Shown: positions 1 to 64,000 of the stretch, piece by piece | Layout of the letters: the number at the start of each line of letters is the position of its first letter | How positions within the stretch are numbered: position 1 is the stretch's first letter | Source of the DNA: Candidatus Pacearchaeota archaeon | GTDB taxonomy: Archaea; Nanobdellota; Nanobdellia; Pacearchaeales; GW2011-AR1 | Reading direction: 5' to 3' | DNA length: 64,000 bases | Assembly: GCA_041651235.1 (NCBI GenBank) | Contig: JBAZJQ010000002.1 | Location: 71,615 to 135,614, forward strand | Program-made: the position numbers and the translations under genes | Notes under the pieces: generated by a model | What the model was told of the DNA's origin: nothing | Databases searched by the model: none | What the model saw: the letters and a program-made list of their open reading frames with translations, nothing else

Positions 1-36
1 AGATATATTTTTAAATGAATAATTAATAATTAATTC

Positions 37-273
37 ATGAAAGCAAATAATTTAATGAGTTATGAGTTGTTTATTATTGTAGGAATTATATTATCAATCA
101 GCACTTTATTAAAACTTCTTGGATTTTATGATATATCTTCTGATTGGTTCTGGTTTATTGCAGGATTAGGTTTAATTGTTGAGGGAACTATTTCATTTAT
201 AAAACAAAAGAAATTTGACAATAAGTATAAGATATTATGCAAAGAAGAATATGAAAAGTTAATAGCTAAATAA
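37..273 (+). CDS. small membrane protein, hypothetical
   Basis: 78 aa ORF with two hydrophobic helices (LFIIVGIILSISTLLKLL, WFWFIAGLGLIVEG). No recognisable family. Confidence 0.35.
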   Translation: MKANNLMSYELFIIVGIILSISTLLKLLGFYDISSDWFWFIAGLGLIVEGTISFIKQKKFDNKYKILCKEEYEKLIAK

Positions 274-357
274 AGTGAGTTCGTTACTAACTTCAATTCT
301 ATTTAGCTTAATCTTCTGTTGCTCAAGCGTTCAGATTACAAGATTATTGATTAAAAC

Positions 358-789
358 TTAAATTAGATTATTTTTATGCAAGGCAGATAAGATTTCAAAA
401 TCTTCCTGGGTCATAATTTCTTTTCCTTCAGGATATCCATTAAGAGATTTTAATGCTGTTTGCCAGGCCGCATAATCCTCATTTTCCATTGCTTTTGTTA
501 TTGCTCCTTCATTTACTGCAATCTTTGCTTGTTCTTCATTAATAATTGCTGCAAATTCTTTGTTTAATTCTTTTAAGTAATCAAAATCTTTTTCTAAGAA
601 AAGATTATTTGCATTTAAGAAATCTGCTGGATTTTGCTGTATGTTCTTCAAAACATTTACAGAGCTATTTTGGTTAGAATCATATGTAGGAACTGCTAAT
701 GCTCCACCAACAACCAACATTGCTAAGGCTAATGCTCCAAAAAACTTTTTCTTGTTACTGGTCTTGTGTTTATGTTTTTTTGTTTTCAT
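358..789 (-). CDS. secreted or membrane-anchored hypothetical protein
   Basis: 143 aa. Lys-rich N-terminus followed by a hydrophobic anchor (FFGALALAMLVVGGALAV). Confidence 0.4.
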   Translation of the reverse strand: MKTKKHKHKTSNKKKFFGALALAMLVVGGALAVPTYDSNQNSSVNVLKNIQQNPADFLNANNLFLEKDFDYLKELNKEFAAIINEEQAKIAVNEGAITKAMENEDYAAWQTALKSLNGYPEGKEIMTQEDFEILSALHKNNLI

Positions 790-891
790 AACACTAAACC
801 TCCTTTCAGGAGTTATAGAAAATAAGCATATTTTATTTATAAGGAAGATGGACTGAAAATCTATTATAATTATTTCTTCTTTTTTAAGAAA

Positions 892-1422
892 TCAAGAATT
901 TCTTAACATCTCTTTACCTGCATCAAACAAATTTCCTAATATTCCCTTCTTTCCAAAATATTCAAATTCATCGTGAAATAACCAGTCGGGATTTTTCTTT
1001 CTTCTTCTTGTACATAACACTCTACCAATGAAAATATCGTGTGCACCCAGGTGTATTGTATCCACAAGCTCACATTCAATACTTAATGGAGACTCTTTAA
1101 TAAGGGGGATGCCATATTCACTAGATTCAATTGTTAATCCAGAAATCTTAGACTTATCTACATGTCTACCAGAAACCATACCGCAAAAATCAGTTTCTTT
1201 AAAATGCTTTGTTTCCATAAAATTAATGCCAAATAAACGATGTTGTTTTATTAAATTATTAGTATATCTAGAGGATCTTACAGAAATGTAAAAGATATTA
1301 TCTGTCAGCTGGCCTACATAACTAACTGCCATTATATTGGGATTTGTATCTCCGCTAGTGATTAGAGTTACTTGGTGCGGTCCTGGAACTACTCCTCCTT
1401 GAAAAGATTTTTTTATTTCCAT
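892..1422 (-). CDS. flavin reductase-like (FMN-binding split-barrel) protein
   Basis: 176 aa. The N-terminal pattern PHQVTLITSGDTNPNIMAVSYVGQL resembles the flavin reductase-like domain. Recognised by eye only. Confidence 0.5.
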   Translation of the reverse strand: MEIKKSFQGGVVPGPHQVTLITSGDTNPNIMAVSYVGQLTDNIFYISVRSSRYTNNLIKQHRLFGINFMETKHFKETDFCGMVSGRHVDKSKISGLTIESSEYGIPLIKESPLSIECELVDTIHLGAHDIFIGRVLCTRRRKKNPDWLFHDEFEYFGKKGILGNLFDAGKEMLRNS

Positions 1423-1430
1423 TTTAATTT

Positions 1431-2603
1431 TTAGTGGCTAGGTAAAATATCTGCTCTAAATTTAGTGCAAGATTTTTTTCCATTTAATTCAACTTCTACT
1501 TTTCTATAGTCTTGGCTATTCATATCCCTATATGTTCTTACTCCAGAGATATGTGGTTCAAATAAATCTGCTCCCTTTTCTACCATAAATCCAATTCCTG
1601 CCCAGGGCGGAATACTAGTCCTACTTGTTTTTGAATCTTTTACTTTATATTCAAATCTTCCTAATTTTAATCTCGAATCTGTTCCTGGAGGATATGGTAC
1701 AAATGAAGCTTTAAATGGAGGAATAGCTTTTCCATCTTCACCTACTGATTCTCCTTGATAGAAGTTCATATGATATCTAGCAAGAGCGGTTCCAAGATAG
1801 ATGCAGACTCTTGTAGCTAATTCTTCTGAATTTGCTGAGGGGAGTTCACTTCTTGTTCTCTCAATATAATGATCCCTCATAATTGGGGGTATTACTCCTT
1901 TCCACCCTAATTCAGTTAAGGCGCCATATTCAGGTAAATTAGACCATTCACTTTCTGGATGTGCAGTTGAAGCAATCCAATATTGAAAAAAAACTTGAGC
2001 ATTTTTTTTACTATTTTTTAAAAATTCTTGAGGAGTAACTCCTTTTTTTTCTAATATTTTTGATTCATCAACAAATTTCAAATGATCATCTATCCCTAAA
2101 GAGATACATAAATTATCTAAACTTCTTGAATAATCTCCGATTTTGCACGGTAAGTTAAGATCTCCAGTTAATGCAACTTCACCTACATCTTCTCTCAAAA
2201 CTTTAACATTTATTCCTGGGCTATATATTCTAGAAATATCTCTATGTAATCCTTCAAATCTCCTCATACCCATTAAGTCCATTATATCTGCATCATTTCT
2301 GTCGCCGAATTGACCATAGCCCTTTAAAGCGCCCCAAAGAGAGACTAATTCTATTGGTTTCCCTAAATTCATCCATTGTAATACTCTGTTTTTAGCATAT
2401 TGTTGTTCTTGATCACAAAGACAACTTCCAAGTCTTATCTTCTTGGAACCTTCCAACATATCAATAATTTTATCAGCTTTTTCTGAATCTGAACAACTAG
2501 GATTTACATTGGGAGAATCATCTATATGTAAATAACTGCTTATACATTTGGCTAGTTTTTCTGATCCTTCCCCCTTAAATACTAAATCTTTTAGATTTAT
2601 CAT
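1431..2603 (-). CDS. hypothetical cytoplasmic protein
   Basis: Long 390 aa ORF with no TM segments. I cannot assign a family with confidence. Confidence 0.5.
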   Translation of the reverse strand: MINLKDLVFKGEGSEKLAKCISSYLHIDDSPNVNPSCSDSEKADKIIDMLEGSKKIRLGSCLCDQEQQYAKNRVLQWMNLGKPIELVSLWGALKGYGQFGDRNDADIMDLMGMRRFEGLHRDISRIYSPGINVKVLREDVGEVALTGDLNLPCKIGDYSRSLDNLCISLGIDDHLKFVDESKILEKKGVTPQEFLKNSKKNAQVFFQYWIASTAHPESEWSNLPEYGALTELGWKGVIPPIMRDHYIERTRSELPSANSEELATRVCIYLGTALARYHMNFYQGESVGEDGKAIPPFKASFVPYPPGTDSRLKLGRFEYKVKDSKTSRTSIPPWAGIGFMVEKGADLFEPHISGVRTYRDMNSQDYRKVEVELNGKKSCTKFRADILPSH

Positions 2604-2709
2604 AAAATGACTATAAAAATCAGGTATTTAAACCTTCCTTTTTTTACTCCTAATTAATGATAACATAATCCCCTAAGAATTTAAATAAGACTTTCCCTTA
2701 TAACAATAA

Positions 2710-3024
2710 ATGGTAGAAATAGGTAAGAGAGTAGGTGCCCTATTAAAAGAGACTTCTTCAGCGGTTTATTTCTTTGGTTATGGCGTGTATACTGGAGAAG
2801 CTATTCCTTCTAATGAGATTATTTATCTTGGTAGAAGATACAATGAACTCTTTCCAGGAGACAAAGTTGCAAAAATAAAGTTAGATAATGGAGGTAGTAT
2901 TTATGGATGTGAGTGTTGGTGGGGTCCTGAAGAATATATAAAAAAATTTATCGGAGACAGACAAGTTAAGATCGTCTCTCTACAAAGACATAGAAAGATA
3001 AATCTCAAAACACTAATAGATTAA
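2710..3024 (+). CDS. hypothetical protein
   Basis: 104 aa ORF with a TATA-like AT-rich upstream region. Confidence 0.4.
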   Translation: MVEIGKRVGALLKETSSAVYFFGYGVYTGEAIPSNEIIYLGRRYNELFPGDKVAKIKLDNGGSIYGCECWWGPEEYIKKFIGDRQVKIVSLQRHRKINLKTLID

Positions 3025-3102
3025 TTTTAAAGTCTCTACTAATTCTTTAAAATTTTATAACAATCCAAACCTTTAAATCCTTAAAATATTCTATATTTTT
3101 AA

Positions 3103-3191
3103 GTCGCCATCGCATACAGAAATTGAAAATTTCTGTCTCTTCAAAACCCATAAAAGATTTTGAAGATAATGGTATTGAAATGGATTGCTAA
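3103..3191 (+). other. tRNA-Ser 5'-half-like segment (acceptor/D-arm and anticodon arm) split by a 49-nt structured insertion
   Basis: gtcgccatcgcata (3103-3116) matches tRNA-Ser 5850-5863 at 12/14. ataatggtattgaaatggattgctaa (3166-3191) matches 5861-5886 at 25/26. No matching 3' half follows. A TATA-like tttaaat lies at 3072-3078. Confidence 0.4.
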
Positions 3192-3245
3192 GAGGTGCTT
3201 CACTTGTGAAGCACTGATTGAAAAAGGTAAGGAGTTACTTTTTGG

Positions 3246-4325
3246 CTATTTTCTAACAATATCTAGAATTTTCTTCTCAATTGTAGAAAATATTTTTTTG
3301 TATTCCTTACAGTTATAATCTTTGTTGTTTATATCTCCGGTTAAATACCCTTGCATGGGGCAACCTCCATTACAGATTTCTCCATAATCACATTTTTTGC
3401 ATTCTTTTGGGAGATTCATGGGTCTTTCTGTTAGCTTTTTCCTTAATGGATGGTTCCAGATTTCATTAAAACTACCCTGAGTTATATTCCCATATAAGAA
3501 TTCTCCTCCTCCACAAAACCTTCCGCAGGGATAAACATCCCCATTAGAATCTATCCCGATAAATGATTGCTGACAGTCTTTATAAAAGAGACATTCAATA
3601 GGCTTGCCGATTAATAATGGAACCATATATTTCCATAATGCAGATTTCTGACCTTCATCTCCTTCATTTAACCATCTATCAAAAAGCCTTAATTGAGAAT
3701 TTGAAAAATTGCCATCTTCCATCATTAAGTCTTCAAGAGCTTCTTTTGCCCTTCCAATTGGAGAAACCCCAACAAGCTTATAAGTTTTTTTATTTTCTTT
3801 CATAAAATCAATTATTTCATCAATTGACTGAACATTATGCTTGCTGATTACAGCTAAGTAACCATGTTTGACCCCATATTCTGCTAAGATTTTAGATCCT
3901 CTTTCTATAGAATCAAATGCTCCAATATCTCCTTCAAAAACTCTAGTCCGATTGTTAACCTCTTTAGGTCCATCAATACTTAGTCCAACCCCAAAATTAT
4001 TTTCTTTAAAAAAATTAGCCCAACTAGGATTTATTAGTGTACCATTTGTTTGAATAGTATTCTGAATTTTATATCCTTCTGCTATTAATGGTTTTTCTAT
4101 TTTTACAACTTCTTGATAAAATTCTATGCCTGGCAATAATGGCTCTCCGCCATGCCAGATAAATTTAGTAGCCACATCAGGTACCCTTGTAGAAATTTTT
4201 TCTATTGCACATTTTGCTGTTTCTTTAGTCATATATGATGACTGTGGGTCTCCAACTGAACAATATTTGCATCTAAGGTTGCAGTCCCTAGTAGGTTTTA
4301 TTACTACAGTAATTGGTTGATTCAT
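3246..4325 (-). CDS. radical SAM enzyme with C-terminal SPASM domain (anSME-like or peptide-modifying maturase)
   Basis: CNLRCKYC (CxxxCxxC) near the N-terminus. C-terminal Cys clusters CGRFCGG and CKKCDYGEICNGGCPMQ are typical of SPASM auxiliary clusters. Confidence 0.8.
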   Translation of the reverse strand: MNQPITVVIKPTRDCNLRCKYCSVGDPQSSYMTKETAKCAIEKISTRVPDVATKFIWHGGEPLLPGIEFYQEVVKIEKPLIAEGYKIQNTIQTNGTLINPSWANFFKENNFGVGLSIDGPKEVNNRTRVFEGDIGAFDSIERGSKILAEYGVKHGYLAVISKHNVQSIDEIIDFMKENKKTYKLVGVSPIGRAKEALEDLMMEDGNFSNSQLRLFDRWLNEGDEGQKSALWKYMVPLLIGKPIECLFYKDCQQSFIGIDSNGDVYPCGRFCGGGEFLYGNITQGSFNEIWNHPLRKKLTERPMNLPKECKKCDYGEICNGGCPMQGYLTGDINNKDYNCKEYKKIFSTIEKKILDIVRK

Positions 4326-4336
4326 ATTCAGAACTC

Positions 4337-4567
4337 CTAATCACAATAATCTCCATGTGGAGGAGCTGTGTCTTGATGAGCACTATAATCTGTATGATCG
4401 GTGTGTCCAGGCCCATCATTATATTGATTAAGTTGTGCACTTAGGGGAGTCATTCTTGCAGGATCTATTCCTCTCGCAATTCCAGTTTTTAAGTCGTTTA
4501 CAAGCGACCTAAGAAAAGGATTAGATATCCTTTCTTCTTCAATATTTTCAAGGCATAACTTTATCAT
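4337..4567 (-). CDS. small protein, candidate precursor peptide for the adjacent radical SAM enzyme
   Basis: 76 aa ORF ending 11 nt upstream of the radical SAM start. His/Asp/Tyr/Pro-rich C-terminus GPGHTDHTDYSAHQDTAPPHGDYCD. Locally more GC-rich than its surroundings. Confidence 0.4.
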   Translation of the reverse strand: MIKLCLENIEEERISNPFLRSLVNDLKTGIARGIDPARMTPLSAQLNQYNDGPGHTDHTDYSAHQDTAPPHGDYCD

Positions 4568-4691
4568 GATAAAATAACAACTTGGTTATTTAAAATATTT
4601 TTTATCAATAATTATGAATAAACTAAAAAAAATATTTAAATTATTTAGTTTTAGATAGATTTAAATAATAAAATAAAGTATTATATCCCTG

Positions 4692-5663
4692 ATGGAATTA
4701 AAACCCTCTGATAAAAAATTATTATCTTACCTTTACCAAAATAATAGAGATAGCTTTAAGAAGATTTCAAAAGCAACTAATTTGTCCAGACAGCAAGTTG
4801 AATATAGGGTTAAAAACTATATAAAAATCGGATTAATTAAAAAATTTGCAACATTCTTTAATTATAGTTCTCTGGGTTATAATTATATGGTCATCTTATT
4901 TCTTAAATTTTCAAAACAAGAATATCTTAAAGAATTTTCGGATAGTCTTACTTCCCTAGGTTTTTGCATATCAAAAGGAGAGGTATATAATGATTATGAC
5001 CTTTTTATTAATTCTATCTTTAGGAACGAGGCGGAATTTACAGAAATATTAAATAATCTTCTCGACGAGTATAAAGGAAAGATTTCAGATTATCGAATAA
5101 TAAAACCCATCTCGATGATAAAATATCCTTTAAAATTTATTAAAAACAAAGAAGAAGAAATTGAAATTAATTTTACCACAGAAAGCATAACTCTAGATAA
5201 AAAAGAAATAAAAATATTAAGATTATTAGAACAAGATAGTAGAATTAAAATAATTGACATAGCTAATTCAATAAATATATCTGCGGAATTAGTTTTGTAT
5301 AAACTAAAAAGATTATATGAGAAAAAAATGATACTTGGTTCCAGAATTTTATTTGATATGGAAAAATTAGGATACAATTTTTCTGTGATAGGACTTACAA
5401 TGAGCACATTATCTAACAAAGTTCAAAGTAAAATTAAGGAATTCTCAAAACAATCTCTTCATGTAAATTCGGTTATATTCACGATATCAAAACCAAATTG
5501 TTATATCCAACTTTTCCATAAAGATGAAAGAGAATTGAGAAGAGAAATTTATAAACTTAAAAAGTTATTTTCAGAGGAGTTACTCCATCTTGAGATTCTA
5601 TTAATTGAAGGAGAAAAAGAGGCAAATACTCTTCCTTTTCTTGGAGCTATTAATGTAAAATAA
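4692..5663 (+). CDS. Lrp/AsnC-family regulator with two tandem HTH + ligand-domain modules
   Basis: Two repeats of the Lrp/AsnC HTH pattern (SDKKLLSYLYQNNRDSFKKISKATNLSRQQVEYRVKNY and LDKKEIKILRLLEQDSRIKIIDIANSINISAELVLYKLKRL). Paralogous to 19970-20944 and 51116-52114. Confidence 0.75.
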   Translation: MELKPSDKKLLSYLYQNNRDSFKKISKATNLSRQQVEYRVKNYIKIGLIKKFATFFNYSSLGYNYMVILFLKFSKQEYLKEFSDSLTSLGFCISKGEVYNDYDLFINSIFRNEAEFTEILNNLLDEYKGKISDYRIIKPISMIKYPLKFIKNKEEEIEINFTTESITLDKKEIKILRLLEQDSRIKIIDIANSINISAELVLYKLKRLYEKKMILGSRILFDMEKLGYNFSVIGLTMSTLSNKVQSKIKEFSKQSLHVNSVIFTISKPNCYIQLFHKDERELRREIYKLKKLFSEELLHLEILLIEGEKEANTLPFLGAINVK

Positions 5664-5812
5664 CCCTGACCCACTATTAATCGGATTTATCAGCTCATGC
5701 TTCCCCCTATAGCGGAGATTATAGCCTCTAGCTGTTTAGCATATAATAAAGGCATAATCTTTATAATCCTTTAATTTTTAGTTATTCTATCGCTCGCTTC
5801 AGTGATTAGTTA

Positions 5813-5820
5813 TTTAAATA
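5813..5820 (+). promoter_or_regulatory. archaeal TATA-box-like element upstream of tRNA-Ser
   Basis: tttaaata lies about 30 nt upstream of the tRNA 5' end at 5850. Confidence 0.45.
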
Positions 5821-5849
5821 GAAGAATGCTCTAATCCCTAAAGCTCGAT

Positions 5850-5930
5850 GCCGACATCGCATAATGGTATTGCAATGGATTGCTAATCCATGCCCTTCGG
5901 GGTCCCCAGGTTCGATTCCTGGTGTCGGCG
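5850..5930 (+). tRNA. tRNA-Ser (anticodon GCU)
   Basis: Hand-folded cloverleaf: acceptor GCCGACA/TGTCGGC, anticodon stem ATGGA/TCCAT with loop TTGCTAA, long variable arm GCCCTTCGGGGTC, T arm CCAGG-TTCGATT-CCTGG, discriminator G. Confidence 0.9.
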
Positions 5931-5937
5931 TAATTTT

Positions 5938-7476
5938 TTATTTTCCCTCTCTTAACTTCATTCTTATAATCTTTCCAGAATTTGTTTTAGGTAGTTGTTT
6001 TATGAATTCAATTATTTTAGGATAAGAATGTCCTGCATAGTGTTGTTTTACAAACATTGAAAGCTCTTGCTTTAATTCATCTGAAGGATTGTAATTTTTA
6101 TTTAAAACAATAAATGCTTTTATTATCTGTCCTTTTATTTCATCTGGAACACCTATTGCTGCTGCTTCTTTTACTGAATCATGTTTCATTAAAATAGATT
6201 CTATTTCAATTGGAGAAACTCTTTCACCAGAAGTCTTGATTATATCATCTTCTCTTTGTTTAAAGAAAATATGATTGTTTTTTATTTCAGCCATATCTTT
6301 TGTTGTAAACCAGCCATCTTTAAAATAAGATTTGTACATTTTTTCATGTTTATAGATTCCAGTCATTAGTGCTGGGAAGTCTGGTCTTAGTGCAATTGTT
6401 TCATTAATTAACTTTGCTGTAATCCCTGGAATTGGTTTCCCTAAAGAACCTTCTATTTTATCATCCCAAGAAGCAATTACAATTGCTCCTGTTTCAGTTT
6501 GCCAGTAAGTGTCTGTTATTTCAATTCCTAATTTTTTATAGTGAGAAAAAACAGCTCCTGTTAATGCTTCCCCAACAGAACTTATATTTTTAACTAAAGA
6601 CAAATCAGATTTTTTAATATCTGGTTTTAATAATCTTAGTGCTGTTGGTGCTGTGTAAATATTATCTATTCTATTATTTTTAATAAACTCTATCCACTTA
6701 GGAGTATCAAAATGAGGATTATAAGTATAAACCGAGCATCCTATTGCAAATGGAGCAATTATTCCATAAACACTTCCTGTTACCCAGCCAGGATGAGCCG
6801 TGCACCAGTATCTAGAGTTTTCATTTAGCTTTAATGCCAGTTTAGCTGTGTAACATTGCTGAACTAAAGCATAGTGGGGAATTTCAATTCCTGCAACAGG
6901 TGTTCCTGCTGTTGAAGAAGTAAAGATCATTAAAGCGGTGTCCATTTTATTTTTTAAAACTGCCTGGAATTCTTTTGGCTGAGACTTAATGTCTTTTTTG
7001 TATTTATCTTCATCAATTATTAAAATGTGTTTTAACGTGGGGATTTTTTTGTGAATCTCTTTTGAAATTCTTTTAGATAATTCTTTATTTGTTACAAGAA
7101 CATCTGCATCACCTCTATTTAATCTTAATTCTAATCCATCTTCTTGAAAAGCTTCAAATAAAGGAATTGCTGTATTTCCAGATTTTATTGCACCTAAAAA
7201 ACAAAAATAAAATTCAGGGCATTTTGGAAGAAAAATAAAAACCTTTGAATTTTCTTTTAATTTTAATTTAGAGAGCAAATTTGCAAATTGATTATAATTT
7301 TCCATAAATTCTTTATATGTAAATTTGCTTAGAAAACCATCTTGAGAATACAAAGCAAGTTTATTCGGAGTATTTATTGCATATCTGTCAATAGATTCAA
7401 CTAAATTCATTTCATCATTATGCATTACTATTTCTTTTTCATGCTGTTTCCAAATTTCTGCTATCATTCTACCCAT
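5938..7476 (-). CDS. AMP-forming acyl-CoA synthetase/ligase
   Basis: 512 aa. AMP-binding-like FTSSTAGTPVAG and the C-terminal PKTNSGKIIRMKLRE motif typical of the adenylate-forming superfamily. Confidence 0.8.
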   Translation of the reverse strand: MGRMIAEIWKQHEKEIVMHNDEMNLVESIDRYAINTPNKLALYSQDGFLSKFTYKEFMENYNQFANLLSKLKLKENSKVFIFLPKCPEFYFCFLGAIKSGNTAIPLFEAFQEDGLELRLNRGDADVLVTNKELSKRISKEIHKKIPTLKHILIIDEDKYKKDIKSQPKEFQAVLKNKMDTALMIFTSSTAGTPVAGIEIPHYALVQQCYTAKLALKLNENSRYWCTAHPGWVTGSVYGIIAPFAIGCSVYTYNPHFDTPKWIEFIKNNRIDNIYTAPTALRLLKPDIKKSDLSLVKNISSVGEALTGAVFSHYKKLGIEITDTYWQTETGAIVIASWDDKIEGSLGKPIPGITAKLINETIALRPDFPALMTGIYKHEKMYKSYFKDGWFTTKDMAEIKNNHIFFKQREDDIIKTSGERVSPIEIESILMKHDSVKEAAAIGVPDEIKGQIIKAFIVLNKNYNPSDELKQELSMFVKQHYAGHSYPKIIEFIKQLPKTNSGKIIRMKLREGK

Positions 7477-8027
7477 CCCTCTTTTGTTAAAATATAAGTT
7501 TGAACATCATGAACTTTATTGTCAGCATTTGATTTATCTTTTTTAGAAATAAAAAATCTTTTTTTAAAACCAAGCTTTTCTAATAATTTTTTAGAAGCTA
7601 TATTATCCGCAAAGGGGGCAGATTCAATTGTTTTTAATTGTAATTTTGTAAATCCAAAGATGATTAAAGCACTGGTTGCTTCAAAAATAATTCCTTTTCT
7701 CCAATATTTCTTTCCTATCCAATAATCTAAAAAACAATTTCCTTGAATTTTATTTAACATATGCAAGGAAACAATACCAATTAATTGCCCTTTATATTCT
7801 ATTCCTAATTCATAATTTTCTCTATCTTTTTTTATTTCATTTTTAGCATAATCTATCTTAAGTTTAGCATCTATATCGGAAAATGGATATGGGATAGAAT
7901 GGAGATTTTTAGATACCTCTAAGTCATTAAGGTTTTCAACTAAACATTTGGCATCAGAATCTTTTAATTCTCTTAAAACTAATCTCTTTGTTTCAAGTTT
8001 CATTTTCCTCTCCCATATAAAAACCAT
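7464..8027 (-). CDS. GNAT N-acetyltransferase (RimJ/RimL-like)
   Basis: LETKRLVLRELKDSDAKCLVENLND at the N-terminus and a WRKGIIFEA core are typical of the Acetyltransf_3/GNAT fold. Confidence 0.7.
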   Translation of the reverse strand: MVFIWERKMKLETKRLVLRELKDSDAKCLVENLNDLEVSKNLHSIPYPFSDIDAKLKIDYAKNEIKKDRENYELGIEYKGQLIGIVSLHMLNKIQGNCFLDYWIGKKYWRKGIIFEATSALIIFGFTKLQLKTIESAPFADNIASKKLLEKLGFKKRFFISKKDKSNADNKVHDVQTYILTKEGWVE

Positions 8028-8263
8028 CCAATATTCACTAATCCAAGAGCAATAATTCCTATTGAATTAGCAATCATTATTGCAATATTTCCTATCTGAA
8101 TTCCATAAATAACCCAAATTATGTTGCCTATTAGTAAGATTAAATAAGTTATTATTGAAATATCTTTAGCACTCTTTCTTTTAAAGATTTTGTATGCTTG
8201 GGGGAGGTTTGCCATTCCCATTAATGCTCCAGTAATTATTGCTAAAGAGGGTATTATATTCAT
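8000..8263 (-). CDS. SemiSWEET / PQ-loop small transporter
   Basis: 87 aa with three TM helices and the PQ motif (LPQAYKIFKRKSAKDIS). Confidence 0.65.
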   Translation of the reverse strand: MNIIPSLAIITGALMGMANLPQAYKIFKRKSAKDISIITYLILLIGNIIWVIYGIQIGNIAIMIANSIGIIALGLVNIGWFLYGRGK

Positions 8264-8694
8264 TTTAAATTTTTATTTACAATTTTTAGAGATTTTCTTT
8301 GGTTATTATGAGTCAACTTATTGACTGCTTTATCAAATTCAAGCCATTTATAACCAAGATGCTCTTTTTTATCAAATTTAATTTTTTTATCTTTAGTTTG
8401 TCCTGAAAATAAGGTATATGTTTGCCCCATTAATCCAGGCCTATCTGAAAATTTTTTCTTGTATTTATATCTTCCGAAGGAATTGTACTTCTTTATGTTG
8501 AATATTCTTTGTCCTGTTTCTTCTTTTGCTTCTCTTTTTGCTGTTTCTAATAAGCTTTCGTTTTTTTCAGCTCCTCCTTTTGGGAATTCCCAGCCTTTCC
8601 AGTGATGTTTTCTTTTTAATAAAAGATAATAAAGTTTTTCTTTTTCTTTTCTGTATATTACAACAAACACCCCTTTTCTGTATTTTAATTTCAT
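8260..8694 (-). CDS. NUDIX hydrolase
   Basis: Nudix box GWEFPKGGAEKNESLLETAKREAKEETG. Confidence 0.8.
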   Translation of the reverse strand: MKLKYRKGVFVVIYRKEKEKLYYLLLKRKHHWKGWEFPKGGAEKNESLLETAKREAKEETGQRIFNIKKYNSFGRYKYKKKFSDRPGLMGQTYTLFSGQTKDKKIKFDKKEHLGYKWLEFDKAVNKLTHNNQRKSLKIVNKNLK

Positions 8695-8749
8695 TTTAGG
8701 TCTTTTATACTATAAAAGATTTGTGTTGTTTTTAAATTTGTTGGAAGAA

Positions 8750-9109
8750 TTATTCTTTTGCTATTAAATTTTGTCTATTAAAAAGGTAACAAGTTATATC
8801 TGAAAGATTTTCTTTTGTAATTTTTTCATTAGGTGTATAAATTTTTAGTAATTCTTCTTTCATTGTATCATAATCTCCCCCGGAAATCATTCCTTTTTTA
8901 AGAAATTCGTGAACAGTTACATCTTTGCCATAAGTAATAGATATGCTATTCATTACCCAATCTAATTGTTCAGATGAAATTACTGGACAATTTAGATTTT
9001 TTACATAATTTCTAGAAGAACCACATCCATTTAAGGAAAACCCAACCATCCCTAATGTTGAAATTGTAATTAGTGTAGTAAGTTTCTTTCTAAAGCAATC
9101 TCTTTTCAT
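8750..9109 (-). CDS. putative lipoprotein, hypothetical
   Basis: N-terminal hydrophobic segment followed by LNGCGSS. Confidence 0.4.
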   Translation of the reverse strand: MKRDCFRKKLTTLITISTLGMVGFSLNGCGSSRNYVKNLNCPVISSEQLDWVMNSISITYGKDVTVHEFLKKGMISGGDYDTMKEELLKIYTPNEKITKENLSDITCYLFNRQNLIAKE

Positions 9110-9168
9110 TAATTAAGTAAAATAAAGATATATTTAAATATATTGTGATTTCTTTATAGATATTTAAA

Positions 9169-10722
9169 ATGAGATTAAATATATTAATTGGCGGAAGAGC
9201 TGGACAGGGGATTAATAAAGTTTCTGAAATTGTAAGTAAAATATTAGTTGATTATGGATATTTTATTTTTAATTATAGAGAATATCCTAGTTTAATTAGA
9301 GGAGGGCATAATTTTAATATTTTATCTGTCTCTGATGAAAGGGTTGGAAGTTATGAATCTAAACTAGATGTTATCGTGGCTATGGATGAAAACACTGTTA
9401 TTAAACACAAGCCTCAGCTAAAAAAAGACGGAATTATTATTGAAGATGGAAAATTTAAAGATTTGGGAAGAAATCTTAATATTGCTCTTGCTGGATGCTT
9501 AATTAAAATTCTTGGAATTGAAAATAAAGTTTTAATTGAAGAAATTAAAAAACAGTTTGGAACAAAGGAAGCTGTTGATGCTGCTGAAAAGGGATATAAC
9601 AGCCATGAAAAGAAGTTTGAATTAAAGAAACTAAATAATAAGATTGCAATAATGACTGGAAGTTTTGCTATTGCAGAAGGTGCAAGAAATTCTGAAATTG
9701 ATATTTATCTTGCTTATCCTATGACTCCTGCTACAAATGTACTAAATGAGCTGGCTGTTAAAGAAGTTGAAAATAAACTTTTGGTTTTTCAGCCTGAAAA
9801 TGAAATTGCTGTTGTTAATGCAGGAATAGGAGCTAGTTTTACAGGAGCTAAGGTTATGGTAGGAACTTCTGGAGGAGGATATGACTTAATGACAGAGGGA
9901 TTAAGTTTACAGGGACAATCTGAAATTCCTTTAATTGTTTATTTAGCTACCAGGCCAGGACCTTCAACTGGGCTTCCAACTTATTCTTCACAGGATGATT
10001 TAGATATTGCATTAAGAGGAGGGCATGGAGAATTCCCAAGAATTGTTATTGCTCCAGGAGATCCAATTGAATGTATTGAAAAAACAAATGAAGCGTTTTA
10101 TTTAGCTGAAAAGTTTAATGCTCTTTCTATTGTACTAAGTGATAAACATCTTGCTGAATCTGAATTTTCAAGTGATAGAAAACCAAATAAAACCTTAAAA
10201 GTTGAAGTTAAAAGAAAAATCCCTGGCCAGGGAATTGTCAAAGCATCCAGTTATGAGCATGATAAATTTGGAAATACAAAAGAAGATGCTGAAACTGCAA
10301 AGCAAAGTGCAGAAAGGAGATTAAAGAAATATGAAGATATTAAAAAGGAAGTTAAGAAATTCCAGATGATTAAAACTTATGGAAATAAAAATGCTAAGAA
10401 TCTTGTTATTGGATGGGGTTCAACAAAATGCCAGATATTAGATGCGTTAGATAGCATTGATGGTTCTATTAAAACAGGAAAAGGAAATTATAAATTCCTT
10501 CAAGTTCTTTATATGAAACCATTATCAGAAGAAATAAAAAAAGAAATTGAAAATACAATGAAAAACAAGGGGAAAGTTATTTTAGTTGAACAAAATTTAA
10601 CAGGGCAGTTAGGCCGTTTAATTCGTGAAAAAACAGGTATTAAAATTGAAAATAGAATATTAAAATATGATGGCAGGCCTTTCACAAGTGATGAGTTAAA
10701 GGAGGAGATTTTGAGAAAATGA
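9169..10722 (+). CDS. 2-oxoacid:ferredoxin oxidoreductase, fused gamma-alpha subunit
   Basis: Gamma-type N-terminus (RLNILIGGRAGQGINKVSEI) followed by an alpha-type region (AYPMTPATN, GTSGGG). Confidence 0.8.
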   Translation: MRLNILIGGRAGQGINKVSEIVSKILVDYGYFIFNYREYPSLIRGGHNFNILSVSDERVGSYESKLDVIVAMDENTVIKHKPQLKKDGIIIEDGKFKDLGRNLNIALAGCLIKILGIENKVLIEEIKKQFGTKEAVDAAEKGYNSHEKKFELKKLNNKIAIMTGSFAIAEGARNSEIDIYLAYPMTPATNVLNELAVKEVENKLLVFQPENEIAVVNAGIGASFTGAKVMVGTSGGGYDLMTEGLSLQGQSEIPLIVYLATRPGPSTGLPTYSSQDDLDIALRGGHGEFPRIVIAPGDPIECIEKTNEAFYLAEKFNALSIVLSDKHLAESEFSSDRKPNKTLKVEVKRKIPGQGIVKASSYEHDKFGNTKEDAETAKQSAERRLKKYEDIKKEVKKFQMIKTYGNKNAKNLVIGWGSTKCQILDALDSIDGSIKTGKGNYKFLQVLYMKPLSEEIKKEIENTMKNKGKVILVEQNLTGQLGRLIREKTGIKIENRILKYDGRPFTSDELKEEILRK

Positions 10723-10958
10723 AAACCTGGAAAAAAACACTATTAATTATTGCAATTATTTATTTAATACTAATTGTAATTAAGTCTATACTCGGCTGTT
10801 TTATGGATTGTCCAATGTCAATATGCGAATCAGGAGATAATTGCCCAACAATAAATTGTAATTGCCAATTTACCCAAATTTTAATTAATATATTATTATT
10901 TGGAATTCCTAGCTGGATAATATTTTTAATTATATTATTAAAAAAGGAGAGAAGATGA
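10719..10958 (+). CDS. small Cys-rich membrane protein
   Basis: 79 aa with two TM helices flanking CFMDCPMSICESGDNCPTINCNC. Start and stop overlap the neighbouring genes. Confidence 0.4.
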   Translation: MKTWKKTLLIIAIIYLILIVIKSILGCFMDCPMSICESGDNCPTINCNCQFTQILINILLFGIPSWIIFLIILLKKERR

Positions 10959-11752
10959 CAGACGAAATAAACCCCAAAAGAGAATTTGTATCAACAGTTT
11001 ATATTGTAAAAGATGGAAAAGTGTTAATGACATTTAATAAAAATATTAATAAATTTATTCCATTAGGAGGGCATATAGAGGAAAATGAACTTCCCTGCGA
11101 TTCAGTTATAAGAGAAGCAAAAGAAGAATCTGGATTAAATATAGAATTAGTAGATTTAGGAGAATTAAAAGAGAAAAATCTCCCTCAAAATTTAGATATT
11201 CAGCTAGATGTTATAAAACCAGACCATCATCACATAAATCTATCTTATATTGGAAAAATAATTGATGGAGAGATGTTAGATAAATCTGATGAAGACACTG
11301 AATTAAAATGGTTTTCACCAGAAGAAATAATAAATTCAGAAGATATTTTTGAGAATACAAAAGAAAAAGCATTGAAAGCAATTAAATCAATGGAAAGTGA
11401 AGAACTAAACTTATCAGAATACCAAAAATTAGCAAAAATAACTGCTAAGAAGTTTGAGACTCCTGAAAAAGAAATTTTAACTTGGGGTCTGGGAATAACT
11501 GGAGAAGCAGGAGATATTGCAGGATGCATTAAAAAAACATATGCACATGATAATGATCAAAGGCAGGGAATAAGAGAAAATATAGGAGATATGCTTTGGT
11601 ATGCTGCAATGATTTGCAATTTTTTTGGTTGGGATCTGCAGGAAATATTAAATGAAAACATAGAAAAACTAAAGAAAAGATATCCGGATGGGATGTTTAC
11701 AATAGAACATGCTAAAAGAAAGGGGGAAAGAATTGACTGGAATGAAAAATGA
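10955..11752 (+). CDS. NUDIX hydrolase fused to a MazG-like nucleotide pyrophosphohydrolase domain
   Basis: Nudix box GGHIEENELPCDSVIREAKEESG in the N-terminal half. MazG-like GEAGDIAGCIKK...GDMLWYAAMICNFFGWDLQEI in the C-terminal half. Confidence 0.7.
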   Translation: MTDEINPKREFVSTVYIVKDGKVLMTFNKNINKFIPLGGHIEENELPCDSVIREAKEESGLNIELVDLGELKEKNLPQNLDIQLDVIKPDHHHINLSYIGKIIDGEMLDKSDEDTELKWFSPEEIINSEDIFENTKEKALKAIKSMESEELNLSEYQKLAKITAKKFETPEKEILTWGLGITGEAGDIAGCIKKTYAHDNDQRQGIRENIGDMLWYAAMICNFFGWDLQEILNENIEKLKKRYPDGMFTIEHAKRKGERIDWNEK

Positions 11753-12573
11753 CAGACCTTAATACAAAAGAACCAATAACCTGGTGTCCAGGATGTCCGA
11801 ATTTTATGATACTGGCAAGTGTGAAAAAAGCACTTGGAGAGCTGATAAAAAAAGGATACAAACAGGAAGATTTTACAATGGTTACTGATATTGGATGTAA
11901 TGCAAAAATCTATGATTATATTAACATATCTGGAATTTATGGTTTGCATGGAAGAGCTTTAGCAACTGCATTTGGAATAACTTTAGGAAATCCTAATTTG
12001 CATGTATTAGCTTTTATGGGTGATGGAGGATGTTATTCAGAAGGTATGAGTCACTTTATGCATGCAGGAAGATATAACTCAAATATGACTTTAATTGTTC
12101 ATGATAATCAGAGTTTTTCTTTAACCACAGGACAAGCTACTGGAACTTCTCAGCAGGGATTTAAAACAAAAGCAGAACCACTAGGAGAATTTAATAAGCC
12201 ATTAAATCCAGTTAAGATAGCCCTTGCTGCTGATTTTAGTTTTGTTGCAAGATGCAATGCAAGAGATATTGAACATACTGCTGAAATCTTAGAAAAAGCA
12301 ATAAAACATAAAGGATTTTCTTTTGTTGAAATAATTCAGGATTGTATTATCTTTAATCCTGAGATCAATAATAAAGATAGTTTAATGTATAAAGTAAAAG
12401 ATAATTCTGATAAAAAAACAGCTGAAAAGCTTGTAGAGGAATGGGATTACAATGGAAAATCAGGAAAAATTCCATTAGGAGTTATTTATCAGAAAGAAAG
12501 ACTAACACTAGAAGATGAATGGCCTCAGTTAAAAACATTAAGAGACAAAAAGAGAAACTGGGAAGAGAAATAA
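11749..12573 (+). CDS. 2-oxoacid:ferredoxin oxidoreductase, beta (TPP-binding) subunit
   Basis: WCPGCPNF near the N-terminus and the GDGG TPP-binding motif. Confidence 0.85.
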   Translation: MTDLNTKEPITWCPGCPNFMILASVKKALGELIKKGYKQEDFTMVTDIGCNAKIYDYINISGIYGLHGRALATAFGITLGNPNLHVLAFMGDGGCYSEGMSHFMHAGRYNSNMTLIVHDNQSFSLTTGQATGTSQQGFKTKAEPLGEFNKPLNPVKIALAADFSFVARCNARDIEHTAEILEKAIKHKGFSFVEIIQDCIIFNPEINNKDSLMYKVKDNSDKKTAEKLVEEWDYNGKSGKIPLGVIYQKERLTLEDEWPQLKTLRDKKRNWEEK

Positions 12574-12618
12574 TTAAATTACAATAAAATATATAAATGA
12601 TATTCTAATATTAATATT

Positions 12619-12792
12619 ATGATTTCATTGAGAGCATTGTTAGGGATGGTAGAAACTGAAGCTGTTGAAGCAATACATGAATCACGAGCAAATGATTCTT
12701 CTTATAAACCAAAACCAGATAATCTTCCTCCTATTAATTATAGATTAGAGCTTATTCAAAAACCAAATGAAAGTTATGAATGGGTGGAATAA
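12619..12792 (+). CDS. small hypothetical ORF upstream of the Fic gene
   Basis: 57 aa ATG-to-TAA ORF that I translated by hand (MISLRALLGMVETEAVEAIHESRAND...). It falls below the ORF-track length cut-off. Confidence 0.3.
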   Translation: MISLRALLGMVETEAVEAIHESRANDSSYKPKPDNLPPINYRLELIQKPNESYEWVE

Positions 12793-12852
12793 TTACCATT
12801 ACATTTTTTCTAAAAAGCAAATATTTAAATAGTTTGTAATGGTAATATTATT

Positions 12853-13710
12853 ATGAGAATAATAAAAAGAAAAAAAGGAAGCCGAGAATATTACTATATT
12901 CAGTATTCATTTAGAAAAGAAAATAAAGTCATAACAAAAGAAAAATATCTTGGAAAAGAAATTCCAAAAAATATAGAAGAAATTAAAAAAGAGATTAATA
13001 AAGAGTTAAAAAATGAACTAATAGAAAAGCTTGAAAAAATAAAAGAAAATTTTCAAGAAGAATGGGAAAGGATTCCTGAATCTGCAAAGAAAAAAGAAAA
13101 AGAAGAAATTTCAATAGCTTTTACTTATAATACAAATGCAATTGAAGGGAGCACAATAACCTTAGAAGAAACAAGAGAAATAATACATGATAAAATCTCT
13201 CCAAACAAGCTGTTACGGGATGTAAAAGAAACAGAGTCACATTCAAAGGTTTTTTTAGAAATGCTTGACAAAAAAGAAAAACTAAATGAAGAGCTAATTT
13301 TAAAATGGCATTATGAAATTTTTAAAGATGTAAAAAAGGATATTGCAGGGAAATACAGGGAATATTTAGTAAGAGTTGGAGATTATCTTGCTCCTGACTG
13401 GCAAGATGTTAAAAAATTAATGAAAGAATTATTTGAATTTATTAAGGAATATAAAAAAAAGATTAATCCAATTGAATTAGCTGGAATTATTCATTACAGA
13501 TTTGAAAAAATTCATCCCTTTGGAGATGGAAATGGAAGAATCGGAAGATTGTTGATGAATTATATTATCTGGTATGCAAATTATCCTATGATTATAATAG
13601 AATATAAAAAGAGAAAATCCTATTACAAAGCATTCAAAAAAGATGAAGCTGAATTTGTGAATTATTTTATAAGAAGATATTTAACAATACACAAAAAGAG
13701 GATTGCATAA
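12853..13710 (+). CDS. Fic-domain protein (AMPylase family) with an intramolecular inhibitory motif
   Basis: Fic active-site motif HPFGDGNGRIGR. The N-terminal TNAIEG fits the [S/T]xxxE[G/N] inhibitory helix. Confidence 0.85.
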   Translation: MRIIKRKKGSREYYYIQYSFRKENKVITKEKYLGKEIPKNIEEIKKEINKELKNELIEKLEKIKENFQEEWERIPESAKKKEKEEISIAFTYNTNAIEGSTITLEETREIIHDKISPNKLLRDVKETESHSKVFLEMLDKKEKLNEELILKWHYEIFKDVKKDIAGKYREYLVRVGDYLAPDWQDVKKLMKELFEFIKEYKKKINPIELAGIIHYRFEKIHPFGDGNGRIGRLLMNYIIWYANYPMIIIEYKKRKSYYKAFKKDEAEFVNYFIRRYLTIHKKRIA

Positions 13711-13738
13711 GATTAATAAAAATGGGTGAGAAAAGTAA

Positions 13739-14608
13739 CTAAATTATAATTAAGATTGCTCCTAATGTCATAATTGCTGTTGCAATTGTTCTAATTAATA
13801 AATTCTTATCTTTAAATAAAGTTCCTCCGATTAATGTTGCAAAAAATACAGAAGTTCTTTTCAAAGATAATACCAAAGCAACAGGAGCATCTTTAACTGC
13901 AGAAATTTGAAGATATCTATAAGTTATTGTTATTAATCCCAATAAAAAAATTAATTGCCAAGAGAACTTAAAAGTATGTTTTAGTTGTTTTGATTTTCCT
14001 GAGAATAAGATAATCCCCAGGAAGATAATTGCTAAGAATAAATGCTGAAATCCAATAAATGCATTTACAGGAAGTTTAAAGTTTTTTAATAATGATTTGT
14101 CTAAAACAGAAGTTATTGTAAATAGAATTAATGCTGTTAAAATGTAATAATAAGATTTATTTTTAAAAAAAGCTTTCCATGGATTTAATAGGTTTTGATT
14201 TTTTTCTGTTTGCAAAACATAAGTTCCTATTAAAATTAATATCATCCCAGATATTTGTATAGTTGTTAAAGCTTCTTGCAAGAAAATAAAAGAAAATATT
14301 GCAACCAGGGCAGGAGTTATAACTAATAATGGAAGAGCTTTGCTTATTTCCATATTTTTTAGTGTAATCATAATACAAAGAAATGCAGCTGCATCAAGAA
14401 TTTCTTTAAAAAATAATACTAATAAAGAAGAGATAGTAACTTCCTGAAAACTAATAAAAAAGAAAAAAGGAATTGCAATAATAAAATTAAATATTGCAAG
14501 TAAAACTGAAAAAGACAGTGCTTTTTCTTTAAATAATATTTTCTTTTCTAAAATTGCTGCAAATGCTGAAAATAAAGCAGAACCAATTGCAATTATATAC
14601 CATTCCAT
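13739..14608 (-). CDS. EamA/DMT-family transporter
   Basis: 289 aa with about 10 TM helices in two similar halves. Confidence 0.7.
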   Translation of the reverse strand: MEWYIIAIGSALFSAFAAILEKKILFKEKALSFSVLLAIFNFIIAIPFFFFISFQEVTISSLLVLFFKEILDAAAFLCIMITLKNMEISKALPLLVITPALVAIFSFIFLQEALTTIQISGMILILIGTYVLQTEKNQNLLNPWKAFFKNKSYYYILTALILFTITSVLDKSLLKNFKLPVNAFIGFQHLFLAIIFLGIILFSGKSKQLKHTFKFSWQLIFLLGLITITYRYLQISAVKDAPVALVLSLKRTSVFFATLIGGTLFKDKNLLIRTIATAIMTLGAILIII

Positions 14609-14609
14609 C

Positions 14610-15413
14610 TTATTTTTCTATTTGATTTGTCCTTTTATGCTTAAGGTTAAGCTTATTTAACAGATTTAGGATCTCATTTCTTTTTTCTGAGTTGCCTAAA
14701 CCTTTCCAGTCTAATACAATTTCTTTGACCTGTTCTTTTGTTTTTTGCTCTGCTTCTCTTAAAATAGATTCTGTTAAAGGAAGAGAATATTCTGGGATAA
14801 TATGGCTTATTGCATAATTAGAATTTAACTGAATTTTATTAAAATTAGGGCAATAATGTGGACCACCTATTGCAATTGCAGAAATCCAATTTTTTGTTTT
14901 AGAATTAAAATCAATTAAAGATAAAATTGTTTTTGCAATTATTTTTCCTGCTTGTTTGTCAGTATATTGCTCTTCAGTTGATCCAATTTCAATAAAACAA
15001 CATGGAGTATTTATTGAGGGTCCATGATGAGTGCATTCTAAGGTTATTTCATAATCCGCTAGATTTTCTTGTTTTGTTATTTCATTTAATTTTTGAAATA
15101 AATGCTTTAATACAAATGCACTTGTATTTGATATTTTTCCTCTATCTCCTCCAAAATCATTGTTTCTCCAGTTTCCAGGAGCATGTAATGATAAAGAATG
15201 CAAGTTTTTTTCTGATTTATGAGTTGAAGCAAAAACAATAAACTCATTATTTTTAGGTATAGGTAATTTATCCAGATCCTTTTCAGTTAAATAAATAGGA
15301 TGTTTTTTTATTTCAATTATCTGAATTTGAGGGGAAAAGCTAAGCTTCTTAAAGTTTTCAATTATATTTTTTCCTGCTAAATCTTCTTTTCCATAAATTA
15401 TTGTGAATAGCAT
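14610..15413 (-). CDS. dtdA: archaeal-type D-aminoacyl-tRNA deacylase
   Basis: APGNW, ECTHHGP, FIEIGSTEE, IGGPHY and DWKG blocks match my recollection of the archaeal DtdA family. Confidence 0.8.
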   Translation of the reverse strand: MLFTIIYGKEDLAGKNIIENFKKLSFSPQIQIIEIKKHPIYLTEKDLDKLPIPKNNEFIVFASTHKSEKNLHSLSLHAPGNWRNNDFGGDRGKISNTSAFVLKHLFQKLNEITKQENLADYEITLECTHHGPSINTPCCFIEIGSTEEQYTDKQAGKIIAKTILSLIDFNSKTKNWISAIAIGGPHYCPNFNKIQLNSNYAISHIIPEYSLPLTESILREAEQKTKEQVKEIVLDWKGLGNSEKRNEILNLLNKLNLKHKRTNQIEK

Positions 15414-15524
15414 AAAATAAAATAGAATGAATGGATTTAAGTGTTTTGGTTTAATTGATTATAGAATGATTAAGTTTTCTTTTTCTCCAAAAGATTTTTA
15501 AGATACGCCGGATATAATATAAAC

Positions 15525-16553
15525 ATGAAAAGAGGTTTAATTATAGGAATCGTTGCAGGAGTTGTAATAATCTCTGCTGTTTTTTTCTTATTTAAATACA
15601 CACAAAAAGAATCTATTGAGGATATAAGATCGATTAATAGTGAAGACGCAGTGGAAAATGTTTGTAAAAATTATACTGGTTTAGAAGAATGTTCATCTTC
15701 CCTTGAATGTGAATGGAGATTAAATGAAAATAAATGTGATTTAATAAAAATCACAGATAACCAAGGAGAATTAGATCAAAATTTAGAAGAAATTAATCCC
15801 AATAATCTTTCAAATACTCTCTGCAACCAACTGCCTACATCAAGCGAATTTGGTTTAGATGACAATTATTATTGTCTTGCTGTAGTAAACAACAATCCTG
15901 ATTTTTGTGAGAAAATTCTTGGGGATATAGATGGACCTGCTATCCCCGGAGAATCCGAAGAAGATTTAAATGATAAAACCCCTTATTATATTTGTCTGTC
16001 TGCAGTCAATAAAGATTTTTCTTACTGTAAACTAGTAAAACAAGATGCTAAAAAAACCTGTTATAATGCACTTGCTCAATTAAGCTGGAATATAGATGTT
16101 TGTAATAATATGGATTATAATCCAAGCGATAAGCAGGAATGTTATTTTAATTTTGTAAATGCTTTATATTGGGAAAATAAATCAGAAGAAATAAGAACAG
16201 ACTATTGTGATAAGATTAGTGATAACCTAGATAAAAATACCTGTCTTGCTTTTAAAGAACGAGATGTTTCTCTTTGTGGAAGTAATAAAAATTGTTTAAC
16301 TTTTTTTCCTCAGGAATTGTCTTTTTGCAATGGTGCAACTTTTAAAGATGAAGATGAATGTATTCGTGATAGGGCCCTAGTAAAAAGAGATATATCCATA
16401 TGTGATAAGTTATCCGATCAAACTGGAAGAGACGACTGTTATGGAGACTTTGCTAACCATATTCAACAGAACATTACCATCTGTGATAAGATAATTGGCA
16501 TATCTCGCAAACGAGGATGTTATATAAATACTGCAATAAATCTTGCTAAATAA
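15525..16553 (+). CDS. membrane-anchored Cys-rich repeat protein
   Basis: N-terminal TM segment, then about 8 repeats of a C-x(7-15)-C unit (for example YYCLAVVNNNPDFCEK, YYICLSAVNKDFSYCKL, ECIRDRALVKRDISICDK). Confidence 0.5.
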   Translation: MKRGLIIGIVAGVVIISAVFFLFKYTQKESIEDIRSINSEDAVENVCKNYTGLEECSSSLECEWRLNENKCDLIKITDNQGELDQNLEEINPNNLSNTLCNQLPTSSEFGLDDNYYCLAVVNNNPDFCEKILGDIDGPAIPGESEEDLNDKTPYYICLSAVNKDFSYCKLVKQDAKKTCYNALAQLSWNIDVCNNMDYNPSDKQECYFNFVNALYWENKSEEIRTDYCDKISDNLDKNTCLAFKERDVSLCGSNKNCLTFFPQELSFCNGATFKDEDECIRDRALVKRDISICDKLSDQTGRDDCYGDFANHIQQNITICDKIIGISRKRGCYINTAINLAK

Positions 16554-16610
16554 TTCAGGGTAAATATCTGAATATGGGTAAATGAACTTCTATGCAATAA
16601 TCTTTATAAA

Positions 16611-16877
16611 TTGGTTAAGAATAAATTACATATGAAAGTAAAGCCATTAGTTAGTATCATTTTAACATCTATCGTATTAAATTTAAGTTCTGGTTGTGTA
16701 AGTTCTTTAATAAATAAAGATTATTATTTAGCTCCTTATGAAAGAGAAGAAAAAGAAAGAAAACAAGAAAAAGAAAAAATAAGAGCAGAATCTCTTAAAC
16801 ATTCTGAAAGTTATGAAAATTCTGTGATCTATAATTTTGACAGACAACTTGTAAATGGGAATTATAAAAATAAGTAA
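16611..16877 (+). CDS. small putative lipoprotein
   Basis: Hydrophobic N-terminus ending in LSSGC. Confidence 0.35.
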   Translation: MVKNKLHMKVKPLVSIILTSIVLNLSSGCVSSLINKDYYLAPYEREEKERKQEKEKIRAESLKHSESYENSVIYNFDRQLVNGNYKNK

Positions 16878-17067
16878 ACTAACATTAATTCTTGCATTAA
16901 GTTCTGGATGTGCAGAAATGAAATTATTTGATTATAAAGCTGCAAAACAGGAATACGAGCAAGAGATGAAAGCAAAAGCCAAGAAAGCAGAAAAATATTT
17001 TTCTAAAATAGGTGAAAATTCTACTGCAGAAGATGTAGAAAGATATTTAGCTAGAAGAGGATATTAA
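16855..17067 (+). CDS. small putative lipoprotein
   Basis: Hydrophobic N-terminus ending in LSSGC. Resembles the preceding ORF. Confidence 0.35.
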   Translation: MGIIKISKLTLILALSSGCAEMKLFDYKAAKQEYEQEMKAKAKKAEKYFSKIGENSTAEDVERYLARRGY

Positions 17068-17101
17068 TTTAAATAGTATGATAAATTATTAGTTATATGA
17101 G

Positions 17102-17350
17102 GTGAAAATGAAAAACTTATTTTACATATTATTGCTGTTAATGGGGTTTTCCATTGGATATTATCTTTCAAGAATCTGCAAAGATGAAATAAAAAAATGG
17201 AGAAAAGAATTATTTTCAATTTCAGTTATATCCCTATTATTTGCTATTGTTTTGTCTTTTACCCAATTTGAATTTAAATTTCCAATTATTTTAACTTGCT
17301 TTTTTATGATAATCACTTTCTTAACAATAACTTGGAAAAGTTATTATTGA
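17102..17350 (+). CDS. small membrane protein
   Basis: 82 aa with three hydrophobic helices. Confidence 0.35.
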   Translation: MKMKNLFYILLLLMGFSIGYYLSRICKDEIKKWRKELFSISVISLLFAIVLSFTQFEFKFPIILTCFFMIITFLTITWKSYY

Positions 17351-17435
17351 TTTGCTTATTAATCTGCTATAGAAATATTTATATATGAAGTTTATCTGAT
17401 ATTGTATATTTATATAGAGGAAAAAGGAGGTTAAA

Positions 17436-17876
17436 ATGAACAAAAAAGGACAAGCAGCTATGGAGTTTTTGATGACTTATGGTTGGGCAATTCTTGCAGC
17501 AGTTATTGCTATTGGTGTTTTAGCATATTTTGGGGTTTTCAGCCCTGGAAAATATGTTACAGGAAATGCCGTAGTAAATCCACCTTTTTACATCAATGCT
17601 TATAATATAAAAGCAAGTGATGGGGTTACTCTTGAAATAAAGGATAATGGTGGAGAAGATTATACTCTAACAAGTGTTGTTGTAAGCGGCTGTGGAACAT
17701 ATAGTACTTCAACTCCAATAACTACAGATGCTCCTGCAGTAATAACTGTTACATGTGCGCCTGCATTAACTGAAGGCGATACTTTAAGTGAAGATATAAC
17801 AATAACATACACTAAAGAAGGAAGCACAGTTGAATTAACATCAACAGGGACAGTAGCTGGAAAAGTAGTAGCTTAA
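17436..17876 (+). CDS. archaeal type IV pilin-like protein (class III signal peptide)
   Basis: MNKKGQAAMEFLMTYGWAILAAVIAIGVLAYF is a classic archaeal prepilin N-terminus. Strong RBS ggaggt upstream. Thr/Val-rich body. Confidence 0.75.
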   Translation: MNKKGQAAMEFLMTYGWAILAAVIAIGVLAYFGVFSPGKYVTGNAVVNPPFYINAYNIKASDGVTLEIKDNGGEDYTLTSVVVSGCGTYSTSTPITTDAPAVITVTCAPALTEGDTLSEDITITYTKEGSTVELTSTGTVAGKVVA

Positions 17877-17910
17877 TTTTTTATTTTTTTTATTTTTTTA
17901 TAATTTAATT
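17877..17910 (+). terminator. oligo-T tract after the pilin gene (archaeal terminator-like)
   Basis: ttttttattttttttattttttt begins immediately after the stop codon. Confidence 0.4.
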
Positions 17911-18018
17911 TTATATAAACTCCTAATTATTAGTAATCTTATTGGACAAATAATAAGGCTTTTGTTCATAAAAATTTTATTCATATATCATTTAAATCCT
18001 AAACCCATTAAAAATATT

Positions 18019-18852
18019 TTAATATAATTTACCAGAAATAGGTTTACCTGATAAAACGATTCCATTTCTCTTAATAGAAAAAGGATAAATTTTTGTAGAA
18101 TGTTCAGTTCCCCTCATTTTTAAAACTTCTAGATACCTGCTTCTTTGTTTTTTATCTCTTAAAAAATATAATAAAGTTATAGAATCCGATTCAAATTCCA
18201 AAACTCTTGATGTGCTTTTCTCTCTGTTAGGAGCTCCTTCATAGGTCAATACAGCAGTGCAGTTCCATTTTCTTAACATATTGAATAAAGATAAAGCAGC
18301 TTCTCTTTTTTCAACTTCAGTCTCAAATAATAAGATAAATGAAGTGATGCTATCAAAGACAACTCTTGTTATTTTTTTACTTAAAATCAGGGTTTCTACT
18401 GTTCCTCCTCCTTCTTCTAGCATTGTCTTTACTTTTTCAGGAGTGTATTCCAAGAAAAAGAATTTTCCTCCTTTTTCTTCTTTTTCTAAATCCCATCCAA
18501 GTTCTTTCATGTTAGCATAAAATTCTTGTTTATCTTCTTCAAAAGTAAGATACATACAAACTTCTTTTTTTCTTAAACCCTCAATTATAAACTGCATTGC
18601 AGCAATTGTTTTTCCAGAACCTGTTTCTCCTACAATAAGGTTAGTTGAATCTTGTTCAAATCCTCCTTGAGTTATCTTATTTAAACCTAAAATTCCAGTA
18701 GAAACTCTTTTTATTTTTTCAATTTTATGTTTGGTTTTTGTAATCGTTAGATTAGCTTTTTTAGGTTTTACAGATTTTACTTTTACATTTTTCTTAATAA
18801 TTTTATTAGTTTTTTTAATATTCTTAGAATGTTTCACTTTCCTCTTTTTCAT
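18019..18852 (-). CDS. KaiC/RecA-superfamily ATPase with a Lys-rich N-terminal tail
   Basis: GILGLNKITQGGFEQDSTNLIVGETGSGKT Walker A context and LTFEE are typical of single-domain archaeal KaiC-like ATPases. Confidence 0.75.
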   Translation of the reverse strand: MKKRKVKHSKNIKKTNKIIKKNVKVKSVKPKKANLTITKTKHKIEKIKRVSTGILGLNKITQGGFEQDSTNLIVGETGSGKTIAAMQFIIEGLRKKEVCMYLTFEEDKQEFYANMKELGWDLEKEEKGGKFFFLEYTPEKVKTMLEEGGGTVETLILSKKITRVVFDSITSFILLFETEVEKREAALSLFNMLRKWNCTAVLTYEGAPNREKSTSRVLEFESDSITLLYFLRDKKQRSRYLEVLKMRGTEHSTKIYPFSIKRNGIVLSGKPISGKLY

Positions 18853-18955
18853 AAGTATTATAAGAAATTAATGCTTAAAAATGTATTGATGTTTTAAAAC
18901 AACCTAACCGGGTTATTACAAAAGAATTTAAATAAATGTTAAATTTAATGTTTAT

Positions 18956-19948
18956 ATGGATATTGATTTGGGTAGCAAGAAAAGAGAAGATTTCGTTAGA
19001 AATTCTTGGGAAGACTCAAAATTAAAAAATAAAGTTTATGATTTAATTAAAAGAATGTCTAATAAAACTGGGATTTCTATACCTAATCGATATTTGCCAG
19101 AAGTAAAAGTTACTAAACTTAATAGTAATGGTTATGATAATCTAATAAATACAATTTATATTTCTAAAAAAGATTTGAATTCAGGGGTATTGCTTGGAGA
19201 GGAAATTGGGCATTTTCTAAGAAGTGCTGGACTAAGAATTGCAGAAGATACAAAAAAAGGAAGATTAGGAAAATTATTAAGCCAATATAAATTTAAGAAA
19301 GGTTCTAATCTATTGCCTAATGAGAAATTTAATTTTAAAACTAATTATACCGGAGAATTTTTTGGTTATTTAGGGCAAATACTATTAAAAAAAGTTTCAA
19401 ACCCTAAAGATAATTTGGATTTTACTTCAGACTATAAACCTTATGATTTAAAGAAAATTATTCCAACAATAAGAAAAATCAAAGGAGAAACAAGAAAATT
19501 AATTGAAGATTATTATAAGGAAAAATATCCTGAAGGCAAAACTCAACAAGAAACAGAAGAATATATTATGAAATTGTTTAGTCATAGAAATGATATTACT
19601 GCTCATCAAAGACCTTATTATTTTGCTTCTATATTAGATTTGGATAAAATAGATTTAAAAGAATTATATGAACTTGATGATAAAGAGGTTAGATTAAGAT
19701 TTTTTAGAAAAGATGCTAAATATGATTTAAACAAGTCTTCAGAAGGAAAAGTTAAAAGACTATCTTTAGAAGGGAAAGTAATCTCAATTATTGCAATAGG
19801 AATAGGACTTTTATTTTTATCAAATAATCTTACTGGAAATGTAATTTCAAATTTGAATAAGACTAATTCAAATATTCTTGGTGCAGTTTTGTTTATTATT
19901 GGATTAATAGGGTTATTAATTTCAAATAAAAAAGATAACAAAGATTAA
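18956..19948 (+). CDS. hypothetical protein with C-terminal TM helices
   Basis: 330 aa. C-terminal ISIIAIGIGLLFL and ILGAVLFIIGLIGLLI. Confidence 0.45.
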   Translation: MDIDLGSKKREDFVRNSWEDSKLKNKVYDLIKRMSNKTGISIPNRYLPEVKVTKLNSNGYDNLINTIYISKKDLNSGVLLGEEIGHFLRSAGLRIAEDTKKGRLGKLLSQYKFKKGSNLLPNEKFNFKTNYTGEFFGYLGQILLKKVSNPKDNLDFTSDYKPYDLKKIIPTIRKIKGETRKLIEDYYKEKYPEGKTQQETEEYIMKLFSHRNDITAHQRPYYFASILDLDKIDLKELYELDDKEVRLRFFRKDAKYDLNKSSEGKVKRLSLEGKVISIIAIGIGLLFLSNNLTGNVISNLNKTNSNILGAVLFIIGLIGLLISNKKDNKD

Positions 19949-19969
19949 GCTTTGTGAATTATTGATTTA

Positions 19970-20944
19970 TTAGAATGGAAAATAATTATATTTGTAGGTT
20001 TGGGTTATTCTTATAATGTCAAAATCCCTTATTATATCTGAAAATTGCTTTCTTATGTCAGTTAGAATGCTATACAACTCATCTTCATTTTCTGTTTCAA
20101 ATTCAATTTCAACATCCCAGCTGCCTATTAATTTTAAGAATTGAGTTGCTTTTTTATGATGAGAAACATAGTCTTTAATGCTTTTCTCTGCTTTTTCATC
20201 AAAGTTTTTAGTTCTTAAAATTATTTTATAATGATTTATTCCTATCTTATGAAGATTCAAATAACATCTGTATTGAACTATTATGCCTTGATTTGTAAGT
20301 TTTTTTATCCTATAATTTATAATATCTCTTGTAATTTTTAATTTTTCTGCTAAATCAACAATATTAATTCTTGCATTTTCTGCTAGCTCTTTTAGTATTT
20401 TTTCGTCTATTTCATCAAGTTCTATTGATTTAATTGGTTTTGCATAAACAAACTCTTTTGCTTTAGAATCTGTTAGATATCTTCTTGAATATACTGGAGA
20501 GTATTCTGTTAAAAGAACATCTTTTTCTAATATAAATTTAGAGAATTTACCTATAAATTCACTTAATACTTTTCCAAATTCAAAATTTGTTTTAGCTAAT
20601 ATTGAAACAGCTAAATCCCATCTTCCTCTAATCTGGGCCAGCCAAACTGAATTTCTATCCTTTTTCCAATAATCTACAATTTTCTGCTCATCTTCAATAG
20701 ATGCATTTTGAAATTTAAAATAAATTTTATATTGAGAATATCCAAGTTTTGTAATATCTATAACAGTATAATAAGAAAAAATAATATTATTTTTTTGCAG
20801 GCGCTGTATTCTATATTCTACAGCAGGTTTTGAAAGCTGGATTTTTTTAGCTATTTGACTATTGGATAATCTTGAATCTTCATCTAAAAGTGTAAGAATC
20901 TTTTTGTCTTTTAAGTCGAGCTTGATTTTAGTATTTTCTATCAT
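19970..20944 (-). CDS. Lrp/AsnC-family regulator, tandem two-module type
   Basis: LDLKDKKILTLLDEDSRLSNSQIAKKIQLSKPAVEYRIQRLQ and a second module LDEIDEKILKELAENARINIVDLAEKLKITRDIINYRIKKL. Confidence 0.8.
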   Translation of the reverse strand: MIENTKIKLDLKDKKILTLLDEDSRLSNSQIAKKIQLSKPAVEYRIQRLQKNNIIFSYYTVIDITKLGYSQYKIYFKFQNASIEDEQKIVDYWKKDRNSVWLAQIRGRWDLAVSILAKTNFEFGKVLSEFIGKFSKFILEKDVLLTEYSPVYSRRYLTDSKAKEFVYAKPIKSIELDEIDEKILKELAENARINIVDLAEKLKITRDIINYRIKKLTNQGIIVQYRCYLNLHKIGINHYKIILRTKNFDEKAEKSIKDYVSHHKKATQFLKLIGSWDVEIEFETENEDELYSILTDIRKQFSDIIRDFDIIRITQTYKYNYFPF

Positions 20945-21181
20945 ATTTTAACATATGGGTATATAGTTTATAAATCTTACTTAAAAGTAATAAAATAGCA
21001 TAAAAAGTATTAAATATGTGTAATAGTTATTACTAGTAAGTTAAACAAAATAACTTAGGAAATTAAACATAAACAAAACAAACAAAAAATAAAATGGAAA
21101 AACAAAACGAAAAATATGATAATAAAATAATCTTAGTTGAAACTCAATTTAATAAAGATTTGAAAGGAGGTATTAAATAAC

Positions 21182-21736
21182 ATGGTAAATGAACAAGGAA
21201 TAAACCAATATCAAGAAATAGTGGGCAAAGTATTTAGAAGAAATACCGTACCTTATAATGGGAATACTAATCTTTATCTTACCAAAGATTTAGAATCTTT
21301 AAAAAAGACTCCGATAAAAGATATATTTGATGGAGAGGAACCTCATGGTAACAATACTCCTCTAGCAATTGCTTTGTTACATCCCGAGGAATCTTATTTT
21401 ACTCCTTTAATTGTTGTGAAAGATCATTATCTTGATGGTCTTTATCAGAGTCCCTTTATACGAGAGAATATAGTTCATAGTATTTTAGGTTACTCTGCAG
21501 ATTTTATTCAAACTAAGGGTTATCAAGCTGTCAAGGGTATGGGAGATTTTAACCTTGAAAAGGCTGGTTTGTCTGAAAACAAACTTAACAGATTAGAGAA
21601 ATGGGTACACGATGCAGTTCTGATATCTAAAATCTTTCGTAGTAAGGAGTTAAATGAAACTGAAGAAAAATACTGGCAGGAAGGGAGAATTCTGGGAGCA
21701 GGTATTGCAAAATTAGCACTTGCAGGAGCAAAATAA
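21182..21736 (+). CDS. hypothetical protein
   Basis: 184 aa ORF preceded by ggaggt. Confidence 0.45.
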   Translation: MVNEQGINQYQEIVGKVFRRNTVPYNGNTNLYLTKDLESLKKTPIKDIFDGEEPHGNNTPLAIALLHPEESYFTPLIVVKDHYLDGLYQSPFIRENIVHSILGYSADFIQTKGYQAVKGMGDFNLEKAGLSENKLNRLEKWVHDAVLISKIFRSKELNETEEKYWQEGRILGAGIAKLALAGAK

Positions 21737-21765
21737 AATATTAATTTATTTTTTATTTTTTTATT

Positions 21766-22677
21766 TTAAAACAACCCGCTCATAAAGTTCATAATTAGAG
21801 ATCTTGCAATAAAGAATACACTTAAACTTATAATTAAAATAGCAGGAAGATATCTTAACCCCTGCTTTTCTTCTCCTTTGTTTACTAATCCCAAAACTAA
21901 ACAAGCTAAAACATCTATTACAATTATGAATATAACTGAAAAGAATTTAATGAAAGTTATAGAGATATTTATTTTAGATAAAGTAAATGGCAGACTTACT
22001 GTTGTTGAACTTACTTCTGGCAAACCTGAAAAGATATTTGTTAAAATTTCAACTAAAACTGTTGATAAAGAGAATAATGCAGGAGCAAAAAATGAAACAG
22101 CTAAGAAGATAAATATTACATACATTAAAACATTTGAAGAAGCTTTTTTATCTAACATTTCTTTTTCTCTCATATTTGAGGAAGTATCTTCTAATAAAAC
22201 AGCTAAATCTCCTCCTGCTCGAATCCCGGAATTTATTAATAAAATTGTTTTTTCAATTTTGGGTGAGTTTATTCTTTTTGACATATCTATTAAAGCAAGT
22301 TCTATGCTTTTTCCTGTGGTAATATCTTTTCCTGCCTGAAGTATTTCTGCATCTAATGGAGCAAATTCAGGTCTTGAACTTAATAACATCGCTTTATCAA
22401 TTATCATTCCTGCTCTTAAATTACTTGACATTAATTGAAGAAAATCTGGAAAGACAGTCTCAATTTGCCTAATTCTTGCTGTCTCTTTTAATTTTCTTTT
22501 GAAATAAATATAAACTGCAAAGAGAATGATAGTTAAAACTAAACTTATTAAAGAATATAATATGCTTTTGTAAGCTAAGAAGAATATTATGCTCATTATT
22601 AAACCTAATATAATCGCAAATACTGTCAATCTTTTCATTCTTGCTTTTTCTTGTTTTGGTATTGGTTTTCTTTTCAT
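21766..22677 (-). CDS. type II secretion system F-domain membrane protein (TadC/FlaJ-like)
   Basis: 303 aa polytopic protein in an operon with a T2SS-E ATPase and a second F-domain protein. Confidence 0.7.
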   Translation of the reverse strand: MKRKPIPKQEKARMKRLTVFAIILGLIMSIIFFLAYKSILYSLISLVLTIILFAVYIYFKRKLKETARIRQIETVFPDFLQLMSSNLRAGMIIDKAMLLSSRPEFAPLDAEILQAGKDITTGKSIELALIDMSKRINSPKIEKTILLINSGIRAGGDLAVLLEDTSSNMREKEMLDKKASSNVLMYVIFIFLAVSFFAPALFSLSTVLVEILTNIFSGLPEVSSTTVSLPFTLSKINISITFIKFFSVIFIIVIDVLACLVLGLVNKGEEKQGLRYLPAILIISLSVFFIARSLIMNFMSGLF

Positions 22678-23555
22678 AGTAAACTTGGTTTTCTTGATTT
22701 AATTAACCCTAAAAACATTATTTGAGCAAATACATCAAAAACAAATAATCCTATAAATAACAAAATAATCATTGTAGTTGATAACCCCACCATGGAGGAA
22801 ATTATTGTTAAGAAAGTAACTGATAGAGCCGGGATAATCACAGAGATTAACATATAAAGAACAACCAAGGGATTTAGCTTGCTTCCATAAGCTTGGATTT
22901 GTATTAATTGTTCTTCATTTAATGCCTTAATACTATCTCGAATAATAATAGCTATATCGCTTCCTGCTTTCATTCCATTGCTAATCTGCCATAGAGTTCT
23001 TCTGAAGAAAACAGAAGGATTACTTTTACCTAGTGAATCAAATACTTCTGCTTCTGGTTCTCCTGCATTAATTCTCTTTACTGCTTTCTTAAATTCCAGG
23101 CTTAAACTTCCATAATCCGCATCAGCGATATTAGAAATTATATTAAAAAGAGGAACTCCTGAATTTAACTGAACCAGGATATCCTCTAGTCCCGGAATTA
23201 AATTTTTTTCAATATCCCTTTGTTTTCTTGAAACATAGATTCTTGGGTAAACTCTCTGGCTAAAGAATATAAAAATTGAGAATAAAAATGCTAATAAGAA
23301 TCCAAATAATACAGCAAAAACAATTTTTAGCAATAATAATATTGTAGTTGAAATTACAAAGAAAAATCCAAAAAAAACAACTGCACTTCTCATGCAGATT
23401 CCAAGATATTCTTCTCTTGTTAAATTAATGTCTGAATTTTTTAAATCGTGTCCAAGTTTAGATTCTTTTTTATATTTAAATTTAGAAGAGAAATATCTAG
23501 ATTTACTCTTTAATTTTTCTATTTTTGAGAAAGTAAATGGAATTTTGAATTTCAT
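22674..23555 (-). CDS. type II secretion system F-domain membrane protein (TadB/FlaJ-like)
   Basis: 293 aa polytopic protein. Its start and stop overlap the neighbouring genes. Confidence 0.7.
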   Translation of the reverse strand: MKFKIPFTFSKIEKLKSKSRYFSSKFKYKKESKLGHDLKNSDINLTREEYLGICMRSAVVFFGFFFVISTTILLLLKIVFAVLFGFLLAFLFSIFIFFSQRVYPRIYVSRKQRDIEKNLIPGLEDILVQLNSGVPLFNIISNIADADYGSLSLEFKKAVKRINAGEPEAEVFDSLGKSNPSVFFRRTLWQISNGMKAGSDIAIIIRDSIKALNEEQLIQIQAYGSKLNPLVVLYMLISVIIPALSVTFLTIISSMVGLSTTMIILLFIGLFVFDVFAQIMFLGLIKSRKPSLL

Positions 23556-25168
23556 CTGCCAAGTATTTTTTTGATATCATTTCTAGCAATATCTTTTAGT
23601 AATTGTTCTCTGTCTAAATAATAAAGATTCATAACTTTTCCAAAATCCATTAAATCCCTTATTTTATTTTTAATAAGCCAGGAAAGAATTTTCTTTTTAT
23701 TTTCTAAGTTTTCATTTAATTCTCTTTCGGACATCCCAGTATTTCTTGAAATATCTTCAAAAAATCTTGCACTTTGACTATGTTTTATTATCTTGTCTTC
23801 TTCAGGAATCCATCTATAAATAATATTTGCTCTTGCACTCTTATCTCCTGCCTCAAATTCTGCAACTTGAAAAATTCTTCTTATACCTCTTCTTCTATCT
23901 CTAAACATTACAACATTAAGGTTTACTGCTTTCAATAAATTTGCGGGAATATCCAAAGGGGGATTAGTTAATCTTGAAATTGTTTCTGCTGCTGAATCTG
24001 CATGAAGAGTTGCATAAACACTGTGTCCTGTATGCATTGCTTCAAATAAAACCATTGCCTCTTCTTTTCTCCTCATTTCACCTAGAATGATTCTATCGGG
24101 CCTCATTCTAAGGCTATTAACTAATAAATCTAGCATAGAAACTCCTCCTTTTCCTTCTGGATTAGCTGTTCTAACAACTAAAGGAGTCCAATATAAAAAA
24201 TCAGGGAGCATTAGCTCTCTTGTATCTTCAACACTAATTATTCTATGGTTTGGAGGAATAAATGCAAGGCAGGCATTTAAAAAAGAAGTTTTTCCAGAAG
24301 CGGTTCCTCCTGAAATTAAAATATTCATTTCATATTCTATTGCAAGCCAAATTAAACAGGAAGTATCTAAATCACATGTTCGATTATTTATAAAATCAAC
24401 GATTGTATAAGGATCTCTTGCGAATTTTCTAATTGTTATTGTATTTCCTTTTGTGCTTATTGGATATAAAATAGAATTAACTCTGTCTCCTGAAACTAAA
24501 TGAGCATCTAATAATGGACTTAAGACAGTTATCTGCCTTCCAACTCTTCTTGCAATAATATTTGAATAGTTATTTATCTCATCTTCTCTTGCAATCTTTA
24601 AATTAGTAATCAACCACCCATATTTTTTATGATAAACCCGAATTGGTTCTTTTGCAGAAGGAATTACAATCTCTTCTAAATTCATATCATTAACTAAGAA
24701 CTCTATTTCACCTAAACCAAGCATATCCTGCATTAATTTGCTTATTAAAAATTCCTTAGTATGCTCATCTATTGTAGGAAGTTTAGATCTCAATAAAGTA
24801 GTTGCTTCTGCCATAAACCTTTTTTTAATATTATTAAATGCATTAGGGTCTATTATCTCGCTCATTCCTATTGTTGTAACTGTTACTAATTCGGTCCTTA
24901 TATCATCGAGTAAAGTTGCTGTAGCAGTAGATACTTCTGGGACATAAAGATTGTAGGTATATCCTAATTCTCCTTTTTTTATTTCAACTCTTACTTTGGA
25001 CTTATCGATTTCTATTTCATAAGAATCCTGGTTTTTTGCATTAGAAGTTTCAAAAGGATGTTTAATATTTGTTTTTATTTCTGATTTAATTACTTCATCT
25101 GGTTTCTTCTTTGGAAAGAATTTCTTTTTAAAAAATAATTTATTGTGTTTTTTATGTTTCATTATCAC
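23552..25168 (-). CDS. type II/IV secretion ATPase (FlaI/TadA/VirB11 family), pilus assembly ATPase
   Basis: Walker A ISGGTASGKTS, plus VEDTRELML, RMRPDRIILGEMR and TGHSVYATLHA blocks. Confidence 0.85.
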   Translation of the reverse strand: MIMKHKKHNKLFFKKKFFPKKKPDEVIKSEIKTNIKHPFETSNAKNQDSYEIEIDKSKVRVEIKKGELGYTYNLYVPEVSTATATLLDDIRTELVTVTTIGMSEIIDPNAFNNIKKRFMAEATTLLRSKLPTIDEHTKEFLISKLMQDMLGLGEIEFLVNDMNLEEIVIPSAKEPIRVYHKKYGWLITNLKIAREDEINNYSNIIARRVGRQITVLSPLLDAHLVSGDRVNSILYPISTKGNTITIRKFARDPYTIVDFINNRTCDLDTSCLIWLAIEYEMNILISGGTASGKTSFLNACLAFIPPNHRIISVEDTRELMLPDFLYWTPLVVRTANPEGKGGVSMLDLLVNSLRMRPDRIILGEMRRKEEAMVLFEAMHTGHSVYATLHADSAAETISRLTNPPLDIPANLLKAVNLNVVMFRDRRRGIRRIFQVAEFEAGDKSARANIIYRWIPEEDKIIKHSQSARFFEDISRNTGMSERELNENLENKKKILSWLIKNKIRDLMDFGKVMNLYYLDREQLLKDIARNDIKKILGR

Positions 25169-25178
25169 CTTTTTTGTT

Positions 25179-25901
25179 TTAGTTTAGTTTTGCTTGTTTT
25201 TCTCTTATTTTTTTTAATTTAGCATTCATTTTTTCTATTTTCTTTTTTGCTTTAATTATGTGCCTTGGTTCTTTTACTGGTTTATTAACTATTATTCTTT
25301 TTTTGTCTTCTAATTTTTGTATTATTTCCTTTTCCTTAGACGATGAAATTTCGCTCTTCTTTTCATCTTTTTTTATTTCTTTGCTTGCTAGTTGCTGTTT
25401 ATTTTCTTTTTCTATAATTTTTATTACGGGTTCCCCAAATCCGGGATAATCAATTATTGCTAAAGAACCAGATTCTAAGATTTTACCCCATTCAAGTGCA
25501 ATTTCGGGGTCTACATTAAATGCTTTTGCGATTGTTGAAACTCTTAGTTTCTTTTTATCTTTAAGTACTTCATAAAGGGTATCTAAATCCGTTTTATTTG
25601 CTCCTGATTTTCTCTTGAGATTTAAACTTAAAACTTCTTTATCTTGATTTTTTAATCGATTATCTTTAAATGCAACAGAAAGTAATAAAAGAATTAAAAT
25701 TGTCCATTGAACTATTAAAAACATCTTAGAGATATAGGGTAGTCCAGAATATGCGTTATAAACAGTTGATTTAACTGAAAATCCTGTAAACCCGCCTTTT
25801 ATATCCCCATATTTGTATACATAAGATACTAAATTTAATAAGAAAATCAAAGATATTACAAAGAATACTCTAAAAAACAATATTTTCTCCTCTTTTGCCA
25901 T
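25179..25901 (-). CDS. membrane protein, first gene of the pilus assembly operon
   Basis: Two or three N-terminal TM helices, a possible small helical domain (VSTIAKAFNVDPEIALEWGKIL) and a Lys-rich tail. Confidence 0.45.
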   Translation of the reverse strand: MAKEEKILFFRVFFVISLIFLLNLVSYVYKYGDIKGGFTGFSVKSTVYNAYSGLPYISKMFLIVQWTILILLLLSVAFKDNRLKNQDKEVLSLNLKRKSGANKTDLDTLYEVLKDKKKLRVSTIAKAFNVDPEIALEWGKILESGSLAIIDYPGFGEPVIKIIEKENKQQLASKEIKKDEKKSEISSSKEKEIIQKLEDKKRIIVNKPVKEPRHIIKAKKKIEKMNAKLKKIREKQAKLN

Positions 25902-26071
25902 TTTATATATAATATATGACTCTAAATAATTTTATAAATGTATTGATAACTGAATATGGGAATATAAAACTTAAAACAACAAGAAATCTGTTCATTAAAA
26001 TTTTAATTATATCTTAGATTTTAGAGTCTATCTGACTTTGTTTTTTAGTGCAGTATTATTGTTATCTAACC

Positions 26072-27100
26072 CTATAAGTCCGGGTTATATATTAACTTTG
26101 CTGTTTTTATTATATCTCTTCTTAATTTAAAACTATTTGCCCATTTTGCATAAGCATTCCATCCTTGAAAACTCTCAATTAATTTTTCTTTAGAAATCTC
26201 ATTTCTTTTAAATTCATCAATTTTATTAATAAAATTCTTTATGTTTCTCTTTCTTAACAACCTAAAATAATAAAAATTTCTAAAACCCACAAAATCAATT
26301 CCTCTTGAAAGTCCAATTATCCTTGATTTATCTGGATGAAGTTCAATTTTTAATTTTTCTTTTAAAAATTCATCAATTTCTTTTTTCCAAATTTCTAGCT
26401 GTTCTTTTGATTTATGCAAAATCACAAAGTCATCTACATACCTAATATAATATTTTGCTTTTAATTTAGGTTTTATAAAATAATCTAATTCATTTAAGTA
26501 AACATTAGCAAAAAATTGTGAAGTCAAATTACCAAGGGGCATTCCAACTCCTTCTTCAACTTTCCTGTTAATTAAAATTTTTCTAATTAAATTCATTAAT
26601 TTTTCATCTTCTATTTTTCTTTGAAGAATAGAAATTAAAACTTCATGATTAACCTCTTGAAAATAATGTTTTATATCTGCTTTTAAACAATAAACTTTTT
26701 TTGTTCCATTAAATGAGACTTTTCTCTTGAATAAATCTAATCTTTTTAATGCAAATAAAGTTCCTTTTCCTATTCTATTTGCACAGGAATCATGGATAAA
26801 TATCTTTTCAAAAATAGGCTCAATTATATTTATAATTGAATGATGAACTATTCGGTCTCTAAATATTGACTTCGAGATTTTTCTGGTTTTTGGGTCTCGC
26901 AAAATAAATGTTTTCAAGGGTTTAGGGAAATAAGTTTTATTTTTTAATTCTTCATGTAATTTCAAAATATTCTCTCTAAAATTTTTCTCAAATTTAATAA
27001 CATAATCTTTTTTTGTCTTGCCTTTACGGGCTTTTCTCCATGCAAGAATTAAATCTTTCTTATTATAGATTTCAGAATAAAGATTTTTATAAGTTTTCAT
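26072..27100 (-). CDS. DGR-type reverse transcriptase
   Basis: 342 aa with RT motifs including YVDD and the DGR-typical motif-4 signature PLGNLTSQFFANVYL ([I/L]GxxxSQ). No maturase or endonuclease extension. The TR starts 24 nt upstream of its ATG. Confidence 0.85.
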   Translation of the reverse strand: MKTYKNLYSEIYNKKDLILAWRKARKGKTKKDYVIKFEKNFRENILKLHEELKNKTYFPKPLKTFILRDPKTRKISKSIFRDRIVHHSIINIIEPIFEKIFIHDSCANRIGKGTLFALKRLDLFKRKVSFNGTKKVYCLKADIKHYFQEVNHEVLISILQRKIEDEKLMNLIRKILINRKVEEGVGMPLGNLTSQFFANVYLNELDYFIKPKLKAKYYIRYVDDFVILHKSKEQLEIWKKEIDEFLKEKLKIELHPDKSRIIGLSRGIDFVGFRNFYYFRLLRKRNIKNFINKIDEFKRNEISKEKLIESFQGWNAYAKWANSFKLRRDIIKTAKLIYNPDL

Positions 27101-27124
27101 AATAATAAAGTCCTGAAGCCAAAC

Positions 27125-27209
27125 TATTCCAAGCGAGGCATTAGCATTCTCAGGATTCCTGTTGCAATTCAGGTTAACCCTGTCAGAGTTAGCATTGAAC
27201 CTCGCGACT
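27125..27209 (-). repeat. DGR template repeat (TR), 85 bp, non-coding
   Basis: Aligns without gaps to five ORF 3' ends. Read in the target frame it gives VARFNANSDRVNLNCNRNPENANASLGI, with eight AAY Asn codons. It has 25 A on the minus strand, and 23 of them are substituted in at least one VR. Confidence 0.85.
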
Positions 27210-27451
27210 TTGTTAGCAATTTCATCACTGCATCACTGCAATTATAATTTTCATCAAATAAAAGTAAAAAGCTTCAATCTTCATTTTACTGATTTTAATT
27301 GCGGTATTTCATGGCTTAAATCAAATAAAAATGCTCTAATGAAATTACATGTAGTCTGAATATTCAGAGTAAAACTCCAAAATCTTCAGGACAAGATAAA
27401 AAATAAATAAGATTATATAAATTCTTTCTCATATCAAATTCTTAAATTTTT

Positions 27452-28288
27452 TTACTTAGCGCCTTCGGCGCAACCACGTACCCCAAGCGAGGCAAGAGCA
27501 CCCCCAGGACTCCTGCCGCAACCCAGGTCCACCCAGCCAGAGTTAGCATCCAACCCCGCGACTCTTTCATCTATTTCATTGGGCTTTGAATCTACTCTCC
27601 AGATATATGGATTAGTTTGATTAATCCAATTATAAATAGAATTAATTTGATCAATATCCCCATCTCCTAAAAGTGCATTTAATGCTGGACTATCTCTTGA
27701 TTTAATAAACCTGTCTGGACCAATTATTTTTTCTTCTAATTCATATTGTTCATTTGTTTTGTAATTATGAATAATTTTATCTTTTCCTCTTGGCTGATAA
27801 GCTATTCTTGTTAAAGTTATAGGCCATTTATCTCTCATTGAGCTTTGTATAAACTTTCTTGCTTCTTCTGATTCTGGATTGTCTTTTTGTTCAAATAATG
27901 CTGTAAAAACAGCATGATAAAGAGGCATATCTGCAGTATAAAATTCTCCTTTTGGCTGTGCTATATTTCTGTAGTATACCCAGTAATCCTGAGTTTGTGC
28001 CTGCCCATTTTCAAGCAAAGTTTTAGCTAAATCAAAAGTATGAATTCCATTTCTATAGCTTACATTTGGAATTGTCCAGTAATCTCCTGCATTAATTATT
28101 GATTGATTTGGGTTTGTATTAGCAGGAATAACAACTTCTTGCTTGGGAAGATTATTAGTTTTAGCTTTATTTCCTTTATCTCTTCTGCTTTCTTCTTCTG
28201 CTTCTCTGTTTATTCTTGCAATTAAATCCTTGTCATAATGAATTCTCTTCCAATCTCCTCTGTCTCCTATTTGATTTAAGATTGTCAT
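27452..28288 (-). CDS. DGR variable (target) protein A
   Basis: 278 aa paralog with the shared N-terminus MTILNQIGDRGDWKRIHYDKDLIARINREAEE. VR1 is at the C-terminus (VAGLDANSGWVDLGCGRSPGGALASLGV). No signal peptide or TM segment. Confidence 0.85.
   Translation of the reverse strand: MTILNQIGDRGDWKRIHYDKDLIARINREAEEESRRDKGNKAKTNNLPKQEVVIPANTNPNQSIINAGDYWTIPNVSYRNGIHTFDLAKTLLENGQAQTQDYWVYYRNIAQPKGEFYTADMPLYHAVFTALFEQKDNPESEEARKFIQSSMRDKWPITLTRIAYQPRGKDKIIHNYKTNEQYELEEKIIGPDRFIKSRDSPALNALLGDGDIDQINSIYNWINQTNPYIWRVDSKPNEIDERVAGLDANSGWVDLGCGRSPGGALASLGVRGCAEGAK
27459..27471 (-). promoter_or_regulatory. GC hairpin 3' of VR1
   Basis: gcgcc-ttc-ggcgc, 7 nt from the VR1 boundary. Confidence 0.55.
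27479..27563 (-). repeat. DGR variable repeat VR1
   Basis: 19 mismatches to the TR in 85 bp, 17 of them at TR adenines (hand alignment). Confidence 0.85.
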
Positions 28289-29163
28289 TTTATTCCTCCT
28301 GAATTTTTTGTTTCAGCGCCCTTCGGGCGCACGACTAAACGTACCCCAAGAGAGGCATCAGCATACTCTGGACCCCAGTAGCAATACAGGTTAACCCCGC
28401 CAGAGCTAGCATCGAACCTCGCGACTCTTTCATCTACATTTTTAGGTTTTTCATTTAATCTCCAGAGATATGCATTAGTTTGATTAATCCATTGATAAAC
28501 CGAATTTATTTTATTAATATCTCCATTTCCTAAAAGAGATTTTAATGCCAAGCAATCTCCTGATTCAATGAGTCTATCTGGACCAATTATTTTTTCTTCT
28601 AATTCATATTGTTCATTTGTTTTGTAATTATGAATAATTTTATCTTTTCCTCTTGGCTGATAAGCTATTCTTGTTAAAGTTATAGGACATTTTTGTCTCA
28701 TTGAGTTTTGTATAAATTGCCTTGCTTCTTCAGCAATTTGTTTAAATTGAGGATTGTCTTTTTGTTCAAATAATGCTGTAAAAACAGCATGATAAAGAGG
28801 CATATCTCCTGTATAAAATTCTGCTTTTGGCTGTGCTATCTTTCTGTATTCTGCCCATTGCTCTTGTGTTTTTGCCTGCCCATTTTCAAGCAAAGTTTTA
28901 GATAAATCAAAAGTATGAATTCCATTTCTATAGCTTACATTTGGAATTGTCCAGTAATCTCCTGCATTAATTATTGATTGATTTGGGTTTGCATTTTCAG
29001 GAATAGTTGCTTCTTGCTTGGGAAGATTATTAGTTTTAGCTTTATTTCCTTTATCTCTTCTGCTTTCTTCTTCTGCTTCTCTGTTTATTCTTGCAATTAA
29101 ATCCTTGTCATAATGAATTCTCTTCCAATCTCCTCTGTCTCCTATTTGATTTAAGATTGTCAT
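28285..29163 (-). CDS. DGR variable (target) protein B
   Basis: 292 aa paralog. Its start overlaps... correction: its stop overlaps the start of protein A (ATGA-type junction). VR2 is near the C-terminus and is followed by the tail GVRLVVRPKGAETKNSGGIK. Confidence 0.85.
   Translation of the reverse strand: MTILNQIGDRGDWKRIHYDKDLIARINREAEEESRRDKGNKAKTNNLPKQEATIPENANPNQSIINAGDYWTIPNVSYRNGIHTFDLSKTLLENGQAKTQEQWAEYRKIAQPKAEFYTGDMPLYHAVFTALFEQKDNPQFKQIAEEARQFIQNSMRQKCPITLTRIAYQPRGKDKIIHNYKTNEQYELEEKIIGPDRLIESGDCLALKSLLGNGDINKINSVYQWINQTNAYLWRLNEKPKNVDERVARFDASSGGVNLYCYWGPEYADASLGVRLVVRPKGAETKNSGGIK
28316..28330 (-). promoter_or_regulatory. GC hairpin 3' of VR2
   Basis: gcgccc-ttc-gggcgc. Confidence 0.55.
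28343..28427 (-). repeat. DGR variable repeat VR2
   Basis: 15 mismatches to the TR, 13 of them at TR adenines. Confidence 0.85.
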
Positions 29164-29174
29164 TTTATTTTGGT

Positions 29175-30911
29175 TTATTTTATTCCTCCTCTTAAAATTT
29201 TATCTGTCAAGTCAATTGTTTTATTTGCCAAATCATTATTTCCTAAAACCTGCTCTGCATAAAATCCTGCTTTTTTTAAATCTTTAAACATTTCAGTCTG
29301 ATTTCCTATTTGAAGGTGAAAATAATAATGCTTTCCAGCATTATCTAAATAATTCTTTTTAATGCTTCTCCAATTATCAACCTCTCCATCTGAAATTGAG
29401 AAAATTAAATTCCCTCTTCCTTCAAAAAAACTTTTAACTTTGTTTAAATCTAATGAGGTATCCCCAAATTGAGGAGATAAAGCAACTTTTTTTGATTCAA
29501 GCAGTCCTTTTCCTATAACTGTTTCTTCACTAAATCCAGCTAAATCAACTGCATTTTGGTTTAACAAATGATTTTGCCTTAGATATTCTAAAAATCCATA
29601 CCAAGATAAAAGAGCATAATGATATCTGCTGTTGTTGCCCCAGGGAATCATTGTCTTAGAGCCAGCATCTCTTCCGCCAGCAGGATTCCAAGCCATACTG
29701 CCAGAACAATCAATTAAGCCAAATCTTGCTCTTGGAAATCCTCTCTGACTTATTTTAACTTCAAGAGGCATATTTAGATTCCATCTTTTTTTCTTTATGT
29801 CTAATTCTCCTGAATCATTTACTCCTAAACTTATATGCTTTAAATCATCTGTTTCTGGGTCAAATTCTCTTGAACCATACCAAAAAATAGGCATAGATGA
29901 TTGTTTTGTAAAGCTCTCTGCTTTTATATTTAATTTTTTAGCTAAACTTTCATAAATTAAATCTAATCCTTCAAAACTATTTATCCAATTAGGTATTTCC
30001 TCTCCTGAATTATAAGCTTTTTGAATTCTTGTTCTTTTAAAGTCCTTTGTTTTCATTTCCCTGTCAAATTCATTTCCTTCAGAGGAGCTTTCTTCTGTTT
30101 TTTTTCCTTTTGTTCCTGAACCATTATGGTTCATAAGGCATTGCGCATAATTTGGCTCCATTAACTCAGACATATTTTTTGCATAAGCTTGTGAGATTTT
30201 CTGCCAGTTCTTTTCATTTAAAAGATAACTTCTTATTTTACTTTTATCCCTGATTTTTGCCTCATTTAATTCCTGCTTAAATTCATTTATTCCACTTTCT
30301 TCTAAAAATCCACTTAAAGCTTCTAATATTTTCTTTCTTTGTTTTTCATCTGATGTAAAATATTTTTTTAATTGCTGTTTTTGGGTTTTATTTGCCCATA
30401 AAGCATTGTTTAATCTTGCATGTGCCTCATAAAAAGCAGTATATTTTCCTGAAGTTTCCCCAACATCTTTAAAAAATTCATTTATTCCCTGCAATGAAAA
30501 TCCATTTGACAAGTCATCATGCAGAATTGTATCTTCCAAAGCATTAGACATATAATGAGCATCTTCAGGTGAAAATCCTTTTTCTGCTAAAACATCCATA
30601 ATCGGCTCATAAATTAAATTAACATGATTGTCTAAATTTCTAGGACATCCGGAATACCCTTTATATTTATGATGATTTATTTCATGTCTTATTCCATCTC
30701 TTACAACAATAGGAGTTTTACCTGAATTTTTTTCTTCATAAAAAGGATCATATTTTATTTCTGTTTTTTTGTTTTCTAAAGAAGTTCTCATTTGAAAATG
30801 GGGCTCATTTCTTTGGGGATTATATTCTTCAACAGAGATATCTCTAAAATCAAATCCTCCCCTATTGCTTTCTATTTCAGCTATATTTTTTATTTCTTGT
30901 TTTGTTATCAT
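29175..30911 (-). CDS. HExxH motif + von Willebrand factor A (MIDAS) domain protein
   Basis: 578 aa. HEINH at GIRHEINHHKY in the N-terminal third. MIDAS DxSxS at GLIDCSGSM, with SISDGEVDN later. Sits between target genes C and B. Confidence 0.75.
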   Translation of the reverse strand: MITKQEIKNIAEIESNRGGFDFRDISVEEYNPQRNEPHFQMRTSLENKKTEIKYDPFYEEKNSGKTPIVVRDGIRHEINHHKYKGYSGCPRNLDNHVNLIYEPIMDVLAEKGFSPEDAHYMSNALEDTILHDDLSNGFSLQGINEFFKDVGETSGKYTAFYEAHARLNNALWANKTQKQQLKKYFTSDEKQRKKILEALSGFLEESGINEFKQELNEAKIRDKSKIRSYLLNEKNWQKISQAYAKNMSELMEPNYAQCLMNHNGSGTKGKKTEESSSEGNEFDREMKTKDFKRTRIQKAYNSGEEIPNWINSFEGLDLIYESLAKKLNIKAESFTKQSSMPIFWYGSREFDPETDDLKHISLGVNDSGELDIKKKRWNLNMPLEVKISQRGFPRARFGLIDCSGSMAWNPAGGRDAGSKTMIPWGNNSRYHYALLSWYGFLEYLRQNHLLNQNAVDLAGFSEETVIGKGLLESKKVALSPQFGDTSLDLNKVKSFFEGRGNLIFSISDGEVDNWRSIKKNYLDNAGKHYYFHLQIGNQTEMFKDLKKAGFYAEQVLGNNDLANKTIDLTDKILRGGIK

Positions 30912-30955
30912 TTTGTTTGTATTTTATTATTTAAATTGTTACATTCCAAATTTTT

Positions 30956-31723
30956 TTACTTAGCGCCTTCGGCGCAACCACGTACCCCAAGCGAGGCACC
31001 AGCATTCTCAGGATTCCTGCCGCAATCCAGGTCAACCCTGTCAGAGCCAGCATAGAACCTCGCGACTGAATTATTTCTTGGCTGCCAAAAATAAATATTA
31101 TTTCCTTGAGAATAATTTTGTATACTAGAACTTGTTTTGCATAATCCTTTATCTGTTATATTTGCTTTAGAGCTGATGTCTGCCCAACAATCTGAATTTA
31201 AATAATCACTAATTTCTACTTTATTTGTTAATACTAATTCTCCATTTGATTTAATTCCTTTAATATGCTGAATATAGAATTTATCTCCCTCTTTTGTAAA
31301 ATAAGCGTTTTGGTTTTCTCCATGCCAGATATCTTTAGGAGTTCGTTTAAGAATATCATCATAAACTTCTCTATGTTCCGGATTATCTAAATTATCTTTA
31401 AGATAAAAAATCAATTCCCATGTTTGTTCTGGAGTAGGCATTAAGAGATTTTCAGAAATTAAAGCTTTATTCTGGTCATACCAATTAGTATTTTGATGAG
31501 TTCTTTGTCTTGCAAAACTCATATCTATTAAAGGAACATAAACCCATTTATCATTTATTTCTCCCTTTCCAGCTTGGTTTTGTCTTTGTTCTGTTGGTTT
31601 AACAGGCAGTTTTCCTCTTCTGCTTTTTTCTTCTGCTTCTCTGTTTATTCTTGCAATTAAATCCTTGTCATAAGGAATTCTCTTCCAATCTCCTCTGTCT
31701 CCTATTTGATTTATGATCGTCAT
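30956..31723 (-). CDS. DGR variable (target) protein C (divergent central domain)
   Basis: 255 aa. Shares the N-terminal ~33 aa and the VR/tail (GVRGCAEGAK) with the other targets, but the central ~170 aa are unrelated by eye. Confidence 0.8.
   Translation of the reverse strand: MTIINQIGDRGDWKRIPYDKDLIARINREAEEKSRRGKLPVKPTEQRQNQAGKGEINDKWVYVPLIDMSFARQRTHQNTNWYDQNKALISENLLMPTPEQTWELIFYLKDNLDNPEHREVYDDILKRTPKDIWHGENQNAYFTKEGDKFYIQHIKGIKSNGELVLTNKVEISDYLNSDCWADISSKANITDKGLCKTSSSIQNYSQGNNIYFWQPRNNSVARFYAGSDRVDLDCGRNPENAGASLGVRGCAEGAK
30963..30975 (-). promoter_or_regulatory. GC hairpin 3' of VR3
   Basis: gcgcc-ttc-ggcgc, identical to the VR1 hairpin. Confidence 0.55.
30983..31067 (-). repeat. 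DGR variable repeat VR3
   Basis: 11 mismatches to the TR, all at TR adenines. Confidence 0.85.
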
Positions 31724-32565
31724 ATTAAACTCCTTTTAGAATTTTTTGTTTCAGCGCCCTTCGGGCGCACGACTAAACGTACCCCAAGCGAGGCACCAGC
31801 AACCTCAGGATACCTGCCGCAACTCAGGCAAACCCTGTCAGAGCCAGCACCGAACCCCGCGACTCTTTCATCAACTGATTTAGGCTTTGAATTTAATCTA
31901 AAAAGATAAGCATTAGTTTGATTAATCCAATTATAAATAGAATTAATTTGATTAATATCTTCATTTCCTAAAAGTGCTTTTAATGCTGAACTATCTCCTG
32001 ATTCAATGAGTCTATCTGGACCAATTATATTTTCTTCTAATTCATATTGTTCATTTGTTTTGTAATTATGAATTATTTTATCTTTTCCTCTTGGCTGATA
32101 AGCTATTCTTGTTAAAGTTATAGGATATTTTTGTCTCATTGATTTTTGTATAAACTTTCTTGCTTCTTCTGATTCTGGATTGTCTTTTTGTTCAAATAAT
32201 GCTGTAAAAACAGCATGATAAAGAGGCATATCTCCTGTATAAAATTCTGCTTTTGGCTGTGCTATCTTTCTGTATTCTGCCCATTGCTCTTGTGTTTTTG
32301 CCTGCCCATTTTCAAGCAAAGTTTTAGATAAATCAAAAGTATGAATTCCATTTCTATAGCTTACATTTGGAATTGTCCAGTAATCTCCTACATTAATTAT
32401 TGATTGATTTGGATTTATATTAACAGGAGGATTGGTTTTTATTTTGTTTCCTTTATCTTTTCTGCTTTTTTCTTCTGCTTCTCTGTTTATTCTTGCAATT
32501 AAATCCTTGTCATAATGAATTCTCTTCCAATCTCCTCTGTCTCCTATTTGATTTAAGATTGTCAT
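31720..32565 (-). CDS. DGR variable (target) protein D
   Basis: 281 aa paralog. The N-terminal ~126 aa are identical to protein E, and the tail is like protein B. Confidence 0.85.
   Translation of the reverse strand: MTILNQIGDRGDWKRIHYDKDLIARINREAEEKSRKDKGNKIKTNPPVNINPNQSIINVGDYWTIPNVSYRNGIHTFDLSKTLLENGQAKTQEQWAEYRKIAQPKAEFYTGDMPLYHAVFTALFEQKDNPESEEARKFIQKSMRQKYPITLTRIAYQPRGKDKIIHNYKTNEQYELEENIIGPDRLIESGDSSALKALLGNEDINQINSIYNWINQTNAYLFRLNSKPKSVDERVAGFGAGSDRVCLSCGRYPEVAGASLGVRLVVRPKGAETKNSKRSLI
31754..31768 (-). promoter_or_regulatory. GC hairpin 3' of VR4
   Basis: gcgccc-ttc-gggcgc. Confidence 0.55.
31780..31864 (-). repeat. DGR variable repeat VR4
   Basis: 17 mismatches to the TR, all at TR adenines. 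Confidence 0.85.
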
Positions 32566-32576
32566 GTTATTTTATT

Positions 32577-33425
32577 TTATTTTATTCCTCCTGAATTTTG
32601 TGACGAGTTCGCCTGCGGGCGAACACGTACCCCAAGAGAGGCATCAGCATCCTCAGGAACCCCGTAGCAATCCAGGTCCACCCCGTCAGAGAGCGCATTG
32701 AACCTCGCGACTCTTTCATCTACATTTTTAGGTTTTTCATTTAATCTCCAGAGATATGCATTAGTTTGATTAATCCATTGATAAACCGAATTTATTTTAT
32801 TAATATCTCCATTTCCTAAAAGAGATTTTAATGCCAAGCAATCTCCTGATTCAATGAGTCTATCTGGACCAATTATTTTTTCTTCTAATTCATATTGTTC
32901 ATTTGTTTTGTAATTATGAATAATTTTATCTTTTCCTCTTGGCTGATAAGCTATTCTTGTTAAAGTTATAGGACATTTTTGTCTCATTGAGTTTTGTATA
33001 AATTGCCTTGCTTCTTCAGCAATTTGTTTAAATTGAGGATTGTCTTTTTGTTCAAATAATGCTGTAAAAACAGCATGATAAAGAGGCATATCTCCTGTAT
33101 AAAATTCTGCTTTTGGCTGTGCTATCTTTCTGTATTCTGCCCATTGCTCTTGTGTTTTTGCCTGCCCATTTTCAAGCAAAGTTTTAGATAAATCAAAAGT
33201 ATGAATTCCATTTCTATAGCTTACATTTGGAATTGTCCAGTAATCTCCTACATTAATTATTGATTGATTTGGATTTATATTAACAGGAGGATTGGTTTTT
33301 ATTTTGTTTCCTTTATCTTTTCTGCTTTTTTCTTCTGCTTCTCTGTTTATTCTTGCAATTAAATCCTTGTCATAATGAATTCTCTTCCAATCTCCTCTGT
33401 CTCCTATTTGATTTAAGATTGTCAT
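32577..33425 (-). CDS. DGR variable (target) protein E
   Basis: 282 aa paralog. The body is identical to protein B over ~195 aa up to the VR. It has a different tail (GVRVRPQANSSQNSGGIK). Confidence 0.85.
   Translation of the reverse strand: MTILNQIGDRGDWKRIHYDKDLIARINREAEEKSRKDKGNKIKTNPPVNINPNQSIINVGDYWTIPNVSYRNGIHTFDLSKTLLENGQAKTQEQWAEYRKIAQPKAEFYTGDMPLYHAVFTALFEQKDNPQFKQIAEEARQFIQNSMRQKCPITLTRIAYQPRGKDKIIHNYKTNEQYELEEKIIGPDRLIESGDCLALKSLLGNGDINKINSVYQWINQTNAYLWRLNEKPKNVDERVARFNALSDGVDLDCYGVPEDADASLGVRVRPQANSSQNSGGIK
32607..32624 (-). promoter_or_regulatory. GC hairpin 3' of VR5 (different stem sequence, same structure)
   Basis: gttcgcc-tgcg-ggcgaac. Confidence 0.55.
32628..32712 (-). repeat. 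DGR variable repeat VR5
   Basis: 16 mismatches to the TR, 13 of them at TR adenines. Confidence 0.85.
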
Positions 33426-33446
33426 GTTATTTTATTTTATTTTTAT

Positions 33447-34889
33447 TTATTGCTGCTTATCTTTTTCTTTATTCTCTTGTTTTTCTTGGCTATCTTTATC
33501 TTTCTTGTTTTTTGCCATATCTATTTCAATATCAACTGCATCTTTTACCCAAGACAAACCAATAGCACGATTATTATTAAATGGCTCATAAGGATTAACT
33601 GCACTTTTTCCTTTTTGAGATAATTCGCTGTACCCTAACAAAGTTGTTCCATCTGCAGTTTTAAAATAATCTAAAGCTCTGTTTCCTTTTGTTGCTTCTT
33701 CCAGAGAAGTTAAAATTATGTCCTGATTTTCTTTAAAATCGCTCTTCAATCTTTCTGCAACTTCTGCAATCATTTTTGGAGCTTCATCTAAATATTCTGA
33801 TTTTAATATGCTGGGATTTAAAACATTCTGATAAGCAGAAGTTAATTCAAATGCCTTAAACATTAAATCAACTGGATTTATTTCCTGCTCGGGATTTTTT
33901 AATTTTGCAAGATAATGCAAAGCAGAAGCATATCTGGCAACAGATTGAAGTGTTCTTTGAACAGGAACACTTACAAGAGAACAGATTTCCTTTCCATTTT
34001 TATTTCTTGAACAATCCTGGCATTTATATGGCCAGGTTTTTCCTTTTGCAGTTGGAGATTCTCCTTCTCCCTGGCAATTTCCTAATCCAAACTTTAAATA
34101 ATCCATTACTGCTCTTGCTTCTAATCCCGGCTCCAATGTTAATTGAGAAATTTCTTTGTTTGCCTGAATAATTTTTTCAGTTAAATCTCTTTTAGGGGCT
34201 TCTTTTATTCCAGGATGAGCTTCTCTTAATCTGTCTATAAGAATTCTGTCTTCAATTGTTGGCTGAAACTGGCTGTAATCTAAATCTAAAACTAATCCAA
34301 ACCTGTTCCCAAGTGCTTTATCAACATCAAAAGTTCCCTTAAACTCGCCATTTCCATAATTTGCAGTAGCTATTGAAGAAACATATCCTTTATCTCCAAT
34401 TGGAATTGAATTTCCTTTATGCATTATTCTTCCATTTCCAATTGCTAAAAATTGGTTCTGTGCAATGGGAGGACATCTGTTAAATTCCTCTAAATCCCAA
34501 AATAAAGATTTATGATTGCCATTTAATACTCTTTGAACCTGCTCTTTGTTAATATCAGTTAAAATATCCCGGTAAATATCAAGTTCAGAATGCCCTTCTA
34601 TTGTTAATGCATGTCCCCCTTCTAATTTGCTTCCATTAAAATAATAATTATGAATATCTCTTGCAAGCTGAGATTTACCGCATCCAGTATTTCCAATTAA
34701 AAGAGTGTTCATTCCAGCTAAAACTCCTGCAACAGCTAAATCAGTTACATTTAATCCTGCAAAAAAATTATTAGTATTAAGATAAACAGGGCAGTTTTCT
34801 TTAATATATTCAGGAGTTTTTCCATCTAAAAAAGCTTTTTTTGCTTTTTCCCCTAATTTTAAGTCCTCATAAGATAGTTTATCTGCCAT
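33447..34889 (-). CDS. AAA+ ATPase (MoxR/AAA_5-like) with a Cys-rich insertion and an acidic/Lys-rich tail
   Basis: Walker A LLIGNTGCGKSQ, Walker B-like LFWDLEEF and ATANYG...ALGNRFGLVLDL, reminiscent of MoxR-type sensor/Arg regions. Also CQGEGESPTAKGKTWPYKCQDCSRNKNGKEIC. Confidence 0.7.
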   Translation of the reverse strand: MADKLSYEDLKLGEKAKKAFLDGKTPEYIKENCPVYLNTNNFFAGLNVTDLAVAGVLAGMNTLLIGNTGCGKSQLARDIHNYYFNGSKLEGGHALTIEGHSELDIYRDILTDINKEQVQRVLNGNHKSLFWDLEEFNRCPPIAQNQFLAIGNGRIMHKGNSIPIGDKGYVSSIATANYGNGEFKGTFDVDKALGNRFGLVLDLDYSQFQPTIEDRILIDRLREAHPGIKEAPKRDLTEKIIQANKEISQLTLEPGLEARAVMDYLKFGLGNCQGEGESPTAKGKTWPYKCQDCSRNKNGKEICSLVSVPVQRTLQSVARYASALHYLAKLKNPEQEINPVDLMFKAFELTSAYQNVLNPSILKSEYLDEAPKMIAEVAERLKSDFKENQDIILTSLEEATKGNRALDYFKTADGTTLLGYSELSQKGKSAVNPYEPFNNNRAIGLSWVKDAVDIEIDMAKNKKDKDSQEKQENKEKDKQQ

Positions 34890-35028
34890 TTTCCAATTTC
34901 TCCTTTAAGAATTTATTTAAAGAATATTCTAAAACATGAGATTTGTTTCTAAATAAGCCCTCTTTTAAAAGAGTTTCTATGATTTTTATTTTCTCTTCAT
35001 CAATTGTTATGGATAATTTTTGTTTCAT
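34879..35028 (-). CDS. ribbon-helix-helix (CopG-like) small DNA-binding protein, not in the ORF track
   Basis: Hand-translated 49 aa ORF MKQKLSITIDEEKIKIIETLLKEGLFRNKSHVLEYSLNKFLKEKLENGR. It has a beta-strand then two-helix pattern. Its stop overlaps the ATPase ATG by 11 nt. Confidence 0.6.
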   Translation of the reverse strand: MKQKLSITIDEEKIKIIETLLKEGLFRNKSHVLEYSLNKFLKEKLENGR

Positions 35029-35041
35029 TTTGTAAGATCCT

Positions 35042-35079
35042 AGTAGTAATTATACTACTTTATAGTCACAAATACTATA
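35042..35079 (-). promoter_or_regulatory. two inverted repeats just upstream of the RHH gene (candidate operator)
   Basis: agtagta-atta-tactact (35042-35059) and tatagt-cacaaat-actata (35061-35079). A TATA-like tttaaat lies at 35091-35097. Confidence 0.3.
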
Positions 35080-35237
35080 AAATGCCCCTATTTAAATCTT
35101 TCTATTTGTTATAACTATAAAGAGGTTACAAATAACAAATATCCTGTTTAAGTGAGATTTAATTATAATTTCAATATATTCTAATTAATATAAATAACAA
35201 CTTTTATTAAGAGATTTTTGCTTTAATTATAAAAGAG

Positions 35238-35651
35238 ATGATAAATAAAAAATCACAGGTAAGTATTGAATATATAATTATAATGGGATTTGTAACTATT
35301 GTTATAATTGGGCTTTTGGGTATTGCTTTTGTTTATAGTGGGAGCATAAAAGACAGGCTTAAAATGACTCAAATAAATAATTTTGGAAATAAAATAATAT
35401 CCACAGCAGAATCTGTTTTTTATTATGGAGAGCCTTCCAAAGCTACAATTTCTGTTTATCTTCCAGAAAATGTTGAACAAATTGAAATATCAGAAAATAC
35501 CTTGTTTATTACATATCAAGGAAGTTCTGGAATAGATAAAATTGCCTTTTCAAGTGAAGTTCCTATTGAAGGAACTTTAAATTCCATTTCAGGTGTTAAA
35601 AAAATAGAAATTATAGCTGAAGAAAGTAGAGCAACAATTAGCCAAGTTTAA
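35238..35651 (+). CDS. archaeal pilin-like protein (class III signal peptide)
   Basis: MINKKSQVSIEYIIIMGFVTIVIIGLLGIAFVY. Confidence 0.65.
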   Translation: MINKKSQVSIEYIIIMGFVTIVIIGLLGIAFVYSGSIKDRLKMTQINNFGNKIISTAESVFYYGEPSKATISVYLPENVEQIEISENTLFITYQGSSGIDKIAFSSEVPIEGTLNSISGVKKIEIIAEESRATISQV

Positions 35652-35652
35652 A

Positions 35653-36048
35653 ATGATTTTCAAAAAAGCACAAAGCAGTATTGAGTTTATGATTCTTGTA
35701 GGGGTAGTTATATTTTTTTTAGTTGTTTTCTTAGGAGCAATACAAGGGAGTATGTCTGATAAATTAAAAGAAAAACAAAGCATTATGGTTCAGGATTTAG
35801 CTTCATCTGTTCAAGATGAAATTAATCTTGCTTCAAAATCAAGTGATGGCTATTACAGAAATTTTAATATTCCTGAAAAAATAAATGGCAGAGATTATAG
35901 TATTGAAATATTAGAGGAAATGGTTTATGTTAAAACAAATGATAATAAAAATGCTCTTGCTCTCCCTCTTGCTTCTGTAACTGGAAATGTTGTAAAAGGA
36001 GAGAATATAATTACAAAACAAAATGGAGAGGTTGTTTTGAATCCGTAA
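35653..36048 (+). CDS. archaeal pilin-like protein (class III signal peptide)
   Basis: MIFKKAQSSIEFMILVGVVIFFLVVFLG. Confidence 0.65.
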   Translation: MIFKKAQSSIEFMILVGVVIFFLVVFLGAIQGSMSDKLKEKQSIMVQDLASSVQDEINLASKSSDGYYRNFNIPEKINGRDYSIEILEEMVYVKTNDNKNALALPLASVTGNVVKGENIITKQNGEVVLNP

Positions 36049-36049
36049 A

Positions 36050-36556
36050 ATGAAAGAACAAGCAATAATTATTTTTATTCCAAATAATAAGAAAATAGAT
36101 GATGTTAGAAAAAAATATGATAGGTATTATAAAGAATTTAAGCCACATATAACTTTGGTTTATCCATTTAAAGTTGCTAACCAAAAAAAGGTTTGTGAAC
36201 ATATTATTAATTCTATAAAAAATTTTAAATCATTTAAAATAGAATTAAAAGGATTAAAAAGATCAGCTAAAGAGTATTATCTTTATCTTGTAATTAATAA
36301 AGGAAAAAATAATATTGTCAAATTGTATAAAAAACTTAATTCTGGAATATTAAAGGGATTTGAAAATAAAAAAATGCCTAGATATATCCCCCATGTAACT
36401 CTTGGAAGCTTTTCTAGCAAATCTAAGATGGAGGAAGCAATTAAAATTATTAAAAAGAAGGATATTAAAATAAATGCAGATATAAGCAAAATTCATCTAC
36501 TGACTTTTAAAAAAGGAGCAGAAATAGAAAAAATTAAGGGGTTTAAATTAAAATGA
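36050..36556 (+). CDS. 2H phosphoesterase (LigT / 2'-5' RNA ligase-like)
   Basis: Two HxT/S motifs, KPHITLVYPF and IPHVTLGSF, about 80 aa apart. Confidence 0.7.
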   Translation: MKEQAIIIFIPNNKKIDDVRKKYDRYYKEFKPHITLVYPFKVANQKKVCEHIINSIKNFKSFKIELKGLKRSAKEYYLYLVINKGKNNIVKLYKKLNSGILKGFENKKMPRYIPHVTLGSFSSKSKMEEAIKIIKKKDIKINADISKIHLLTFKKGAEIEKIKGFKLK

Positions 36557-37056
36557 AAATAAAAAACAAGTCTGCACAAGCCTGGGGAATGGATTTAATG
36601 ATTGGAGTGATTATTTTTTCAATTGGAATAATTGTATTTTTTATTTATTCAATTAATGCACCTGGAGAGCAAAAAGAAAATTTTCAGGAGCTTTCTTATC
36701 AGGGAAATTTAATAGCTAAAACTATTTTATCAGAGGGATATCCTTTAGATTGGAATGACATTAATGCAGTTAAAATTGGAATTTTAAGTGGAGATAAAAT
36801 AAATCAAACTAAATTAGAAAGGTTTTATGATTTAAGCCAGTCAAATTATTATAAAACAAAAACTCTTTTTAATACAAAATATGATTATTATTTTTTCTTT
36901 GATAAAAATATGACAATTAATTCTGTTGAAGTTGATGGTATTGGAAAGCCAGGAATAACAAGAGATAATATTAATGCATCAAATTTAATTAAAATTACAA
37001 GAGTTGTTGTTTATGAAGATAAGCCAACAACTGCTTATTTGTATGTGTTTGAATAA
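36553..37056 (+). CDS. archaeal pilin-like protein (class III signal peptide)
   Basis: KNKSAQAWGMDLMIGVIIFSIGIIVFFIY. Confidence 0.6.
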   Translation: MKIKNKSAQAWGMDLMIGVIIFSIGIIVFFIYSINAPGEQKENFQELSYQGNLIAKTILSEGYPLDWNDINAVKIGILSGDKINQTKLERFYDLSQSNYYKTKTLFNTKYDYYFFFDKNMTINSVEVDGIGKPGITRDNINASNLIKITRVVVYEDKPTTAYLYVFE

Positions 37057-37161
37057 AACAAACTTTCTTTAAAAAGACAAGTTTGACAAAGCAATCTTTC
37101 TTTTTAGAGAAAAGACAAGATTGAACAAAGAAAAACTAAATATGATAAAAGTTAAATCAAA
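37057..37161 (+). repeat. intergenic hairpin repeat element (same family as 46431-46525 and 46562-46656)
   Basis: caaactttcttt-aaa-aagacaagtttg, then caatctttcttttt-aga-gaaaagacaagattg, then gaacaaagaa...atgataaaagttaaatcaaaat. These parallel the 46.4 kb copies. Confidence 0.6.
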
Positions 37162-39657
37162 ATGGCAATGAACAAAAAAGGGGTGTTTTTTAGTACAGAT
37201 GCATTGATAGCACTAATTATAATTTTAATGAGCATAGTTGTGGCATACCCAATAATAAAATATTCCACTTATGAAACTTCTATTCAAAGTGATGTTATGA
37301 ATGTTTTATCTGTTCTGAAAATAGGAGAGATAGATAATGTTTATGTTCAAGGTTTAATCAGCAATGGGAATATTAGCAATCTAAATAATACGGTTTTAGA
37401 ACAAATAGGAGAATTTTATGTTACAGATGAGGAGCAGGCTAAATTATTATGTGATTCAGTTTTATCTGAATTAGATATTAAAGAAAGTATTGGAATTTGG
37501 TATGGGGATAAACTAATTTGTTCTGTAAATTCAACTGCAATTGATAATCCAAAGAATATTGAAGTTGACAGGCAGATTATAAGTGGAATAAGAGAAGGAG
37601 AAAGTGTAACTGGATTTTCTGCAAGAGCTTATCTTTCAAGAGATATCCAAACTAAATATTTTTATTTTGGAGGCTATGTTGGAGATGGAAATATCAGCTT
37701 GAATATAGATTATAGTGGAATTATTAATTCTTCTGAAATTGAACTAACAATTAATAATGATTTTGAAATTTATGTTAATGGGGACAAACAAGGAGATTAT
37801 TCTAAATCTGCTTCGGAATTTATTCCGGTAAGATATTCTATTCCTGCTGTGGATTTTAATTCTGGAAATAATTTAATTGAAATTAGAGGCAAGAATTTAC
37901 ATATTGGAGGAGGATATATAAAGATAAATTACAAGCCAAATGTCCAATATACTCAAACAAAGAAATATTCTTTTCCTGGAATTGATGGGATTGTTAATTT
38001 ATATGATGGTTTTGATTTTCCAAGCCAGATAAACGAAATGAACTTATTCCTCCATATAGATAATAATAATACATTTTTTTTGATAATTGGGAATCAAACA
38101 GTTTATGATGGAGCTACATCTGGTGAAGAAGAAATCACAATTAATGATGCAAGTTTATCTTCTTTATTAGATTATGATTCTTTAGAAGGGAAAACAGTTC
38201 CAATAAGATTAGGATTAGAAAATGCTTCTTACACCTCACAATTAGGCGGAATTGGAGATGTTTATTCTGTTACTGATTTATCTGGGAGCATGGCTGATGG
38301 TTGTATTAATTATAATTGGTTTTGCTGTCTTCTTTCTGGTTCTTGTAATACTCAAACAAAATGTAATTCTTGTTCTGGTTATTGGCAGGAAAAAATAACA
38401 TTAGCTAAACAAGCAAATAAAGTTTTTATTGATTCTGTTTTAAATATATCTGGAAACAGAGTTGGACTGATTGGCTATGCAACATCAAGTATTTCTAGTT
38501 ATTCTCATGTTCTTTCAAATGATTCTGTTTCTTTAAAGGCAAAAGTAGACCAATGGGTTGCAAATGGAAATACTTGTGTTTGTTGTGGTATAAACAGTGC
38601 AGTTAGTGGTTTGCTTAATTACTCAACTTCAGATAAATTCCGTTCAATGGTTGTTATGAGTGATGGGGAAGCCAATGTCCAGTGTGCTCAACAAGGAACT
38701 GGAAATGCAAAACAAGATGCAATAAAAGCTGCATGTGATGCTTATAATAATTATGGCATAAGAGTTTATTCAGTTGGATTTGCTGATGCAGATGAAACAA
38801 CTTTGCAGGCAATAGCAACTTGCGGTAATGGAAGTTATTATTATAGTAGTATTTCAGAGATAGCTGAAATTTATCAGGAAATTGCAGAAGATATAATTGA
38901 AGCTTCTTATAATGAGCAGACAATAGAAATCTTAGGACAGTTATACAGCAAGCTATATCCTAATTCTTATATTGAAATTGATTATACAGAAGAGCAAATT
39001 CCTTATGGATTAATTATCTCGAGTGAAAAACAATTTGATAATGAGTATCAAGGAAGTTTTGATATACCTTTTAATTCAAGTGTATTAGATGTGAAGGTTG
39101 TTTCTTATTCTGGGCCTAGATGGACAAAAGAAGTTAATATAAATAATATTAATGTTTATGATTTAAGTTCTTATGGTTCTGATTATATTAAACTTGGAGA
39201 TCCTTATGTAATTAATATTCCAACCTATTTAATAAACACAACAAATAATATAGAAGTTACAACAGGACTTTCTCCATTGAATTCAAGTGCAGGTTCTGTT
39301 TATAATAAAATTATTTATAGTATTCTAAAAAATGTAACTGCTTATTCTCAGATTTCTGCTTCTGCAGAAGGATGCATCTGGAATCTTGAATTTGAAGATA
39401 ATTCAACATCTGCTGTAAGAATTCCTATTTCTTATGTTGGCTCAAATGAGTGTTACTATACTTCTTCAAATATAGCTTATAATGAAAATGATGCTATACA
39501 AAATGCAGTTTATAGTTTGCTGACTAAACTTGATTTTGATTCCAATGGAAAAATTGACAGCCAAATCTTTACACAAGATTTGAAAATAGAATCCAGTGAA
39601 ATCACAGGAATTCCATATACCTGGAGCACAGAAGTGCAGGTGAGAAGATGGGATTGA
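37162..39657 (+). CDS. large pilin-like surface protein with a vWA domain
   Basis: N-terminal KKGVFFSTDALIALIIILMSIVVAY (class III-like). MIDAS VTDLSGSM with VVMSDGEAN. Cys-rich CCLLSGSCNTQTKCNSCSG. Confidence 0.7.
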   Translation: MAMNKKGVFFSTDALIALIIILMSIVVAYPIIKYSTYETSIQSDVMNVLSVLKIGEIDNVYVQGLISNGNISNLNNTVLEQIGEFYVTDEEQAKLLCDSVLSELDIKESIGIWYGDKLICSVNSTAIDNPKNIEVDRQIISGIREGESVTGFSARAYLSRDIQTKYFYFGGYVGDGNISLNIDYSGIINSSEIELTINNDFEIYVNGDKQGDYSKSASEFIPVRYSIPAVDFNSGNNLIEIRGKNLHIGGGYIKINYKPNVQYTQTKKYSFPGIDGIVNLYDGFDFPSQINEMNLFLHIDNNNTFFLIIGNQTVYDGATSGEEEITINDASLSSLLDYDSLEGKTVPIRLGLENASYTSQLGGIGDVYSVTDLSGSMADGCINYNWFCCLLSGSCNTQTKCNSCSGYWQEKITLAKQANKVFIDSVLNISGNRVGLIGYATSSISSYSHVLSNDSVSLKAKVDQWVANGNTCVCCGINSAVSGLLNYSTSDKFRSMVVMSDGEANVQCAQQGTGNAKQDAIKAACDAYNNYGIRVYSVGFADADETTLQAIATCGNGSYYYSSISEIAEIYQEIAEDIIEASYNEQTIEILGQLYSKLYPNSYIEIDYTEEQIPYGLIISSEKQFDNEYQGSFDIPFNSSVLDVKVVSYSGPRWTKEVNINNINVYDLSSYGSDYIKLGDPYVINIPTYLINTTNNIEVTTGLSPLNSSAGSVYNKIIYSILKNVTAYSQISASAEGCIWNLEFEDNSTSAVRIPISYVGSNECYYTSSNIAYNENDAIQNAVYSLLTKLDFDSNGKIDSQIFTQDLKIESSEITGIPYTWSTEVQVRRWD

Positions 39658-39775
39658 AAATCAGAAAGGCATTAAAAAAAGGATTTTGCCATAGGCAAAA
39701 TTTGTATTGATAGTAGTGAATGTTTTAATTATATAGTGGCGTAAGATTTAAAAAGGGGAAGATAGTCTTCCAACT

Positions 39776-40105
39776 ATGCCAGATTATTATAATGCAAAAG
39801 AAGTCGTCCAGAGAGGAATAAATATAATCTCTGCTGGAAGGGGCAAAAAACCACCAGTAAAAGATAACGAAATCTTAGTAGGAATTATGAATAATGGAGT
39901 TGGAGTAGTTGCTCCAGATGTAACTTCTGATAGCAGATTTAAACATTTTTATGATGCATATTCTAGAGGAGATTGGCTCAAAATGGATGTTTATGCTTTG
40001 CCTAAAGATGAAGTTGAAAATTGCTCAGATCAAGGAATAGTTCCCATTAACGATTTAACAAAGATAGTTGAAGAAAACCCTCCAAAAATTGAGAGCAGAT
40101 TCTAA
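39776..40105 (+). CDS. hypothetical protein
   Basis: 109 aa ORF. Confidence 0.4.
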   Translation: MPDYYNAKEVVQRGINIISAGRGKKPPVKDNEILVGIMNNGVGVVAPDVTSDSRFKHFYDAYSRGDWLKMDVYALPKDEVENCSDQGIVPINDLTKIVEENPPKIESRF

Positions 40106-40257
40106 AAAATCTTTAGCAAAAATATTTCTTTTAACAATTTCATTTAACATAATTATATCATAACTTTATATCTTATTTGTTGTTAATTAGATAAAATTCT
40201 ATAAATAAAAAATATAAAAAGCCCATTAGATAGTATAATATAGATAAAAAGAGGAAA

Positions 40258-41163
40258 ATGAAACTAATGCAAGACAAAAAAGGAATGGTATTTACATTAA
40301 TAGTTTTAACTTTACTATCTTTATTTGTTTTAAGTTATAGTTTTTATTCAATTGTGAAAGACAGAGAGCCTATTAATAAAAGAGTTAATACAATGAATAA
40401 TTTTGTTTTTGCGGTTGAGCAAGATATTCCAAGACAGTTATATATTTCAGGTTTTAGAAGCATATTCCTATTTGAAAAACAAATCATTGAGACAGGGCAA
40501 TATATTACAAATGTAAATTATAGTTTTCATGAATGTTTTTTTAATGGAACAATAAATGGGATAGAAGAAAATTTAATGATTGGAGCAAGATTTAGTGATA
40601 TCCAAGATTCTTTAAATTTAAAAGCAAATAAAATAAATGCAGAAGTTAATTTATCTAATCCTAGTGTTCAAATAACCCAAGATGATCCCTGGAATGTTAA
40701 ATTTGTTTTAACAGCAGATTTATTGGTTAAAGACGATAGCAATTCTATAATGTGGAATAAAACATTTACAACTATTAGCTATGTTTCAATTGAAAACTTT
40801 GAAGATCCATTATATCTTGTTAATACAAATGGGTTAGTAAAAAATAATATAAACAAGACAATTTATAATAATTTTTCAGATGTAACAGATTTATTAGAGC
40901 ATGTTGAAAACTCTTATTATATTGCTCATTCAGATGCTCCAAGTTTCTTAGATAGATTACAAGGAATTAATCAGGCAAATGCAAATGGAATTGAATCTTT
41001 GGTTTATCTTCCAGGATTATCAAGCAAGGGAGTTAGTGTTAAAGATAAATCTTGTGTTGATTATATCTATTTTTCAAACAATAATCCAAGTGCTTCAACA
41101 GTTGTTGGTATGCCTTCTTGGTTTAAGTTAGATGATGGGCATGTAGGAATTTATACTAACTGA
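40258..41163 (+). CDS. pilin-like protein (class III signal-like N-terminus)
   Basis: QDKKGMVFTLIVLTLLSLFVLSYSF. Confidence 0.55.
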   Translation: MKLMQDKKGMVFTLIVLTLLSLFVLSYSFYSIVKDREPINKRVNTMNNFVFAVEQDIPRQLYISGFRSIFLFEKQIIETGQYITNVNYSFHECFFNGTINGIEENLMIGARFSDIQDSLNLKANKINAEVNLSNPSVQITQDDPWNVKFVLTADLLVKDDSNSIMWNKTFTTISYVSIENFEDPLYLVNTNGLVKNNINKTIYNNFSDVTDLLEHVENSYYIAHSDAPSFLDRLQGINQANANGIESLVYLPGLSSKGVSVKDKSCVDYIYFSNNNPSASTVVGMPSWFKLDDGHVGIYTN

Positions 41164-41362
41164 GTATTCTTATAAATTATTAAGACATAAGCTTTGCAGA
41201 GGATTAAGATTAAGCTCAATCTCAGATGTTTTGTTATTTATTTCTAGAGATTATTAATAATTTAAAAACAATTTATAAAAATATCGTCGATATTTTTTTA
41301 GATATAAAAAGGTTTAAAAACATAATTTTATTTTAAAAAGAATAAAATTTAATTTATATAAA

Positions 41363-41905
41363 GTGGTACCTACAAAATTATTTTTTACAAAGGGTGTTGG
41401 GGTTCATAAAGATAGACTTGCTTCTTTTGAATTAGCATTAAGAGATGCAGGAATAGAAAAATGTAATTTAGTTTATGTTTCTAGTATTTGTCCTCCTAAT
41501 TGCAAAATTCTGTCTAAAGAAGAAGGATTAAAACAATTAAAACCTGGACAAATAACTTTTGTTGTTATGGCTAGAATAGAATCAAATGAACCAAACAGAT
41601 TATTATCTTCTGCTATTGGTGTTGCTCTTCCAAGAGATAATAATAATTATGGATATTTATCAGAGCATCATGGATATGGAGAAACCGGAAAAAAAGCAGG
41701 AGAATATGCAGAAGATTTAGCAGCAACAATGCTTGCAACAACTCTGGGAATAGAGTTTAATCCTGATACTGCCTGGGAAGAAAGAGAACAGGTTTACAAA
41801 GCTTCAGGACAAATTTTCAAAACAATGAATATCTGCCAGTCAGCAGAATGCAACAAAGATGGATTATGGACAACTGTTATTGCTGCAGCTGTTTTGTTGG
41901 AATAA
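41363..41905 (+). CDS. pdaD: pyruvoyl-dependent arginine decarboxylase
   Basis: [41 protein letters not shown] matches the PdaD family pattern. GTG start. Confidence 0.8.
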
Positions 41906-41944
41906 AACAATAATTCTTTTAAAGTAACTATTTCTCAGAAAAGA

Positions 41945-42574
41945 ATGAGTGAAAATTGCTGTGTGTTAGGTAAAGCAATAAAACAAAACAGATTACTTGC
42001 TCAGACAGATAATTTCTTTGTAATACCTACTAAGGGTTCAATGGGAATTCCAGGTTATTTGTTAATTGTAACTAAAGAACATTATTTGGGTTTTGGAGAA
42101 GTTCCAACAAATCAATATTCAGAATTACTGGGTTTAATTGATAGTGTCAAAGGGATAATAAAATCTGAATATAAATTAAACTGCTTGGTTTTTGAGCATG
42201 GTCCAAGATTAAATGAGCAATCAGGACAATCAATAGATCATGCTCATCTTCATGTTGTACCTGGAGTGGATATAACAAAAGAGTGGGCTGTTGATATGAT
42301 GCAGAGATTAGATCATCAGGGAATATTTTACAGAGTTGAAAGAGTTGAAGGTTTTGAAAGAGCCAAACAAATAATGGGTTCAAAAAAATCTTATCTTTAT
42401 GTTGAAAGTCCTTCTGGAGTTCAATTATTATCTGAACAAAATTTTTTCAGACCTTCTCAATATTTTAGAAAAATGGTTGCTCATCAATCCGGTTCTAAGG
42501 ATTGGAACTGGAGAAAACATCCAGATTATTTAACATTAGAAAAAACTGTTGAAAAGCTAAGTGGAAAGTTTTAG
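41945..42574 (+). CDS. HIT-family (histidine triad) protein
   Basis: Histidine triad IDHAHLHVVPG. Confidence 0.7.
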   Translation: MSENCCVLGKAIKQNRLLAQTDNFFVIPTKGSMGIPGYLLIVTKEHYLGFGEVPTNQYSELLGLIDSVKGIIKSEYKLNCLVFEHGPRLNEQSGQSIDHAHLHVVPGVDITKEWAVDMMQRLDHQGIFYRVERVEGFERAKQIMGSKKSYLYVESPSGVQLLSEQNFFRPSQYFRKMVAHQSGSKDWNWRKHPDYLTLEKTVEKLSGKF

Positions 42575-42608
42575 TTATCTTTATTAATGCATATTTTTTA
42601 TTCTTATT

Positions 42609-43316
42609 ATGTTATACTTAATAGGATTAGGATTAAATGAACGGGGAATTTCAAAAGAAGGGCTTTTGGCTTTGAGAAAATGTTCAAAGGTTTACCTAGA
42701 GAAATATACTGTTGATTTTCCATATGAATTATCTGAATTGCATTTAGAAGAAAAAATTATCCCATTGAAAAGAGAAGATGTTGAATCTAATAAATTAATT
42801 AAAGAAGCAAAAAGCAAAGCAATTGCCTTATTAATTTATGGATGTCCATTATTTGCAACAACCCATTTATCTCTGCTTTTAGATGCAGAAAAACAAAAAG
42901 TAAGAACAAAGGTGATTTATTCTGCTTCTATATTTGATGCTGTTGCAGAAACTGGATTGCAGTTGTATAAATTTGGAAAAATTGCAAGTATGCCTGCATG
43001 GAAAAATAATTTTGAACCTACAAGTTTTTTGGATATTGTTGAAGAAAATCAATCAATTAAAGCTCACTCTCTAATTTTAGTTGATATTGGATTACATTTC
43101 AAAAAAGCATTACTTCAGTTAGAAATGGCTATGCATAAGAAAAATATGAAAATTAATAAAATAATTGTCTGCAGTAAAATGGGAACAGAAGATGAAAAAA
43201 TAAAATATTCTACAATTGAACATTTAAGAGAGGGAAATTTTTCTATGCCATTTTGTATTATTATTCCAAGTGAATTACATTTTATGGAAGAAGAAGCTTT
43301 GGAGAGATTTGGGTAA
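42609..43316 (+). CDS. dphB: diphthine synthase
   Basis: MLYLIGLGLNERGISKEGLLALRKCSKVYLEKYT and a tetrapyrrole-methylase-like fold pattern, typical of archaeal and eukaryotic diphthine synthase. Confidence 0.8.
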   Translation: MLYLIGLGLNERGISKEGLLALRKCSKVYLEKYTVDFPYELSELHLEEKIIPLKREDVESNKLIKEAKSKAIALLIYGCPLFATTHLSLLLDAEKQKVRTKVIYSASIFDAVAETGLQLYKFGKIASMPAWKNNFEPTSFLDIVEENQSIKAHSLILVDIGLHFKKALLQLEMAMHKKNMKINKIIVCSKMGTEDEKIKYSTIEHLREGNFSMPFCIIIPSELHFMEEEALERFG

Positions 43317-43347
43317 AATTTATAAATAAGCGATAATTATCGTTTAT

Positions 43348-44037
43348 ATGTGGTTTACAAAATTTAAGGTTTTTGATGAAAAGAACAGCTTAAGTATTAT
43401 TGTAAGGAAAAATAAGGTCCAAATTTATTATTATCCTGTTAATCATTATATAAAGAATAAGAGGATACATTTTATAACCGTCTGCTTAATAAAAGGCAAG
43501 GAAGAAAACAAGATTAATTATTTTAAAGATTTAAAAAAATTGAAAAAAGCTAGGCAAGGAAGGAAACTTGATTTTTTAGAAAAACAAGAGGATTTTTTTA
43601 TTATGGTTACATCTCTTTCAATAAACCAAGAACTGAGATTATTTGTTGATGTTGCTTATAACCCTGCCCTGATTCATCTTAAACCTGTAATATGGAATGA
43701 AGATGGCTGGGAAGAATTTGAAGTTGCAAGTATTGAACGGGAGAATCTAAAGAAGCTCATAGATGCAGGAGAAAGCAAATATAAATTAAAACTTTTAGAA
43801 TTCAAAGATAAAAAAATAAAGAATTTTGGATTTCTGACAATGTTTCCAGAATTAACTGACAAACAACAAAATGCTTTAGAATTTTCCTTGAAAAATGGAT
43901 ATTATGAATATCCAAGAAAAACAAGTTTAGAAAAACTTGCAAAATCTAATAGGCTTGCTTTTTCAACATTTCAAGCTCATGTAAGAAAAGCAGAAAATAA
44001 AATCCTAAGGTTTTCTATTGAAGCTATTAAGAAATAA
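43348..44037 (+). CDS. HTH_10 (bacterio-opsin activator-type) DNA-binding protein
   Basis: C-terminal LTDKQQNALEFSLKNGYYEYPRKTSLEKLAKSNRLAFSTFQAHVRKAENKIL. Confidence 0.7.
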   Translation: MWFTKFKVFDEKNSLSIIVRKNKVQIYYYPVNHYIKNKRIHFITVCLIKGKEENKINYFKDLKKLKKARQGRKLDFLEKQEDFFIMVTSLSINQELRLFVDVAYNPALIHLKPVIWNEDGWEEFEVASIERENLKKLIDAGESKYKLKLLEFKDKKIKNFGFLTMFPELTDKQQNALEFSLKNGYYEYPRKTSLEKLAKSNRLAFSTFQAHVRKAENKILRFSIEAIKK

Positions 44038-44127
44038 GTGATTAAGATTAACAAAAATTAGTAAAAATAGCTAAAATACCTAAAAAGCGATATATATCGC
44101 TATAAAATATATGAATATGCTTATTAT

Positions 44128-44523
44128 TTGTTTATTATGGCAACAAAAAACATTAAGCAGGAACTTGAAGGGTTAGTTGAATCCCATAAGACAGAGATTA
44201 TTAGCATGAATCAATCTCTTATACTGGAGACTTATAAAGATATTTTGGATAAAACTAGAAAGAACGCTAACAAAGGATTGAGGAATTTATTTTATAGTTT
44301 AATGAATCCAAACCCGCTATCTTTGGCGAATCCTAGCAGTTTCATTCCTTTAAAAAATCCTAATGAATATTCTGAAAAGATGTTAGTTGATGCATTTGGA
44401 GAAGAATTATGTAGGATGTTAAATGAAAAAGGATTAAATGCCAAGTATGAATATAAGCCTAGATATATTAATGGAGAGCGAATTTGGGATGAGGATTCTG
44501 CCAATATGGAGGTTGTATGGTAA
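44128..44523 (+). CDS. hypothetical protein (paralog of the next ORF)
   Basis: 131 aa. Shares LCRMLNEKGLNAKYEYKPRY with LCRRLRDSGLHARCEPRTY in 44517-44867. Confidence 0.45.
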   Translation: MFIMATKNIKQELEGLVESHKTEIISMNQSLILETYKDILDKTRKNANKGLRNLFYSLMNPNPLSLANPSSFIPLKNPNEYSEKMLVDAFGEELCRMLNEKGLNAKYEYKPRYINGERIWDEDSANMEVVW

Positions 44524-44867
44524 ATGAAAATTTAAAACAAAAACGTAAGGATATAACTACTCTAGCGAGAGATGAAATTCTAAAAGAAAATGAAGGTTTA
44601 ATGAAAGTTAGACTTAAAAAGATTCTAGAAGAAACAACAATTTGTGAAAGTGCAGGTTGGCATAGGATAGAGTATGTTATCGGAGAAAATGAGTTAAATC
44701 CATCTAACCAATATAGTAAAGAACAAATGGTTACTCATTTTGCGAGAGGATTATGTAGGAGATTAAGGGATTCTGGATTGCATGCTCGATGTGAACCTAG
44801 GACTTATAGCAAAGATACTTCCTACCCTAATAGTTATAGTGATGCAGTCATAAGTATTAGATTGTAA
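44517..44867 (+). CDS. hypothetical protein (paralog of the previous ORF)
   Basis: 116 aa. Overlaps the previous ORF by 7 nt. Confidence 0.45.
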   Translation: MVNENLKQKRKDITTLARDEILKENEGLMKVRLKKILEETTICESAGWHRIEYVIGENELNPSNQYSKEQMVTHFARGLCRRLRDSGLHARCEPRTYSKDTSYPNSYSDAVISIRL

Positions 44868-44935
44868 ATCTTATCAAGATTTTGTATAAACAACCAAAAG
44901 CTAAAAATTAAAAACTCTTTTTTTCTATTAATAAT

Positions 44936-45574
44936 ATGTTTGATTTAACAAAAAAAGAGGAAGAAATATTTAGAAAATTAGATAGTCCTGAAAAGATCCA
45001 GGATTTTATTAATAAAATTCCAATGAATTTTGATTATCAGAGAGATACCTGTTGCTCTCCAAGAAGAGTTCTAGAAAAAAATAAATGTCATTGCATTGAG
45101 GGAGCTATTTTTGCTGCTTTAGCATTAAGAATTCATGGACATACACCTTTAATTGTTTTAATGAAAGCAGATAAAGATGATTTTGATCATGTTATTGCTG
45201 TTTTTAAGAAAAATGGTTTTTGGGGGGCTATTTCAAAAACAAATCATGGAGTTTTAAGATACAGAGATCCTATTTATAAAAATATAAGAGAGTTGGTTAT
45301 GAGTTATTTTAATGAATATACAGATAAAAAAGGAAGAAAAACACTAAGAAGTTATTCTGTTCCTGTTAATTTAAGTATTTTTGATAATAAAAATTGGGCA
45401 ACTGATGAAAAAGATTTATGGTATATTGATAGTTATTTAGATAAAGTAAAACATTATAAAGTTTTAAATAAAAAACAAATAAAAGAATTAAGAAAAGCAG
45501 ATAAAATAGAAATTGATATAGGCAAAGTTACTGAATATAAATATAGAGACAAAAAAATTAAAATGCTGAATTGA
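44936..45574 (+). CDS. transglutaminase-like / papain-fold protein (tentative)
   Basis: CHCIEGAIFAALALRIHG followed by DHVIAVF suggests a Cys-His-Asp arrangement. Recognised by eye only. Confidence 0.45.
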   Translation: MFDLTKKEEEIFRKLDSPEKIQDFINKIPMNFDYQRDTCCSPRRVLEKNKCHCIEGAIFAALALRIHGHTPLIVLMKADKDDFDHVIAVFKKNGFWGAISKTNHGVLRYRDPIYKNIRELVMSYFNEYTDKKGRKTLRSYSVPVNLSIFDNKNWATDEKDLWYIDSYLDKVKHYKVLNKKQIKELRKADKIEIDIGKVTEYKYRDKKIKMLN

Positions 45575-45758
45575 TGATATAAATTATATATTGATAATAT
45601 TAATTCTTATATGATATGCAGATGAGATGATTAAGATGTTTATAATAAACTAAAGAGAACTGATTTTTGTTATTTATTTAATTAAGATATAGACAATTAG
45701 AAATGCTTATAATAAACCAAAAGTTATTTATATTATAAATAATTTGTAAACATATAAA

Positions 45759-46034
45759 ATGGAAAAAGATATTGGAAAAATAAAGAAAAATGAAACAACA
45801 GAGATTGTTGTAAGAATTGATGATTTTGGCGGGAAAACAGGAGTAACCATAAGAGAGCATGTTACAAGTGAGAAATATACGGGGTTTACAAAATCTGGAA
45901 CAAGAATTCCTGCAGAGGATTTTTTGAAATTCAGAGATTTGATTAATTCAATTGATTTAAAGGAGTTAAATCCTAAACCTGTTTCTAAAGAAGAACTAGA
46001 AGAAGTTGAAAAAGAAATTGAAGAAGAGGATTAA
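45759..46034 (+). CDS. PC4-like ssDNA-binding protein (tentative)
   Basis: IVVRIDDFGGKTGVTIREHVTSEKYTGFTKSGTRIPAEDFLKFRDLINSID parallels the PC4/p15 core pattern. Acidic tail. Confidence 0.5.
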   Translation: MEKDIGKIKKNETTEIVVRIDDFGGKTGVTIREHVTSEKYTGFTKSGTRIPAEDFLKFRDLINSIDLKELNPKPVSKEELEEVEKEIEEED

Positions 46035-46064
46035 GTTTTTAAGCGTATTCTGAATAGTAATGAT

Positions 46065-46364
46065 ATGAAGAGAGATATTATTCCAGAATCCTTTTATAGA
46101 GAATCTGAATTTGTAGGGTTCAGAGAAAATGGAAGACATTATACTCCTTCAAAGATGTCAGAAATATTCAATAGATATGAACGATTACTAAGACTAAAAA
46201 ATTTTGAAGCTGTTAAAAAAGAAGAATCAGCTAATAATTACCCTCAAAGCTGGTTGAATTCAATAATTTTTAACTTAATTAAAGAAAAGGGGAAGGGATT
46301 AGCTAAAAGATTAATTAGTTCTTTTGAAGATAGGGGATTTGATAAGACATTCCTATCTAAATAA
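46065..46364 (+). CDS. hypothetical protein
   Basis: 99 aa ORF. Confidence 0.4.
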   Translation: MKRDIIPESFYRESEFVGFRENGRHYTPSKMSEIFNRYERLLRLKNFEAVKKEESANNYPQSWLNSIIFNLIKEKGKGLAKRLISSFEDRGFDKTFLSK

Positions 46365-46394
46365 CTTTAAATATAAAGAAAAATAAGTAGATAT

Positions 46395-46656
46395 ATGGCA
46401 TATAATTTTAAACAAATAGAAGAAAATGCAAACAAACTTTCTTTGCGAAAGACAAGTTTGAACAAAGAATACCTTTTTATGAAAAAAGGTAAACCAAAAT
46501 CAATTGCATTTTCTTAAAATATAAAATGGGATACAACTTTAAACAAATAGAAGAAAATGCAAACAAACTTTCTTTGCGAAAGACAAGTTTGAACAAAGAA
46601 TACCTTTTTATGAAAAAAGGTAAACCAAAATCAATTGTATTTTCTTAAAATATAAA
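46395..46656 (+). repeat. two tandem 131-bp units, each made of the first 36 nt of ileS plus a 95-nt hairpin element
   Basis: Unit starts at 46395 and 46526, and the real ileS ATG at 46657, all spaced 131 nt. Each unit opens a 40-codon ORF M(A/G)YNFKQIEENA-NKLSLRKTSLNKEYLFMKKGKPKSIAFS. Confidence 0.8.
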
Positions 46657-49431
46657 ATGGGATACAACTTTAAACAAATAGAAGAAAATGCAAGAAAAAT
46701 TTGGGATAAAAATAAAAAAGGAATTCAGAAGGCTATACAGGATAATCCTAAAAAAAAATTATTTTCTTTTTTAGAAGGACCTCCAACTGCAAATGCTCCT
46801 CCGGGTTTGCATCATTTAGAAGTTAGGACTTTTAAAGATATAATCAACAAATTCAAATTTATGAGAGGTTTTGCTGTTCCAAGGAAAGGCGGTTGGGATA
46901 CTCATGGTTTGCCTGTTGAAGTTCAGGTTGAAAAACAATTAGGATTAACTTCAAAAAAAGAGGTTATAACTTATGGGGTTGACAAATTCATTAAAAAATG
47001 CAGAGAAAATGTATTTTCAAATATTTCTGATTGGGAAAAATCAACAGAAGAATTAGGATATTGGATTGATTTAGAGCATGCTTACAAGCCCTTAGATAAT
47101 GATTATATTGAGAGTTTATGGTGGAGTTTAAAAGAACTGCACAAAAAAGGGTTTTTATATGAAGGATTTAAGGTTGTTCCTTATTGTCCAAGATGCGGAA
47201 CTCCTTTATCAAGTCATGAAGTTGCACAAGGATATAAAGATGTTGAAGAGGAATCTGTTTATATTGCATTTAAACTAAAAGAAGGAGGGTATATTCTGGT
47301 TTGGACAACTACCCCCTGGACTTTACCAGGAAATGTTGCTTTAGCTGTTGGGAAAAATATAGATTATGTTAAAGTTAAGCTTCCTGATGGAGATACATTA
47401 ATTTTAGGGAAAGATAAATTATCTTTAATTAAAGGAGATTACAAGATTATTGAAAATCTAAAAGGCAAAGATTTAGTTGGAAGAAAATATGAACAATTAT
47501 TTGATATAAAGGAACTTAAAAATGAAAATTCTCATAAGATAATTTCTGCTGACTTTGTTACAACAGAAGAAGGAACCGGGATAGTTCATATTGCTGGAAT
47601 GTATGGAGAAGATGATTATCAAGTATGCAAAGAAAATAATTTTCCCTTGGTTCATACTGTTGATGAACAAGGAAAGTTTAATGAATTAGTGCCTCAATGG
47701 AAAGGGAAATTTGTTAAAAGTGTTGAAAAAGAGATTATTGAAGATTTAAAGAAAAGACATTTATTGTTCAAGGTTGAAAAAACAACTCATACTTATCCTT
47801 TTTGTTGGAGATGTGACTCTCCTTTATTGTATTATGCAATTAATTCCTGGTTTATTGCAACTACAAAAGTAAAAGACAAGATGATTAAGAATAATAAAAA
47901 AATAAATTGGTATCCAGAACATATTAAAGATGGAAGATTTGGGAAATGGCTTGAGAGTCTTAAAGATTGGAATTTATCCAGGTTTAAATTTTGGGGGACT
48001 CCTTTACCTGTTTGGAGATGTGAATGCGGAGAAGAAAAAATAATCGGAAGTGTAGAGGAATTAAAGAAAAATTCAATTAAAAAATTCAAAGAATATGATT
48101 TGCATAAACCCTGGATCGATGAAATTAAATTTAAATGCAAGTGTGGAAAGCAAATGACTAGAGTTTCTGATTTAATTGATGTATGGTATGATTCTGGTGC
48201 AGCTAGTTTTGCACAATTCCACTATCCTTTTGAAAACAAGAAAGAATTTGAAAAAAGATTTCCTTATGATTTTATTGCAGAGGCAATTGACCAGACAAGA
48301 GGATGGTTTTATACCCTTCATGCACTTGCGGTAATGCTTTTTGATGATGTTGCTTTTAAAAATTGTATTTGCGCAGGACATGTTGTTGATGAAGATGGAG
48401 AGAAAATGTCTAAATCCAAAGGCAATATAATAAAACCAAGAGAGATAATTGATAAAGTTGGTATTGATGCAGTAAGGTTACAGTTCTGCATAGTTGATGT
48501 TGGAAATTCAAAAAGATTTTCAGAAAATATGGTTAGAGAAGCTGTTTTGCCTTTTTTGAATGTATTAAGTAATTGTCAAACTTTTTATAAACAGGCAGAG
48601 AAAAACAAAAACAAAATGCAAATTGAGGACAAGTGGATATTATCCAAATTAAATTCTCTAATTAAAAAAACAACTGGAGATTTGGATAATTACTCCATTG
48701 ATAAAGCTGTTTTGGGGATTATGAATTTTGTTGTAAATGATTTTTCAAGGGGATATATTAAAATGACAAGAGACAGGGAAGATACCAGAGAGATAATTGC
48801 AGAAGTTTTAGAAAAAACCTCTTTAATATTAGCTCCTTTTGCGCCTTATATTTCTGAAGAGGTTTATTCTGAGTTTTCAAAGAATTCAGTTCACCTTAGC
48901 TCATGGCCAAAATATGAAGAAAAGAAAATTGATAATAAACTAGAAAAAGATTTTGAAAATTTACTAAAAATAATAGAAATAGGATTAAAAGAGAGAGATG
49001 TAGCGCAGATAGGATTAAAATGGCCTTTAGCAAAAATAGTTGTTTATTGTGATTTCAAAATAAATAATGAATTGCAAGAGATTATACTAAATCAACTTAA
49101 TGTAAAAAAAATTGAAATTAAAAAAGGAGAATTAAAAGTTGAACTGGATACTAAATTAACACCTGAATTAGAAGCAGAGGGGTATGCTAGAGAGATCTCA
49201 AGAAAAATTCAGGCGTCCAGAAAAGAAGCAGGATTTGTAAAAACAGATAAAATAGAGCTTGCATTGATTTTAGATAAAGAACTCGAAAAATTAATTAAGA
49301 ATCAATTGGGATTAATAAAAGAAAGAACAAATGCAAAGGAAATAAGTCTGGAAGATAAAGGAAGCTATAAGAATAGATACGACGATAAAATAAAAAGTAA
49401 AGAGATTAGGATAATGTTTAATAAAGCTTAA
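46657..49431 (+). CDS. ileS: isoleucyl-tRNA synthetase
   Basis: GPPTANAPPGLHH (HIGH region), GWDTHGLPVE, KMSKSKGN. 924 aa class I editing-type synthetase. Confidence 0.85.
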   Translation: MGYNFKQIEENARKIWDKNKKGIQKAIQDNPKKKLFSFLEGPPTANAPPGLHHLEVRTFKDIINKFKFMRGFAVPRKGGWDTHGLPVEVQVEKQLGLTSKKEVITYGVDKFIKKCRENVFSNISDWEKSTEELGYWIDLEHAYKPLDNDYIESLWWSLKELHKKGFLYEGFKVVPYCPRCGTPLSSHEVAQGYKDVEEESVYIAFKLKEGGYILVWTTTPWTLPGNVALAVGKNIDYVKVKLPDGDTLILGKDKLSLIKGDYKIIENLKGKDLVGRKYEQLFDIKELKNENSHKIISADFVTTEEGTGIVHIAGMYGEDDYQVCKENNFPLVHTVDEQGKFNELVPQWKGKFVKSVEKEIIEDLKKRHLLFKVEKTTHTYPFCWRCDSPLLYYAINSWFIATTKVKDKMIKNNKKINWYPEHIKDGRFGKWLESLKDWNLSRFKFWGTPLPVWRCECGEEKIIGSVEELKKNSIKKFKEYDLHKPWIDEIKFKCKCGKQMTRVSDLIDVWYDSGAASFAQFHYPFENKKEFEKRFPYDFIAEAIDQTRGWFYTLHALAVMLFDDVAFKNCICAGHVVDEDGEKMSKSKGNIIKPREIIDKVGIDAVRLQFCIVDVGNSKRFSENMVREAVLPFLNVLSNCQTFYKQAEKNKNKMQIEDKWILSKLNSLIKKTTGDLDNYSIDKAVLGIMNFVVNDFSRGYIKMTRDREDTREIIAEVLEKTSLILAPFAPYISEEVYSEFSKNSVHLSSWPKYEEKKIDNKLEKDFENLLKIIEIGLKERDVAQIGLKWPLAKIVVYCDFKINNELQEIILNQLNVKKIEIKKGELKVELDTKLTPELEAEGYAREISRKIQASRKEAGFVKTDKIELALILDKELEKLIKNQLGLIKERTNAKEISLEDKGSYKNRYDDKIKSKEIRIMFNKA

Positions 49432-49544
49432 TTTCCCCTCGATGACTACTTCTCAATGACTTGGATATAATAACCATTGTTAAATAACAAAAACATTTAA
49501 ATACTACTTGAGATTTAAATAAGTAATAAATCACAATAAAAAAG

Positions 49545-50348
49545 ATGATTGTTAAAGAGGAATTTTTAAGCAGACTGAGAAAAATATTCGATCTTAATTT
49601 ATATGAAGTGAGAGTATGGACTGCATTGTTATCCAGAGGGATTAGTACTGCTGGAGAATTAAGTAATATTTCTGATGTTCCAAGATCAAGGACATATGAT
49701 ATTTTAGAAACTTTGGAGAAAAAAGGATTTATTGTTATGAAATTAGGAAAACCAATTAAATTTGTTGCTTTAAAACCAGAAGAGGTTATAGAAAGAGTTA
49801 AAAAGAATTTAGTTTCAGAAGCAAGTGAGAAATCAAAGAGACTTGATAGATTAAAAAGCGAAGATATCCTAGATGAATTAAGTTTATTATTTACACAAGG
49901 AGTTAAATTTGTAGAACCAAGTGATTTATCTGGTAGTTTGAAAGGAAGACAGAACATGTATAATCATTTGGATATGATGATTAGAGAAGCTGAATCTACA
50001 ATAACAATTTTAACAACAGCAAGCGGATTAAATAGAAAATTAGAATCTTTAATGCCCGGATTAGAAAAAGCTAAGAAAAGAGGAGTTAAAATAAGAATAG
50101 CCGCCCCTATTAATGATACTAACAAAAATGTTGCAAAAGATTTGTCAAGAGTTGCTGAAGTGAGAAATGCAGATGGGATAAGAGCAAGATTTGCAATTAT
50201 TGATTCAAAACAATTATTATTCATGGTTTTAGATGATGAAATTGTTCATCCAAATTATGATGTAGCTGTTTGGTTATCAACAGAATTCTTTGCTAGTGCA
50301 ATGGAGCAATTATTCGAGGCTGCATGGAAGGGTTTTAAGAAGGTTTAG
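49545..50348 (+). CDS. TrmB-family transcriptional regulator
   Basis: LYEVRVWTALLSRGISTAGELSNISDVPRSRTYDILETLEKKGFI. Confidence 0.8.
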   Translation: MIVKEEFLSRLRKIFDLNLYEVRVWTALLSRGISTAGELSNISDVPRSRTYDILETLEKKGFIVMKLGKPIKFVALKPEEVIERVKKNLVSEASEKSKRLDRLKSEDILDELSLLFTQGVKFVEPSDLSGSLKGRQNMYNHLDMMIREAESTITILTTASGLNRKLESLMPGLEKAKKRGVKIRIAAPINDTNKNVAKDLSRVAEVRNADGIRARFAIIDSKQLLFMVLDDEIVHPNYDVAVWLSTEFFASAMEQLFEAAWKGFKKV

Positions 50349-51009
50349 AAAATAAATATTTCTTTAGAATATATCTATAAACCCTTAATAAGTAATCCAT
50401 TAGACGCATTTCTCTTTTTATATTCAATTTTTTTTGAAGGATTATTATATCTTTTAGTTTTTCGATATTCTCTAATTTTACCGGATTTCTAAAATTCTTT
50501 GCGAGATCTGTAAAGTAATTATGATTTTTAATAAAATCAAGCTGTCTTTTATACCAGTCAACATTTTCAGGTAATTCTAGTTCTTGTCTTAGAAGATCTC
50601 CTTTAATAAGAAAATCTGGTCTTCCAAGATTATCTAAGTCTGAATCACAAATTAATTCTTCTAAATAAGATTTAGGATTCTGAGGCATTTTTGTAGCTAA
50701 AATTAATCTCTTTGCAGTATCTGTTTGTTTAAAACTATATCCTAGATTTCTTGTGTAAGCTTCTGCAAAATCTGCACTTTTTTCTTCATTATCTTGTTTA
50801 CCTGGAACTACGATTATATCATGTAATAATGCTGCTACTTCTAATGCTTGTTTATCTTCACAATTAATTTTTCCACTTAAAGCATATTGTCTTGCAATAT
50901 TCCAAACCTCTAATGCATGAGTAGCATTATGATAATGTAATATGGGTGCATAGTTTTGCACCAACTGAATTATCTTCTGTATATTTTCTTCATGTTTTTG
51001 GTTTTCCAT
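50335..51009 (-). CDS. HD-domain phosphohydrolase
   Basis: HNATHALEV ... ALLHDI (H...HD pattern). Confidence 0.65.
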   Translation of the reverse strand: MENQKHEENIQKIIQLVQNYAPILHYHNATHALEVWNIARQYALSGKINCEDKQALEVAALLHDIIVVPGKQDNEEKSADFAEAYTRNLGYSFKQTDTAKRLILATKMPQNPKSYLEELICDSDLDNLGRPDFLIKGDLLRQELELPENVDWYKRQLDFIKNHNYFTDLAKNFRNPVKLENIEKLKDIIILQKKLNIKREMRLMDYLLRVYRYILKKYLFSKPS

Positions 51010-51115
51010 TTTGTTTTCCTTCTAATAAGTATAAGATACGGAAATATAAGAAACATTTTATCTAAAAGTTATGATTTTCCGCAATATTTATAAAGGATCT
51101 TAGGCTAATACTAAA

Positions 51116-52114
51116 ATGAGATATTTACAAGAAAAATCAAAAATAAGTAAAATAAATTTAGATGTCAAAGATAAAAAAATATTAGGAATTTTAGGAAGTG
51201 ATGCAAGGATGCCTTTAACTCAGATTTCAAAGAGAGTTGGGCTTTCAAGAGATGCAGTGAATTATAGAATTAATAATTATGAAACAAAAGGAATTATCCA
51301 AGGATATAGAACTATTGTTAACATGTCTGCATTAGGATATAACAATCATCATTTATTTATCAAGCTTAATAATCCTTCACAAGAAGTTGAGCAACAGATA
51401 ATTAAGAAGTTAAAGAATCATGCATTTATTCGAGTTATTTTAAAATTTAGTGGAAATTTTGATTTTGAAATAGGGTTTGTTGCAAAAGATATAAATGAAT
51501 TAGATAAAAGAATAACTCAGATAACTGAGGATTGTTCTGGAAATTTACAAGATTATGAAATTTTAACTATTCCTAAATCTTATTTTGCAGAGATTTTCCC
51601 TCCTGATTTTTTAAAATCAAATAAACCAGCTAACATTCAAAAAATAAAGTATAAAATGGATAAAAAAGATATTGAGATTCTTAAGTTTTTGAGTGAAAAT
51701 GCGAGAATGGCTTTATTTGAAATTGCAGAAAAATTAAAACTGTCTGTAGATGCTGTTTCATATAGGATTAAAAATATGAAAAACTCAGGGATAATTGTTA
51801 AGTTTGTGCCTGTTATGAATTATGATGCTTTAAAATATAATCTTCATGCAGTTTTGATAAATATAAATTGCCTAGATTCTAAAAAAGAAAATATTTTAGA
51901 AGAATTCTTATTAAATAATAATCATATTCTCTGGGCTGTTAAAACTATTGGTAGATTTAATGTTTTGATTTATTTTCTTGTTCAAAATATAGAGGATTTG
52001 CAAAATAGTATATCTCAATTAAGAAGTTTGTTTCCTAAGCAAATAAATAATTATGAAACTTTAATTGCTTATGAAGAATATAAGTATATTTACTTTCCTA
52101 AAGAATTGTTTTAG
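51116..52114 (+). CDS. Lrp/AsnC-family regulator, tandem two-module type
   Basis: LDVKDKKILGILGSDARMPLTQISKRVGLSRDAVNYRINNY and MDKKDIEILKFLSENARMALFEIAEKLKLSVDAVSYRIKNM. Confidence 0.8.
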   Translation: MRYLQEKSKISKINLDVKDKKILGILGSDARMPLTQISKRVGLSRDAVNYRINNYETKGIIQGYRTIVNMSALGYNNHHLFIKLNNPSQEVEQQIIKKLKNHAFIRVILKFSGNFDFEIGFVAKDINELDKRITQITEDCSGNLQDYEILTIPKSYFAEIFPPDFLKSNKPANIQKIKYKMDKKDIEILKFLSENARMALFEIAEKLKLSVDAVSYRIKNMKNSGIIVKFVPVMNYDALKYNLHAVLININCLDSKKENILEEFLLNNNHILWAVKTIGRFNVLIYFLVQNIEDLQNSISQLRSLFPKQINNYETLIAYEEYKYIYFPKELF

Positions 52115-52674
52115 TAAGGTTTATTTAGTTTGATAAAGTTATAGTTATGAATAAACTCTGAGGTTATAGTTAATTAAGGAACAAATATTCTTGCTAAAGC
52201 AAGAAAACTAGCTCATTTTAAAAGATAGAAATGCCTTTTAAATTACCAAAAAACATTAAAATAGCAACATGAATAAAATACAAAAAGCTAAAAAAGAAAT
52301 TAAAGAAGCTCAAGAGGCTGTTTATGATGCAGCTGAATGTGAAGGAGGATGTTCTAAAAGATACCTTGAAAAAGCTGCTTTTGAATTAGAAAAAGCAGAA
52401 GCTGATGTTGAAGAAATTGGATAATTCTATGAGTTCTAATGTACTTGAAGTCTATAAAGTATTTAAATAGTATTCTAGTTAAAAAATATTAATAATCTAT
52501 TAAGATAAACATAAAATGGTAGAAAAAATAAAAGAATTTCAAGTTTTGATATTCATAGCAGCATGGTTTATTGGTTCAATCTTATTTGCGTATCTTTTAA
52601 AATGGATTTTTATGTAAATTTTAACTACTCTCCTTAAACAACAATGCTTAAAAATACTGTTTCTATCGGGAGTT

Positions 52675-53523
52675 ATGGCAGAAAAAGCAAAACCTGCTGA
52701 AAGAATAAAGCCTGCTAAAATAAGTAGAATTTTAACTCCAGAATCTTATACCTGGGACCTTTTTATGAGCCAAATAAGAAGAGACTTTTGGAGTGTTAAT
52801 GGACAATATCAACCAGATAAAACTCCAAGATATCAAAGAAGACTTGAAAAAATTCAGCAAGAAAATCAATCAGAAAAAAATATTGAAAGAACTTTGTTAA
52901 TAAACCAGGAAAATCCTTATTTAGAAGCAGAAGTGATTAAGGCAGGCAATGTAATTGGAGTCAAAATTAAAACTAATACCAAGACTTTTGGAGAAGGCAC
53001 TAAATGCAAAATTAATGCATTTCAACTGCAATATGAACCCGAAGCAAAAGAGATTATTGGAGAATATAATTTCTTTGCCCCATTTGAAGTTCATATAACT
53101 GAAAGTAGTTTGAATAAAGGTGTACGTAAAAATTCTGCACATGATTATTTATTTAATGAACAAGGATGTGCTGAGCATAGGTATTACATATACGGAACAG
53201 GAGGGGTTATAGCTCATGATGTTGTTGATAAAGGACATCATAAACATCTTAAAATAGATGAATTAAGAAGTGTTTTTGAAAAAGTTAGGGAGGTTTATTG
53301 GGAAAGATTTAAAGGAAATTTAGAATATCATACTTTTGGTTCTGCTCTCCATAAAATATTAATGCTTCCAAGATTATTAAAAACTTCTCCAGAAATTTCA
53401 GAAGATTATATAACAAGATTAGAGCAATTAGCTGGAAAAGATATTTTATTCTTTGCATTTGAAAGAACAAAATTAGGAGAAAAAAGAAAAGCTTTAGAAG
53501 AAAAAGCGGATTATTGTATCTAA
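52675..53523 (+). CDS. hypothetical protein
   Basis: 282 aa ORF with no family recognised. Confidence 0.45.
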   Translation: MAEKAKPAERIKPAKISRILTPESYTWDLFMSQIRRDFWSVNGQYQPDKTPRYQRRLEKIQQENQSEKNIERTLLINQENPYLEAEVIKAGNVIGVKIKTNTKTFGEGTKCKINAFQLQYEPEAKEIIGEYNFFAPFEVHITESSLNKGVRKNSAHDYLFNEQGCAEHRYYIYGTGGVIAHDVVDKGHHKHLKIDELRSVFEKVREVYWERFKGNLEYHTFGSALHKILMLPRLLKTSPEISEDYITRLEQLAGKDILFFAFERTKLGEKRKALEEKADYCI

Positions 53524-54839
53524 ACCATAATCTCACCAATCATATGATGAACTCCGATTTGTTTGATTTGAACATCTATATTTTTTCCTAAATGATGATT
53601 AGTTGTATTTAACAATACAATGCGATAATAGTCATCTCTTGCTTCATAAAATCCTTGTTTGTTTGTGTTGATAAAAACCCTTATTATTTTATCTTTAAAT
53701 TTTTGTTTTTTGTTTAATGCAGATTTTCTATGCAATTCCATTAGTTCTGATGTTCTTTTGTTAATTGTCTTTATTGGAATTTGTTTAGCTTTTCTATTCA
53801 TAATCTGATTGTAAATTTCAGTTCCCTTATGTAAAGAGAATTTACTAAGATTAAGGACATCTGGATTGAATCTTTTTATAAAATTTAGATTATCTTTAAA
53901 ATCAGATGAACTTTCTTCAGGATAACCTAGAATAATATCTGTTGCTATAGTTATATTTGGAAAGTTTTGTTTGAATTTTTTTATTATATTCTCTGCTGTT
54001 TCTATTTTATAGAATCTATTCATTTTGCTTAATATTCTATTTGAAGCCGACTGTATGGGGATATGTAAAAATTTATAGAGTTTAGGTGATTTGTAAATCT
54101 CAATTAACTCTTCTAAGATTGGATAAACATTGTTAGGATTCATCATTCCTATTCTTAGTTTAAATTTATGTTTTAAAGAAAGGATTTTTCTTAATAAATC
54201 TGGAAGTTGAGATTTTTCTTTATTTTTATCTAAACCATAAGATGCACAATCCTGGCTAGTTAACCATATTTCTTTTGCTCCTTGATTTAAATCTGATTCT
54301 ATTTGCTTTAATATTTTATTTTCTGGATAAGAAAATAATGCTCCTTTTGCTAATTTAGTTTTGCAATAAGTGCAGTTTCCCAAGCATCCTTCACTTATCT
54401 GAATTATGCTTATTAATTTGTTTTCCGGTTTTTTTGGAAGAAGAATCTTTTCTTCTTTTTGATAATCTAAATATTCTTTTTGCTTGTTAGATATTTTATT
54501 GTTTTTATAGTCATTTAATAAATTATTTATGTCTTTAAAATGATGAGTTCCTAATAAAATTGCCTTGGGATTTAGTTGCTTTATATGCTTTGCATCTGTT
54601 TCTGGCATGCACCCTGCTATTATCACCAATTTATCTGGATAAATTCTTGCTATATCCTGAATTCTTCTTTTGATTTTATTTTCTGTTTTTGATTTTACAA
54701 TGCAGGTATTTATTATTAAAATATCTGCTAATTCTTCATTATTCACAATAATATTTCCTGATTGAGATAATATTCCCTTAAGTATTTCTGAATTATTGAT
54801 ATTTGCAGAACAACCATAAGTTTCAATGTATATTTTCAT
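53520..54839 (-). CDS. MiaB-like tRNA methylthiotransferase (radical SAM, archaeal/CDKAL1 type)
   Basis: N-terminal UPF0004 pattern KIYIETYGCSANINNSE, radical SAM EGCLGNCTYC and a C-terminal TRAM-like region. Confidence 0.8.
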   Translation of the reverse strand: MKIYIETYGCSANINNSEILKGILSQSGNIIVNNEELADILIINTCIVKSKTENKIKRRIQDIARIYPDKLVIIAGCMPETDAKHIKQLNPKAILLGTHHFKDINNLLNDYKNNKISNKQKEYLDYQKEEKILLPKKPENKLISIIQISEGCLGNCTYCKTKLAKGALFSYPENKILKQIESDLNQGAKEIWLTSQDCASYGLDKNKEKSQLPDLLRKILSLKHKFKLRIGMMNPNNVYPILEELIEIYKSPKLYKFLHIPIQSASNRILSKMNRFYKIETAENIIKKFKQNFPNITIATDIILGYPEESSSDFKDNLNFIKRFNPDVLNLSKFSLHKGTEIYNQIMNRKAKQIPIKTINKRTSELMELHRKSALNKKQKFKDKIIRVFINTNKQGFYEARDDYYRIVLLNTTNHHLGKNIDVQIKQIGVHHMIGEIMV

Positions 54840-55275
54840 TTTGCTCTTCTACTGGACAAATTTTCTCTAATCCTAAATGATAAATTTCTTTTTTAATTTC
54901 CTCAAGATAAACCTTTCTCTCTAACAAGATTTTATTTTTAAATCTTCTTATAATCTGCCTGCATCTCTCTCTGGAAATATTAAAGTTGGTACTTAATTGC
55001 CTCTCAGTTAAATATTCATTTGTTCCGATTCCATACTTATTCATTATTAGTCTAAAATTTCTTGGGGTCTTTGTTTGTTTTTCATTATTGGCAAACAGAT
55101 ATCTCCAAGGGGATTTAGTGTTAATCTCTTCAGGATTGAATACACTAAAAATTATTGAAGCTAGTTGAGAATCTTCTAATCCTGCTTTAGCTAACCTATC
55201 TGTTTCATATCCAATTCCCATTAGTTTAATAAAATCTCCTAATGCTTCTATATTGTAATGTCCAGTATATTCCAT
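54823..55275 (-). CDS. HTH protein with a sigma-70 region-4-like motif
   Basis: LTERQLSTNFNISRERCRQIIRRFKNKIL resembles the region 4.2 pattern (...TRERIRQIE.KAL.KL). Confidence 0.45.
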   Translation of the reverse strand: MEYTGHYNIEALGDFIKLMGIGYETDRLAKAGLEDSQLASIIFSVFNPEEINTKSPWRYLFANNEKQTKTPRNFRLIMNKYGIGTNEYLTERQLSTNFNISRERCRQIIRRFKNKILLERKVYLEEIKKEIYHLGLEKICPVEEQNENIH

Positions 55276-55428
55276 GGAAAAATAATAATAAAATAGGTAT
55301 TTTAAAGTTAATTATATCTTCAAAGGATTATATAGCTCCTATAAACTCGATAATAATGGTCCCTAATGAAAGGTTTTACAATAATTGAATAGAATAAACT
55401 TTTTAAATGATAAAATTCTTATAAACTT

Positions 55429-55863
55429 ATGAGTGATGATCTAGCTATATGGAAGGAAATTTCTAAAAGCACTAAAAATCAGAGAGAGTTAATCCGAATT
55501 AACCCTAATCTAGCAATGAGATATTTTTCTATTTTTGGCTATAGCAAACTTGGAAAGCAATTTGGAGCAAGAATAGTAAAGGCGTATAAAAATGACCCAA
55601 ATTACCATCATGGAGCTTATTTTATATCTGAAGAGCTAAGTATATCTAATCCAACTTATAAGCTGATTAAAAGACAAAAATCTCCTTTTATAATTGAATG
55701 TGAATCCCTTGAAGAGTCTATTTTAAAGACAATAGAACTTAGGAAACAAGGATATTGCCCGATTATTCGAAAGCATTCTAGGCATACTATTAGCTGGAGA
55801 GAATCTTTAGAGAAAATGATTAGGATTAATCCAAGACTAAATCGAAAAGAAATAGTAGCATAA
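55429..55863 (+). CDS. hypothetical protein
   Basis: 144 aa ORF. Confidence 0.4.
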   Translation: MSDDLAIWKEISKSTKNQRELIRINPNLAMRYFSIFGYSKLGKQFGARIVKAYKNDPNYHHGAYFISEELSISNPTYKLIKRQKSPFIIECESLEESILKTIELRKQGYCPIIRKHSRHTISWRESLEKMIRINPRLNRKEIVA

Positions 55864-56012
55864 ACTTTATCTGTTTTTATTTTGTCTTCTTTTTCTTCTT
55901 TGAGCTCTTTTATTCTTTGCTCTAACAGTTCTTGCAACATGTCTATTTGGCATTTTTATCTCCTTGAATATTTAATTTATAATAAAATTGAGAATTTTGT
56001 GTTTAAATAGCT

Positions 56013-57692
56013 TTACATTTCATCCATGACTTCTATGCCTAAAAGATATAAAGAATTCTTTAAAGTTGTTCTAAATGCTTCAATTAATCTTAATCTAAAT
56101 GCTTCTTCTTTAGAACCAAGAACTCTGCAAGTTGTGTAAAATTCAGAAAATGTTTTTGCAAGTTCAAATGAATAGTTTGCAATTAAACTGGGATTTAGTG
56201 CTTTTTCTGCATGAACAATAACTTCTGGAAATTCTGCTAGTTTTTTAATTAACTTTATTTCTGAATCTGCTAAATCAGAAATTTTTGTGTTTTTCTTATT
56301 AAAATTTTTTGCTTTTTTCAGAATTGATGATGCTCTTGCATAAGAATACTGCAGATAAGGTGCTGTGTTTCCTTCAAAGTTTAATAAATCCCAAGAAAAA
56401 CTTACATCTTCTGCTGGTTTGTTCTTAAGAATGACATATTTAACTGCCCCTACTCCCACAATTTCCGGGTCTCCTTTTGTTTTTCTTTTTTTAATTTCTT
56501 TTTCTGCTTTTTCAATTGTTTTCCTTAAAACATCTTCTAACAAGATGATTTCTCCTTTTCTTGTTGCAATTATTTCATTCCCAAATTTAACTGTCCCAAA
56601 TGAAAGATGATTTAGTTTATCTGTAAAATCGCAGCCAAATAAATTTAAAATATTAAATAGCTGTTTGAAATGGTCAATTTGTCTGAAATCCGTAACATAA
56701 ATCATTTTATCAAATTTATATTTTTTGTATCTCTCAACTGCTGCACCAATATCATAAGTTATATAGGAAGCTGTTTTGTTTGATCTAAGTATAAATTTTT
56801 TCTTATCTCCTTCTCCCACATAAACTGCTCCATCTTCATCGGATTTTGCAAGATTTTTTTCAATTGCATTTAAAATAATTTCTTTTCCTCTTTTTCCAAA
56901 AAAACTTTGTCCTGTTGTTTCTGTAAATTTTATTTTTAACATACCATAAACTTTGTTAAATCCTTTACCAGAATGCTTTTGAATTTCCTGCCAGATTTTA
57001 TGAGTTTTTTTATCTCCTAACTCTAATAATTTTAATTTTTCTTTTGCTTTATTTGTCCATTCGTTATTTGTAAATTCCTCATCAACTCCTTCTTGGATTT
57101 CTGATTTTTCTTTTCCGCAGAATTTAACATACAATCTTAATAATTCATTTACAGGATCTTTTTTTAGAGCCTCTTCATTAAGCCATAATTCATAGGCAAC
57201 AATCAATTTTCCTATATGCAATCCAATATCCCCCAGATAATTTATTCCAATAGAATTATATCCTAAAAAATTATAGATCCTCATTAGAGAGTCCCCAATA
57301 ATTGTTGAACGAATATGCCCTATATGCATTGGCTTTCCTATATTTGGGCCTGAAAAATCAACTACTATTTTTCTTTTTTTTCCTATATTTGATCTTCCAT
57401 AGTTTGAATTTATTTTAATTATCTGCTGTGCAAATTTATTTTTATCAATAAAGAAATTAACATAAGGGCCCATTGGAATAATTTTTGCTATGTCCTCTGA
57501 TGGCTTTAAATTTCTAGCTAGATGTTCTGCTATTTGAACTGGATTTTTCTTTTCTTTTTTAGAAAGAACAAAACAAGGAAAAGCATAATCTCCATAACCA
57601 ATATTAGATGGAGTTTCAATTAATCTTTCTATTTCCTCTTTTTTCAAGTTAGTCTCTTTAGCAAGAGAATTAATTATATCCTGTTTAAACAT
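56013..57692 (-). CDS. argS: arginyl-tRNA synthetase
   Basis: SGPNIGKPMHIGHIRSTIIGD (HIGH region), a DALR-type anticodon-binding C-terminus and the typical terminal Met. Confidence 0.85.
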   Translation of the reverse strand: MFKQDIINSLAKETNLKKEEIERLIETPSNIGYGDYAFPCFVLSKKEKKNPVQIAEHLARNLKPSEDIAKIIPMGPYVNFFIDKNKFAQQIIKINSNYGRSNIGKKRKIVVDFSGPNIGKPMHIGHIRSTIIGDSLMRIYNFLGYNSIGINYLGDIGLHIGKLIVAYELWLNEEALKKDPVNELLRLYVKFCGKEKSEIQEGVDEEFTNNEWTNKAKEKLKLLELGDKKTHKIWQEIQKHSGKGFNKVYGMLKIKFTETTGQSFFGKRGKEIILNAIEKNLAKSDEDGAVYVGEGDKKKFILRSNKTASYITYDIGAAVERYKKYKFDKMIYVTDFRQIDHFKQLFNILNLFGCDFTDKLNHLSFGTVKFGNEIIATRKGEIILLEDVLRKTIEKAEKEIKKRKTKGDPEIVGVGAVKYVILKNKPAEDVSFSWDLLNFEGNTAPYLQYSYARASSILKKAKNFNKKNTKISDLADSEIKLIKKLAEFPEVIVHAEKALNPSLIANYSFELAKTFSEFYTTCRVLGSKEEAFRLRLIEAFRTTLKNSLYLLGIEVMDEM

Positions 57693-57742
57693 AATATAAT
57701 TAAGATAAGATTATTTTTAAAGCTTGGTTTTATATTAAATTC

Positions 57743-58111
57743 ATGACTGATATTTTTGATTATCATGTTTTGCCTGAAACTCCTGTTTTAGAGGAATTAG
57801 CAGAGCAATTAGAAGACACTCTAAGAGTTATTGCTTATGCAGATTATCATACGAATACTGAATATATTAAAGACAGACAAGGATATTTTAGAAAAATAAC
57901 TAAAAATGGAAAATTATTCCATGAATGTGTTTCAGATCAGGCATTATTGGTGGATTCTGCTTATTGGAGATTTATGAGCTTATTAGATTATAAAGACCCA
58001 GAATTTAGAAGAGAAACAGCTGAAAATATAATATTTGATGATTTAACAAGACCAGATTCGGATTTTGAAGATGAATTTAAAGAATATAGAGAAATGATGA
58101 TAGAAGATTGA
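57743..58111 (+). CDS. hypothetical acidic protein
   Basis: 122 aa ORF. Confidence 0.4.
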   Translation: MTDIFDYHVLPETPVLEELAEQLEDTLRVIAYADYHTNTEYIKDRQGYFRKITKNGKLFHECVSDQALLVDSAYWRFMSLLDYKDPEFRRETAENIIFDDLTRPDSDFEDEFKEYREMMIED

Positions 58112-58327
58112 TTGGATATGTTTATAAAATTTAATAACCTCAATTTATTGTGCAAAATGGCAAAGAGGTGTGCGATTTGTAATGAAAAAATTAGCGAGAA
58201 TTTTGGTAAATTAGAAGGCACTTTAATAAAGATTCTTGAAAATTCAGTTAATCAGTTTCTTTATGTTTGCAATGATTGCCAGAAAAATCCCGATTGGAGA
58301 GAAAAAGCTATAATAAAGGGGGCATAG
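58112..58327 (+). CDS. small zinc-ribbon-like protein
   Basis: CAICNEK ... CNDCQK (two CxxC pairs). Confidence 0.4.
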   Translation: MDMFIKFNNLNLLCKMAKRCAICNEKISENFGKLEGTLIKILENSVNQFLYVCNDCQKNPDWREKAIIKGA

Positions 58328-58417
58328 TTAGTTTTTTAAATTGATAATTCTTGCTTTTTGTGTTCATAAGCTCACTCGCAAATAATGATGCGAAAGATAG
58401 ACTTGTGGACTTATGAA

Positions 58418-58501
58418 GCGGGGGTAGCAAAGCGGTCAAATGCGCAGGACTTAAGATCCTGTGGCTTAGTGCCTTCGTAAGTTCGAATCTTACCCCCCGC
58501 A
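58418..58501 (+). tRNA. tRNA-Leu (anticodon UAA)
   Basis: Acceptor GCGGGGG/CCCCCGC, anticodon stem CAGGA/TCCTG with loop CTTAAGA, long variable arm, T arm GTAAG-TTCGAAT-CTTAC, discriminator A. Confidence 0.9.
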
Positions 58502-58565
58502 TTCAAATTTAAATAAATTAAAATATACTTATTTGAATACGTGGGCCCCCCACATTAAGTAAGAT

Positions 58566-58859
58566 TTGAAAAGAGTTCTGATAATCAAAATGACAATAGA
58601 ACAAACACTGGGACCTAGGGAGAATAAAGAAGAATTAGATGTAAAGCATGCTTTATCCGGGGATTATGTTAATATTAATGGGAAATGGATGGAAATTGTA
58701 GAAATAAGAGAGATTCATTTCTTTTATGCAAAATATGAAATTGATACAAAACCAAACAAAAGATTTTATGAATTCTGGAAACCAGGAGTTGAAAAACATG
58801 TTTGCTTTGAAGTGAGGGATTTTATGAAGAGAGCAGATTATCAAAAAGCACTTAAATAA
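58566..58859 (+). CDS. hypothetical protein
   Basis: 97 aa ORF (track start is non-ATG). Confidence 0.35.
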   Translation: MKRVLIIKMTIEQTLGPRENKEELDVKHALSGDYVNINGKWMEIVEIREIHFFYAKYEIDTKPNKRFYEFWKPGVEKHVCFEVRDFMKRADYQKALK

Positions 58860-59314
58860 TTAAGAATTATTGCGAAGCTTACCCAAAGCAAATAAGGAAT
58901 TAAAAGATAAGCGGATTTTCTGTTTATTTTATAAGTTGTGTAAATCATTAAGATTATTGATAACCAAAGGAAAATTATTTCATAAAATGCAAATAAGGGA
59001 TTTCTTAAACCAAAATATAAGACACTCCATAAAACATTTAATATAAAATTAAATCCAAAAACTATTATTATTCTGTTTTTAGTTTTGTAATCTTTAGCAG
59101 TTATCCAAGCGAAATATAAAGAGATAGCTATTAAGAAAAATAATATGTTCCAGACAACTGGAAAAACCCAGTTTGGAGGAGTAATACTTGGTCTAATTGA
59201 TTGATACCAATCTCCATCTGTTTCTGATGATGTAAAAATACTTCCTATAAATGCGATTAAATAAACAACCAATAAACTAACTGCAAATGCTTTCCAGTTT
59301 GTTTTGTGTTTCAT
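58841..59314 (-). CDS. tspO: TspO/MBR-family tryptophan-rich membrane protein
   Basis: WYQSIRPSITPPNWVFPVVWNILFFLIAISLY and five TM helices. Confidence 0.75.
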   Translation of the reverse strand: MKHKTNWKAFAVSLLVVYLIAFIGSIFTSSETDGDWYQSIRPSITPPNWVFPVVWNILFFLIAISLYFAWITAKDYKTKNRIIIVFGFNFILNVLWSVLYFGLRNPLFAFYEIIFLWLSIILMIYTTYKINRKSAYLLIPYLLWVSFAIILNYLSAF

Positions 59315-59401
59315 TTTCCTCTTTTTAATATTTAAATTAGAGAATTAGATTATATAAACTTTTTTGAAAAAGAAAAAAATTTGAAAAAGAAAAAAGAAAA
59401 A

Positions 59402-59785
59402 TTATATAAACAAAGCATAGAATACCCAGAGTACTAATACAATCCAGATTAATATGTAAAACCAGGCTTTTTTAAGCATTGCTTTGTTTTTCAGCATTTT
59501 AGTTGCTAAATCCAAAACTTCTTTTTGATAAAAAGAAAAACCTACTGCCATTAAGAATACTACAAATAACATTACTGCAAAAATATTTATGATAGTCATT
59601 GTTTGTAATAGGTAGTAAAGAGTTATTCCTGCTAAGATTAATGAAATTAATCCTGTTAACATTGGTTTCGACCAAATAGGTTTAACAATATCATCATACC
59701 AAGCTTTAGGTTTGATTAAAATTACAATAAGCTTTAATGAGCTAACAATAGCTAAAATCAAAGCCATAATTTCTATTGGTGTCAT
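59402..59785 (-). CDS. membrane protein, hypothetical
   Basis: 127 aa with four hydrophobic helices. Confidence 0.4.
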   Translation of the reverse strand: MTPIEIMALILAIVSSLKLIVILIKPKAWYDDIVKPIWSKPMLTGLISLILAGITLYYLLQTMTIINIFAVMLFVVFLMAVGFSFYQKEVLDLATKMLKNKAMLKKAWFYILIWIVLVLWVFYALFI

Positions 59786-60051
59786 CTTTTTTTAATTTCA
59801 CCCCCTTTCACTTTTTTTATAATCAAACCAATAACTGCTCCTATAATAAATCCGATAATTAATGAAAAAATAAAAATAAAAAATGTAGATTGAAATGGGG
59901 ATATCAAGATAAGAGGGAGAGATAAAAGAAGTAAGATGCTAGAAAAGTAAATTCCTATAATTGTAATTAGCAAATAAATTCCTGCTCCAATTAATCCTGC
60001 TTTTAACCAAATCTTCATTTTATTCCAACGGGATATCCGAATACAAGGCAT
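59782..60051 (-). CDS. small membrane protein
   Basis: 89 aa with hydrophobic helices. Overlaps its neighbours. Confidence 0.35.
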   Translation of the reverse strand: MPCIRISRWNKMKIWLKAGLIGAGIYLLITIIGIYFSSILLLLSLPLILISPFQSTFFIFIFSLIIGFIIGAVIGLIIKKVKGGEIKKR

Positions 60052-60301
60052 CAGTATAACTCACATAATATAAAGAATATATTATCAAGAAGACTGAAAG
60101 AATTAATCCGGTTATGCTTATGATTAAAGCGGCTGTTGAAAATTTATCTCTTGATTTTTTTCTTGCGATAAAAGAAAAAACAATCCCTAATATGAAAAAT
60201 ATAGGAGATAATAAAGTTGAAGAAAAAATTATACTAGCTAATCCTGCAATTGCAAATACAAATGCTGTTAATGATAATCCAGATATTTCTGCCATGTTCA
60301 C
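60020..60301 (-). CDS. small membrane protein
   Basis: 93 aa with three hydrophobic helices. Confidence 0.35.
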   Translation of the reverse strand: MNMAEISGLSLTAFVFAIAGLASIIFSSTLLSPIFFILGIVFSFIARKKSRDKFSTAALIISITGLILSVFLIIYSLYYVSYTDALYSDIPLE

Positions 60302-60393
60302 TTCTTTTTTATATTTAATCTAGAAATAATGAGTTTTTATATGTTTGGGGTATTAAATAGATTTTTAAATAGAATTTTATTATTTAATAACTC

Positions 60394-60591
60394 ATGAAAA
60401 AAGAATTATCTGACAAAACTGGACCTGAAATGGACCCTCATATTCCTAAGCAGACTAAATATGAAAAATTCAAACATATATTATCAGAACCTACAGGCAT
60501 ACTTCTTACAGGCATAGCGATAATAACAATACCTACTGCAATTTATTATGGTTATTCTTATATAAAAGATTATTTAGAGACATTAAAATAA
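60394..60591 (+). CDS. small membrane protein
   Basis: 65 aa with one TM helix. Confidence 0.3.
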   Translation: MKKELSDKTGPEMDPHIPKQTKYEKFKHILSEPTGILLTGIAIITIPTAIYYGYSYIKDYLETLK

Positions 60592-60795
60592 TTTAAAAAA
60601 TTGTTCATTAGTTTGTAGTAATGACAAAAAGGGGGTTTGAGAAAATATATGTTTAATTGTAAGAGTGTTTATATATAAAATTTAATGATTGTAACTTATG
60701 AGTGAATTAAAAAAAGGCGTTTGGGTTGTGAAAAGAGAAAACAAAAAAGAAAATTTTGAAATTAATTCTCAAATCAATGAAAGGAGGTTATTAAA

Positions 60796-61860
60796 ATGAA
60801 CAAAATATATAGTTTATTAACAATGGCTTTGTTAGTAATGTCAATTGCGCCAGTTTTAGCTGTTAGCACAGGCGGAGATTTAACTCCAGACATTAATACA
60901 GAAGACTTTGCTCCAATGGTTTGGGCATGTGACCACAGATGTGTGGTTGATGATGCAACTGAACCTGGAAGAGTTTCAGATGATGGACAATTCTTAGTAG
61001 AAAGATTAGGAAACTATGCTTTTGAAGGAGAACAAATCAAATGGACTGTTCTTGTAATGGACAAAAACGGTGCTGAAAAGATCAAAGATGTTTTCGCAAC
61101 TGTTGGAGACGTTCAAGGAAGCAACCCTGAAGGTATTGAAGTTAACTGTCAAAGAAGCACTAGAACTGGAATAATGGATTCATGTAATGCTAGAATTGAT
61201 GAAGAAAAAATTACACAATTTGATTCTAACACAATGGCTTACTATGAATGTACTTTAACTGTTGAAACACCAGAAAGCATGTACGGTGAATTCTGGACAA
61301 CTGTAGAAGCTGTAGATATGGATGAATTATCTGGAACAATGGATGAAAATGAATATTGGTTCCTTAACCCTATTATTGCTTTAAACATAGATGGGGAACT
61401 AGCATTTGAAAATGTTAGACCTGGAACAAGTTCTTATTCAGACACTATATTAGTTGGCAATGATGCTGACTCTTCAAGTGGAGTTATTTTAGATATGTTT
61501 ATCTCAGGTACAGACTTTTATGACTCATCAAGTTCAGGTGCAATGTGTCCTACAACTAATCAATTAAGTTTGGATGCATTCAGATACTTTGCTACACAAG
61601 GTGCTTATAGCACAAGAATGGACGGAAGAAGCGATGCTGAAGGATATGTTCCTATAGAATATGGTGTTGGATTCAATGATCCTAATCCTTTCTATAACAA
61701 CAATGAAATCATGCAAGTTGCTAAATCTGGACCATACTATATGGCAAACACAATATCTCCTGGAGCTGAAATGGCATTAACATTCAGACTTAACTTACCA
61801 GAGCCATGTAATGGAGACTTCGACACAGGAAAAATTAGTTTCTGGGGAGAAGCAATTTAA
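60796..61860 (+). CDS. secreted cell-surface protein (possible envelope/S-layer-associated)
   Basis: Signal-like MNKIYSLLTMALLVMSIAPVLA, strong RBS aggaggt, codon usage that looks highly expressed, and oligo-T tracts after the stop. Confidence 0.55.
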   Translation: MNKIYSLLTMALLVMSIAPVLAVSTGGDLTPDINTEDFAPMVWACDHRCVVDDATEPGRVSDDGQFLVERLGNYAFEGEQIKWTVLVMDKNGAEKIKDVFATVGDVQGSNPEGIEVNCQRSTRTGIMDSCNARIDEEKITQFDSNTMAYYECTLTVETPESMYGEFWTTVEAVDMDELSGTMDENEYWFLNPIIALNIDGELAFENVRPGTSSYSDTILVGNDADSSSGVILDMFISGTDFYDSSSSGAMCPTTNQLSLDAFRYFATQGAYSTRMDGRSDAEGYVPIEYGVGFNDPNPFYNNNEIMQVAKSGPYYMANTISPGAEMALTFRLNLPEPCNGDFDTGKISFWGEAI

Positions 61861-61870
61861 TTAAATTAAA

Positions 61871-61900
61871 TTTTTTATTTTTTTTTAATTTAATTTTTTT
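61871..61900 (+). terminator. oligo-T tracts after the surface protein gene
   Basis: ttttttatttttttttaatttaattttttt. Confidence 0.4.
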
Positions 61901-62083
61901 ATATAAAGAAAAAGCAGGTTTGTTATCTAAAGATAACAAAATAACACGGAAATAGCATTTGGTGATGTGATTGATAATCAATAGCTTGTTAAGACAAACA
62001 ACAAGGATGCTGATATTAAGTTTATATCAACAGATGCTGAGTTGTTTAAAATTATATATTATTAAAATAAGAGGAAATAAAAG

Positions 62084-63208
62084 ATGGTAAATAAAATAAC
62101 AATTAGTTTAATGATTTCACTAATCTTAATTATATCTATATCCTTAGTTAGTGCTGAATTTTGGGCGTGTTTTGATAAAGGAGATAAAATTGATTATTGC
62201 AATCCTGCAATCAAAGACCCCACATGCAGCTCTAGTGGAGGATGTGAACGTTGCATGTCAGTTTATAATAATACTAAAAATTGCTATAATCAGGGAAACT
62301 GGAATGTTTGCAATACTATTGGCGATATATGTGATAAATTTGGAAATGGAACTATTGATCAGTCTCCTCCTGAATTTACATTAAAAAGTCCAATTAATAA
62401 AAAAGTTTATGATTCTAGAGCTATTTTAGTTGAATTTAGTTTAGATGAAAAATCAAGTGTTTATTATATAGATAATATTTATGGAAAAAAAGGAGTAAGA
62501 TTATGTAATAATTGTTACGATTATAGCAGGAAAGTTTCATTTAAAGAGGGATTTAATAATATAACTTTTAAGGCAATGGATGTTTTAGGAAATTATGTTG
62601 ATATTGAGAGAACTTTTATTATTGATAGTAAAGTTCCAAGAATACATAAAACAGAGCCTAGAAGCGGTTATGCTTCTGGGGATTTCTATGTTCAATATTC
62701 AGAAGATAATGTGAAGGGTATTACAATTTATTATGGAAATCTTGAAACCGGGTTTAAGCAAAAAGAATTGAAAAATTGTTCTTCTGGAAATAAGCAGTGG
62801 TGTTTTGTTAGTGTTGATTTGAAGAGCTATAATAATCAAAAAATAGAATATTACTTCATTGTTAAAGATGTTGCTAACAATGAGAAAAAATCTCAGATTA
62901 AGAAATTAAATGTTGATGTTGTTTATCCTGTGTTGAATAATCCCAAGAGCTTCTGGAAGCAAGGAACAGGAAAAGATTCAAAATATATTTATTTTAGTTT
63001 GAATATAACTGAAGATAATTTAGATAAAGTATCTTACACTTATGAATACAGAGGAATGGAAAAAGAGAAAACTCTTTGCAGCGGATCTCAGCAAATACTT
63101 TGCACTAAAAAAGTAATGTTCACACCAGGAAATTACAGTTTAAATGTTCAGATAATTGATGAAGCTGGAAATGCAATATCTTACCCTGTTAAATTTAATG
63201 TTAAATAA
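62084..63208 (+). CDS. secreted protein with a Cys-rich N-terminal module and Ig-like-looking repeats
   Basis: Signal/anchor ISLMISLILIISISLVSA, then a Cys-rich stretch (CFDKGDKIDYCNPAIKDPTCSSSGGCERC...). Confidence 0.5.
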   Translation: MVNKITISLMISLILIISISLVSAEFWACFDKGDKIDYCNPAIKDPTCSSSGGCERCMSVYNNTKNCYNQGNWNVCNTIGDICDKFGNGTIDQSPPEFTLKSPINKKVYDSRAILVEFSLDEKSSVYYIDNIYGKKGVRLCNNCYDYSRKVSFKEGFNNITFKAMDVLGNYVDIERTFIIDSKVPRIHKTEPRSGYASGDFYVQYSEDNVKGITIYYGNLETGFKQKELKNCSSGNKQWCFVSVDLKSYNNQKIEYYFIVKDVANNEKKSQIKKLNVDVVYPVLNNPKSFWKQGTGKDSKYIYFSLNITEDNLDKVSYTYEYRGMEKEKTLCSGSQQILCTKKVMFTPGNYSLNVQIIDEAGNAISYPVKFNVK

Positions 63209-63307
63209 AAATGGCTAATATCTATATCTTATTAAGACATAAGATGTGTAGATGATGAAGATTAAGATATTGAGAATATTTAAATAATAAAAATAAGGAT
63301 TAATAAA

Positions 63308-63562
63308 ATGGCAGAAGAAATACCAATAAGCGATGAATTGAGAAAATATGGTGCTTTAGTAAAATTAGTTCAAATTTATGAAAACGATATAGCTTCAACT
63401 CCTCATTCTGTTTATAGTGCTGCAGGAATGTATATAGAGATAACACAAATATTATCTGACTTTCAAATTAAAAATAGAACAAAACTACAATATGAGGGTT
63501 TAACACAAATGTTATTTGATAGATTAGATACAGCTTTAGTAGATTTTATGAAGAAAAAATGA
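63308..63562 (+). CDS. hypothetical protein
   Basis: 84 aa ORF. Confidence 0.35.
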   Translation: MAEEIPISDELRKYGALVKLVQIYENDIASTPHSVYSAAGMYIEITQILSDFQIKNRTKLQYEGLTQMLFDRLDTALVDFMKKK

Positions 63563-63852
63563 AAATATTAATGAAGAGAAAAGCAGGGAAGCAGAGAGCA
63601 GAAGGGAAATTTAAGATAGATGATGTTATAATTAAAGAAGATATAATTGATTTAGATAAAACAAGAATAGCTGTTGAAATATCAAGTGATAAATCAATAG
63701 GAAATGTTGAATTCTCAAGACAGGAAATTGAAAGATTAGTTAAAAGCATTGAAGGGAAAATTGCAAAGCCCAAAATAGAAGCTGTTGAAGAAGAATCAGA
63801 GGAAATAGATAAGAAAAAATATAAGCCCCTAAGGCCTAAAAAGAAATTCTGA
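63559..63852 (+). CDS. hypothetical Lys/Glu-rich protein
   Basis: 97 aa. Overlaps the preceding stop (ATGA). Confidence 0.35.
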   Translation: MKILMKRKAGKQRAEGKFKIDDVIIKEDIIDLDKTRIAVEISSDKSIGNVEFSRQEIERLVKSIEGKIAKPKIEAVEEESEEIDKKKYKPLRPKKKF

Positions 63853-63927
63853 AATAGAGGGTTTATTAAGACAAAATTAATCATCCATCAGAGTAAGATT
63901 TATTAATCTTAATTTTTCTATTAAAAT

Positions 63928-64000
63928 ATGAAAGCAAAACACATTAAATCCGAAGATATTCAAGAAAATGATCTTGGAGCAATCAAAGTACAGAATCTTC
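63928..64000 (+). CDS. partial ORF running off the window
   Basis: ATG at 63928, open to the window end (MKAKHIKSEDIQENDLGAIKVQNL...). Confidence 0.25.
   Translation, partial: MKAKHIKSEDIQENDLGAIKVQNL

Follow-up and report, generated by a model that had tools for sequence, protein, structure and literature searches.

A diversity-generating retroelement with one template repeat, five target genes and an RT-16 RNA in a Pacearchaeota genome

We followed up an initial annotation of a 64,000-nt stretch (the window) of contig JBAZJQ010000002.1 from a Candidatus Pacearchaeota archaeon (GCA_041651235.1), which had described a diversity-generating retroelement (DGR) with one template repeat (TR) and five targets. 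The cassette (Table 1) opens with an AAA+ ATPase gene and continues through a target array, inside which lies a gene for a HExxH/VWA protein, to an RT-16 RNA, the TR and the reverse transcriptase (RT) gene. The stop codon of target 2 overlaps the start codon of target 1 (ATGA), and that of target 4 overlaps the start of target 3. The targets are tandem paralogues that have long near-identical DNA stretches and an identical 35-residue N-terminal module in common; targets 3 and 5 are 35% identical. Each target carries a variable repeat (VR) near its 3' end.

Table 1. Features of the retroelement cassette, in window coordinates.
Feature	Position	Strand	Details
Reverse transcriptase	26072..27100	minus	342 aa, intact; LGNLTSQ ([I/L/V]GxxxSQ signature) and YVDD; Pfam RVT_1 2.9e-22
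H2 3' strand (predicted helix)	27110..27118	minus	CUUCAGGAC; 10-18 nt upstream of RT ATG
H1 3' strand (predicted helix)	27119..27126	minus	UAGUUUGG; last two TR nt (U84, A85) and six more
TR	27125..27209	minus	85 nt, non-coding, adjoins RT; 21 mutable adenines in 13 codons
RT-16 RNA (Rfam RF03019)	27208..27392	minus	match 27208-27390, plus 2 nt for H2
Target 1	27452..28288	minus	278 aa; VR1 27479-27563; GC hairpin after VR1 27459-27471
Target 2	28285..29163	minus	292 aa; VR2 28342-28426; GC hairpin after VR2 28316-28330
HExxH and VWA protein	29175..30911	minus	578 aa; inside target array
Target 3	30956..31723	minus	255 aa, divergent paralogue; VR3 30983-31067; hairpin 30963-30975
Target 4	31720..32565	minus	281 aa; VR4 31780-31864; hairpin 31754-31768
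Target 5	32577..33425	minus	282 aa; VR5 32628-32712; hairpin 32607-32624
MoxR-like AAA+ ATPase	33447..34889	minus	480 aa; Walker A GNTGCGKS; first cassette gene

The TR and VRs were compared anew by gap-free alignment on the coding (minus) strand. This alignment agreed with the claim that five ORFs carry a gap-free copy of the 85-bp segment at their 3' ends, and four of the five VR positions stood; VR2 had been placed one base out of register (28343-28427), where it shows 70 mismatches to the TR, whereas the register returned by a repeat search (28342-28426) shows 15. A scan of the whole window found no TR-like copy beyond the one TR and five VRs, and weaker likeness to the VR flanks runs on past the TR to about 27225. 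VR1 to VR5 differ from the TR (25 A, 21 G, 21 T and 18 C) at 19, 15, 11, 17 and 16 positions, respectively. Of these 78 mismatches, 71 (91%) fall on A, 4 on T, 2 on G and 1 on C, and the tabulation by TR base is thus concentrated on adenine rather than evenly spread (binomial p = 4e-30). Adenines also account for 23 of the 28 variable sites, compared with 25 of the 85 TR positions (hypergeometric p = 7e-14), and a chance origin of the bias is excluded. Every difference of VR3 and VR4 from the TR is at an adenine; the seven non-adenine mismatches are found in VR1, VR2 and VR5 and suggest that some time has passed since the last homing event. Substitution in at least one VR affects 23 of the 25 TR adenines, the exceptions being terminal positions 1 and 85, and every VR has G at positions 82 and 83. 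The totals of 78 and 71, the 11 and 17 adenine-only sites of VR3 and VR4 and the 23 substituted adenines equal those first reported. The same was true of the eight AAY codons in the target-frame reading of the TR, VARFNANSDRVNLNCNRNPENANASLGI, and of the 21 mutable adenines (4^21, or 4.4e12, DNA variants per VR). These adenines fall on codon positions 1 or 2 only, a stop codon being unreachable, and we computed about 1.1e12 protein variants per VR. Substitutions at adenines are mostly A to G (56 of 71, 79%, against 70% across the clade), a bias in which selection and enzyme preference cannot be told apart. The opinion that this copy is unusually clean did not hold, however, as 540 of 589 TR/VR mismatches (92%) fall on adenines in 33 related loci.

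The RT has the DGR-type motif and YVDD, as annotated, and no other ORF in the window carries the DGR RT motif. Its best relative of solved structure is the Bordetella phage DGR RT, bRT (8ub7; E = 7e-47, residues 2-326 aligned), the next PDB matches, at 2e-22, being RTs of group II introns and of the retron type. Together with the adenine-bound mismatches and the presence of exactly five VRs and one TR in the window, this match and the LGNLTSQ/YVDD motifs make the DGR identity of the element, as judged from sequence, secure; every sequence-testable DGR feature is present. RT homologues at about 70% identity number in the thousands in CPR and DPANN genomes (Paceibacteria, Nanoarchaeota, Woesearchaeota, Pacearchaeota), and RT and target homologues are found in Nanoarchaeota, Woesearchaeota and Pacearchaeota genomes and in CPR bacteria, in keeping with a DPANN source.

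The targets themselves bear marks of homing. A GC hairpin follows all five VRs and is absent after the TR, and the TR's GGAAU is matched by GGGGU in 5/5 VRs here and in 38/42 VRs of the 33 related loci. Outside its VR, target 3 is unlike the other targets at ~42% of positions, yet at the 60 non-adenine VR sites it shows 0-3 differences to them and agrees with the TR at all 60; this match despite such divergence is a mark of retrohoming. Targets 2 and 5 are only 3.7% apart outside the VR, yet differ at 9 of 20 scored mutable adenine sites (45%), which indicates that diversification postdates a recent duplication. Copies of the TR, with adenines randomised and other bases kept faithful, have, as the sequence shows, been written into five paralogous genes at their 3' ends.

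No Pfam domain was found in the targets, which are soluble orphan proteins. None of the five has a signal peptide or hydrophobic segment (top 19-residue Kyte-Doolittle mean 0.27-0.65), and no hydrophobic segment was found in any cassette protein. Although target 5 was modelled by AlphaFold with a pLDDT of 88.3, the target fold matched nothing in PDB or BFVD, and a C-type-lectin scaffold is therefore without support. The neighbouring ATPase, which like the 578-aa protein the initial annotation had passed over, matches Pfam AAA_5 (1.2e-5; score 25.7 bits, cut-off 22). In a 42-member alignment of the 578-aa protein, the N-terminal HExxH (H76, E77, H80) and a full MIDAS in the C-terminal VWA domain (D401, S403, S405, T485, D508) occupy invariant columns; its AlphaFold model (pLDDT 87.6) gave Foldseek VWA matches to CLCA1 (1.8e-4), BatB and Rpn10. 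Among related loci, AAA orthologues hold the same position in L001, L004, L005 and L007, and a homologue of the 578-aa protein adjoins target genes in these four and in L012, L046 and L069. The order AAA, targets, HExxH/VWA, target, RT-16, TR, RT is shared with other DPANN genomes: it recurs in L001 and L005 and, with no RT within reach, in L004 and L007. Four related loci have the target family and no AAA or VWA gene detected in the sequence covered, three of them ended by a contig end, and the link may not be obligatory.

The stretches 27210-27451 and the 24 nt between TR and RT had been taken for plain spacers, but they hold a conserved structured RNA and its long-range pairing partners. 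The 240 nt separating target 1 from the TR are an RT-16 RNA (cmscan 56.6 bits, gathering score 50) that directly abuts the TR; L001, L005 and L008 have it in the same place (55-95 bits), and about 60 of 80 related loci have RT-16-like sequence upstream of their RT. Within it are the 5' strand of helix H2 (27384-27392), an inner hairpin (within 27360-27383), the 5' strand of helix H1 (27352-27359), a CUACA motif (27350-27354, four of five bases invariant) and a stop-like helix in which 27339-27348 pairs with 27216-27225. The two H2 strands form a perfect 9-nt inverted repeat. Across 49 loci, H2 duplex energy was -14.8 kcal/mol for the true partner, compared with -9.3 when that of another locus was substituted (p 1.4e-14), and the pairing is kept by >15 different sequences; its 3' strand overlaps an AGGA Shine-Dalgarno-like motif, such a 4-mer being present at -20..-1 in 40 of 49 loci. 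For H1 (gap-free, 49 loci), 93.1% of cells were paired compared with 77.9% in shuffles (0/500), 75 cells were altered on both sides where 31 were expected, and controls with the partner slid were 24-52% paired. The minimum-free-energy fold of 27396-27098 holds H2, H1 and the stop-like helix unprompted (z -4.41). We infer that the 24-nt TR-RT segment pairs back onto RT-16 through two covarying helices, looping out the TR. The outer base pairs of the P1 hairpin in the Rfam model compete with H1 and H2, which may therefore be one of two alternative states rather than the sole fold. When RT-16 was published it had no assigned function, and RT-10 alone was linked to a DGR (Weinberg et al., 2017, PMC5737381); here, in contrast, RT-16 directly adjoins a verified TR at its 5' end, and the Rfam model lacks the pairing of its 5' part with the TR 3' end and the RT leader.

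The arrangement resembles the DGR RNA of phage BPP-1 (avd, TR, Sp), with its template:primer duplex and cPRT-Stop duplex geometry (PMC6182149; bioRxiv 10.1101/2023.10.23.563531). The RTs align over their full length, the equivalent of bRT Arg74 and the [I/L/V]GxxxSQ signature being kept; both elements show adenine-specific mutagenesis, and in both a GC-rich 3' boundary and a hairpin come after the VR but not after the TR. In BPP-1, and as predicted here, the TR is looped between a 3'-end duplex and an upstream duplex with one RNA strand common to both. However, the strand partnering the TR 3' end lies 5' of the TR here, in RT-16, and 3' of it, in Sp, in BPP-1; no Avd gene was found here; five chromosomal targets replace one phage tail-fibre gene; and A to G predominates, whereas bRT in vitro favours A>T, then A>G, then A>C. 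A minus-strand transcript running from ~27392 to past 27100 carries, on its sequence, RT-16, the TR and the first part of the RT gene. In the model we propose, its 17 nt from the last two TR bases onward would fold onto the 5' part of RT-16 as adjacent H1 and H2, the RT-16 helix would close just upstream of the TR, and the TR would be looped out between two duplexes sharing one RNA strand. Purely by analogy, the RT might prime cDNA synthesis from the invariant A of CUACA (27352), paired with the invariant TR U84. It would then copy towards the TR 5' end, misincorporating opposite adenines and halting at the RT-16 helix, and the cDNA would replace a VR, to which it would be directed by the GC hairpin and a 3' boundary of the GGGGUACG type, both VR-specific and absent from the TR.

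As to function, MoxR-vWA 'VMAP ternary' conflict systems of cyanobacteria and gammaproteobacteria have DGR-diversified sensors (Kaur et al., 2020, PMC7159879; Dore et al., 2024, PMC10907252). Like these, the cassette encodes a MoxR-like AAA_5 ATPase and an intact-MIDAS VWA protein with diversified proteins predicted to be cytoplasmic; unlike them, its VWA domain is fused to HExxH and not to the diversified domain, and neither a VMAP protein nor a TIR or trypsin/caspase effector was found here. The role of the targets, like the RNA priming model, is inferred, and the targets are most likely interchangeable diversified binding subunits working with the ATPase/VWA pair. Another system with one RT/TR pair and several paralogous targets (seven cited) is the TvpA-family DGR of Treponema denticola, whose lipoprotein targets, of FGE-sulfatase/C-type-lectin fold, are scattered; those described here are tandem and have neither signal peptide nor fold match. 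We put the probability of the whole reading, that is, an intact chromosomal Avd-less DGR of the CPR/DPANN clade together with the RNA and cassette interpretations, at roughly 0.85.

Host attachment is the usual proposal for DPANN DGR targets (reviewed in PMC6349945), and the targets could be surface or pilus-associated adhesins, with the AAA and VWA proteins serving export or assembly and no intracellular system involved. Type-IV-pilus-like genes (two T2SSF and one T2SSE, 21766-25168) do lie on one side of the cassette, and on the other are pilin-like genes with class III signal peptides (35238-36048) followed by a separate 831-aa VWA protein; MoxR-VWA pairs are also known as assembly chaperones, an archaeal virus tail included (cited in PMC7159879). 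Against this, all five targets lack a signal peptide or hydrophobic segment, and L001, L005 and L007 keep the cassette without the pilus neighbourhood, so that we regard adhesins as possible, if rather doubtful.

It is improbable that the RT, TR and VRs are inert leftovers whose VR differences were frozen long ago. Decay does occur in this DGR family, as the RT frame is broken in L001 (a G10 run) and L005 (a 1-nt deletion) and L008 keeps RT-16 and TR with no adjoining RT; the seven non-adenine mismatches would fit such a history as well. Here, however, the RT ORF is full length with all catalytic motifs, the TR, RT-16, H1, H2 and five hairpins are all intact, VR3 and VR4 are free of non-adenine mismatches, and the near-identical targets 2 and 5 differ at almost half of their adenine sites. 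Ordinary gene conversion, which is plausible among tandem paralogues sharing long near-identical stretches, could in principle have homogenised the repeats, the TR being a pseudogene fragment and no retroelement activity being involved. Such a process is hard to reconcile with differences from a non-coding copy that fall so heavily on one base of one strand, with a template made of AAY codons that cannot mutate to stop, with a TR flanked on one side by a conserved RT-associated RNA and on the other by a DGR-type RT, or with the repetition of the adenine pattern in 33 other loci, and we give it next to no credence.

Returning to the intact DGR, its class had, as the annotation stated, been reported from DPANN archaea already (Paul et al., 2015, PMC4372165; the 'CPR set' of Wu et al., 2018, PMC5758913). 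The same RT lineage, orphan targets and several targets per element are found in those DGRs, and nothing basic differs. Five linked targets are at the high end, and the layout of TR followed by RT with no accessory gene is Architecture A. A 2017 paper by Paul et al. in Nat Microbiol reportedly also concerns CPR/DPANN DGRs. Architecture A makes up 29% of DGRs (Wu et al., 2018, PMC5758913). Neither PMC4372165 nor PMC5758913 describes AAA and HExxH/VWA genes in the array, a cassette that may be in the 2017 paper, or the RT-16 placement and long-range helices of this clade. On its sequence, the element adds one more member to a large CPR/DPANN DGR clade that has been described before; the RNA and the genes beside it suggest how a DGR type free of accessory protein may work.

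We recomputed gap-free alignments of the 85-nt template repeat (TR) with the variable repeats at the 3' ends of the five target genes (VR1-VR5). Tabulated by TR base, the mismatches were not evenly spread, since 71 of the 78 fell on adenines, which make up 25 of the 85 TR bases; VR3 and VR4 differed from TR at adenines only. Variable TR sites numbered 28, and 23 of these were adenines (hypergeometric p = 7e-14). All of the mismatch and adenine counts in the initial annotation (78 in total, 71 at adenines, VR3 and VR4 adenine-only) were reproduced, as were four of its five VR positions. VR2, however, had been placed at 28343-28427, one base out of register; as written, that interval gives 70 mismatches, compared with 15 in the corrected register. 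No sixth copy of TR was found in a scan of the whole window. TR is non-coding and ends 24 nt upstream of the reverse transcriptase (RT) ATG, and the VRs end 27-60 nt ahead of the stop codon of each target ORF. Read in the target frame, TR gives VARFNANSDRVNLNCNRNPENANASLGI, with 21 mutable adenines in 13 codons, all of them at codon position 1 or 2; stop codons are unreachable, and the diversity per VR amounts to 4.4e12 DNA variants or ~1.1e12 protein variants.

Features of the diversity-generating retroelement (DGR), its cassette and the flanking genes
Feature	Position	Strand	Size or sequence	Remarks
Two T2SSF genes and T2SSE ATPase gene	21766-25168	-		Type-IV-pilus-like
Lysine-rich protein	25179-25901	-	240 aa	Directly downstream of RT; one N-terminal hydrophobic segment
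RT ORF	26072-27100	-	342 aa	LGNLTSQ, YVDD
Helix H2	27118-27110 : 27392-27384		CUUCAGGAC : GUCCUGAAG	
Helix H1	27126-27119 : 27359-27352		UAGUUUGG : UCAGACUA	
TR	27125-27209	-	85 nt	Non-coding
RT-16 helix	27348-27339 : 27225-27216		10 bp	3' segment ends 6 nt upstream of TR
RT-16 RNA	27208-27390	-		Rfam RF03019
Hairpin after VR1	27459-27471		GCGCC-GAA-GGCGC	
VR1	27479-27563	-		19 mismatches to TR
Target 2-target 1 overlap	28285-28288		ATGA	Stop/start
Hairpin after VR2	28316-28330		GCGCCC-GAA-GGGCGC	
VR2	28342-28426	-		15 mismatches
HExxH-VWA protein (VWA578)	29175-30911		578 aa	Invariant HExxH, complete MIDAS
Hairpin after VR3	30963-30975		GCGCC-GAA-GGCGC	
VR3	30983-31067	-		11 mismatches
Target 4-target 3 overlap	31720-31723		ATGA	Stop/start
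Hairpin after VR4	31754-31768		GCGCCC-GAA-GGGCGC	
VR4	31780-31864	-		17 mismatches
Hairpin after VR5			GUUCGCC-CGCA-GGCGAAC	
VR5	32628-32712	-		16 mismatches
Common N-terminal module of targets (example)	33321-33425			First ~35 residues
AAA_5 (MoxR-like) ATPase (AAA480)	33447-34889		480 aa	Weak match: 25.7 bits against cut-off 22, E 1.2e-5
Pilin-like ORFs with class III signal peptides, DUF7266 protein, 831-aa VWA protein	35238-36048, 37162-39657	+		Flank opposite the T2SS genes
LigT-like 2H phosphoesterase / 2'-5' RNA ligase family gene	36050-36556	+		1.2 kb from cassette; Pfam 2_5_RNA_ligase2, 1.4e-21

The RT ORF matched Pfam RVT_1, and its best PDB relative was the RT of a Bordetella phage DGR (8ub7; E 7e-47, residues 2-326 aligned), while group II intron, retron-type and defence RTs reached 2e-22 at best. 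Its LGNLTSQ motif agrees with the DGR signature [I/L/V]GxxxSQ, the first residue of which promotes adenine mutagenesis in the RT of Bordetella phage BPP-1 (bRT; PMC7826257). The closest solved relative and the motifs indicate that the enzyme is a DGR-type RT, and a scan of the whole window found the DGR RT motif in this ORF only. With the RT motif and YVDD, adenine-restricted TR/VR differences, a non-coding TR and VRs at ORF 3' ends, the original identification of a DGR stands, and these sequence features allow it to be held with high confidence. RT homologues in public data number in the thousands, at ~70% identity, and the named ones belong to Paceibacteria (CPR), Nanoarchaeota or Pacearchaeota; the element appears to be an intact member of an already known CPR/DPANN DGR clade and is not new by itself. 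An accessory protein (Avd or HRDC) is typical of DGRs but not universal. No Avd-like Pfam match was obtained among the 36 ORFs scanned, including all genes of the cassette (AAA480, the five targets, VWA578 and RT) and the small ORFs nearby; catalogued DGRs are without an accessory protein in ~29% of cases (PMC5758913).

To place the element among its relatives, we compared 10 genome loci obtained via the target family (profile of 11 closer sequences) and 80 metagenome loci obtained via the RT. For 33 related loci in which a VR was within reach (42 VRs), adenines accounted for 540 of 589 TR/VR mismatches. Because adenine restriction is this general, the window element is typical of its clade, and its earlier description as an unusually clean copy was not borne out. 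At the 3' boundary, the AA of TR was GG in 38 of the 42 VRs. Changes from A to G dominated both in the window (56/71, 79%) and in the clade (377 G, 70%; 141 T; 22 C). This bias contrasts with bRT in vitro, which opposite a template adenine misincorporates A, then C, then G, i.e., A>T, A>G and A>C on the coding strand (PMC7826257). Enzyme preference and selection cannot be separated as its source from sequence alone. In two of the related loci, the RT gene is split by a frameshift, at a G10 run in L001 (13791-14830) and, in L005 (12404-13419), by loss of 1 nt among the LTSQFF codons. Programmed frameshifting was rejected since the breaks are at different sites, and we read the splits as decay or assembly error. 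A third locus, L008 (17291-18424), has a target gene, RT-16 RNA and TR with no adjoining RT, followed by a lysyl-tRNA synthetase gene on the other strand; either this locus no longer has its RT, or an RT encoded at another genomic site does the work.

Comparison of the five target ORFs, which are paralogues, revealed how the VRs have changed relative to the rest of each gene. Outside the VR, target 3 differs from the other four at ~42% of nucleotides; of the 60 VR positions that are not adenine in TR, only 0-3 distinguish it from them, and all 60 are identical to TR. Between targets 2 and 5, divergence outside the VR is 3.7%, yet 9 of 20 scored mutable adenine sites differ. Homogenized non-adenine sites together with scrambled adenine sites are the footprint expected of repeated mutagenic retrohoming and lend indirect support to homing that may be ongoing; target diversification postdates a recent gene duplication. 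The 3' boundary is GGGGUACG in all five VRs, where TR has GGAAUAG, and a GC hairpin of 5-7 bp lies downstream of every VR; none follows TR, where the sequence is AT-rich. Translation of the GCGCC(C)GAAGG(G)CGC hairpin uses two frames, giving CAEGA for targets 1 and 3 but RPKGA for targets 2 and 4, and what is constrained is therefore the hairpin as DNA or RNA, as opposed to the peptide. Similar C-terminal tails recur among target homologues of other genomes. In phage BPP-1, homing is directed by the IMH boundary and a hairpin. The boundary and hairpin found here correspond to these by analogy, and form a putative target-site mark.

The gap between target 1 and TR is filled by an RNA matching the Rfam motif RT-16 (56.6 bits, gathering score 50; full-length match to model positions 1-158 of 158), which ends exactly where TR starts. 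RT-16 belongs to a set of 19 RT-associated motifs that were published with no function assigned, and only RT-10 was tied to a DGR (PMC5737381). The order last target, RT-16, TR was also found in L001, L005 and L008, and in ~60 of the 80 metagenomic loci an RT-16-like sequence precedes the RT start by ~120-430 nt. An earlier, published survey of conserved RNA elements in DGRs took in Avd-containing elements and five archaeal genomes over 40 nt upstream and 100 nt downstream of TR, a span in which an RT-16 arrangement lying 5' of TR would have been missed.

The last two bases of TR and the adjoining leader pair with the 5' part of RT-16 in two adjacent long-range helices, H1 and H2. For H1, 49 non-identical loci were anchored on two conserved motifs, CUACA and AAU[A/G]G, and pairs were scored without gaps and without alignment fitting. 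Standard pairs occupied 93.1% of cells, as opposed to 77.9% in column shuffles (0 of 500 reached the observed value) and 24-52% when the partner was shifted by 1-3 columns. Both sides had changed in 75 cells against 31 expected, including A-U/G-C, C-G/U-A and A-U/U-A swaps, and the terminal A:U pair (A27352 with TR U84) was invariant in 49/49 loci. Since the register of H2 varies, this helix was tested by partner swapping; the duplex energy was -14.8 kcal/mol with the true partner and -9.3 with that of another locus (p 1.4e-14), and pairing was kept across >15 different helix sequences. The unconstrained minimum-free-energy fold of 27396-27098 contained H2, the inner hairpin, H1 and the RT-16 helix (z = -4.41). 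H1 and H2 compete with the outer pairs of the Rfam P1 hairpin. In addition, the 3' strand of H2 overlies an AGGA-type motif 10-18 nt ahead of the RT ATG, a type of motif found in 40 of the 49 loci; a switch between translated and template states of the RNA is possible.

Cryo-EM of BPP-1 showed a TR:Sp template:primer duplex in which Sp A56, the priming nucleotide, is paired to TR U118 and copying begins at TR G117, as well as a second duplex, cPRT Stop, with the sequence just upstream of TR, two nucleotides further along the same Sp strand (PMC6182149; bioRxiv 10.1101/2023.10.23.563531). Because both duplexes are on one Sp strand, TR is looped out between them. As in BPP-1, the TR of the window is flanked by two helices, H1 and the RT-16 helix, which lie 3 nt apart on one shared strand. 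Unlike BPP-1, the shared strand is 5' of TR, and no Avd gene was found in the 36 ORFs scanned. The window also departs from the BPP-1 type of DGR RNA in that the gap between TR and the RT ATG is only 24 nt and the structured RNA is 5' of TR. By analogy with BPP-1, RT-16 would supply the primer strand from its position 5' of TR, and cDNA synthesis would be primed in cis from A27352, the invariant A of the CUACA motif, paired with the invariant U at the TR 3' end. Copying would begin at TR position 83, proceed toward the TR 5' end and terminate at the RT-16 helix, such that RT-16 would supply the stop duplex as well. We infer that H1 and the RT-16 helix serve priming and termination; this model would also account for the lack of diversification in the VRs at positions 82-83, which lie in the boundary region. 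The second helix, H2, over the RT ribosome-binding region, would clamp RT-16, and with such a clamp one RNA could alternate between RT mRNA and cDNA template with no accessory protein. A LigT-like gene lies near the cassette. In BPP-1, DGR cDNA is 2'-linked to its RNA, and for this reason the gene is of possible interest; as a debranching enzyme, it was set aside, being absent among the genes called around the L001 cassette.

What the diversified proteins do was approached through the targets and the genes that accompany them. The target family has 68 detectable relatives, all named ones being hypothetical proteins of Nanoarchaeota or Nanoarchaeia genomes, and its variable alignment columns coincide with the VR. 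No Pfam domain was found in the 45 members scanned. A C-type-lectin fold was looked for in the targets: target 5 gave a confident AlphaFold model (pLDDT 88.3) for which Foldseek returned nothing at E < 0.3 in PDB and BFVD, the only hint being human MCL, a C-type lectin (probability 0.08), and phmmer and profile searches of PDB and the Pfam scans of the 45 members gave nothing significant. The first ~35 residues are identical in all five targets, the divergent target 3 included, and the three targets of L001 (9176-13430) have a different common N-terminal module of their own. The module appears to serve in docking or handling, to be specific to each genome and to co-evolve with another component of the cassette. 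Targets 2 and 1, and likewise targets 4 and 3, are linked by ATGA stop/start overlaps, which suggests that translation is coupled within a single operon.

L001 (Nanoarchaeia) and L005 (Woesearchaeota) have the same order as the window, AAA, targets, HExxH/VWA, target, RT-16, TR, RT, and the cassette order recurs in L004 and L007 without an RT in reach; a VWA578 homologue adjoins targets in L012, L046 and L069 also. Since the target family is present in only 6 of 80 loci with close RT relatives, the cassette is one subtype within a promiscuous RT clade. The L001 orthologue of the AAA ATPase scores below the AAA_5 cut-off. The VWA578 family is rare (201 representatives among 1.84 billion), and its MIDAS residues (DxSxS, T and D) were invariant in 42 sequences. 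Its C-terminal half is a VWA fold (model pLDDT 87.6; Foldseek match to the CLCA1 VWA, 1.8e-4); the N-terminal HExxH domain had no match in Pfam, NCBIfam or a PDB sequence search, and its fold matched nothing. The lysine-rich protein directly downstream of the RT had no family match and no homologue in related loci. Next after the L001 cassette come genes for a tyrosine integrase and a tRNA (16172-17549), and the cassette may therefore travel on an integrative element; Pfam scans of the ORFs around the window cassette gave no integrase.

The usual assumption is that DPANN DGR targets are surface adhesins for host attachment, and the window offers this some support, since its cassette sits inside a type-IV-pilus-like locus with pilus-like genes on both flanks. 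The targets are without signal peptides, however, and no cassette protein has a hydrophobic segment. Moreover, the pilus-like neighbourhood is unconserved elsewhere; the T2SSE/T2SSF/pilin genes were not found around the L001, L005 or L007 cassettes, and a pilus linkage of the cassette was rejected. The adhesin reading therefore fits less well than an intracellular, ATPase-coupled recognition system, to which the AAA and VWA link, the absent signal peptides and the common N-terminal module point. MoxR-vWA systems with DGR-diversified sensors are known from cyanobacteria and gammaproteobacteria (PMC7159879, PMC10907252), and the window cassette resembles these (VMAP) ternary systems in having a MoxR-type AAA+ ATPase, albeit by a weak match, and a MIDAS vWA protein. 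We hypothesize that the targets work like the recognition component of such a system. The bacterial systems, however, have the vWA fused to the diversified domain and a VMAP and effector present (PMC7159879, PMC10907252), and the window cassette has neither arrangement. Pfam, NCBIfam and PADLOC scans of the cassette proteins found no VMAP protein or effector (peptidase, TIR or cyclic-nucleotide domain), leaving the HExxH domain fused to VWA as the sole candidate catalytic site. PADLOC gave generic RT matches only and no system call, and a defence-system assignment was not adopted. Since fusion, VMAP and effector are all absent here, and since CPR/DPANN DGRs of clade 5F lack conflict-system domains according to Dore et al. 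(PMC10907252), we do not file the cassette under the MoxR-vWA family.

Taken jointly, we propose that RT-16 is the circularly permuted equivalent of the BPP-1 spacer in an Avd-less CPR/DPANN clade, and that the diversified proteins of one of its subtypes may be interchangeable recognition subunits of a MoxR-AAA/HExxH-VWA machine; we give this combined reading a probability of about 0.4. In these DPANN archaea, the recognition subunits would dock via their common, genome-specific N-terminal module. The present analysis adds a corrected VR2, the recognition of RT-16 as a TR-linked RNA and a conserved AAA and HExxH/VWA cassette, part of whose description may already be in Paul et al. (2017). It also adds two covariation-supported helices that appear to recreate, in permuted order and with no Avd, the priming geometry of BPP-1. 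Among the DGRs of ultra-small archaea and bacteria, a large and previously described group, the element is one further well-preserved example. It is useful as a clean model for how cDNA would be primed and stopped in Avd-less DGRs, a group that includes most relatives of the window RT, and for the role of DGR targets in DPANN. Indeed, the 49-locus comparison yields a testable RNA architecture and a proposed role for RT-16, an Rfam motif with none assigned since 2017.

Follow-up and report, generated by a model that had tools for sequence, protein, structure and literature searches.

Module sharing and repeat diversification among the five targets of an archaeal diversity-generating retroelement

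How do tandem targets of a single retroelement come to share stretches of identical sequence in pairings that conflict with one another, when the variable repeats (VRs) near their 3' ends differ? The host is a tiny (DPANN) archaeon, and five neighbouring genes in the window (the whole 64,000-nt stretch of DNA that was analysed) are retroelement targets.

A retroelement of known kind and its parts

By its sequence signature, the locus is a typical DPANN/Nanoarchaeota-type diversity-generating retroelement (DGR) with five putative targets, labelled A to E. It is a DGR of a known kind, and what is modestly new is the evolutionary detail of its targets. The cassette comprises:

26072–27100, minus strand: DGR reverse transcriptase (RT), 342 aa, intact (Pfam RVT_1, E 2.9e-22)
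27122–27209, minus strand: template repeat (TR), 88 nt, with 22 adenines in its mutable part (positions 0–68)
27452–28288, minus strand: target A, 278 aa; VR 27476–27563; hairpin 27459–27471 (GCGCC-GAA-GGCGC); tail GVRGCAEGAK
28285–29163, minus strand: target B, 292 aa; VR 28339–28426; hairpin 28316–28330 (GCGCCC-GAA-GGGCGC); tail GVRLVVRPKGAETKNSGGIK
29175–30911, minus strand: HExxH + vWA protein, 578 aa; HExxH motif N-terminal, vWA domain C-terminal
30956–31723, minus strand: target C, 255 aa; VR 30980–31067; hairpin 30963–30975; tail the same as in A
31720–32565, minus strand: target D, 281 aa; VR 31777–31864; hairpin 31754–31768
32577–33425, minus strand: target E, 282 aa; VR 32625–32712; atypical hairpin 32607–32624 (GTTCGCC-CGCA-GGCGAAC); tail GVRVRPQANSSQNSGGIK
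33447–34889, minus strand: AAA+ ATPase of the MoxR/dynein-related AAA_5 type, 480 aa, the cassette's first gene

The RT translation shows an LGNLTSQ motif (seen by eye), and its best NCBIfam match is a group II intron RT, at a score below that model's cut-off. Identical copies of the RT and target C proteins occur on independent contigs (L059 and L057, respectively). The TR lies between target A and the RT, outside the target ORFs; it encodes KVARFNANSDRVNLNCNRNPENANASLGIV, with abundant AAY codons. Its core and those of the VRs make six copies in the window (one TR and five VRs), versus 0 expected by chance, and all five VRs fall within the last ~40 codons of their ORFs. Over VR positions 0–68, 61 of the 66 TR–VR mismatches in the five VRs are at TR adenines (adenine/non-adenine: A 15/2, B 11/1, C 9/0, D 15/0, E 11/2). 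The 3' ends differ in the homing site, which is TGGGGT in the VRs versus TGGAAT in the TR: every VR ends in TGGGGTACGT and the TR in TGGAATAGTT (IMH*), and the sites compared are CTTGGGGTACGT in all VRs (IMH) and CTTGGAATAGTT in the TR (IMH*).

All five targets carry a GC-rich hairpin in the coding tail, with stems of 5–7 bp that lie 1–9 nt past the VR; downstream of the TR there is no GC-rich hairpin. The loop is GAA in A, B, C and D and CGCA in E. Among 28 distinct sites of the family that combine homing site and hairpin, the CGCA loop is unique to E, and GAA accounts for 19. As to an accessory protein (Avd/HRDC), no coding-strand ORF of at least 50 aa lies between target A and the RT, and no accessory-protein family is among the profile matches of the eight cassette ORFs scanned.

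This signature suggests that the RT copies TR RNA, misincorporating at adenines, and that the cDNA would replace about the first 69 nt of each of the five VRs, each of which ends in the putative TGGGGT homing site and is followed by the hairpin inside the coding tail. The Nanoarchaeota (DUSEL4) DGRs of Paul et al. 2015 likewise have TGGGGT against a TR with TGGAAT and a GRA-loop hairpin inside the target ORF (PMC4372165). The present element resembles them in its archaeal DPANN host, its several targets per element, its orphan target proteins, the TGGGGT/TGGAAT difference and the in-ORF hairpin with a GRA-type loop (GAA, in A to D). Unlike them, it has five targets on one TR, in an operon with an AAA_5 ATPase and an HExxH + vWA protein, and the CGCA tetraloop of target E (PMC4372165). 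The targets have no PDB sequence match, and the AvpA motifs listed in PMC5006420 are absent from them. An AlphaFold2 model of target E (pLDDT 85) has no significant Foldseek match in PDB or BFVD; the best relevant match, to the human MCL C-type lectin 3whd, is non-significant (E 0.8, TM 0.46).

Targets B and E: identical bodies, different variable repeats

The sequence-only reading took the bodies of B and E to be identical and their VRs to differ at 12 positions. Scattered differences in the two bodies were looked for by exact alignment, which finds none:

28414–28963, minus strand: tract of target B identical to target E 32700–33249; 550 bp, 0 mismatches

The identity was thus read correctly, with slips in its details: the offset is 4286 rather than 4285, which shifts the E coordinates by one, and the tract amounts to 183 identical residues, not ~195. 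The VRs differ at exactly 12 positions, all of them in VR positions 13–61 (49 nt), so that the variation is confined to the VR, as had been proposed, and within it to the mutable part. Nine of the 12 are at TR adenines and three (positions 18, 33 and 57) are not. Twelve differences in 49 nt versus 0 in 576 flanking nt is a strong imbalance (Fisher P = 1.4e-14), and the distance between the B and E VRs (12) is as large as that between other VR pairs (10–19).

Beyond the variable part, identity resumes over the last 26 bp of the VR (positions 62–87). G75T, a non-adenine change in the homing site, is specific to the B and E VRs. Since the homing site is not overwritten by retrohoming, the resumed identity and the shared change point to a homogenised tract that covered the whole VR, and therefore to a later rewriting of at least one of the two VRs. 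The earlier proposal that the VR change is recent relative to homogenisation stands on these grounds. Retrohoming that diversifies only the VR would explain why B and E are identical on either side of the 49-nt stretch. The same 3' boundary of mutagenesis, directly upstream of the homing site, was described in the survey of Wu et al. 2018 (PMC5758913).

Could the identity be that of plain recent duplicates? Without any conversion, B and E would be young copies of one gene and the remaining similarities among the targets would reflect descent only. Identity across 550 bp is what such a history predicts, but B and E have different 5' modules and different tails, and the other targets add further conflicts.

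Module combinations in the window and in a second assembly

The four genes with an E-type body (A, B, D and E) are statistically mosaic, and target C joins a D/E-like 5' leader to a 'C-type' body that is unrelated to the E-type. Exact comparison bears out three patterns already visible by eye, namely an identical 5' ~390 bp including upstream sequence in D and E, a common first 51 codons in A and B, and three tail types (A/C, B/D and E):

32177–32583, minus strand: tract of target D identical to target E 33037–33443; 407 bp, of which 389 are coding and 18 upstream
28135–28294, minus strand: leader and 5' module of target A identical to target B 29010–29169; 160 bp, of which 154 are coding (51 codons) and 6 upstream

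The 3' 213 bp of the D tract (32177–32389) are also identical to B 28751–28963. In the tails, A and C share 51 identical bp (27444–27494 and 30948–30998) and B and D share 50 (28301–28350 and 31739–31788), pairings that conflict with the relationships of the bodies. Across A, B, D and E, the informative sites that lie outside the VR run through 13 AB|DE events and then 24 AD|BE events with a single switch, an order with an exact P of 5.6e-10 that none of 200,000 permutations did as well as. The 5' end groups the genes as AB|DE, the 3' body as AD|BE and the tails as AC/BD, and no single tree accommodates all three. Provided that the contig is correct, the site-pattern test (P = 5.6e-10) also disfavours plain duplication, which we regard as highly improbable.

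The suggestion that switch points sit at the VR edges holds for the body-to-tail switches and for the switch in body type (C versus the others). Two more lie elsewhere, at roughly codons 52–67 and 130–138 in the gene's 5' third. Between the modules lie two stretches of shared sequence, one of 61 nt that is the same in A, B, D and E and one of 213 nt that is the same in B, D and E, so that short-read graphs can mis-phase the modules. The paralogs might then be real while the perfect identities and the module combinations were made by the assembler, if it collapsed nearly identical segments and chose phases arbitrarily across shared ones; the true genes would be less identical and/or more tree-like.

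An independent assembly of the same population (MEGAHIT k141, ENA ERZ27247363) bears directly on this. Its contigs L057 and L059 match the window at 100% over the covered parts, including the VRs of A, C and D, except in the 5' modules. L057 joins a B-type 5' module to the D body (in the window, D carries the E-identical 407 bp), and L059 joins a D/E-type 5' module to the A body. L057, L058, L059 and L060 agree with the window in bodies, VRs, tails and gene order, but not in the 5' modules of A and D. That two assemblies of one population disagree only there is what arbitrary phasing would produce. The ends of the MEGAHIT contigs coincide exactly with the -6 boundary of the A/B repeat and the -18 boundary of the D/E repeat. 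L057, which starts and ends exactly at the A/B 160-bp repeat, is a loop contig with a period of 3426 bp, equal to the B–D spacing, and all its k-mers are present in the window arrangement.

Related genomes add to the doubt. In a sister genome, the co-assembly L003 has two targets with identical bodies (100%), which are only 90% identical in the JGI assemblies L020 and L021. Nothing else differs: the ATPase, the vWA gene, the two VRs and the two tails of L020 and L021 are as in L003. The L003 target body is a patchwork of the two L020 alleles; perfect identities can therefore stem from bubble collapse. L006 carries a 380-bp terminal repeat. Most homologues of the 578-aa gene are on contigs barely longer than the gene (many ~1.8–2.8 kb), which indicates that assemblies routinely break in these repeats. 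Among published multi-target DGRs, an eight-target Stenotrophomonas record was suspected of assembly error by Wu et al. 2018, and the same doubt applies here (PMC5758913).

Several observations nevertheless speak against an origin of the mosaics in assembly. As reasoned from the coordinates, exchanging partners at any one shared tract would split the contig path into a closed circle and a shorter line, which leaves the window order as the sole way to thread all unique segments, once each, on one linear path. Neighbouring informative sites are mostly <110 nt apart and thus phasable by ordinary reads. Neither assembly yields a tree-like family, and in both the 578-aa gene is followed by a leader of AB type and the ATPase by one of D/E type. 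Mis-phasing cannot produce leader–body junctions between unrelated body types, as seen in L062 and in target C of the window. On balance we think an assembly origin rather unlikely, but the exact module combinations and perfect identities in the window are not yet secure, nor is the assignment of 5' modules to bodies.

Alternatively, both assemblies may be right, if the population holds several recombinant haplotypes of the cassette and recombination among target copies is ongoing. The join of the B 5' module to the D body would then be the junction of a tandem duplication or circle, and that of the D/E 5' module to the A body a deletion junction. Crossing-over within the 213-bp segment (B x D) and the 61-bp segment (D/E x A) would yield exactly these two junctions. 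The junction in L059, from the D/E 5' module to A-specific sites from alignment column 262 onwards, needs 141-mers that are absent from the window, and L059 is therefore not merely another walk through the same graph. However, chimeric k-mers are possible, with MEGAHIT passing smaller-k contigs to later rounds, and the two assemblies do not differ in their VRs, which points to a single clone or sample. We consider coexisting haplotypes distinctly unlikely.

Probable concerted evolution, relatives and known systems

Module sharing extends to relatives. In four of them, unrelated gene bodies share near-identical 5' modules: E-type and C-type genes of L062 have 163 identical 5' nt in common, and the module is shared over 137 nt at 97.8% in L001 and over 91 nt at 92% in L011. 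The tail types CAEGA, VVRPKGA and REAH recur across genomes. The proposal of recombination or gene conversion among copies is thereby supported in principle, by the incongruent sites and by the shared 5' modules of the relatives, but not as to which 5' module goes with which body.

We therefore favour, as the probable reading of the target array of this canonical DPANN-type DGR, recombination or gene conversion among target copies combined with VR-restricted retrohoming. The target genes are modular in build. A conserved N-terminal leader comes first, then a low-complexity 5' linker and a body, which is either of E-type or of the unrelated C-type; the VR, with its homing site, and a hairpin tail complete the gene. 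Homologous recombination between tandem copies, by gene conversion and/or unequal crossing-over, would repeatedly homogenise and reshuffle these modules in a form of concerted evolution. The TR-refreshed VR, common to all copies, may serve as one junction between bodies and tails, and retrohoming would afterwards diversify the VR only.

Segmental gene conversion generates mosaics in the tandem or silent-cassette surface-protein families of Neisseria (pilE/pilS) and Borrelia (vlsE). The resemblance lies in the swapping of segments between paralogous copies by homologous recombination; unlike those families, the cassette has no arrangement of expression site and silent copies, and its hypervariation would come from the retroelement, not from conversion. 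Among DGRs, recent intragenomic duplication of targets has been reported, and intragenic recombination was suggested to fuse different N-terminal domains to a diversified C-terminal module (PMC7517822, PMC8144416). That exchange is between loci and at the level of domains; the exchange proposed here would be among the tandem copies of one cassette, at nucleotide resolution (assembly permitting), and would also take in the leader and the hairpin tail. Tandem targets as such are familiar, with more than one per cassette in 15% of the DGRs surveyed by Wu et al. 2018, in which target mosaicism was not analysed (PMC5758913).

Relatives also keep the operon order of AAA_5 ATPase, target(s), HExxH + vWA protein, target(s), TR and RT. 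The ATPase matches Pfam AAA_5 above the gathering score (E 1.2e-5) and has a Walker A motif, GNTGCGKS, at residue 66. The 578-aa protein has no Pfam or NCBIfam match; its HEINH at residue 76 is invariant in 25 homologues, and a MIDAS-like DCSGS (DxSxS motif) is at 401. Its AlphaFold2 model (pLDDT 85) matches vWA domains in Foldseek at E 1e-4 to 1e-3, namely CLCA1 (6pyo; E 1e-4, TM 0.62), BatB (3ibs), TFIIH p44 and Rpn10. Handling of the leader-bearing target proteins is the probable role of the ATPase and vWA pair.

A similar gene set was described by Kaur et al. 2020 as DGR-associated vWA-MoxR ternary conflict systems of bacteria (cyanobacteria and gammaproteobacteria); these have a VMAP component, and their vWA protein usually carries the variable FGS/CLec domain as a fusion (PMC7159879). 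The present operon is like them in that a MoxR-type AAA+ ATPase and a vWA protein adjoin DGR-diversified proteins, which in those systems bind ligands. It is unlike them in its archaeal host, in the HExxH domain of its vWA protein, and in its variable proteins, which are separate small genes with a common N-terminal leader (PMC7159879). The vWA protein carries no VR, all five being in the separate small ORFs, and Pfam and NCBIfam scans of the cassette give no match to VMAP/STAND families.

If recombination among the targets is ongoing, the cassette would combine two layers of diversification. In the first, homologous recombination would shuffle leader, linker, body and tail modules into new combinations, a process that the TR-refreshed VR and the nicks or hairpins of retrohoming might promote; the second would be adenine mutagenesis of the VR.

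The DGR cassette and its variable regions

The locus is a DPANN-type DGR with five target genes (A to E), and its reading as a DGR is well supported. All components lie on the minus strand.

Components of the cassette, in window coordinates
26072-27100, minus strand, reverse transcriptase (RT), Pfam RVT_1 match
27122-27209, minus strand, template repeat (TR), 88 nt
27452-28288, minus strand, target A
28285-29163, minus strand, target B
29175-30911, minus strand, gene for a 578-aa protein
30956-31723, minus strand, target C
31720-32565, minus strand, target D
32577-33425, minus strand, target E
33447-34889, minus strand, AAA+ ATPase, 480 aa, AAA_5 match

Searching the 64 kb with a pattern of the bases that are invariant across TR and VRs gives six copies (the TR and five variable regions, VRs) against none expected. 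Over VR positions 0-68, each VR departs from the TR at 9-15 adenines and at 0-2 other positions. The VR 3' end, which is the homing site, is CTTGGGGTACGT in all five targets and CTTGGAATAGTT at the equivalent place in the TR. A TGGGGT/TGGAAT difference and a GRA-loop hairpin within the target gene were described for Nanoarchaeota DGRs (Paul et al. 2015, PMC4372165), and the window shares both the difference and a hairpin inside the target gene. Relatives of the targets occur in MAGs of Woesearchaeota, Pacearchaeota and Nanoarchaeota.

The RT is intact in the window. In three related cassettes a frameshift or in-frame stop divides it into two ORFs (L001 13791-14830, L020 13624-14664, L062 12404-13425). 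Inactivity or recoding may be common among the relatives. A 379-kb contig labelled Candidatus Paceibacterota bacterium (L012, DAOTCN010000002.1) carries, at 8419-12067, an E-type target and an RT very similar to that of the window (phmmer 1e-157); this is either a DPANN contig binned as CPR or a case of cassette transfer between CPR bacteria and DPANN archaea.

Targets A, B, D and E share one body type (E-type), and C has an unrelated one. A C-type lectin fold is expected for the E-type target. Its model is confident (pLDDT 85), with no PDB sequence match and no significant Foldseek match in PDB or BFVD, and it lacks the motifs known from AvpA, a Nanoarchaeota protein with a solved structure.

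The sequence-only reading proposed that B and E have identical gene bodies beside divergent VRs, and so form an internal control for VR-confined variation. The identity stands, at 550 bp exact (B 28414-28963 = E 32700-33249), in a register of 4286 and over 183 residues rather than the 4285 and ~195 first suggested; at 4285, 346 of 525 bp mismatch, which is the random level. The count of 12 VR differences was right, and all fall within VR positions 13-61, nine at TR adenines and three at non-adenine positions. The internal control is well supported, with 12 differences in 49 nt versus none in 576 nt (P = 1.4e-14). The last 26 bp of the VR are identical again, and include G75T, a non-adenine change unique to these two genes. 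This position is part of the homing site and comes downstream of position 68, where the last mutable adenine is. In the Bordetella phage DGR, the homing-site part is left unaltered by retrohoming. A DGR survey likewise found it not to be overwritten (PMC5758913). The shared G75T therefore indicates that the homogenised B/E tract spanned the whole VR, and that the variable stretch was altered later in at least one copy. The B-E VR distance of 12 is inside the range for all VR pairs (10-19), as expected if VRs are fully rewritten. Looking up the exact E and B proteins returned no further record, and the B/E body identity was not seen in any other contig.

A second non-adenine change, T33G, is common to VR_A (27530) and VR_E (32679) at VR position 33, adjoining mutated adenines (GTTAAC to GTGGAC). 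Together with the three non-adenine B/E differences, it suggests either off-adenine errors of the RT or VR-to-VR exchange.

Apparently mosaic targets and their assembly

We aligned A, B, D and E and classified each informative event, counting indels once. Alignment columns 97-200 hold 13 events that group A with B against D with E (AB|DE), A alone differs in columns 262-356, and columns 414-745 hold 24 events that group A with D against B with E (AD|BE). A single switch between the two patterns has an exact P of 5.6e-10, with none better in 200,000 permutations. The shared segments noticed from the sequence hold up: D and E are identical over 407 bp at the 5' end, 18 of them upstream; A and B over 160 bp (51 codons and 6 bp upstream); and the tails, which follow the VR, over 51 bp in A and C and 50 bp in B and D. 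These tail pairings conflict with the body relationships, and C combines a D/E-like leader, an unrelated body and an A-type tail.

Modules of the five targets, taken at face value
A: 5' module AB; body A; tail AC
B: 5' module AB; body BE; tail BD
C: 5' module DE-like; body C-type; tail AC
D: 5' module DE; body D; tail BD
E: 5' module DE; body BE; tail E

Switch points were thought to sit at the VR edges. This is true of the body/tail and body-type switches, but two others lie in the 5' third of the gene.

So, is the mosaic real? Other assemblies of the same population were located by exact-protein look-ups.

Same-population contigs
L057: ENA ERZ27247363, MEGAHIT k141, 3567 bp; D, C, the 578-aa gene and the start of B
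L058, L061: Logan contigs, SRR8542065
L059: 104 kb; begins inside A and continues through TR, RT and beyond
L060: ends 123 nt into E

These match the window at 100%, VR_A, VR_C and VR_D included, except in the 5' modules, and all differences are confined to 32390-32566 and 28089-28192. In L057 the gene upstream of C joins a B-variant 5' module to the D body, and in L059 gene A joins a D/E-type 5' module to the A body. Contig ends match repeats predicted from the window, at position -18 (D/E leader) and position -6 (A/B leader). L057 has the same 141-mer at both ends and a period of 3426 bp, the B-D spacing; since its every k-mer is present in the window arrangement, it could be a path that circles the B/D repeat in the assembly graph, or else a genuine junction of a duplication or circle. 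The L059 junction needs 141-mers absent from the window, so either one assembler is wrong or both haplotypes exist. Two stretches lie between the modules: one of 61 nt in which A, B, D and E do not differ, and one of 213 nt in which B, D and E do not differ. Any single swap across such shared tracts breaks the window path into a shorter line plus a closed circle; hence no order but that of the window makes one linear path through every unique segment exactly once. In both assemblies an AB-type leader follows the 578-aa gene and a D/E-type leader follows the ATPase, and in neither is the target family tree-like.

Relatives keep the cassette order: ATPase, target(s), a ~560-630-aa protein, target(s), TR, RT. 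They also give evidence for exchange, since genes of unlike body type share near-identical 5' modules within genomes and not between them. The shared stretch is 163 nt long with 100% identity in the closest relative (L062), 137 nt long with 97.8% identity in L001, and 91 nt long with 92% identity in L011. Mis-phasing of near-identical copies could not place a shared leader on unrelated bodies, and module exchange in the family is therefore real. Overall, the original observation is confirmed. Recombination or gene conversion among target copies, as the earlier reading suggested, is probably the best explanation of the mosaic, given this family-wide sharing; the exact module combinations and perfect identities in the window contig are provisional, and are contradicted in part by another assembly.

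A second genome gives a similar picture. A co-assembly MAG (L003) has two targets with identical bodies. Two JGI assemblies (L020 and L021, one base apart in 6 kb) agree with it throughout the ATPase and vWA genes and in the VRs and tails of both targets; between their own two target bodies, identity is only 90.3%. The body in L003 mixes pieces of both L020 alleles while the remainder of the cassette matches, which looks like bubble collapse; conversion in both directions is a possible alternative. L003 was withdrawn as independent confirmation of identical bodies, as the identity is assembly dependent. Another contig (L006) was discarded for its 380-bp terminal repeat (1-380 = 3279-3658). Homologues of the 578-aa gene are mostly on contigs barely longer than the gene (many ~1.8-2.8 kb). 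Short-read assemblies systematically break or loop at the repeated target genes. That assemblies of one population disagree exactly in the target paralogs, in two separate genomes, is a practical warning, and DGR target counts and comparisons published from short-read MAGs may be affected.

Multi-target DGRs make up 15% of DGRs, and the largest such array is itself suspected of misassembly (PMC5758913). Recent target duplication has been reported (PMC7517822), and intragenic recombination has been suggested to contribute to target modularity (PMC8144416). Our literature search, which was not exhaustive, turned up no account of mosaicism at nucleotide level between the targets of a single DGR cassette.

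Hairpins, leaders and the ATPase-vWA pair

All five targets have a GC-rich hairpin within the coding tail, 1-9 nt past the VR, in a window of ~28% G+C; none follows the TR.

Tail hairpins
A and C: GCGCC-GAA-GGCGC
B and D: GCGCCC-GAA-GGGCGC
E, 32607-32624: GTTCGCC-CGCA-GGCGAAC (7-bp stem, CGCA tetraloop)

The three tail peptides represent a similar GC-rich hairpin read in different frames: CAEGA is encoded by TGC GCC GAA GGC GCT and RPKGA by CGC CCG AAG GGC GCT. Tail types CAEGA, VVRPKGA and a third, REAH/REAP, also occur in other genomes. Of 28 distinct sites (homing site plus hairpin) in the loci retrieved, a GAA loop occurs at 19 and a GAA/GNA trinucleotide loop at 26, and the CGCA loop of E is unique. 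The E stem differs from the B/D stem at paired positions with pairing retained, a pattern to be expected if selection acts on the structure of a cis element.

A conserved N-terminal peptide of ~30 residues forms the leader. Its reading as an RGD motif (IGDRGDW) was dropped, as relatives lack RGD. Tandem, translationally coupled leader-bearing genes number at least 15 at 4895-17884 of a 737-kb contig (L066, JGI 3300063115 Ga0598292_0000001) and at least six at 4507-10981 of L064 (GCA_028716945.1), with leaders such as MITLTGKRPIKFDRDLANRVNKEYEN. Their bodies are very unlike each other (lectin-like, repeat/propeller-like and others), and the arrays flank an AAA_5 ATPase and an HExxH+vWA gene, and the flanks retrieved contain no RT. 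The arrangement looks like an array of leader-tagged cargo, which the ATPase/vWA pair would serve and to which the DGR would be an optional add-on.

In the window, the ATPase of 480 aa is of the AAA_5 (MoxR/dynein-related) type. Pfam, NCBIfam and PDB sequence searches gave no match to the 578-aa protein, whose vWA domain was revealed only by structure prediction and Foldseek: the model (pLDDT 85) matches the CLCA1 vWA (6pyo, E 1e-4, TM 0.62) and the vWA domains of BatB, TFIIH p44 and Rpn10. Its HExxH motif (residues 76-80) is invariant, and it carries DxSxS at 401. The joining of an invariant HExxH...GCP motif to a predicted vWA domain (29175-30911) recalls the self-cleaving metalloprotease-vWA proteins of CLCA type. 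In bacteria, DGR-diversified proteins have been described in association with MoxR-vWA pairs, usually with the variable domain fused to the vWA protein (PMC7159879); unlike those, the window has it on separate leader-tagged proteins. The AAA_5 ATPase and HExxH+vWA protein point to a dedicated handling machine for leader-tagged variable proteins, in organisms that rely on host attachment.

Genes resembling an archaeal type IV pilus system lie in the cassette flanks (21766-25168 and 35238-39657), encoding a T2SSE ATPase along with two T2SSF platform proteins on one side and, on the other, an 831-aa VWA protein and small proteins whose hydrophobic N-termini resemble those of pilins. This neighbourhood is not conserved in relatives.

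If the mosaic is real, the B/E pair would be a rare natural control for how sharply DGR mutagenesis is confined, and DPANN DGR target arrays would be recombining module libraries rather than static sets of duplicates. Homologous exchange would then keep scaffolds uniform and reshuffle leaders and tails, with the retroelement varying only the binding site. The conserved operon of AAA_5 ATPase, HExxH+vWA protein and leader-tagged variable proteins may outweigh the mosaic in importance.

Follow-up and report, generated by a model that had tools for sequence, protein, structure and literature searches.

Our analysis suggests that, in a very small, symbiotic DPANN archaeon, genes rewritten by a DGR share one operon with a putative ATP-driven chaperone and a predicted metal-binding adaptor. 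Positions 29175–35028 of the window (the whole 64,000-nt stretch of DNA analysed) are probably the non-RT portion of one conserved DPANN operon, in which the ATPase and vWA proteins would form a chaperone/adaptor pair for leader-tagged client proteins, some of them DGR-diversified, with recognition in the cytoplasm; this likelihood applies jointly to the whole explanation. The features of the cassette are as follows:

34879–35028, minus strand: ribbon-helix-helix (RHH) regulator, 49 aa; its end (stop) runs 11 nt into the start of the ATPase gene
33447–34889, minus strand: AAA+ ATPase, 480 aa, AAA_5 (MoxR/dynein/chelatase-like) class by Pfam AAA_5
32577–33425, minus strand: DGR target E, 282 aa (leader 33324–33425, VR about 32626–32711, hairpin 32607–32624)
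31720–32565, minus strand: DGR target D, 281 aa (leader 32464–32565, VR about 31778–31863, hairpin 31754–31768)
30956–31723, minus strand: DGR target C, 255 aa (leader 31622–31723, VR about 30981–31066, hairpin 30963–30975)
29175–30911, minus strand: HExxH + vWA protein, 578 aa, from an AF2 model, Foldseek and motif conservation
29922–30911, minus strand: its N-terminal HExxH domain, residues 1–330 (H76-E77-x-x-H80, G88-C89-P90, N123...D127)
29178–29744, minus strand: its predicted vWA domain, about residues 390–578 (MIDAS D401-x-S403-x-S405, T485, D508)
28285–29163, minus strand: DGR target B, 292 aa (leader 29062–29163, VR about 28340–28425, hairpin 28316–28330)
27452–28288, minus strand: DGR target A, 278 aa (leader 28187–28288, VR about 27477–27562, hairpin 27459–27471)
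about 27125–27208, minus strand: template repeat (TR), VR-frame reading KVARFNANSDRVNLNCNRNPENANASLGI, eight AAY Asn codons
26072–27100, minus strand: DGR reverse transcriptase (RT), 342 aa (LGNLTSQ at residue 189, YVDD at residue 221)

Every ORF lies where the first-pass annotation had placed it, all on the minus strand and in the order RHH, AAA_5/MoxR-like ATPase, targets E/D/C, HExxH+vWA, targets B/A, TR and RT. The junctions, earlier described as overlapping or 11–44 nt, measure −11, 21, 11, −4, 44, 11 and −4 nt from RHH to target A (range −11 to +44 nt), and 351 nt, with the TR inside, separate target A from the RT. The RT matches Pfam RVT_1 (2.9e-22) and the PADLOC RT (1e-52). All five window targets align to the TR at their 3′ ends, and 71 of the 88 TR–VR mismatches fall at TR adenines; a GC hairpin lies 3′ of every window VR and none downstream of the window TR. 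This adenine bias and the post-VR hairpins establish that the window DGR is real. Adenine-specific TR/VR pairs also occur in 18 of 23 related loci with RT and targets, where 450 of 507 mismatches are at adenines.

A new point is that all targets of a locus begin with a near-identical N-terminal leader of ∼30 aa. Among the window paralogues, leader identity has a median of 1.00, and body identity falls to 0.06 in the lowest pair; target C shares the leader and VR with the other targets and has an unrelated middle domain. The within-locus median is about 1.0 for leaders (25 residues) versus 0.20 for bodies. In vWA-centred loci L001–L019, the leader HMM (E < 0.1) matches only the N-terminal ends (first ∼60 residues) of same-strand ORFs. 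Gene conversion could be a partial cause of the leader identity within loci. Every sequence search for a CLec fold in the targets was negative.

The identity of the ATPase as a MoxR-like AAA+ protein, proposed at first pass, is supported by a Pfam AAA_5 match above threshold (E 1.2e-5, 25.7 bits; cutoff 22), by AAA_5 matches in 21 of 28 relatives (a few match AAA_3 or bpMoxR) and by conserved motifs (i.e. Walker A GxxGxGK[ST], Walker B ExNR, sensor-1 TAN, Arg finger and sensor-2 Arg). Its lid region holds a conserved 4-Cys insert (C272/C290/C293/C303). Some sources label its homologues ‘MoxR family ATPase’.

The 578-aa protein, with HEINH at residues 76–80, a MIDAS-type DCSGS at 401–405 and a beta-rich linker between its two domains, has no match in Pfam, NCBIfam, PADLOC or PDB sequences. 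Its AF2 model has a pLDDT of 87.5 overall and 92.7 in the N-domain. Foldseek against the PDB matches the C-terminal half to CLCA1 VWA, TFIIH p44, NorD and BatB (E 1.6e-4 to 1.5e-3), and the distant family member P0289 scores above the Pfam VWA threshold. The modelled fold and the conserved MIDAS thus agree with the vWA domain recognized at first pass, and we regard this half as a true vWA domain on the strength of the model. Of 169 full-length family representatives, 160 keep an intact HExxH and 167 keep the complete MIDAS, which suggests that both metal sites are under purifying selection. The metalloprotease-like reading of HEINH stands only as regards the motif, kept family-wide; the N-terminal domain has no significant structural match (best PDB E about 1), and the SprT-like zincins found in BFVD are weak local matches (high local probability, E ≥ 0.07).

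Support for the RHH regulator, a small, predicted DNA-binding protein, comes at the family level: seven of 12 aligned members match Pfam RHH_1 (best E 4e-4), with the window copy below threshold, and 11 aligned orthologues are 53–83% identical to that copy. Orthologues lie immediately upstream of the ATPase in 11 genome loci, and in 24 of all 129 loci retrieved; in 23 other loci the same slot holds a non-homologous protein of ∼50 aa.

We compared 63 vWA-centred genome loci, nearly all from DPANN. The gene arrangement is non-random, with the identical order in dozens of independent DPANN contigs. Co-occurrence of the ATPase and vWA genes, part of the first-pass reading, holds in both directions: the ATPase is present at 27 of 28 vWA-centred loci having at least 5 kb upstream, and the vWA gene at 12 of 16 ATPase-centred metagenome loci with at least 2.5 kb downstream. 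Fully flanked vWA-centred loci contain recognized targets in 12 of 20 cases and an RT in 11 of 20, while three complete ATPase–target–TR–RT cassettes (L081, L086 and L100) have no vWA gene. The pair is also retained at L013, L015, L052, L053 and L061, with no RT in the retrieved span (20 kb), and RT-less L018 retains the vWA gene with no ATPase within its 22-kb span. At these six loci the flanking arrays encode proteins with a locus-specific shared N-terminal leader, in some cases of the window's leader family, and, as a further new point, with ankyrin, beta-helix-repeat or propeller-like bodies or bodies without a Pfam match. At RT-less L058 the pair adjoins an LRR protein with no obvious leader. 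Because the pair and the leaders persist at RT-less relatives, the pair would serve leader-tagged binder proteins rather than retrohoming, and is tied primarily to such proteins in general. The first-pass picture of an NTPase-coupled module with diversified sensors is supported in part, in its components and their co-occurrence; the putative peptidase has no significant fold match, and the pair extends beyond DGR loci.

The clients would be the small proteins encoded around the pair, each built from three parts: the locus-shared leader, then a linker of low complexity, then a binder domain that the DGR would rewrite on its C-terminal face. As precedent, extended peptides are ligands of MIDAS sites, and in bacteria MoxR–vWA ternary systems are coupled to DGRs (PMC7159879, PMC10907252). 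We infer that (i) the leader may be a handle by which clients dock at the vWA MIDAS and/or the ATPase ring; (ii) clients may be loaded, remodelled or released through ATP hydrolysis; and (iii) the HExxH site may cut the leader, or else a captured ligand or substrate. Apart from HExxH, the cassette contains no recognizable toxin/effector domain. The likeliest role would be an immune-type sensor for viruses or mobile elements, or the capture of host-derived factors.

Recognition would be cytoplasmic because no cassette protein has an export signal. As claimed earlier for the targets, a hydropathy scan finds no TM- or signal-like hydrophobic stretch in any cassette protein (maximum KD19 at most 0.65 in targets and 0.53 in the vWA protein, versus at least 2.6 in flanking pilins and T2SSF proteins); hydropathy is the one basis for this predicted location, in organisms whose export routes are poorly known. 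A predicted, conserved operon of DGR targets, ATPase, vWA/HExxH protein and regulator favours a system of variable receptors in the cytoplasm over adhesins on the surface.

The variable proteins could instead be surface or pilus adhesins that bind a host cell, with the ATPase and vWA proteins chaperoning unconventional export or assembly and the leader serving as an export or assembly signal, possibly cut off by the HExxH domain. Host attachment is the prevailing view for DPANN DGR targets (PMC8867640, PMC8632793), a type IV pilus-like cluster and pilin-like genes flank the window cassette, Foldseek ranks a vWA-bearing pilin (7b7p) first among the matches to the full model, and the relatives' ankyrin and LRR proteins resemble symbiont effectors. 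We nevertheless judge this explanation unlikely: none of the cassette proteins has a signal peptide, a class III signal or a TM segment, pilus genes do not stay with the cassette across relatives (pilin-like neighbours at one of the 63 loci) and the conserved core has no secretion component. Nor are MoxR-type ATPases known to work as secretion motors.

DGRs are often viral, and the AAA_5 and HExxH/vWA proteins might be a chaperone for assembling virions or tails, of the type encoded by archaeal tailed viruses, with the targets serving an integrated or degraded element as its receptor-binding proteins. Tailed-virus AAA_5 + vWA pairs (‘CobS/CobT-like’) resemble the cassette: in HVTV-1 the AAA_5 ATPase gp59 adjoins, in the same order and strand, the long protein gp57, whose N-terminal region contains HExxH (‘MHECGH’) and whose C-terminal part is a vWA domain. 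In structure, the modelled N-domain is weakly similar to large viral ‘VWFA/CobT’ proteins (TMq 0.36–0.38), gp57 among them (0.38), and about seven related loci have a tyrosine recombinase directly past the RT. However, the HVTV-1 proteins show no significant sequence similarity to those of the cassette (hhalign probability 0.5% and 2.3%), and the viral pairs come with neither a DGR nor leader-tagged paralogues. The window flanks contain no capsid, terminase or tail genes and the window no integrase; the vWA family is absent among 2.9 million IMG/VR contigs, and tblastn of the vWA protein against 50,697 phage records gave no match. A viral origin is therefore, in our view, somewhat less probable still than export.

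Much less credible is a retrohoming accessory role, in which the ATPase and vWA proteins functionally replace Avd or HRDC. They are embedded in, and conserved with, the DGR cassette, and the interval from target A to the RT contains no Avd-like ORF. However, the RT-less loci described above, L058 and L018 included, keep the pair or its vWA member, mostly beside leader-tagged non-DGR proteins; the conserved leader is on proteins, not a DNA target site; and vWA/MIDAS domains are modules that bind proteins. The reading that unrelated genes lie side by side by chance, or form independent transcription units, is effectively refuted by the synteny across contigs from different samples, with junctions overlapping or at most 44 nt.

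The chaperone/adaptor pair proposed here can be set beside several known systems. The CLCA family likewise combines HExxH (a zincin protease domain) and a MIDAS-bearing vWA in one polypeptide, and CLCA1 VWA is among the best structural matches of the vWA half (E 2.4e-4, TMt 0.62). By contrast, CLCA proteins are secreted, eukaryotic and without an ATPase partner, and the likeness shown is one of vWA halves. RavA–ViaA, CbbQ–CbbO and NorQ–NorD also encode an AAA_5-class ATPase with a vWA/MIDAS adaptor, and the NorD vWA domain of the NorQD complex (9qhd) is among the Foldseek matches (E 7.7e-4). However, these systems mature one specific metallo-enzyme, whereas the neighbours of the archaeal pair are hypervariable or repeat-type binder arrays.

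The DGR itself resembles the multi-target DPANN/Nanoarchaeota DGRs of Paul et al. 2015 (PMC4372165) in its kind of RT, multiple tandem targets, C-terminal VRs and trinucleotide-loop GC hairpin 3′ of the VR. One of our loci (L037) is that of SCGC AAA011-G17, a genome covered in that study. We found no mention of the ATPase, vWA protein or shared leader in the DPANN DGR literature, taken without Paul et al. 2017, and a 2022 review by the same first author states that DPANN DGR targets ‘remain entirely uncharacterized’.

The closest parallel is bacterial. The first-pass annotation held that DGRs and MoxR–vWA systems had been described separately; they have in fact been described jointly, as VMAP-ternary MoxR–vWA conflict systems with DGR in cyanobacteria and gammaproteobacteria (Kaur et al. 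2020, PMC7159879; Dore et al. 2024, PMC10907252). In the bacterial and archaeal systems alike, a MoxR-like AAA+ ATPase and a vWA/MIDAS protein are encoded, together with a peptidase-type activity (putative in the archaeal case), in the gene neighbourhood of a DGR whose diversified targets are CLec/FGS-type binders (the archaeal CLec fold is putative); in both, a cytoplasmic location is predicted for the targets and a sensor role is proposed for them. The archaeal cassette differs in that (i) it has no VMAP component; (ii) the binder is unfused to the vWA protein and resides on two to six free-standing small leader-sharing proteins; (iii) the HExxH domain, of a fold without a significant match, is fused to the vWA protein; (iv) the regulator is an RHH or AbrB-like protein; and (v) the hosts are unicellular DPANN archaea. 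The DPANN cassette is best described as an archaeal version of these DGR-coupled MoxR–vWA systems of bacteria.

Nine ORFs are packed tightly on the minus strand from position 26072 to 35028 of the window, all of them exactly at the coordinates and in the order reported in the first-pass annotation. The cassette is laid out as follows:

34879–35028, minus strand: 49-aa protein, putative ribbon-helix-helix (RHH) regulator
33447–34889, minus strand: 480-aa predicted ATPase
32577–33425, minus strand: target E
31720–32565, minus strand: target D
30956–31723, minus strand: target C
29175–30911, minus strand: 578-aa protein with an HExxH motif and a predicted vWA domain
28285–29163, minus strand: target B
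27452–28288, minus strand: target A
about 27125–27208, minus strand: template repeat (TR) of ~84 nt, which can be aligned to the 3′ ends of all five targets
26072–27100, minus strand: 342-aa reverse transcriptase (RT), separated from target A by a 351-nt spacer

The junctions from the 49-aa gene to target A measure −11, 21, 11, −4, 44, 11 and −4 nt. The window is AT-rich (GC 26–32%), and no second copy of any cassette component was found within it.

The DGR of the window is genuine. Across the five variable repeats (VRs), 71 of the 88 TR–VR mismatches are located at TR adenines and the remainder lie mostly at the 3′ boundary; the TR translated in the VR frame reads KVARFNANSDRVNLNCNRNPENANASLGI, with eight AAY codons. 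The RT matches Pfam RVT_1 (2.9e-22) and carries motifs of the DGR type (i.e. LGNLTSQ at residue 189 and YVDD at residue 221). No Avd-like or HRDC accessory gene was detected between target A and the RT, where there is no minus-strand ORF of at least 45 aa; such genes are common in DGRs, not universal. A GC hairpin lies 3′ of each window VR (GCGCC-GAA-GGCGC, GCGCCC-GAA-GGGCGC or GTTCGCC-CGCA-GGCGAAC) and is absent after the TR. This hairpin (e.g. GCGCC-GAA-GGCGC) is the trinucleotide-loop hairpin reported for nanoarchaeal DGRs (PMC4372165).

We then compared the cassette with related loci. A vWA profile scanned over one genome per GTDB species retrieved 63 loci, nearly all from MAGs of Woese-, Pace-, Nano- and Micrarchaeota, and the gene order on long enough contigs is regulator, ATPase, target(s), vWA, target(s), TR and RT. 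The ATPase is present in 27/28 vWA-centred loci with at least 5 kb upstream; among the 20 loci flanked on both sides, 19 contain the ATPase, 12 recognisable targets, 11 the RT and 10 all three. In the reverse direction, the vWA gene occurs in 12/16 ATPase-centred metagenome loci with at least 2.5 kb downstream. TR/VR pairs, searched with the targets masked and in both orientations, were found in 18 of the 23 loci with an RT and targets, and 450/507 of their mismatches are at TR adenines. Co-occurrence in both directions bears out the association claimed in the first-pass annotation: the ATPase/vWA pair is conserved with the DGR cassette across DPANN loci. Three compact cassettes with (RHH–)ATPase, target(s), TR and RT are complete without a vWA gene (L081:371–3508, L086:4761–8386 and L100:1497–6127). 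The vWA family is small, with 442 clusters at 50% identity among 1.84 billion representatives.

Several side observations concern the distribution and surroundings of these loci. A few family members also occur in bins labelled Saccharibacteria, Aerophobetes or Methanosarcinales (L009, L059, L023, L060 and L063), explained either by horizontal transfer or by mis-binned DPANN contigs. The same ATPase family is also accompanied by another class of VR in L086 (6083–6850 and 11038–11763) and L127 (11212–12117 and 14043–14951), with C-termini like LSRLYxxWNLNxNSNDxxLAxSxxxGRVV and an Asn-rich TR translation; the two L127 paralogues have their own common leader (MSNFDLYKQWAERYAQRVSQ). A tyrosine recombinase is encoded near the cassette in L001 (13566–15713; Phage_integrase, 1e-8), L006, L016, L025, L046, L063 and L127. 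Its gene is found shortly after the RT in L001, L006, L016 and L025, preceded by a gene for a 290–350-aa protein that L046, L049 and L063 also encode. These are hints that some cassettes reside on integrative elements; no tyrosine recombinase or integrase was found in the window. About 11 loci have genes for wHTH-nucleotidyltransferase (MNT) and HEPN proteins next to the cassette (L006:5457–6029, L013:7508–8341, L004:451–1977 and about 9 others).

The targets share a common N-terminal leader, a feature that the first-pass annotation did not see. All five window targets start with MTI[LI]NQIGDRGDWKRI.YDKDLIARINREAEE, including target C, the middle part of which has almost nothing in common with the other window targets. 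When proteins of the same locus are compared (24 loci), a 25-residue stretch of the leader has a median identity of about 1.0, versus 0.20 for the bodies; a K/E/P/Q/N-rich linker comes after the leader. A leader HMM with the consensus h-[IL]-G-[DN]-[KR]-x-K-S-x-h-D-x-x-L-A-x-x-h-N has matches (E < 0.1) that are confined to the N-terminal ~60 residues of same-strand ORFs in the vWA-centred loci L001–L019. Clades further away carry leaders of other types, e.g. MKIQIPDNFMGKPIKGSIEKVL and ALFDKxRRxEIR. We rejected the RGD of the window leader ('DRGDW') as an integrin-style MIDAS ligand because RGD is not conserved in other loci. Beyond the leader, the targets have a conserved C-terminal pattern (RVARFxAxS...LxC...P......LGVR), no match in Pfam or PDB by sequence or profile (Pfam searched with 30 members) and 62 homologues that are all named 'hypothetical'.

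Relatives without an RT indicate what the ATPase/vWA pair is constantly associated with. The pair is retained in five loci (L013, L015, L052, L053 and L061) that lack an RT within about 20 kb. In the 22-kb span of L018, which is likewise RT-less, the vWA gene was found but not the ATPase. Arrays of proteins with a locus-specific common N-terminal leader flank these genes in all six loci. In L018 (237–15194) there are at least 17 leader-HMM matches, and the members scanned have no Pfam match; one leader-bearing member of L061 has an ankyrin body (Ank_2, 2e-22); L013 members contain Chlamydia-PMP/beta-helix repeats and propeller-like repeats; and L015 members have repeat-rich bodies without a Pfam match. 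A further RT-less locus, L058, keeps the pair beside an LRR protein (LRR_8, 6e-31) without an obvious leader. Since RT-less loci keep the pair, it is not an accessory of retrohoming, and since these loci carry leader arrays, the constant partners of the pair are leader-tagged binder scaffolds, among which the DGR-rewritten domain is one kind. The tie between the pair and the DGR that had been proposed for the window holds as an association, but the leader-tagged binders, and not the DGR as such, are what the pair is linked to.

A small DNA-binding regulator appears to be a fixed feature of the predicted operon because its slot is filled either by the RHH or by an alternative protein. Orthologues of the 49-aa protein lie directly upstream of the ATPase, and the 11 aligned are 53–83% identical to the window copy, while the vWA proteins in the same loci share only about 30% identity. 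Pfam RHH_1 is matched by 7 of the 12 aligned members (best 4e-4), with the window copy sub-threshold, and there is a weak ParD match (0.049). The RHH call of the first-pass annotation is therefore supported at the level of the family, to which the window copy belongs by sequence. In 23 other loci, a different ~50-aa protein with the consensus TITKKIAKHGxQSVIVIPxFLxxELKPKTIVEVKI replaces it (e.g. L043:7738–7908, L007:3818–3988 and L128:9780–9998), in nearly all of them in the same slot just upstream of the ATPase start and usually overlapping it. This protein is AbrB/SpoVT-like by eye and Pfam-negative, and the two types are mutually exclusive, never occurring together in one locus.

The ATPase of the window matches Pfam AAA_5 with 25.7 bits, above the curated cutoff of 22, as do 21 of 28 relatives (best E 3.2e-9); occasional AAA_3, bpMoxR, Mg-chelatase or sigma-54 matches among the relatives all belong to the MoxR/dynein/chelatase part of the AAA+ tree. 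Residues that are invariant or at least 90% conserved include G66/G71/K72 (Walker A), E135-x-N137-R138 (Walker B, ExNR), T175-A-N177 (sensor 1), R196 (Arg finger) and R312 (sensor 2), and the lid region has a conserved four-cysteine insert. Sequence matches in PDB are to generic AAA+ proteins only. Because of these matches and motifs, we file the protein as AAA_5/MoxR-like, in agreement with the earlier assignment as a MoxR-like AAA+ ATPase, with intact catalytic motifs and a predicted vWA partner encoded alongside.

The 578-aa protein has no match in Pfam, NCBIfam, PADLOC or PDB (phmmer and profile). The Pfam VWA profile matches neither the window protein nor 33 relatives, and the vWA domain of the family is revealed only by structure and by one distant family member, P0289, which passes the Pfam VWA threshold (25.8 versus 23.8 bits). 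In an AlphaFold2 model built with 33 homologues (pLDDT 87.5, pTM 0.80), the C-terminal third is predicted to adopt a Rossmann-like vWA fold, for which Foldseek against PDB retrieves the CLCA1 VWA domain, TFIIH p44, NorD of the NorQD complex, BatB and Rpn10 (best E 1.6e-4, probability 1.00 for all five). CLCA proteins have an HExxH-plus-MIDAS architecture in common with the 578-aa protein, by analogy only. Among 169 full-length family representatives, the MIDAS (D401-x-S403-x-S405, T485 and D508) is complete in 167 and the HExxH (H76, E77 and H80) intact in 160, so both metal sites are under strong purifying selection; candidate third metal ligands are D127 (168/169), C89 (161/169) and E126 (119/169).

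In the model, H76-E77-x-x-H80 lies at the end of helix 65–79, after strands 24–29, 39–43 and 49–54. The N-terminal 330 residues modelled alone (pLDDT 92.7) have no significant Foldseek neighbour in PDB (best E about 1), where the weak matches are LTA4H, ZMPSTE24, BlaR1, CapP, DPP3 and MMP-11. Against the viral models of BFVD, ten or more local matches to SprT-like minimal zincins have probabilities of 0.75–0.98, but E values of at least 0.07 (rmsd about 3.4–5.4 Å over about 80–90 columns), and there is moderate global similarity to large viral 'VWFA/CobT' proteins (TMq 0.36–0.38). Based on the conserved motif, local topology and weak fold evidence, the N-terminal domain is plausibly a putative zincin peptidase. 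Of the HExxH+vWA architecture proposed earlier, the vWA fold with its MIDAS and the conserved HExxH stand, but a zincin fold finds no significant match.

A viral origin of the cassette has a low probability. AAA_5 plus vWA pairs of tailed viruses are nevertheless a second analogue of the cassette, after the bacterial systems discussed below. The case for a viral origin comes from the haloarchaeal tailed virus HVTV-1 (L130, KC117377, 25607–29463), whose gp59 is an AAA_5 ATPase and whose gp57 (743 aa) combines an HExxH ('MHECGH', near residue 106) in its N-terminal part with a Pfam VWA domain at the C-terminus, i.e. the same architecture as the cassette pair; however, the sequence similarity is not significant in profile comparison by hhalign. 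Moreover, the vWA family has no match in IMG/VR contigs, and tblastn against phages gives no match for the vWA protein and only two marginal matches for the ATPase.

In the window, the cassette is flanked by a type IV pilus/archaellum-like cluster and other genes:

19970–20944, minus strand: 324-aa protein with two tandem AsnC/Lrp-type wHTH modules
21766–23555, minus strand: two T2SSF membrane proteins of the pilus/archaellum-like cluster
23552–25168, minus strand: T2SSE ATPase of the same cluster
35238–35651, 35653–36048 and 36553–37056, plus strand: three small proteins with pilin-like hydrophobic N-termini
36050–36556, plus strand: 2′-5′ RNA ligase/LigT-like phosphoesterase (2_5_RNA_ligase2, 1.4e-21), between the pilin-like genes
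37162–39657, plus strand: 831-aa protein with a hydrophobic N-terminal segment and a Pfam VWA match (4e-8), directly after the pilin-like genes

We rejected a link between the cassette and the pilus cluster (21766–25168, minus; 35238–37056, plus) because pilus genes are not conserved beside the cassette in other loci. The 831-aa protein may be a vWA-bearing pilus adhesin and is unrelated to the cassette vWA family, whose HMM does not match it. The LigT-like protein has a weak match to the anti-CBASS Acb1 family.

Unlike the neighbouring pilins and T2SSF proteins, no cassette protein has a signal or TM segment by hydropathy, in line with the earlier remark that the targets lack export signals. 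For this reason, the system most likely acts in the cytoplasm. Points against the mechanism proposed below are the lack of an obvious effector in the cassette, the lack of a significant fold match for the HExxH domain, the existence of some cassettes without a vWA gene, the negative outcome of sequence and profile searches for a C-type-lectin fold in the targets, and the limited knowledge of DPANN export routes.

Extended peptides are known ligands of MIDAS sites, and vWA adaptors link MoxR ATPases to their clients (PMC7159879). By this precedent, (i) the binders could dock through their leader on the vWA MIDAS site and/or the ATPase; (ii) ATP hydrolysis would load, remodel or release the binders; (iii) the HExxH site might cleave the leader or the captured molecule; and (iv) the biological role might be immune-type sensing or host-factor capture. 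The ligand-sensing module put forward in the first-pass annotation is plausible as a functional reading. A more specific proposal, which we regard as tentative and rather doubtful, is that DPANN archaea possess a leader-addressed, ATP-driven receptor hub. Its MoxR-like ATPase and HExxH-vWA adaptor would dock interchangeable cytoplasmic binders (i.e. DGR-rewritten putative lectin-like, ankyrin, beta-helix and propeller-like) via the leader, and its HExxH site would process leader or ligand, forming an intracellular, continuously re-diversified immune or host-factor-capture system in unicellular episymbionts.

Of the archaeal RTs known from DPANN, about 80% belong to DGRs (PMC8632793), and the DGR targets, 'entirely uncharacterized' according to the 2022 review of Paul and Eren (PMC8867640), are usually assumed to be attachment proteins. 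Our results reveal a large DPANN DGR clade embedded in a conserved, putatively co-transcribed operon that also encodes a MoxR-like ATPase, an HExxH-bearing MIDAS adaptor and a small regulator, and define three dark protein families with their conserved residues (i.e. the HExxH-vWA protein, the leader-tagged targets and the ATPase subfamily). Together, the common leader, the absence of export signals and the operon offer the first concrete, testable mechanism for the partners of the diversified proteins. If the receptor-hub proposal were true, DPANN DGR targets could no longer be assumed to be surface adhesins, and the proposed tie of DGR/MoxR-vWA conflict systems to multicellularity would be broken.

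Among systems described so far, those nearest to the cassette are the VMAP-ternary MoxR-vWA conflict systems associated with DGRs in cyanobacteria and gammaproteobacteria (PMC7159879; PMC10907252). This bacterial precedent already couples the two themes, contrary to the first-pass annotation, which held that MoxR-vWA systems and DGR sensors had been described separately in bacteria. The DGR surveys covered here, which did not extend to Paul et al. 2017, make no mention of the ATPase/vWA neighbourhood in DPANN, and a prior mention in the latter is possible. The DPANN cassette differs from the VMAP-ternary systems (Kaur 2020, PMC7159879) in three respects: (i) they have VMAP as third component, whereas none of the cassette proteins matches the VMAP domain or any PADLOC model; (ii) their effector/FGS is fused to the vWA protein, whereas the VR-bearing proteins of the cassette are separate ORFs; and (iii) they prefer multicellular prokaryotes, whereas the cassette hosts (Woese-, Pace-, Nano- and Micrarchaeota) are not multicellular. 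The cassette plausibly works like these bacterial systems. It is an archaeal variant of the known bacterial DGR and MoxR-vWA theme, which is thereby extended from multicellular bacteria to minimal archaea.
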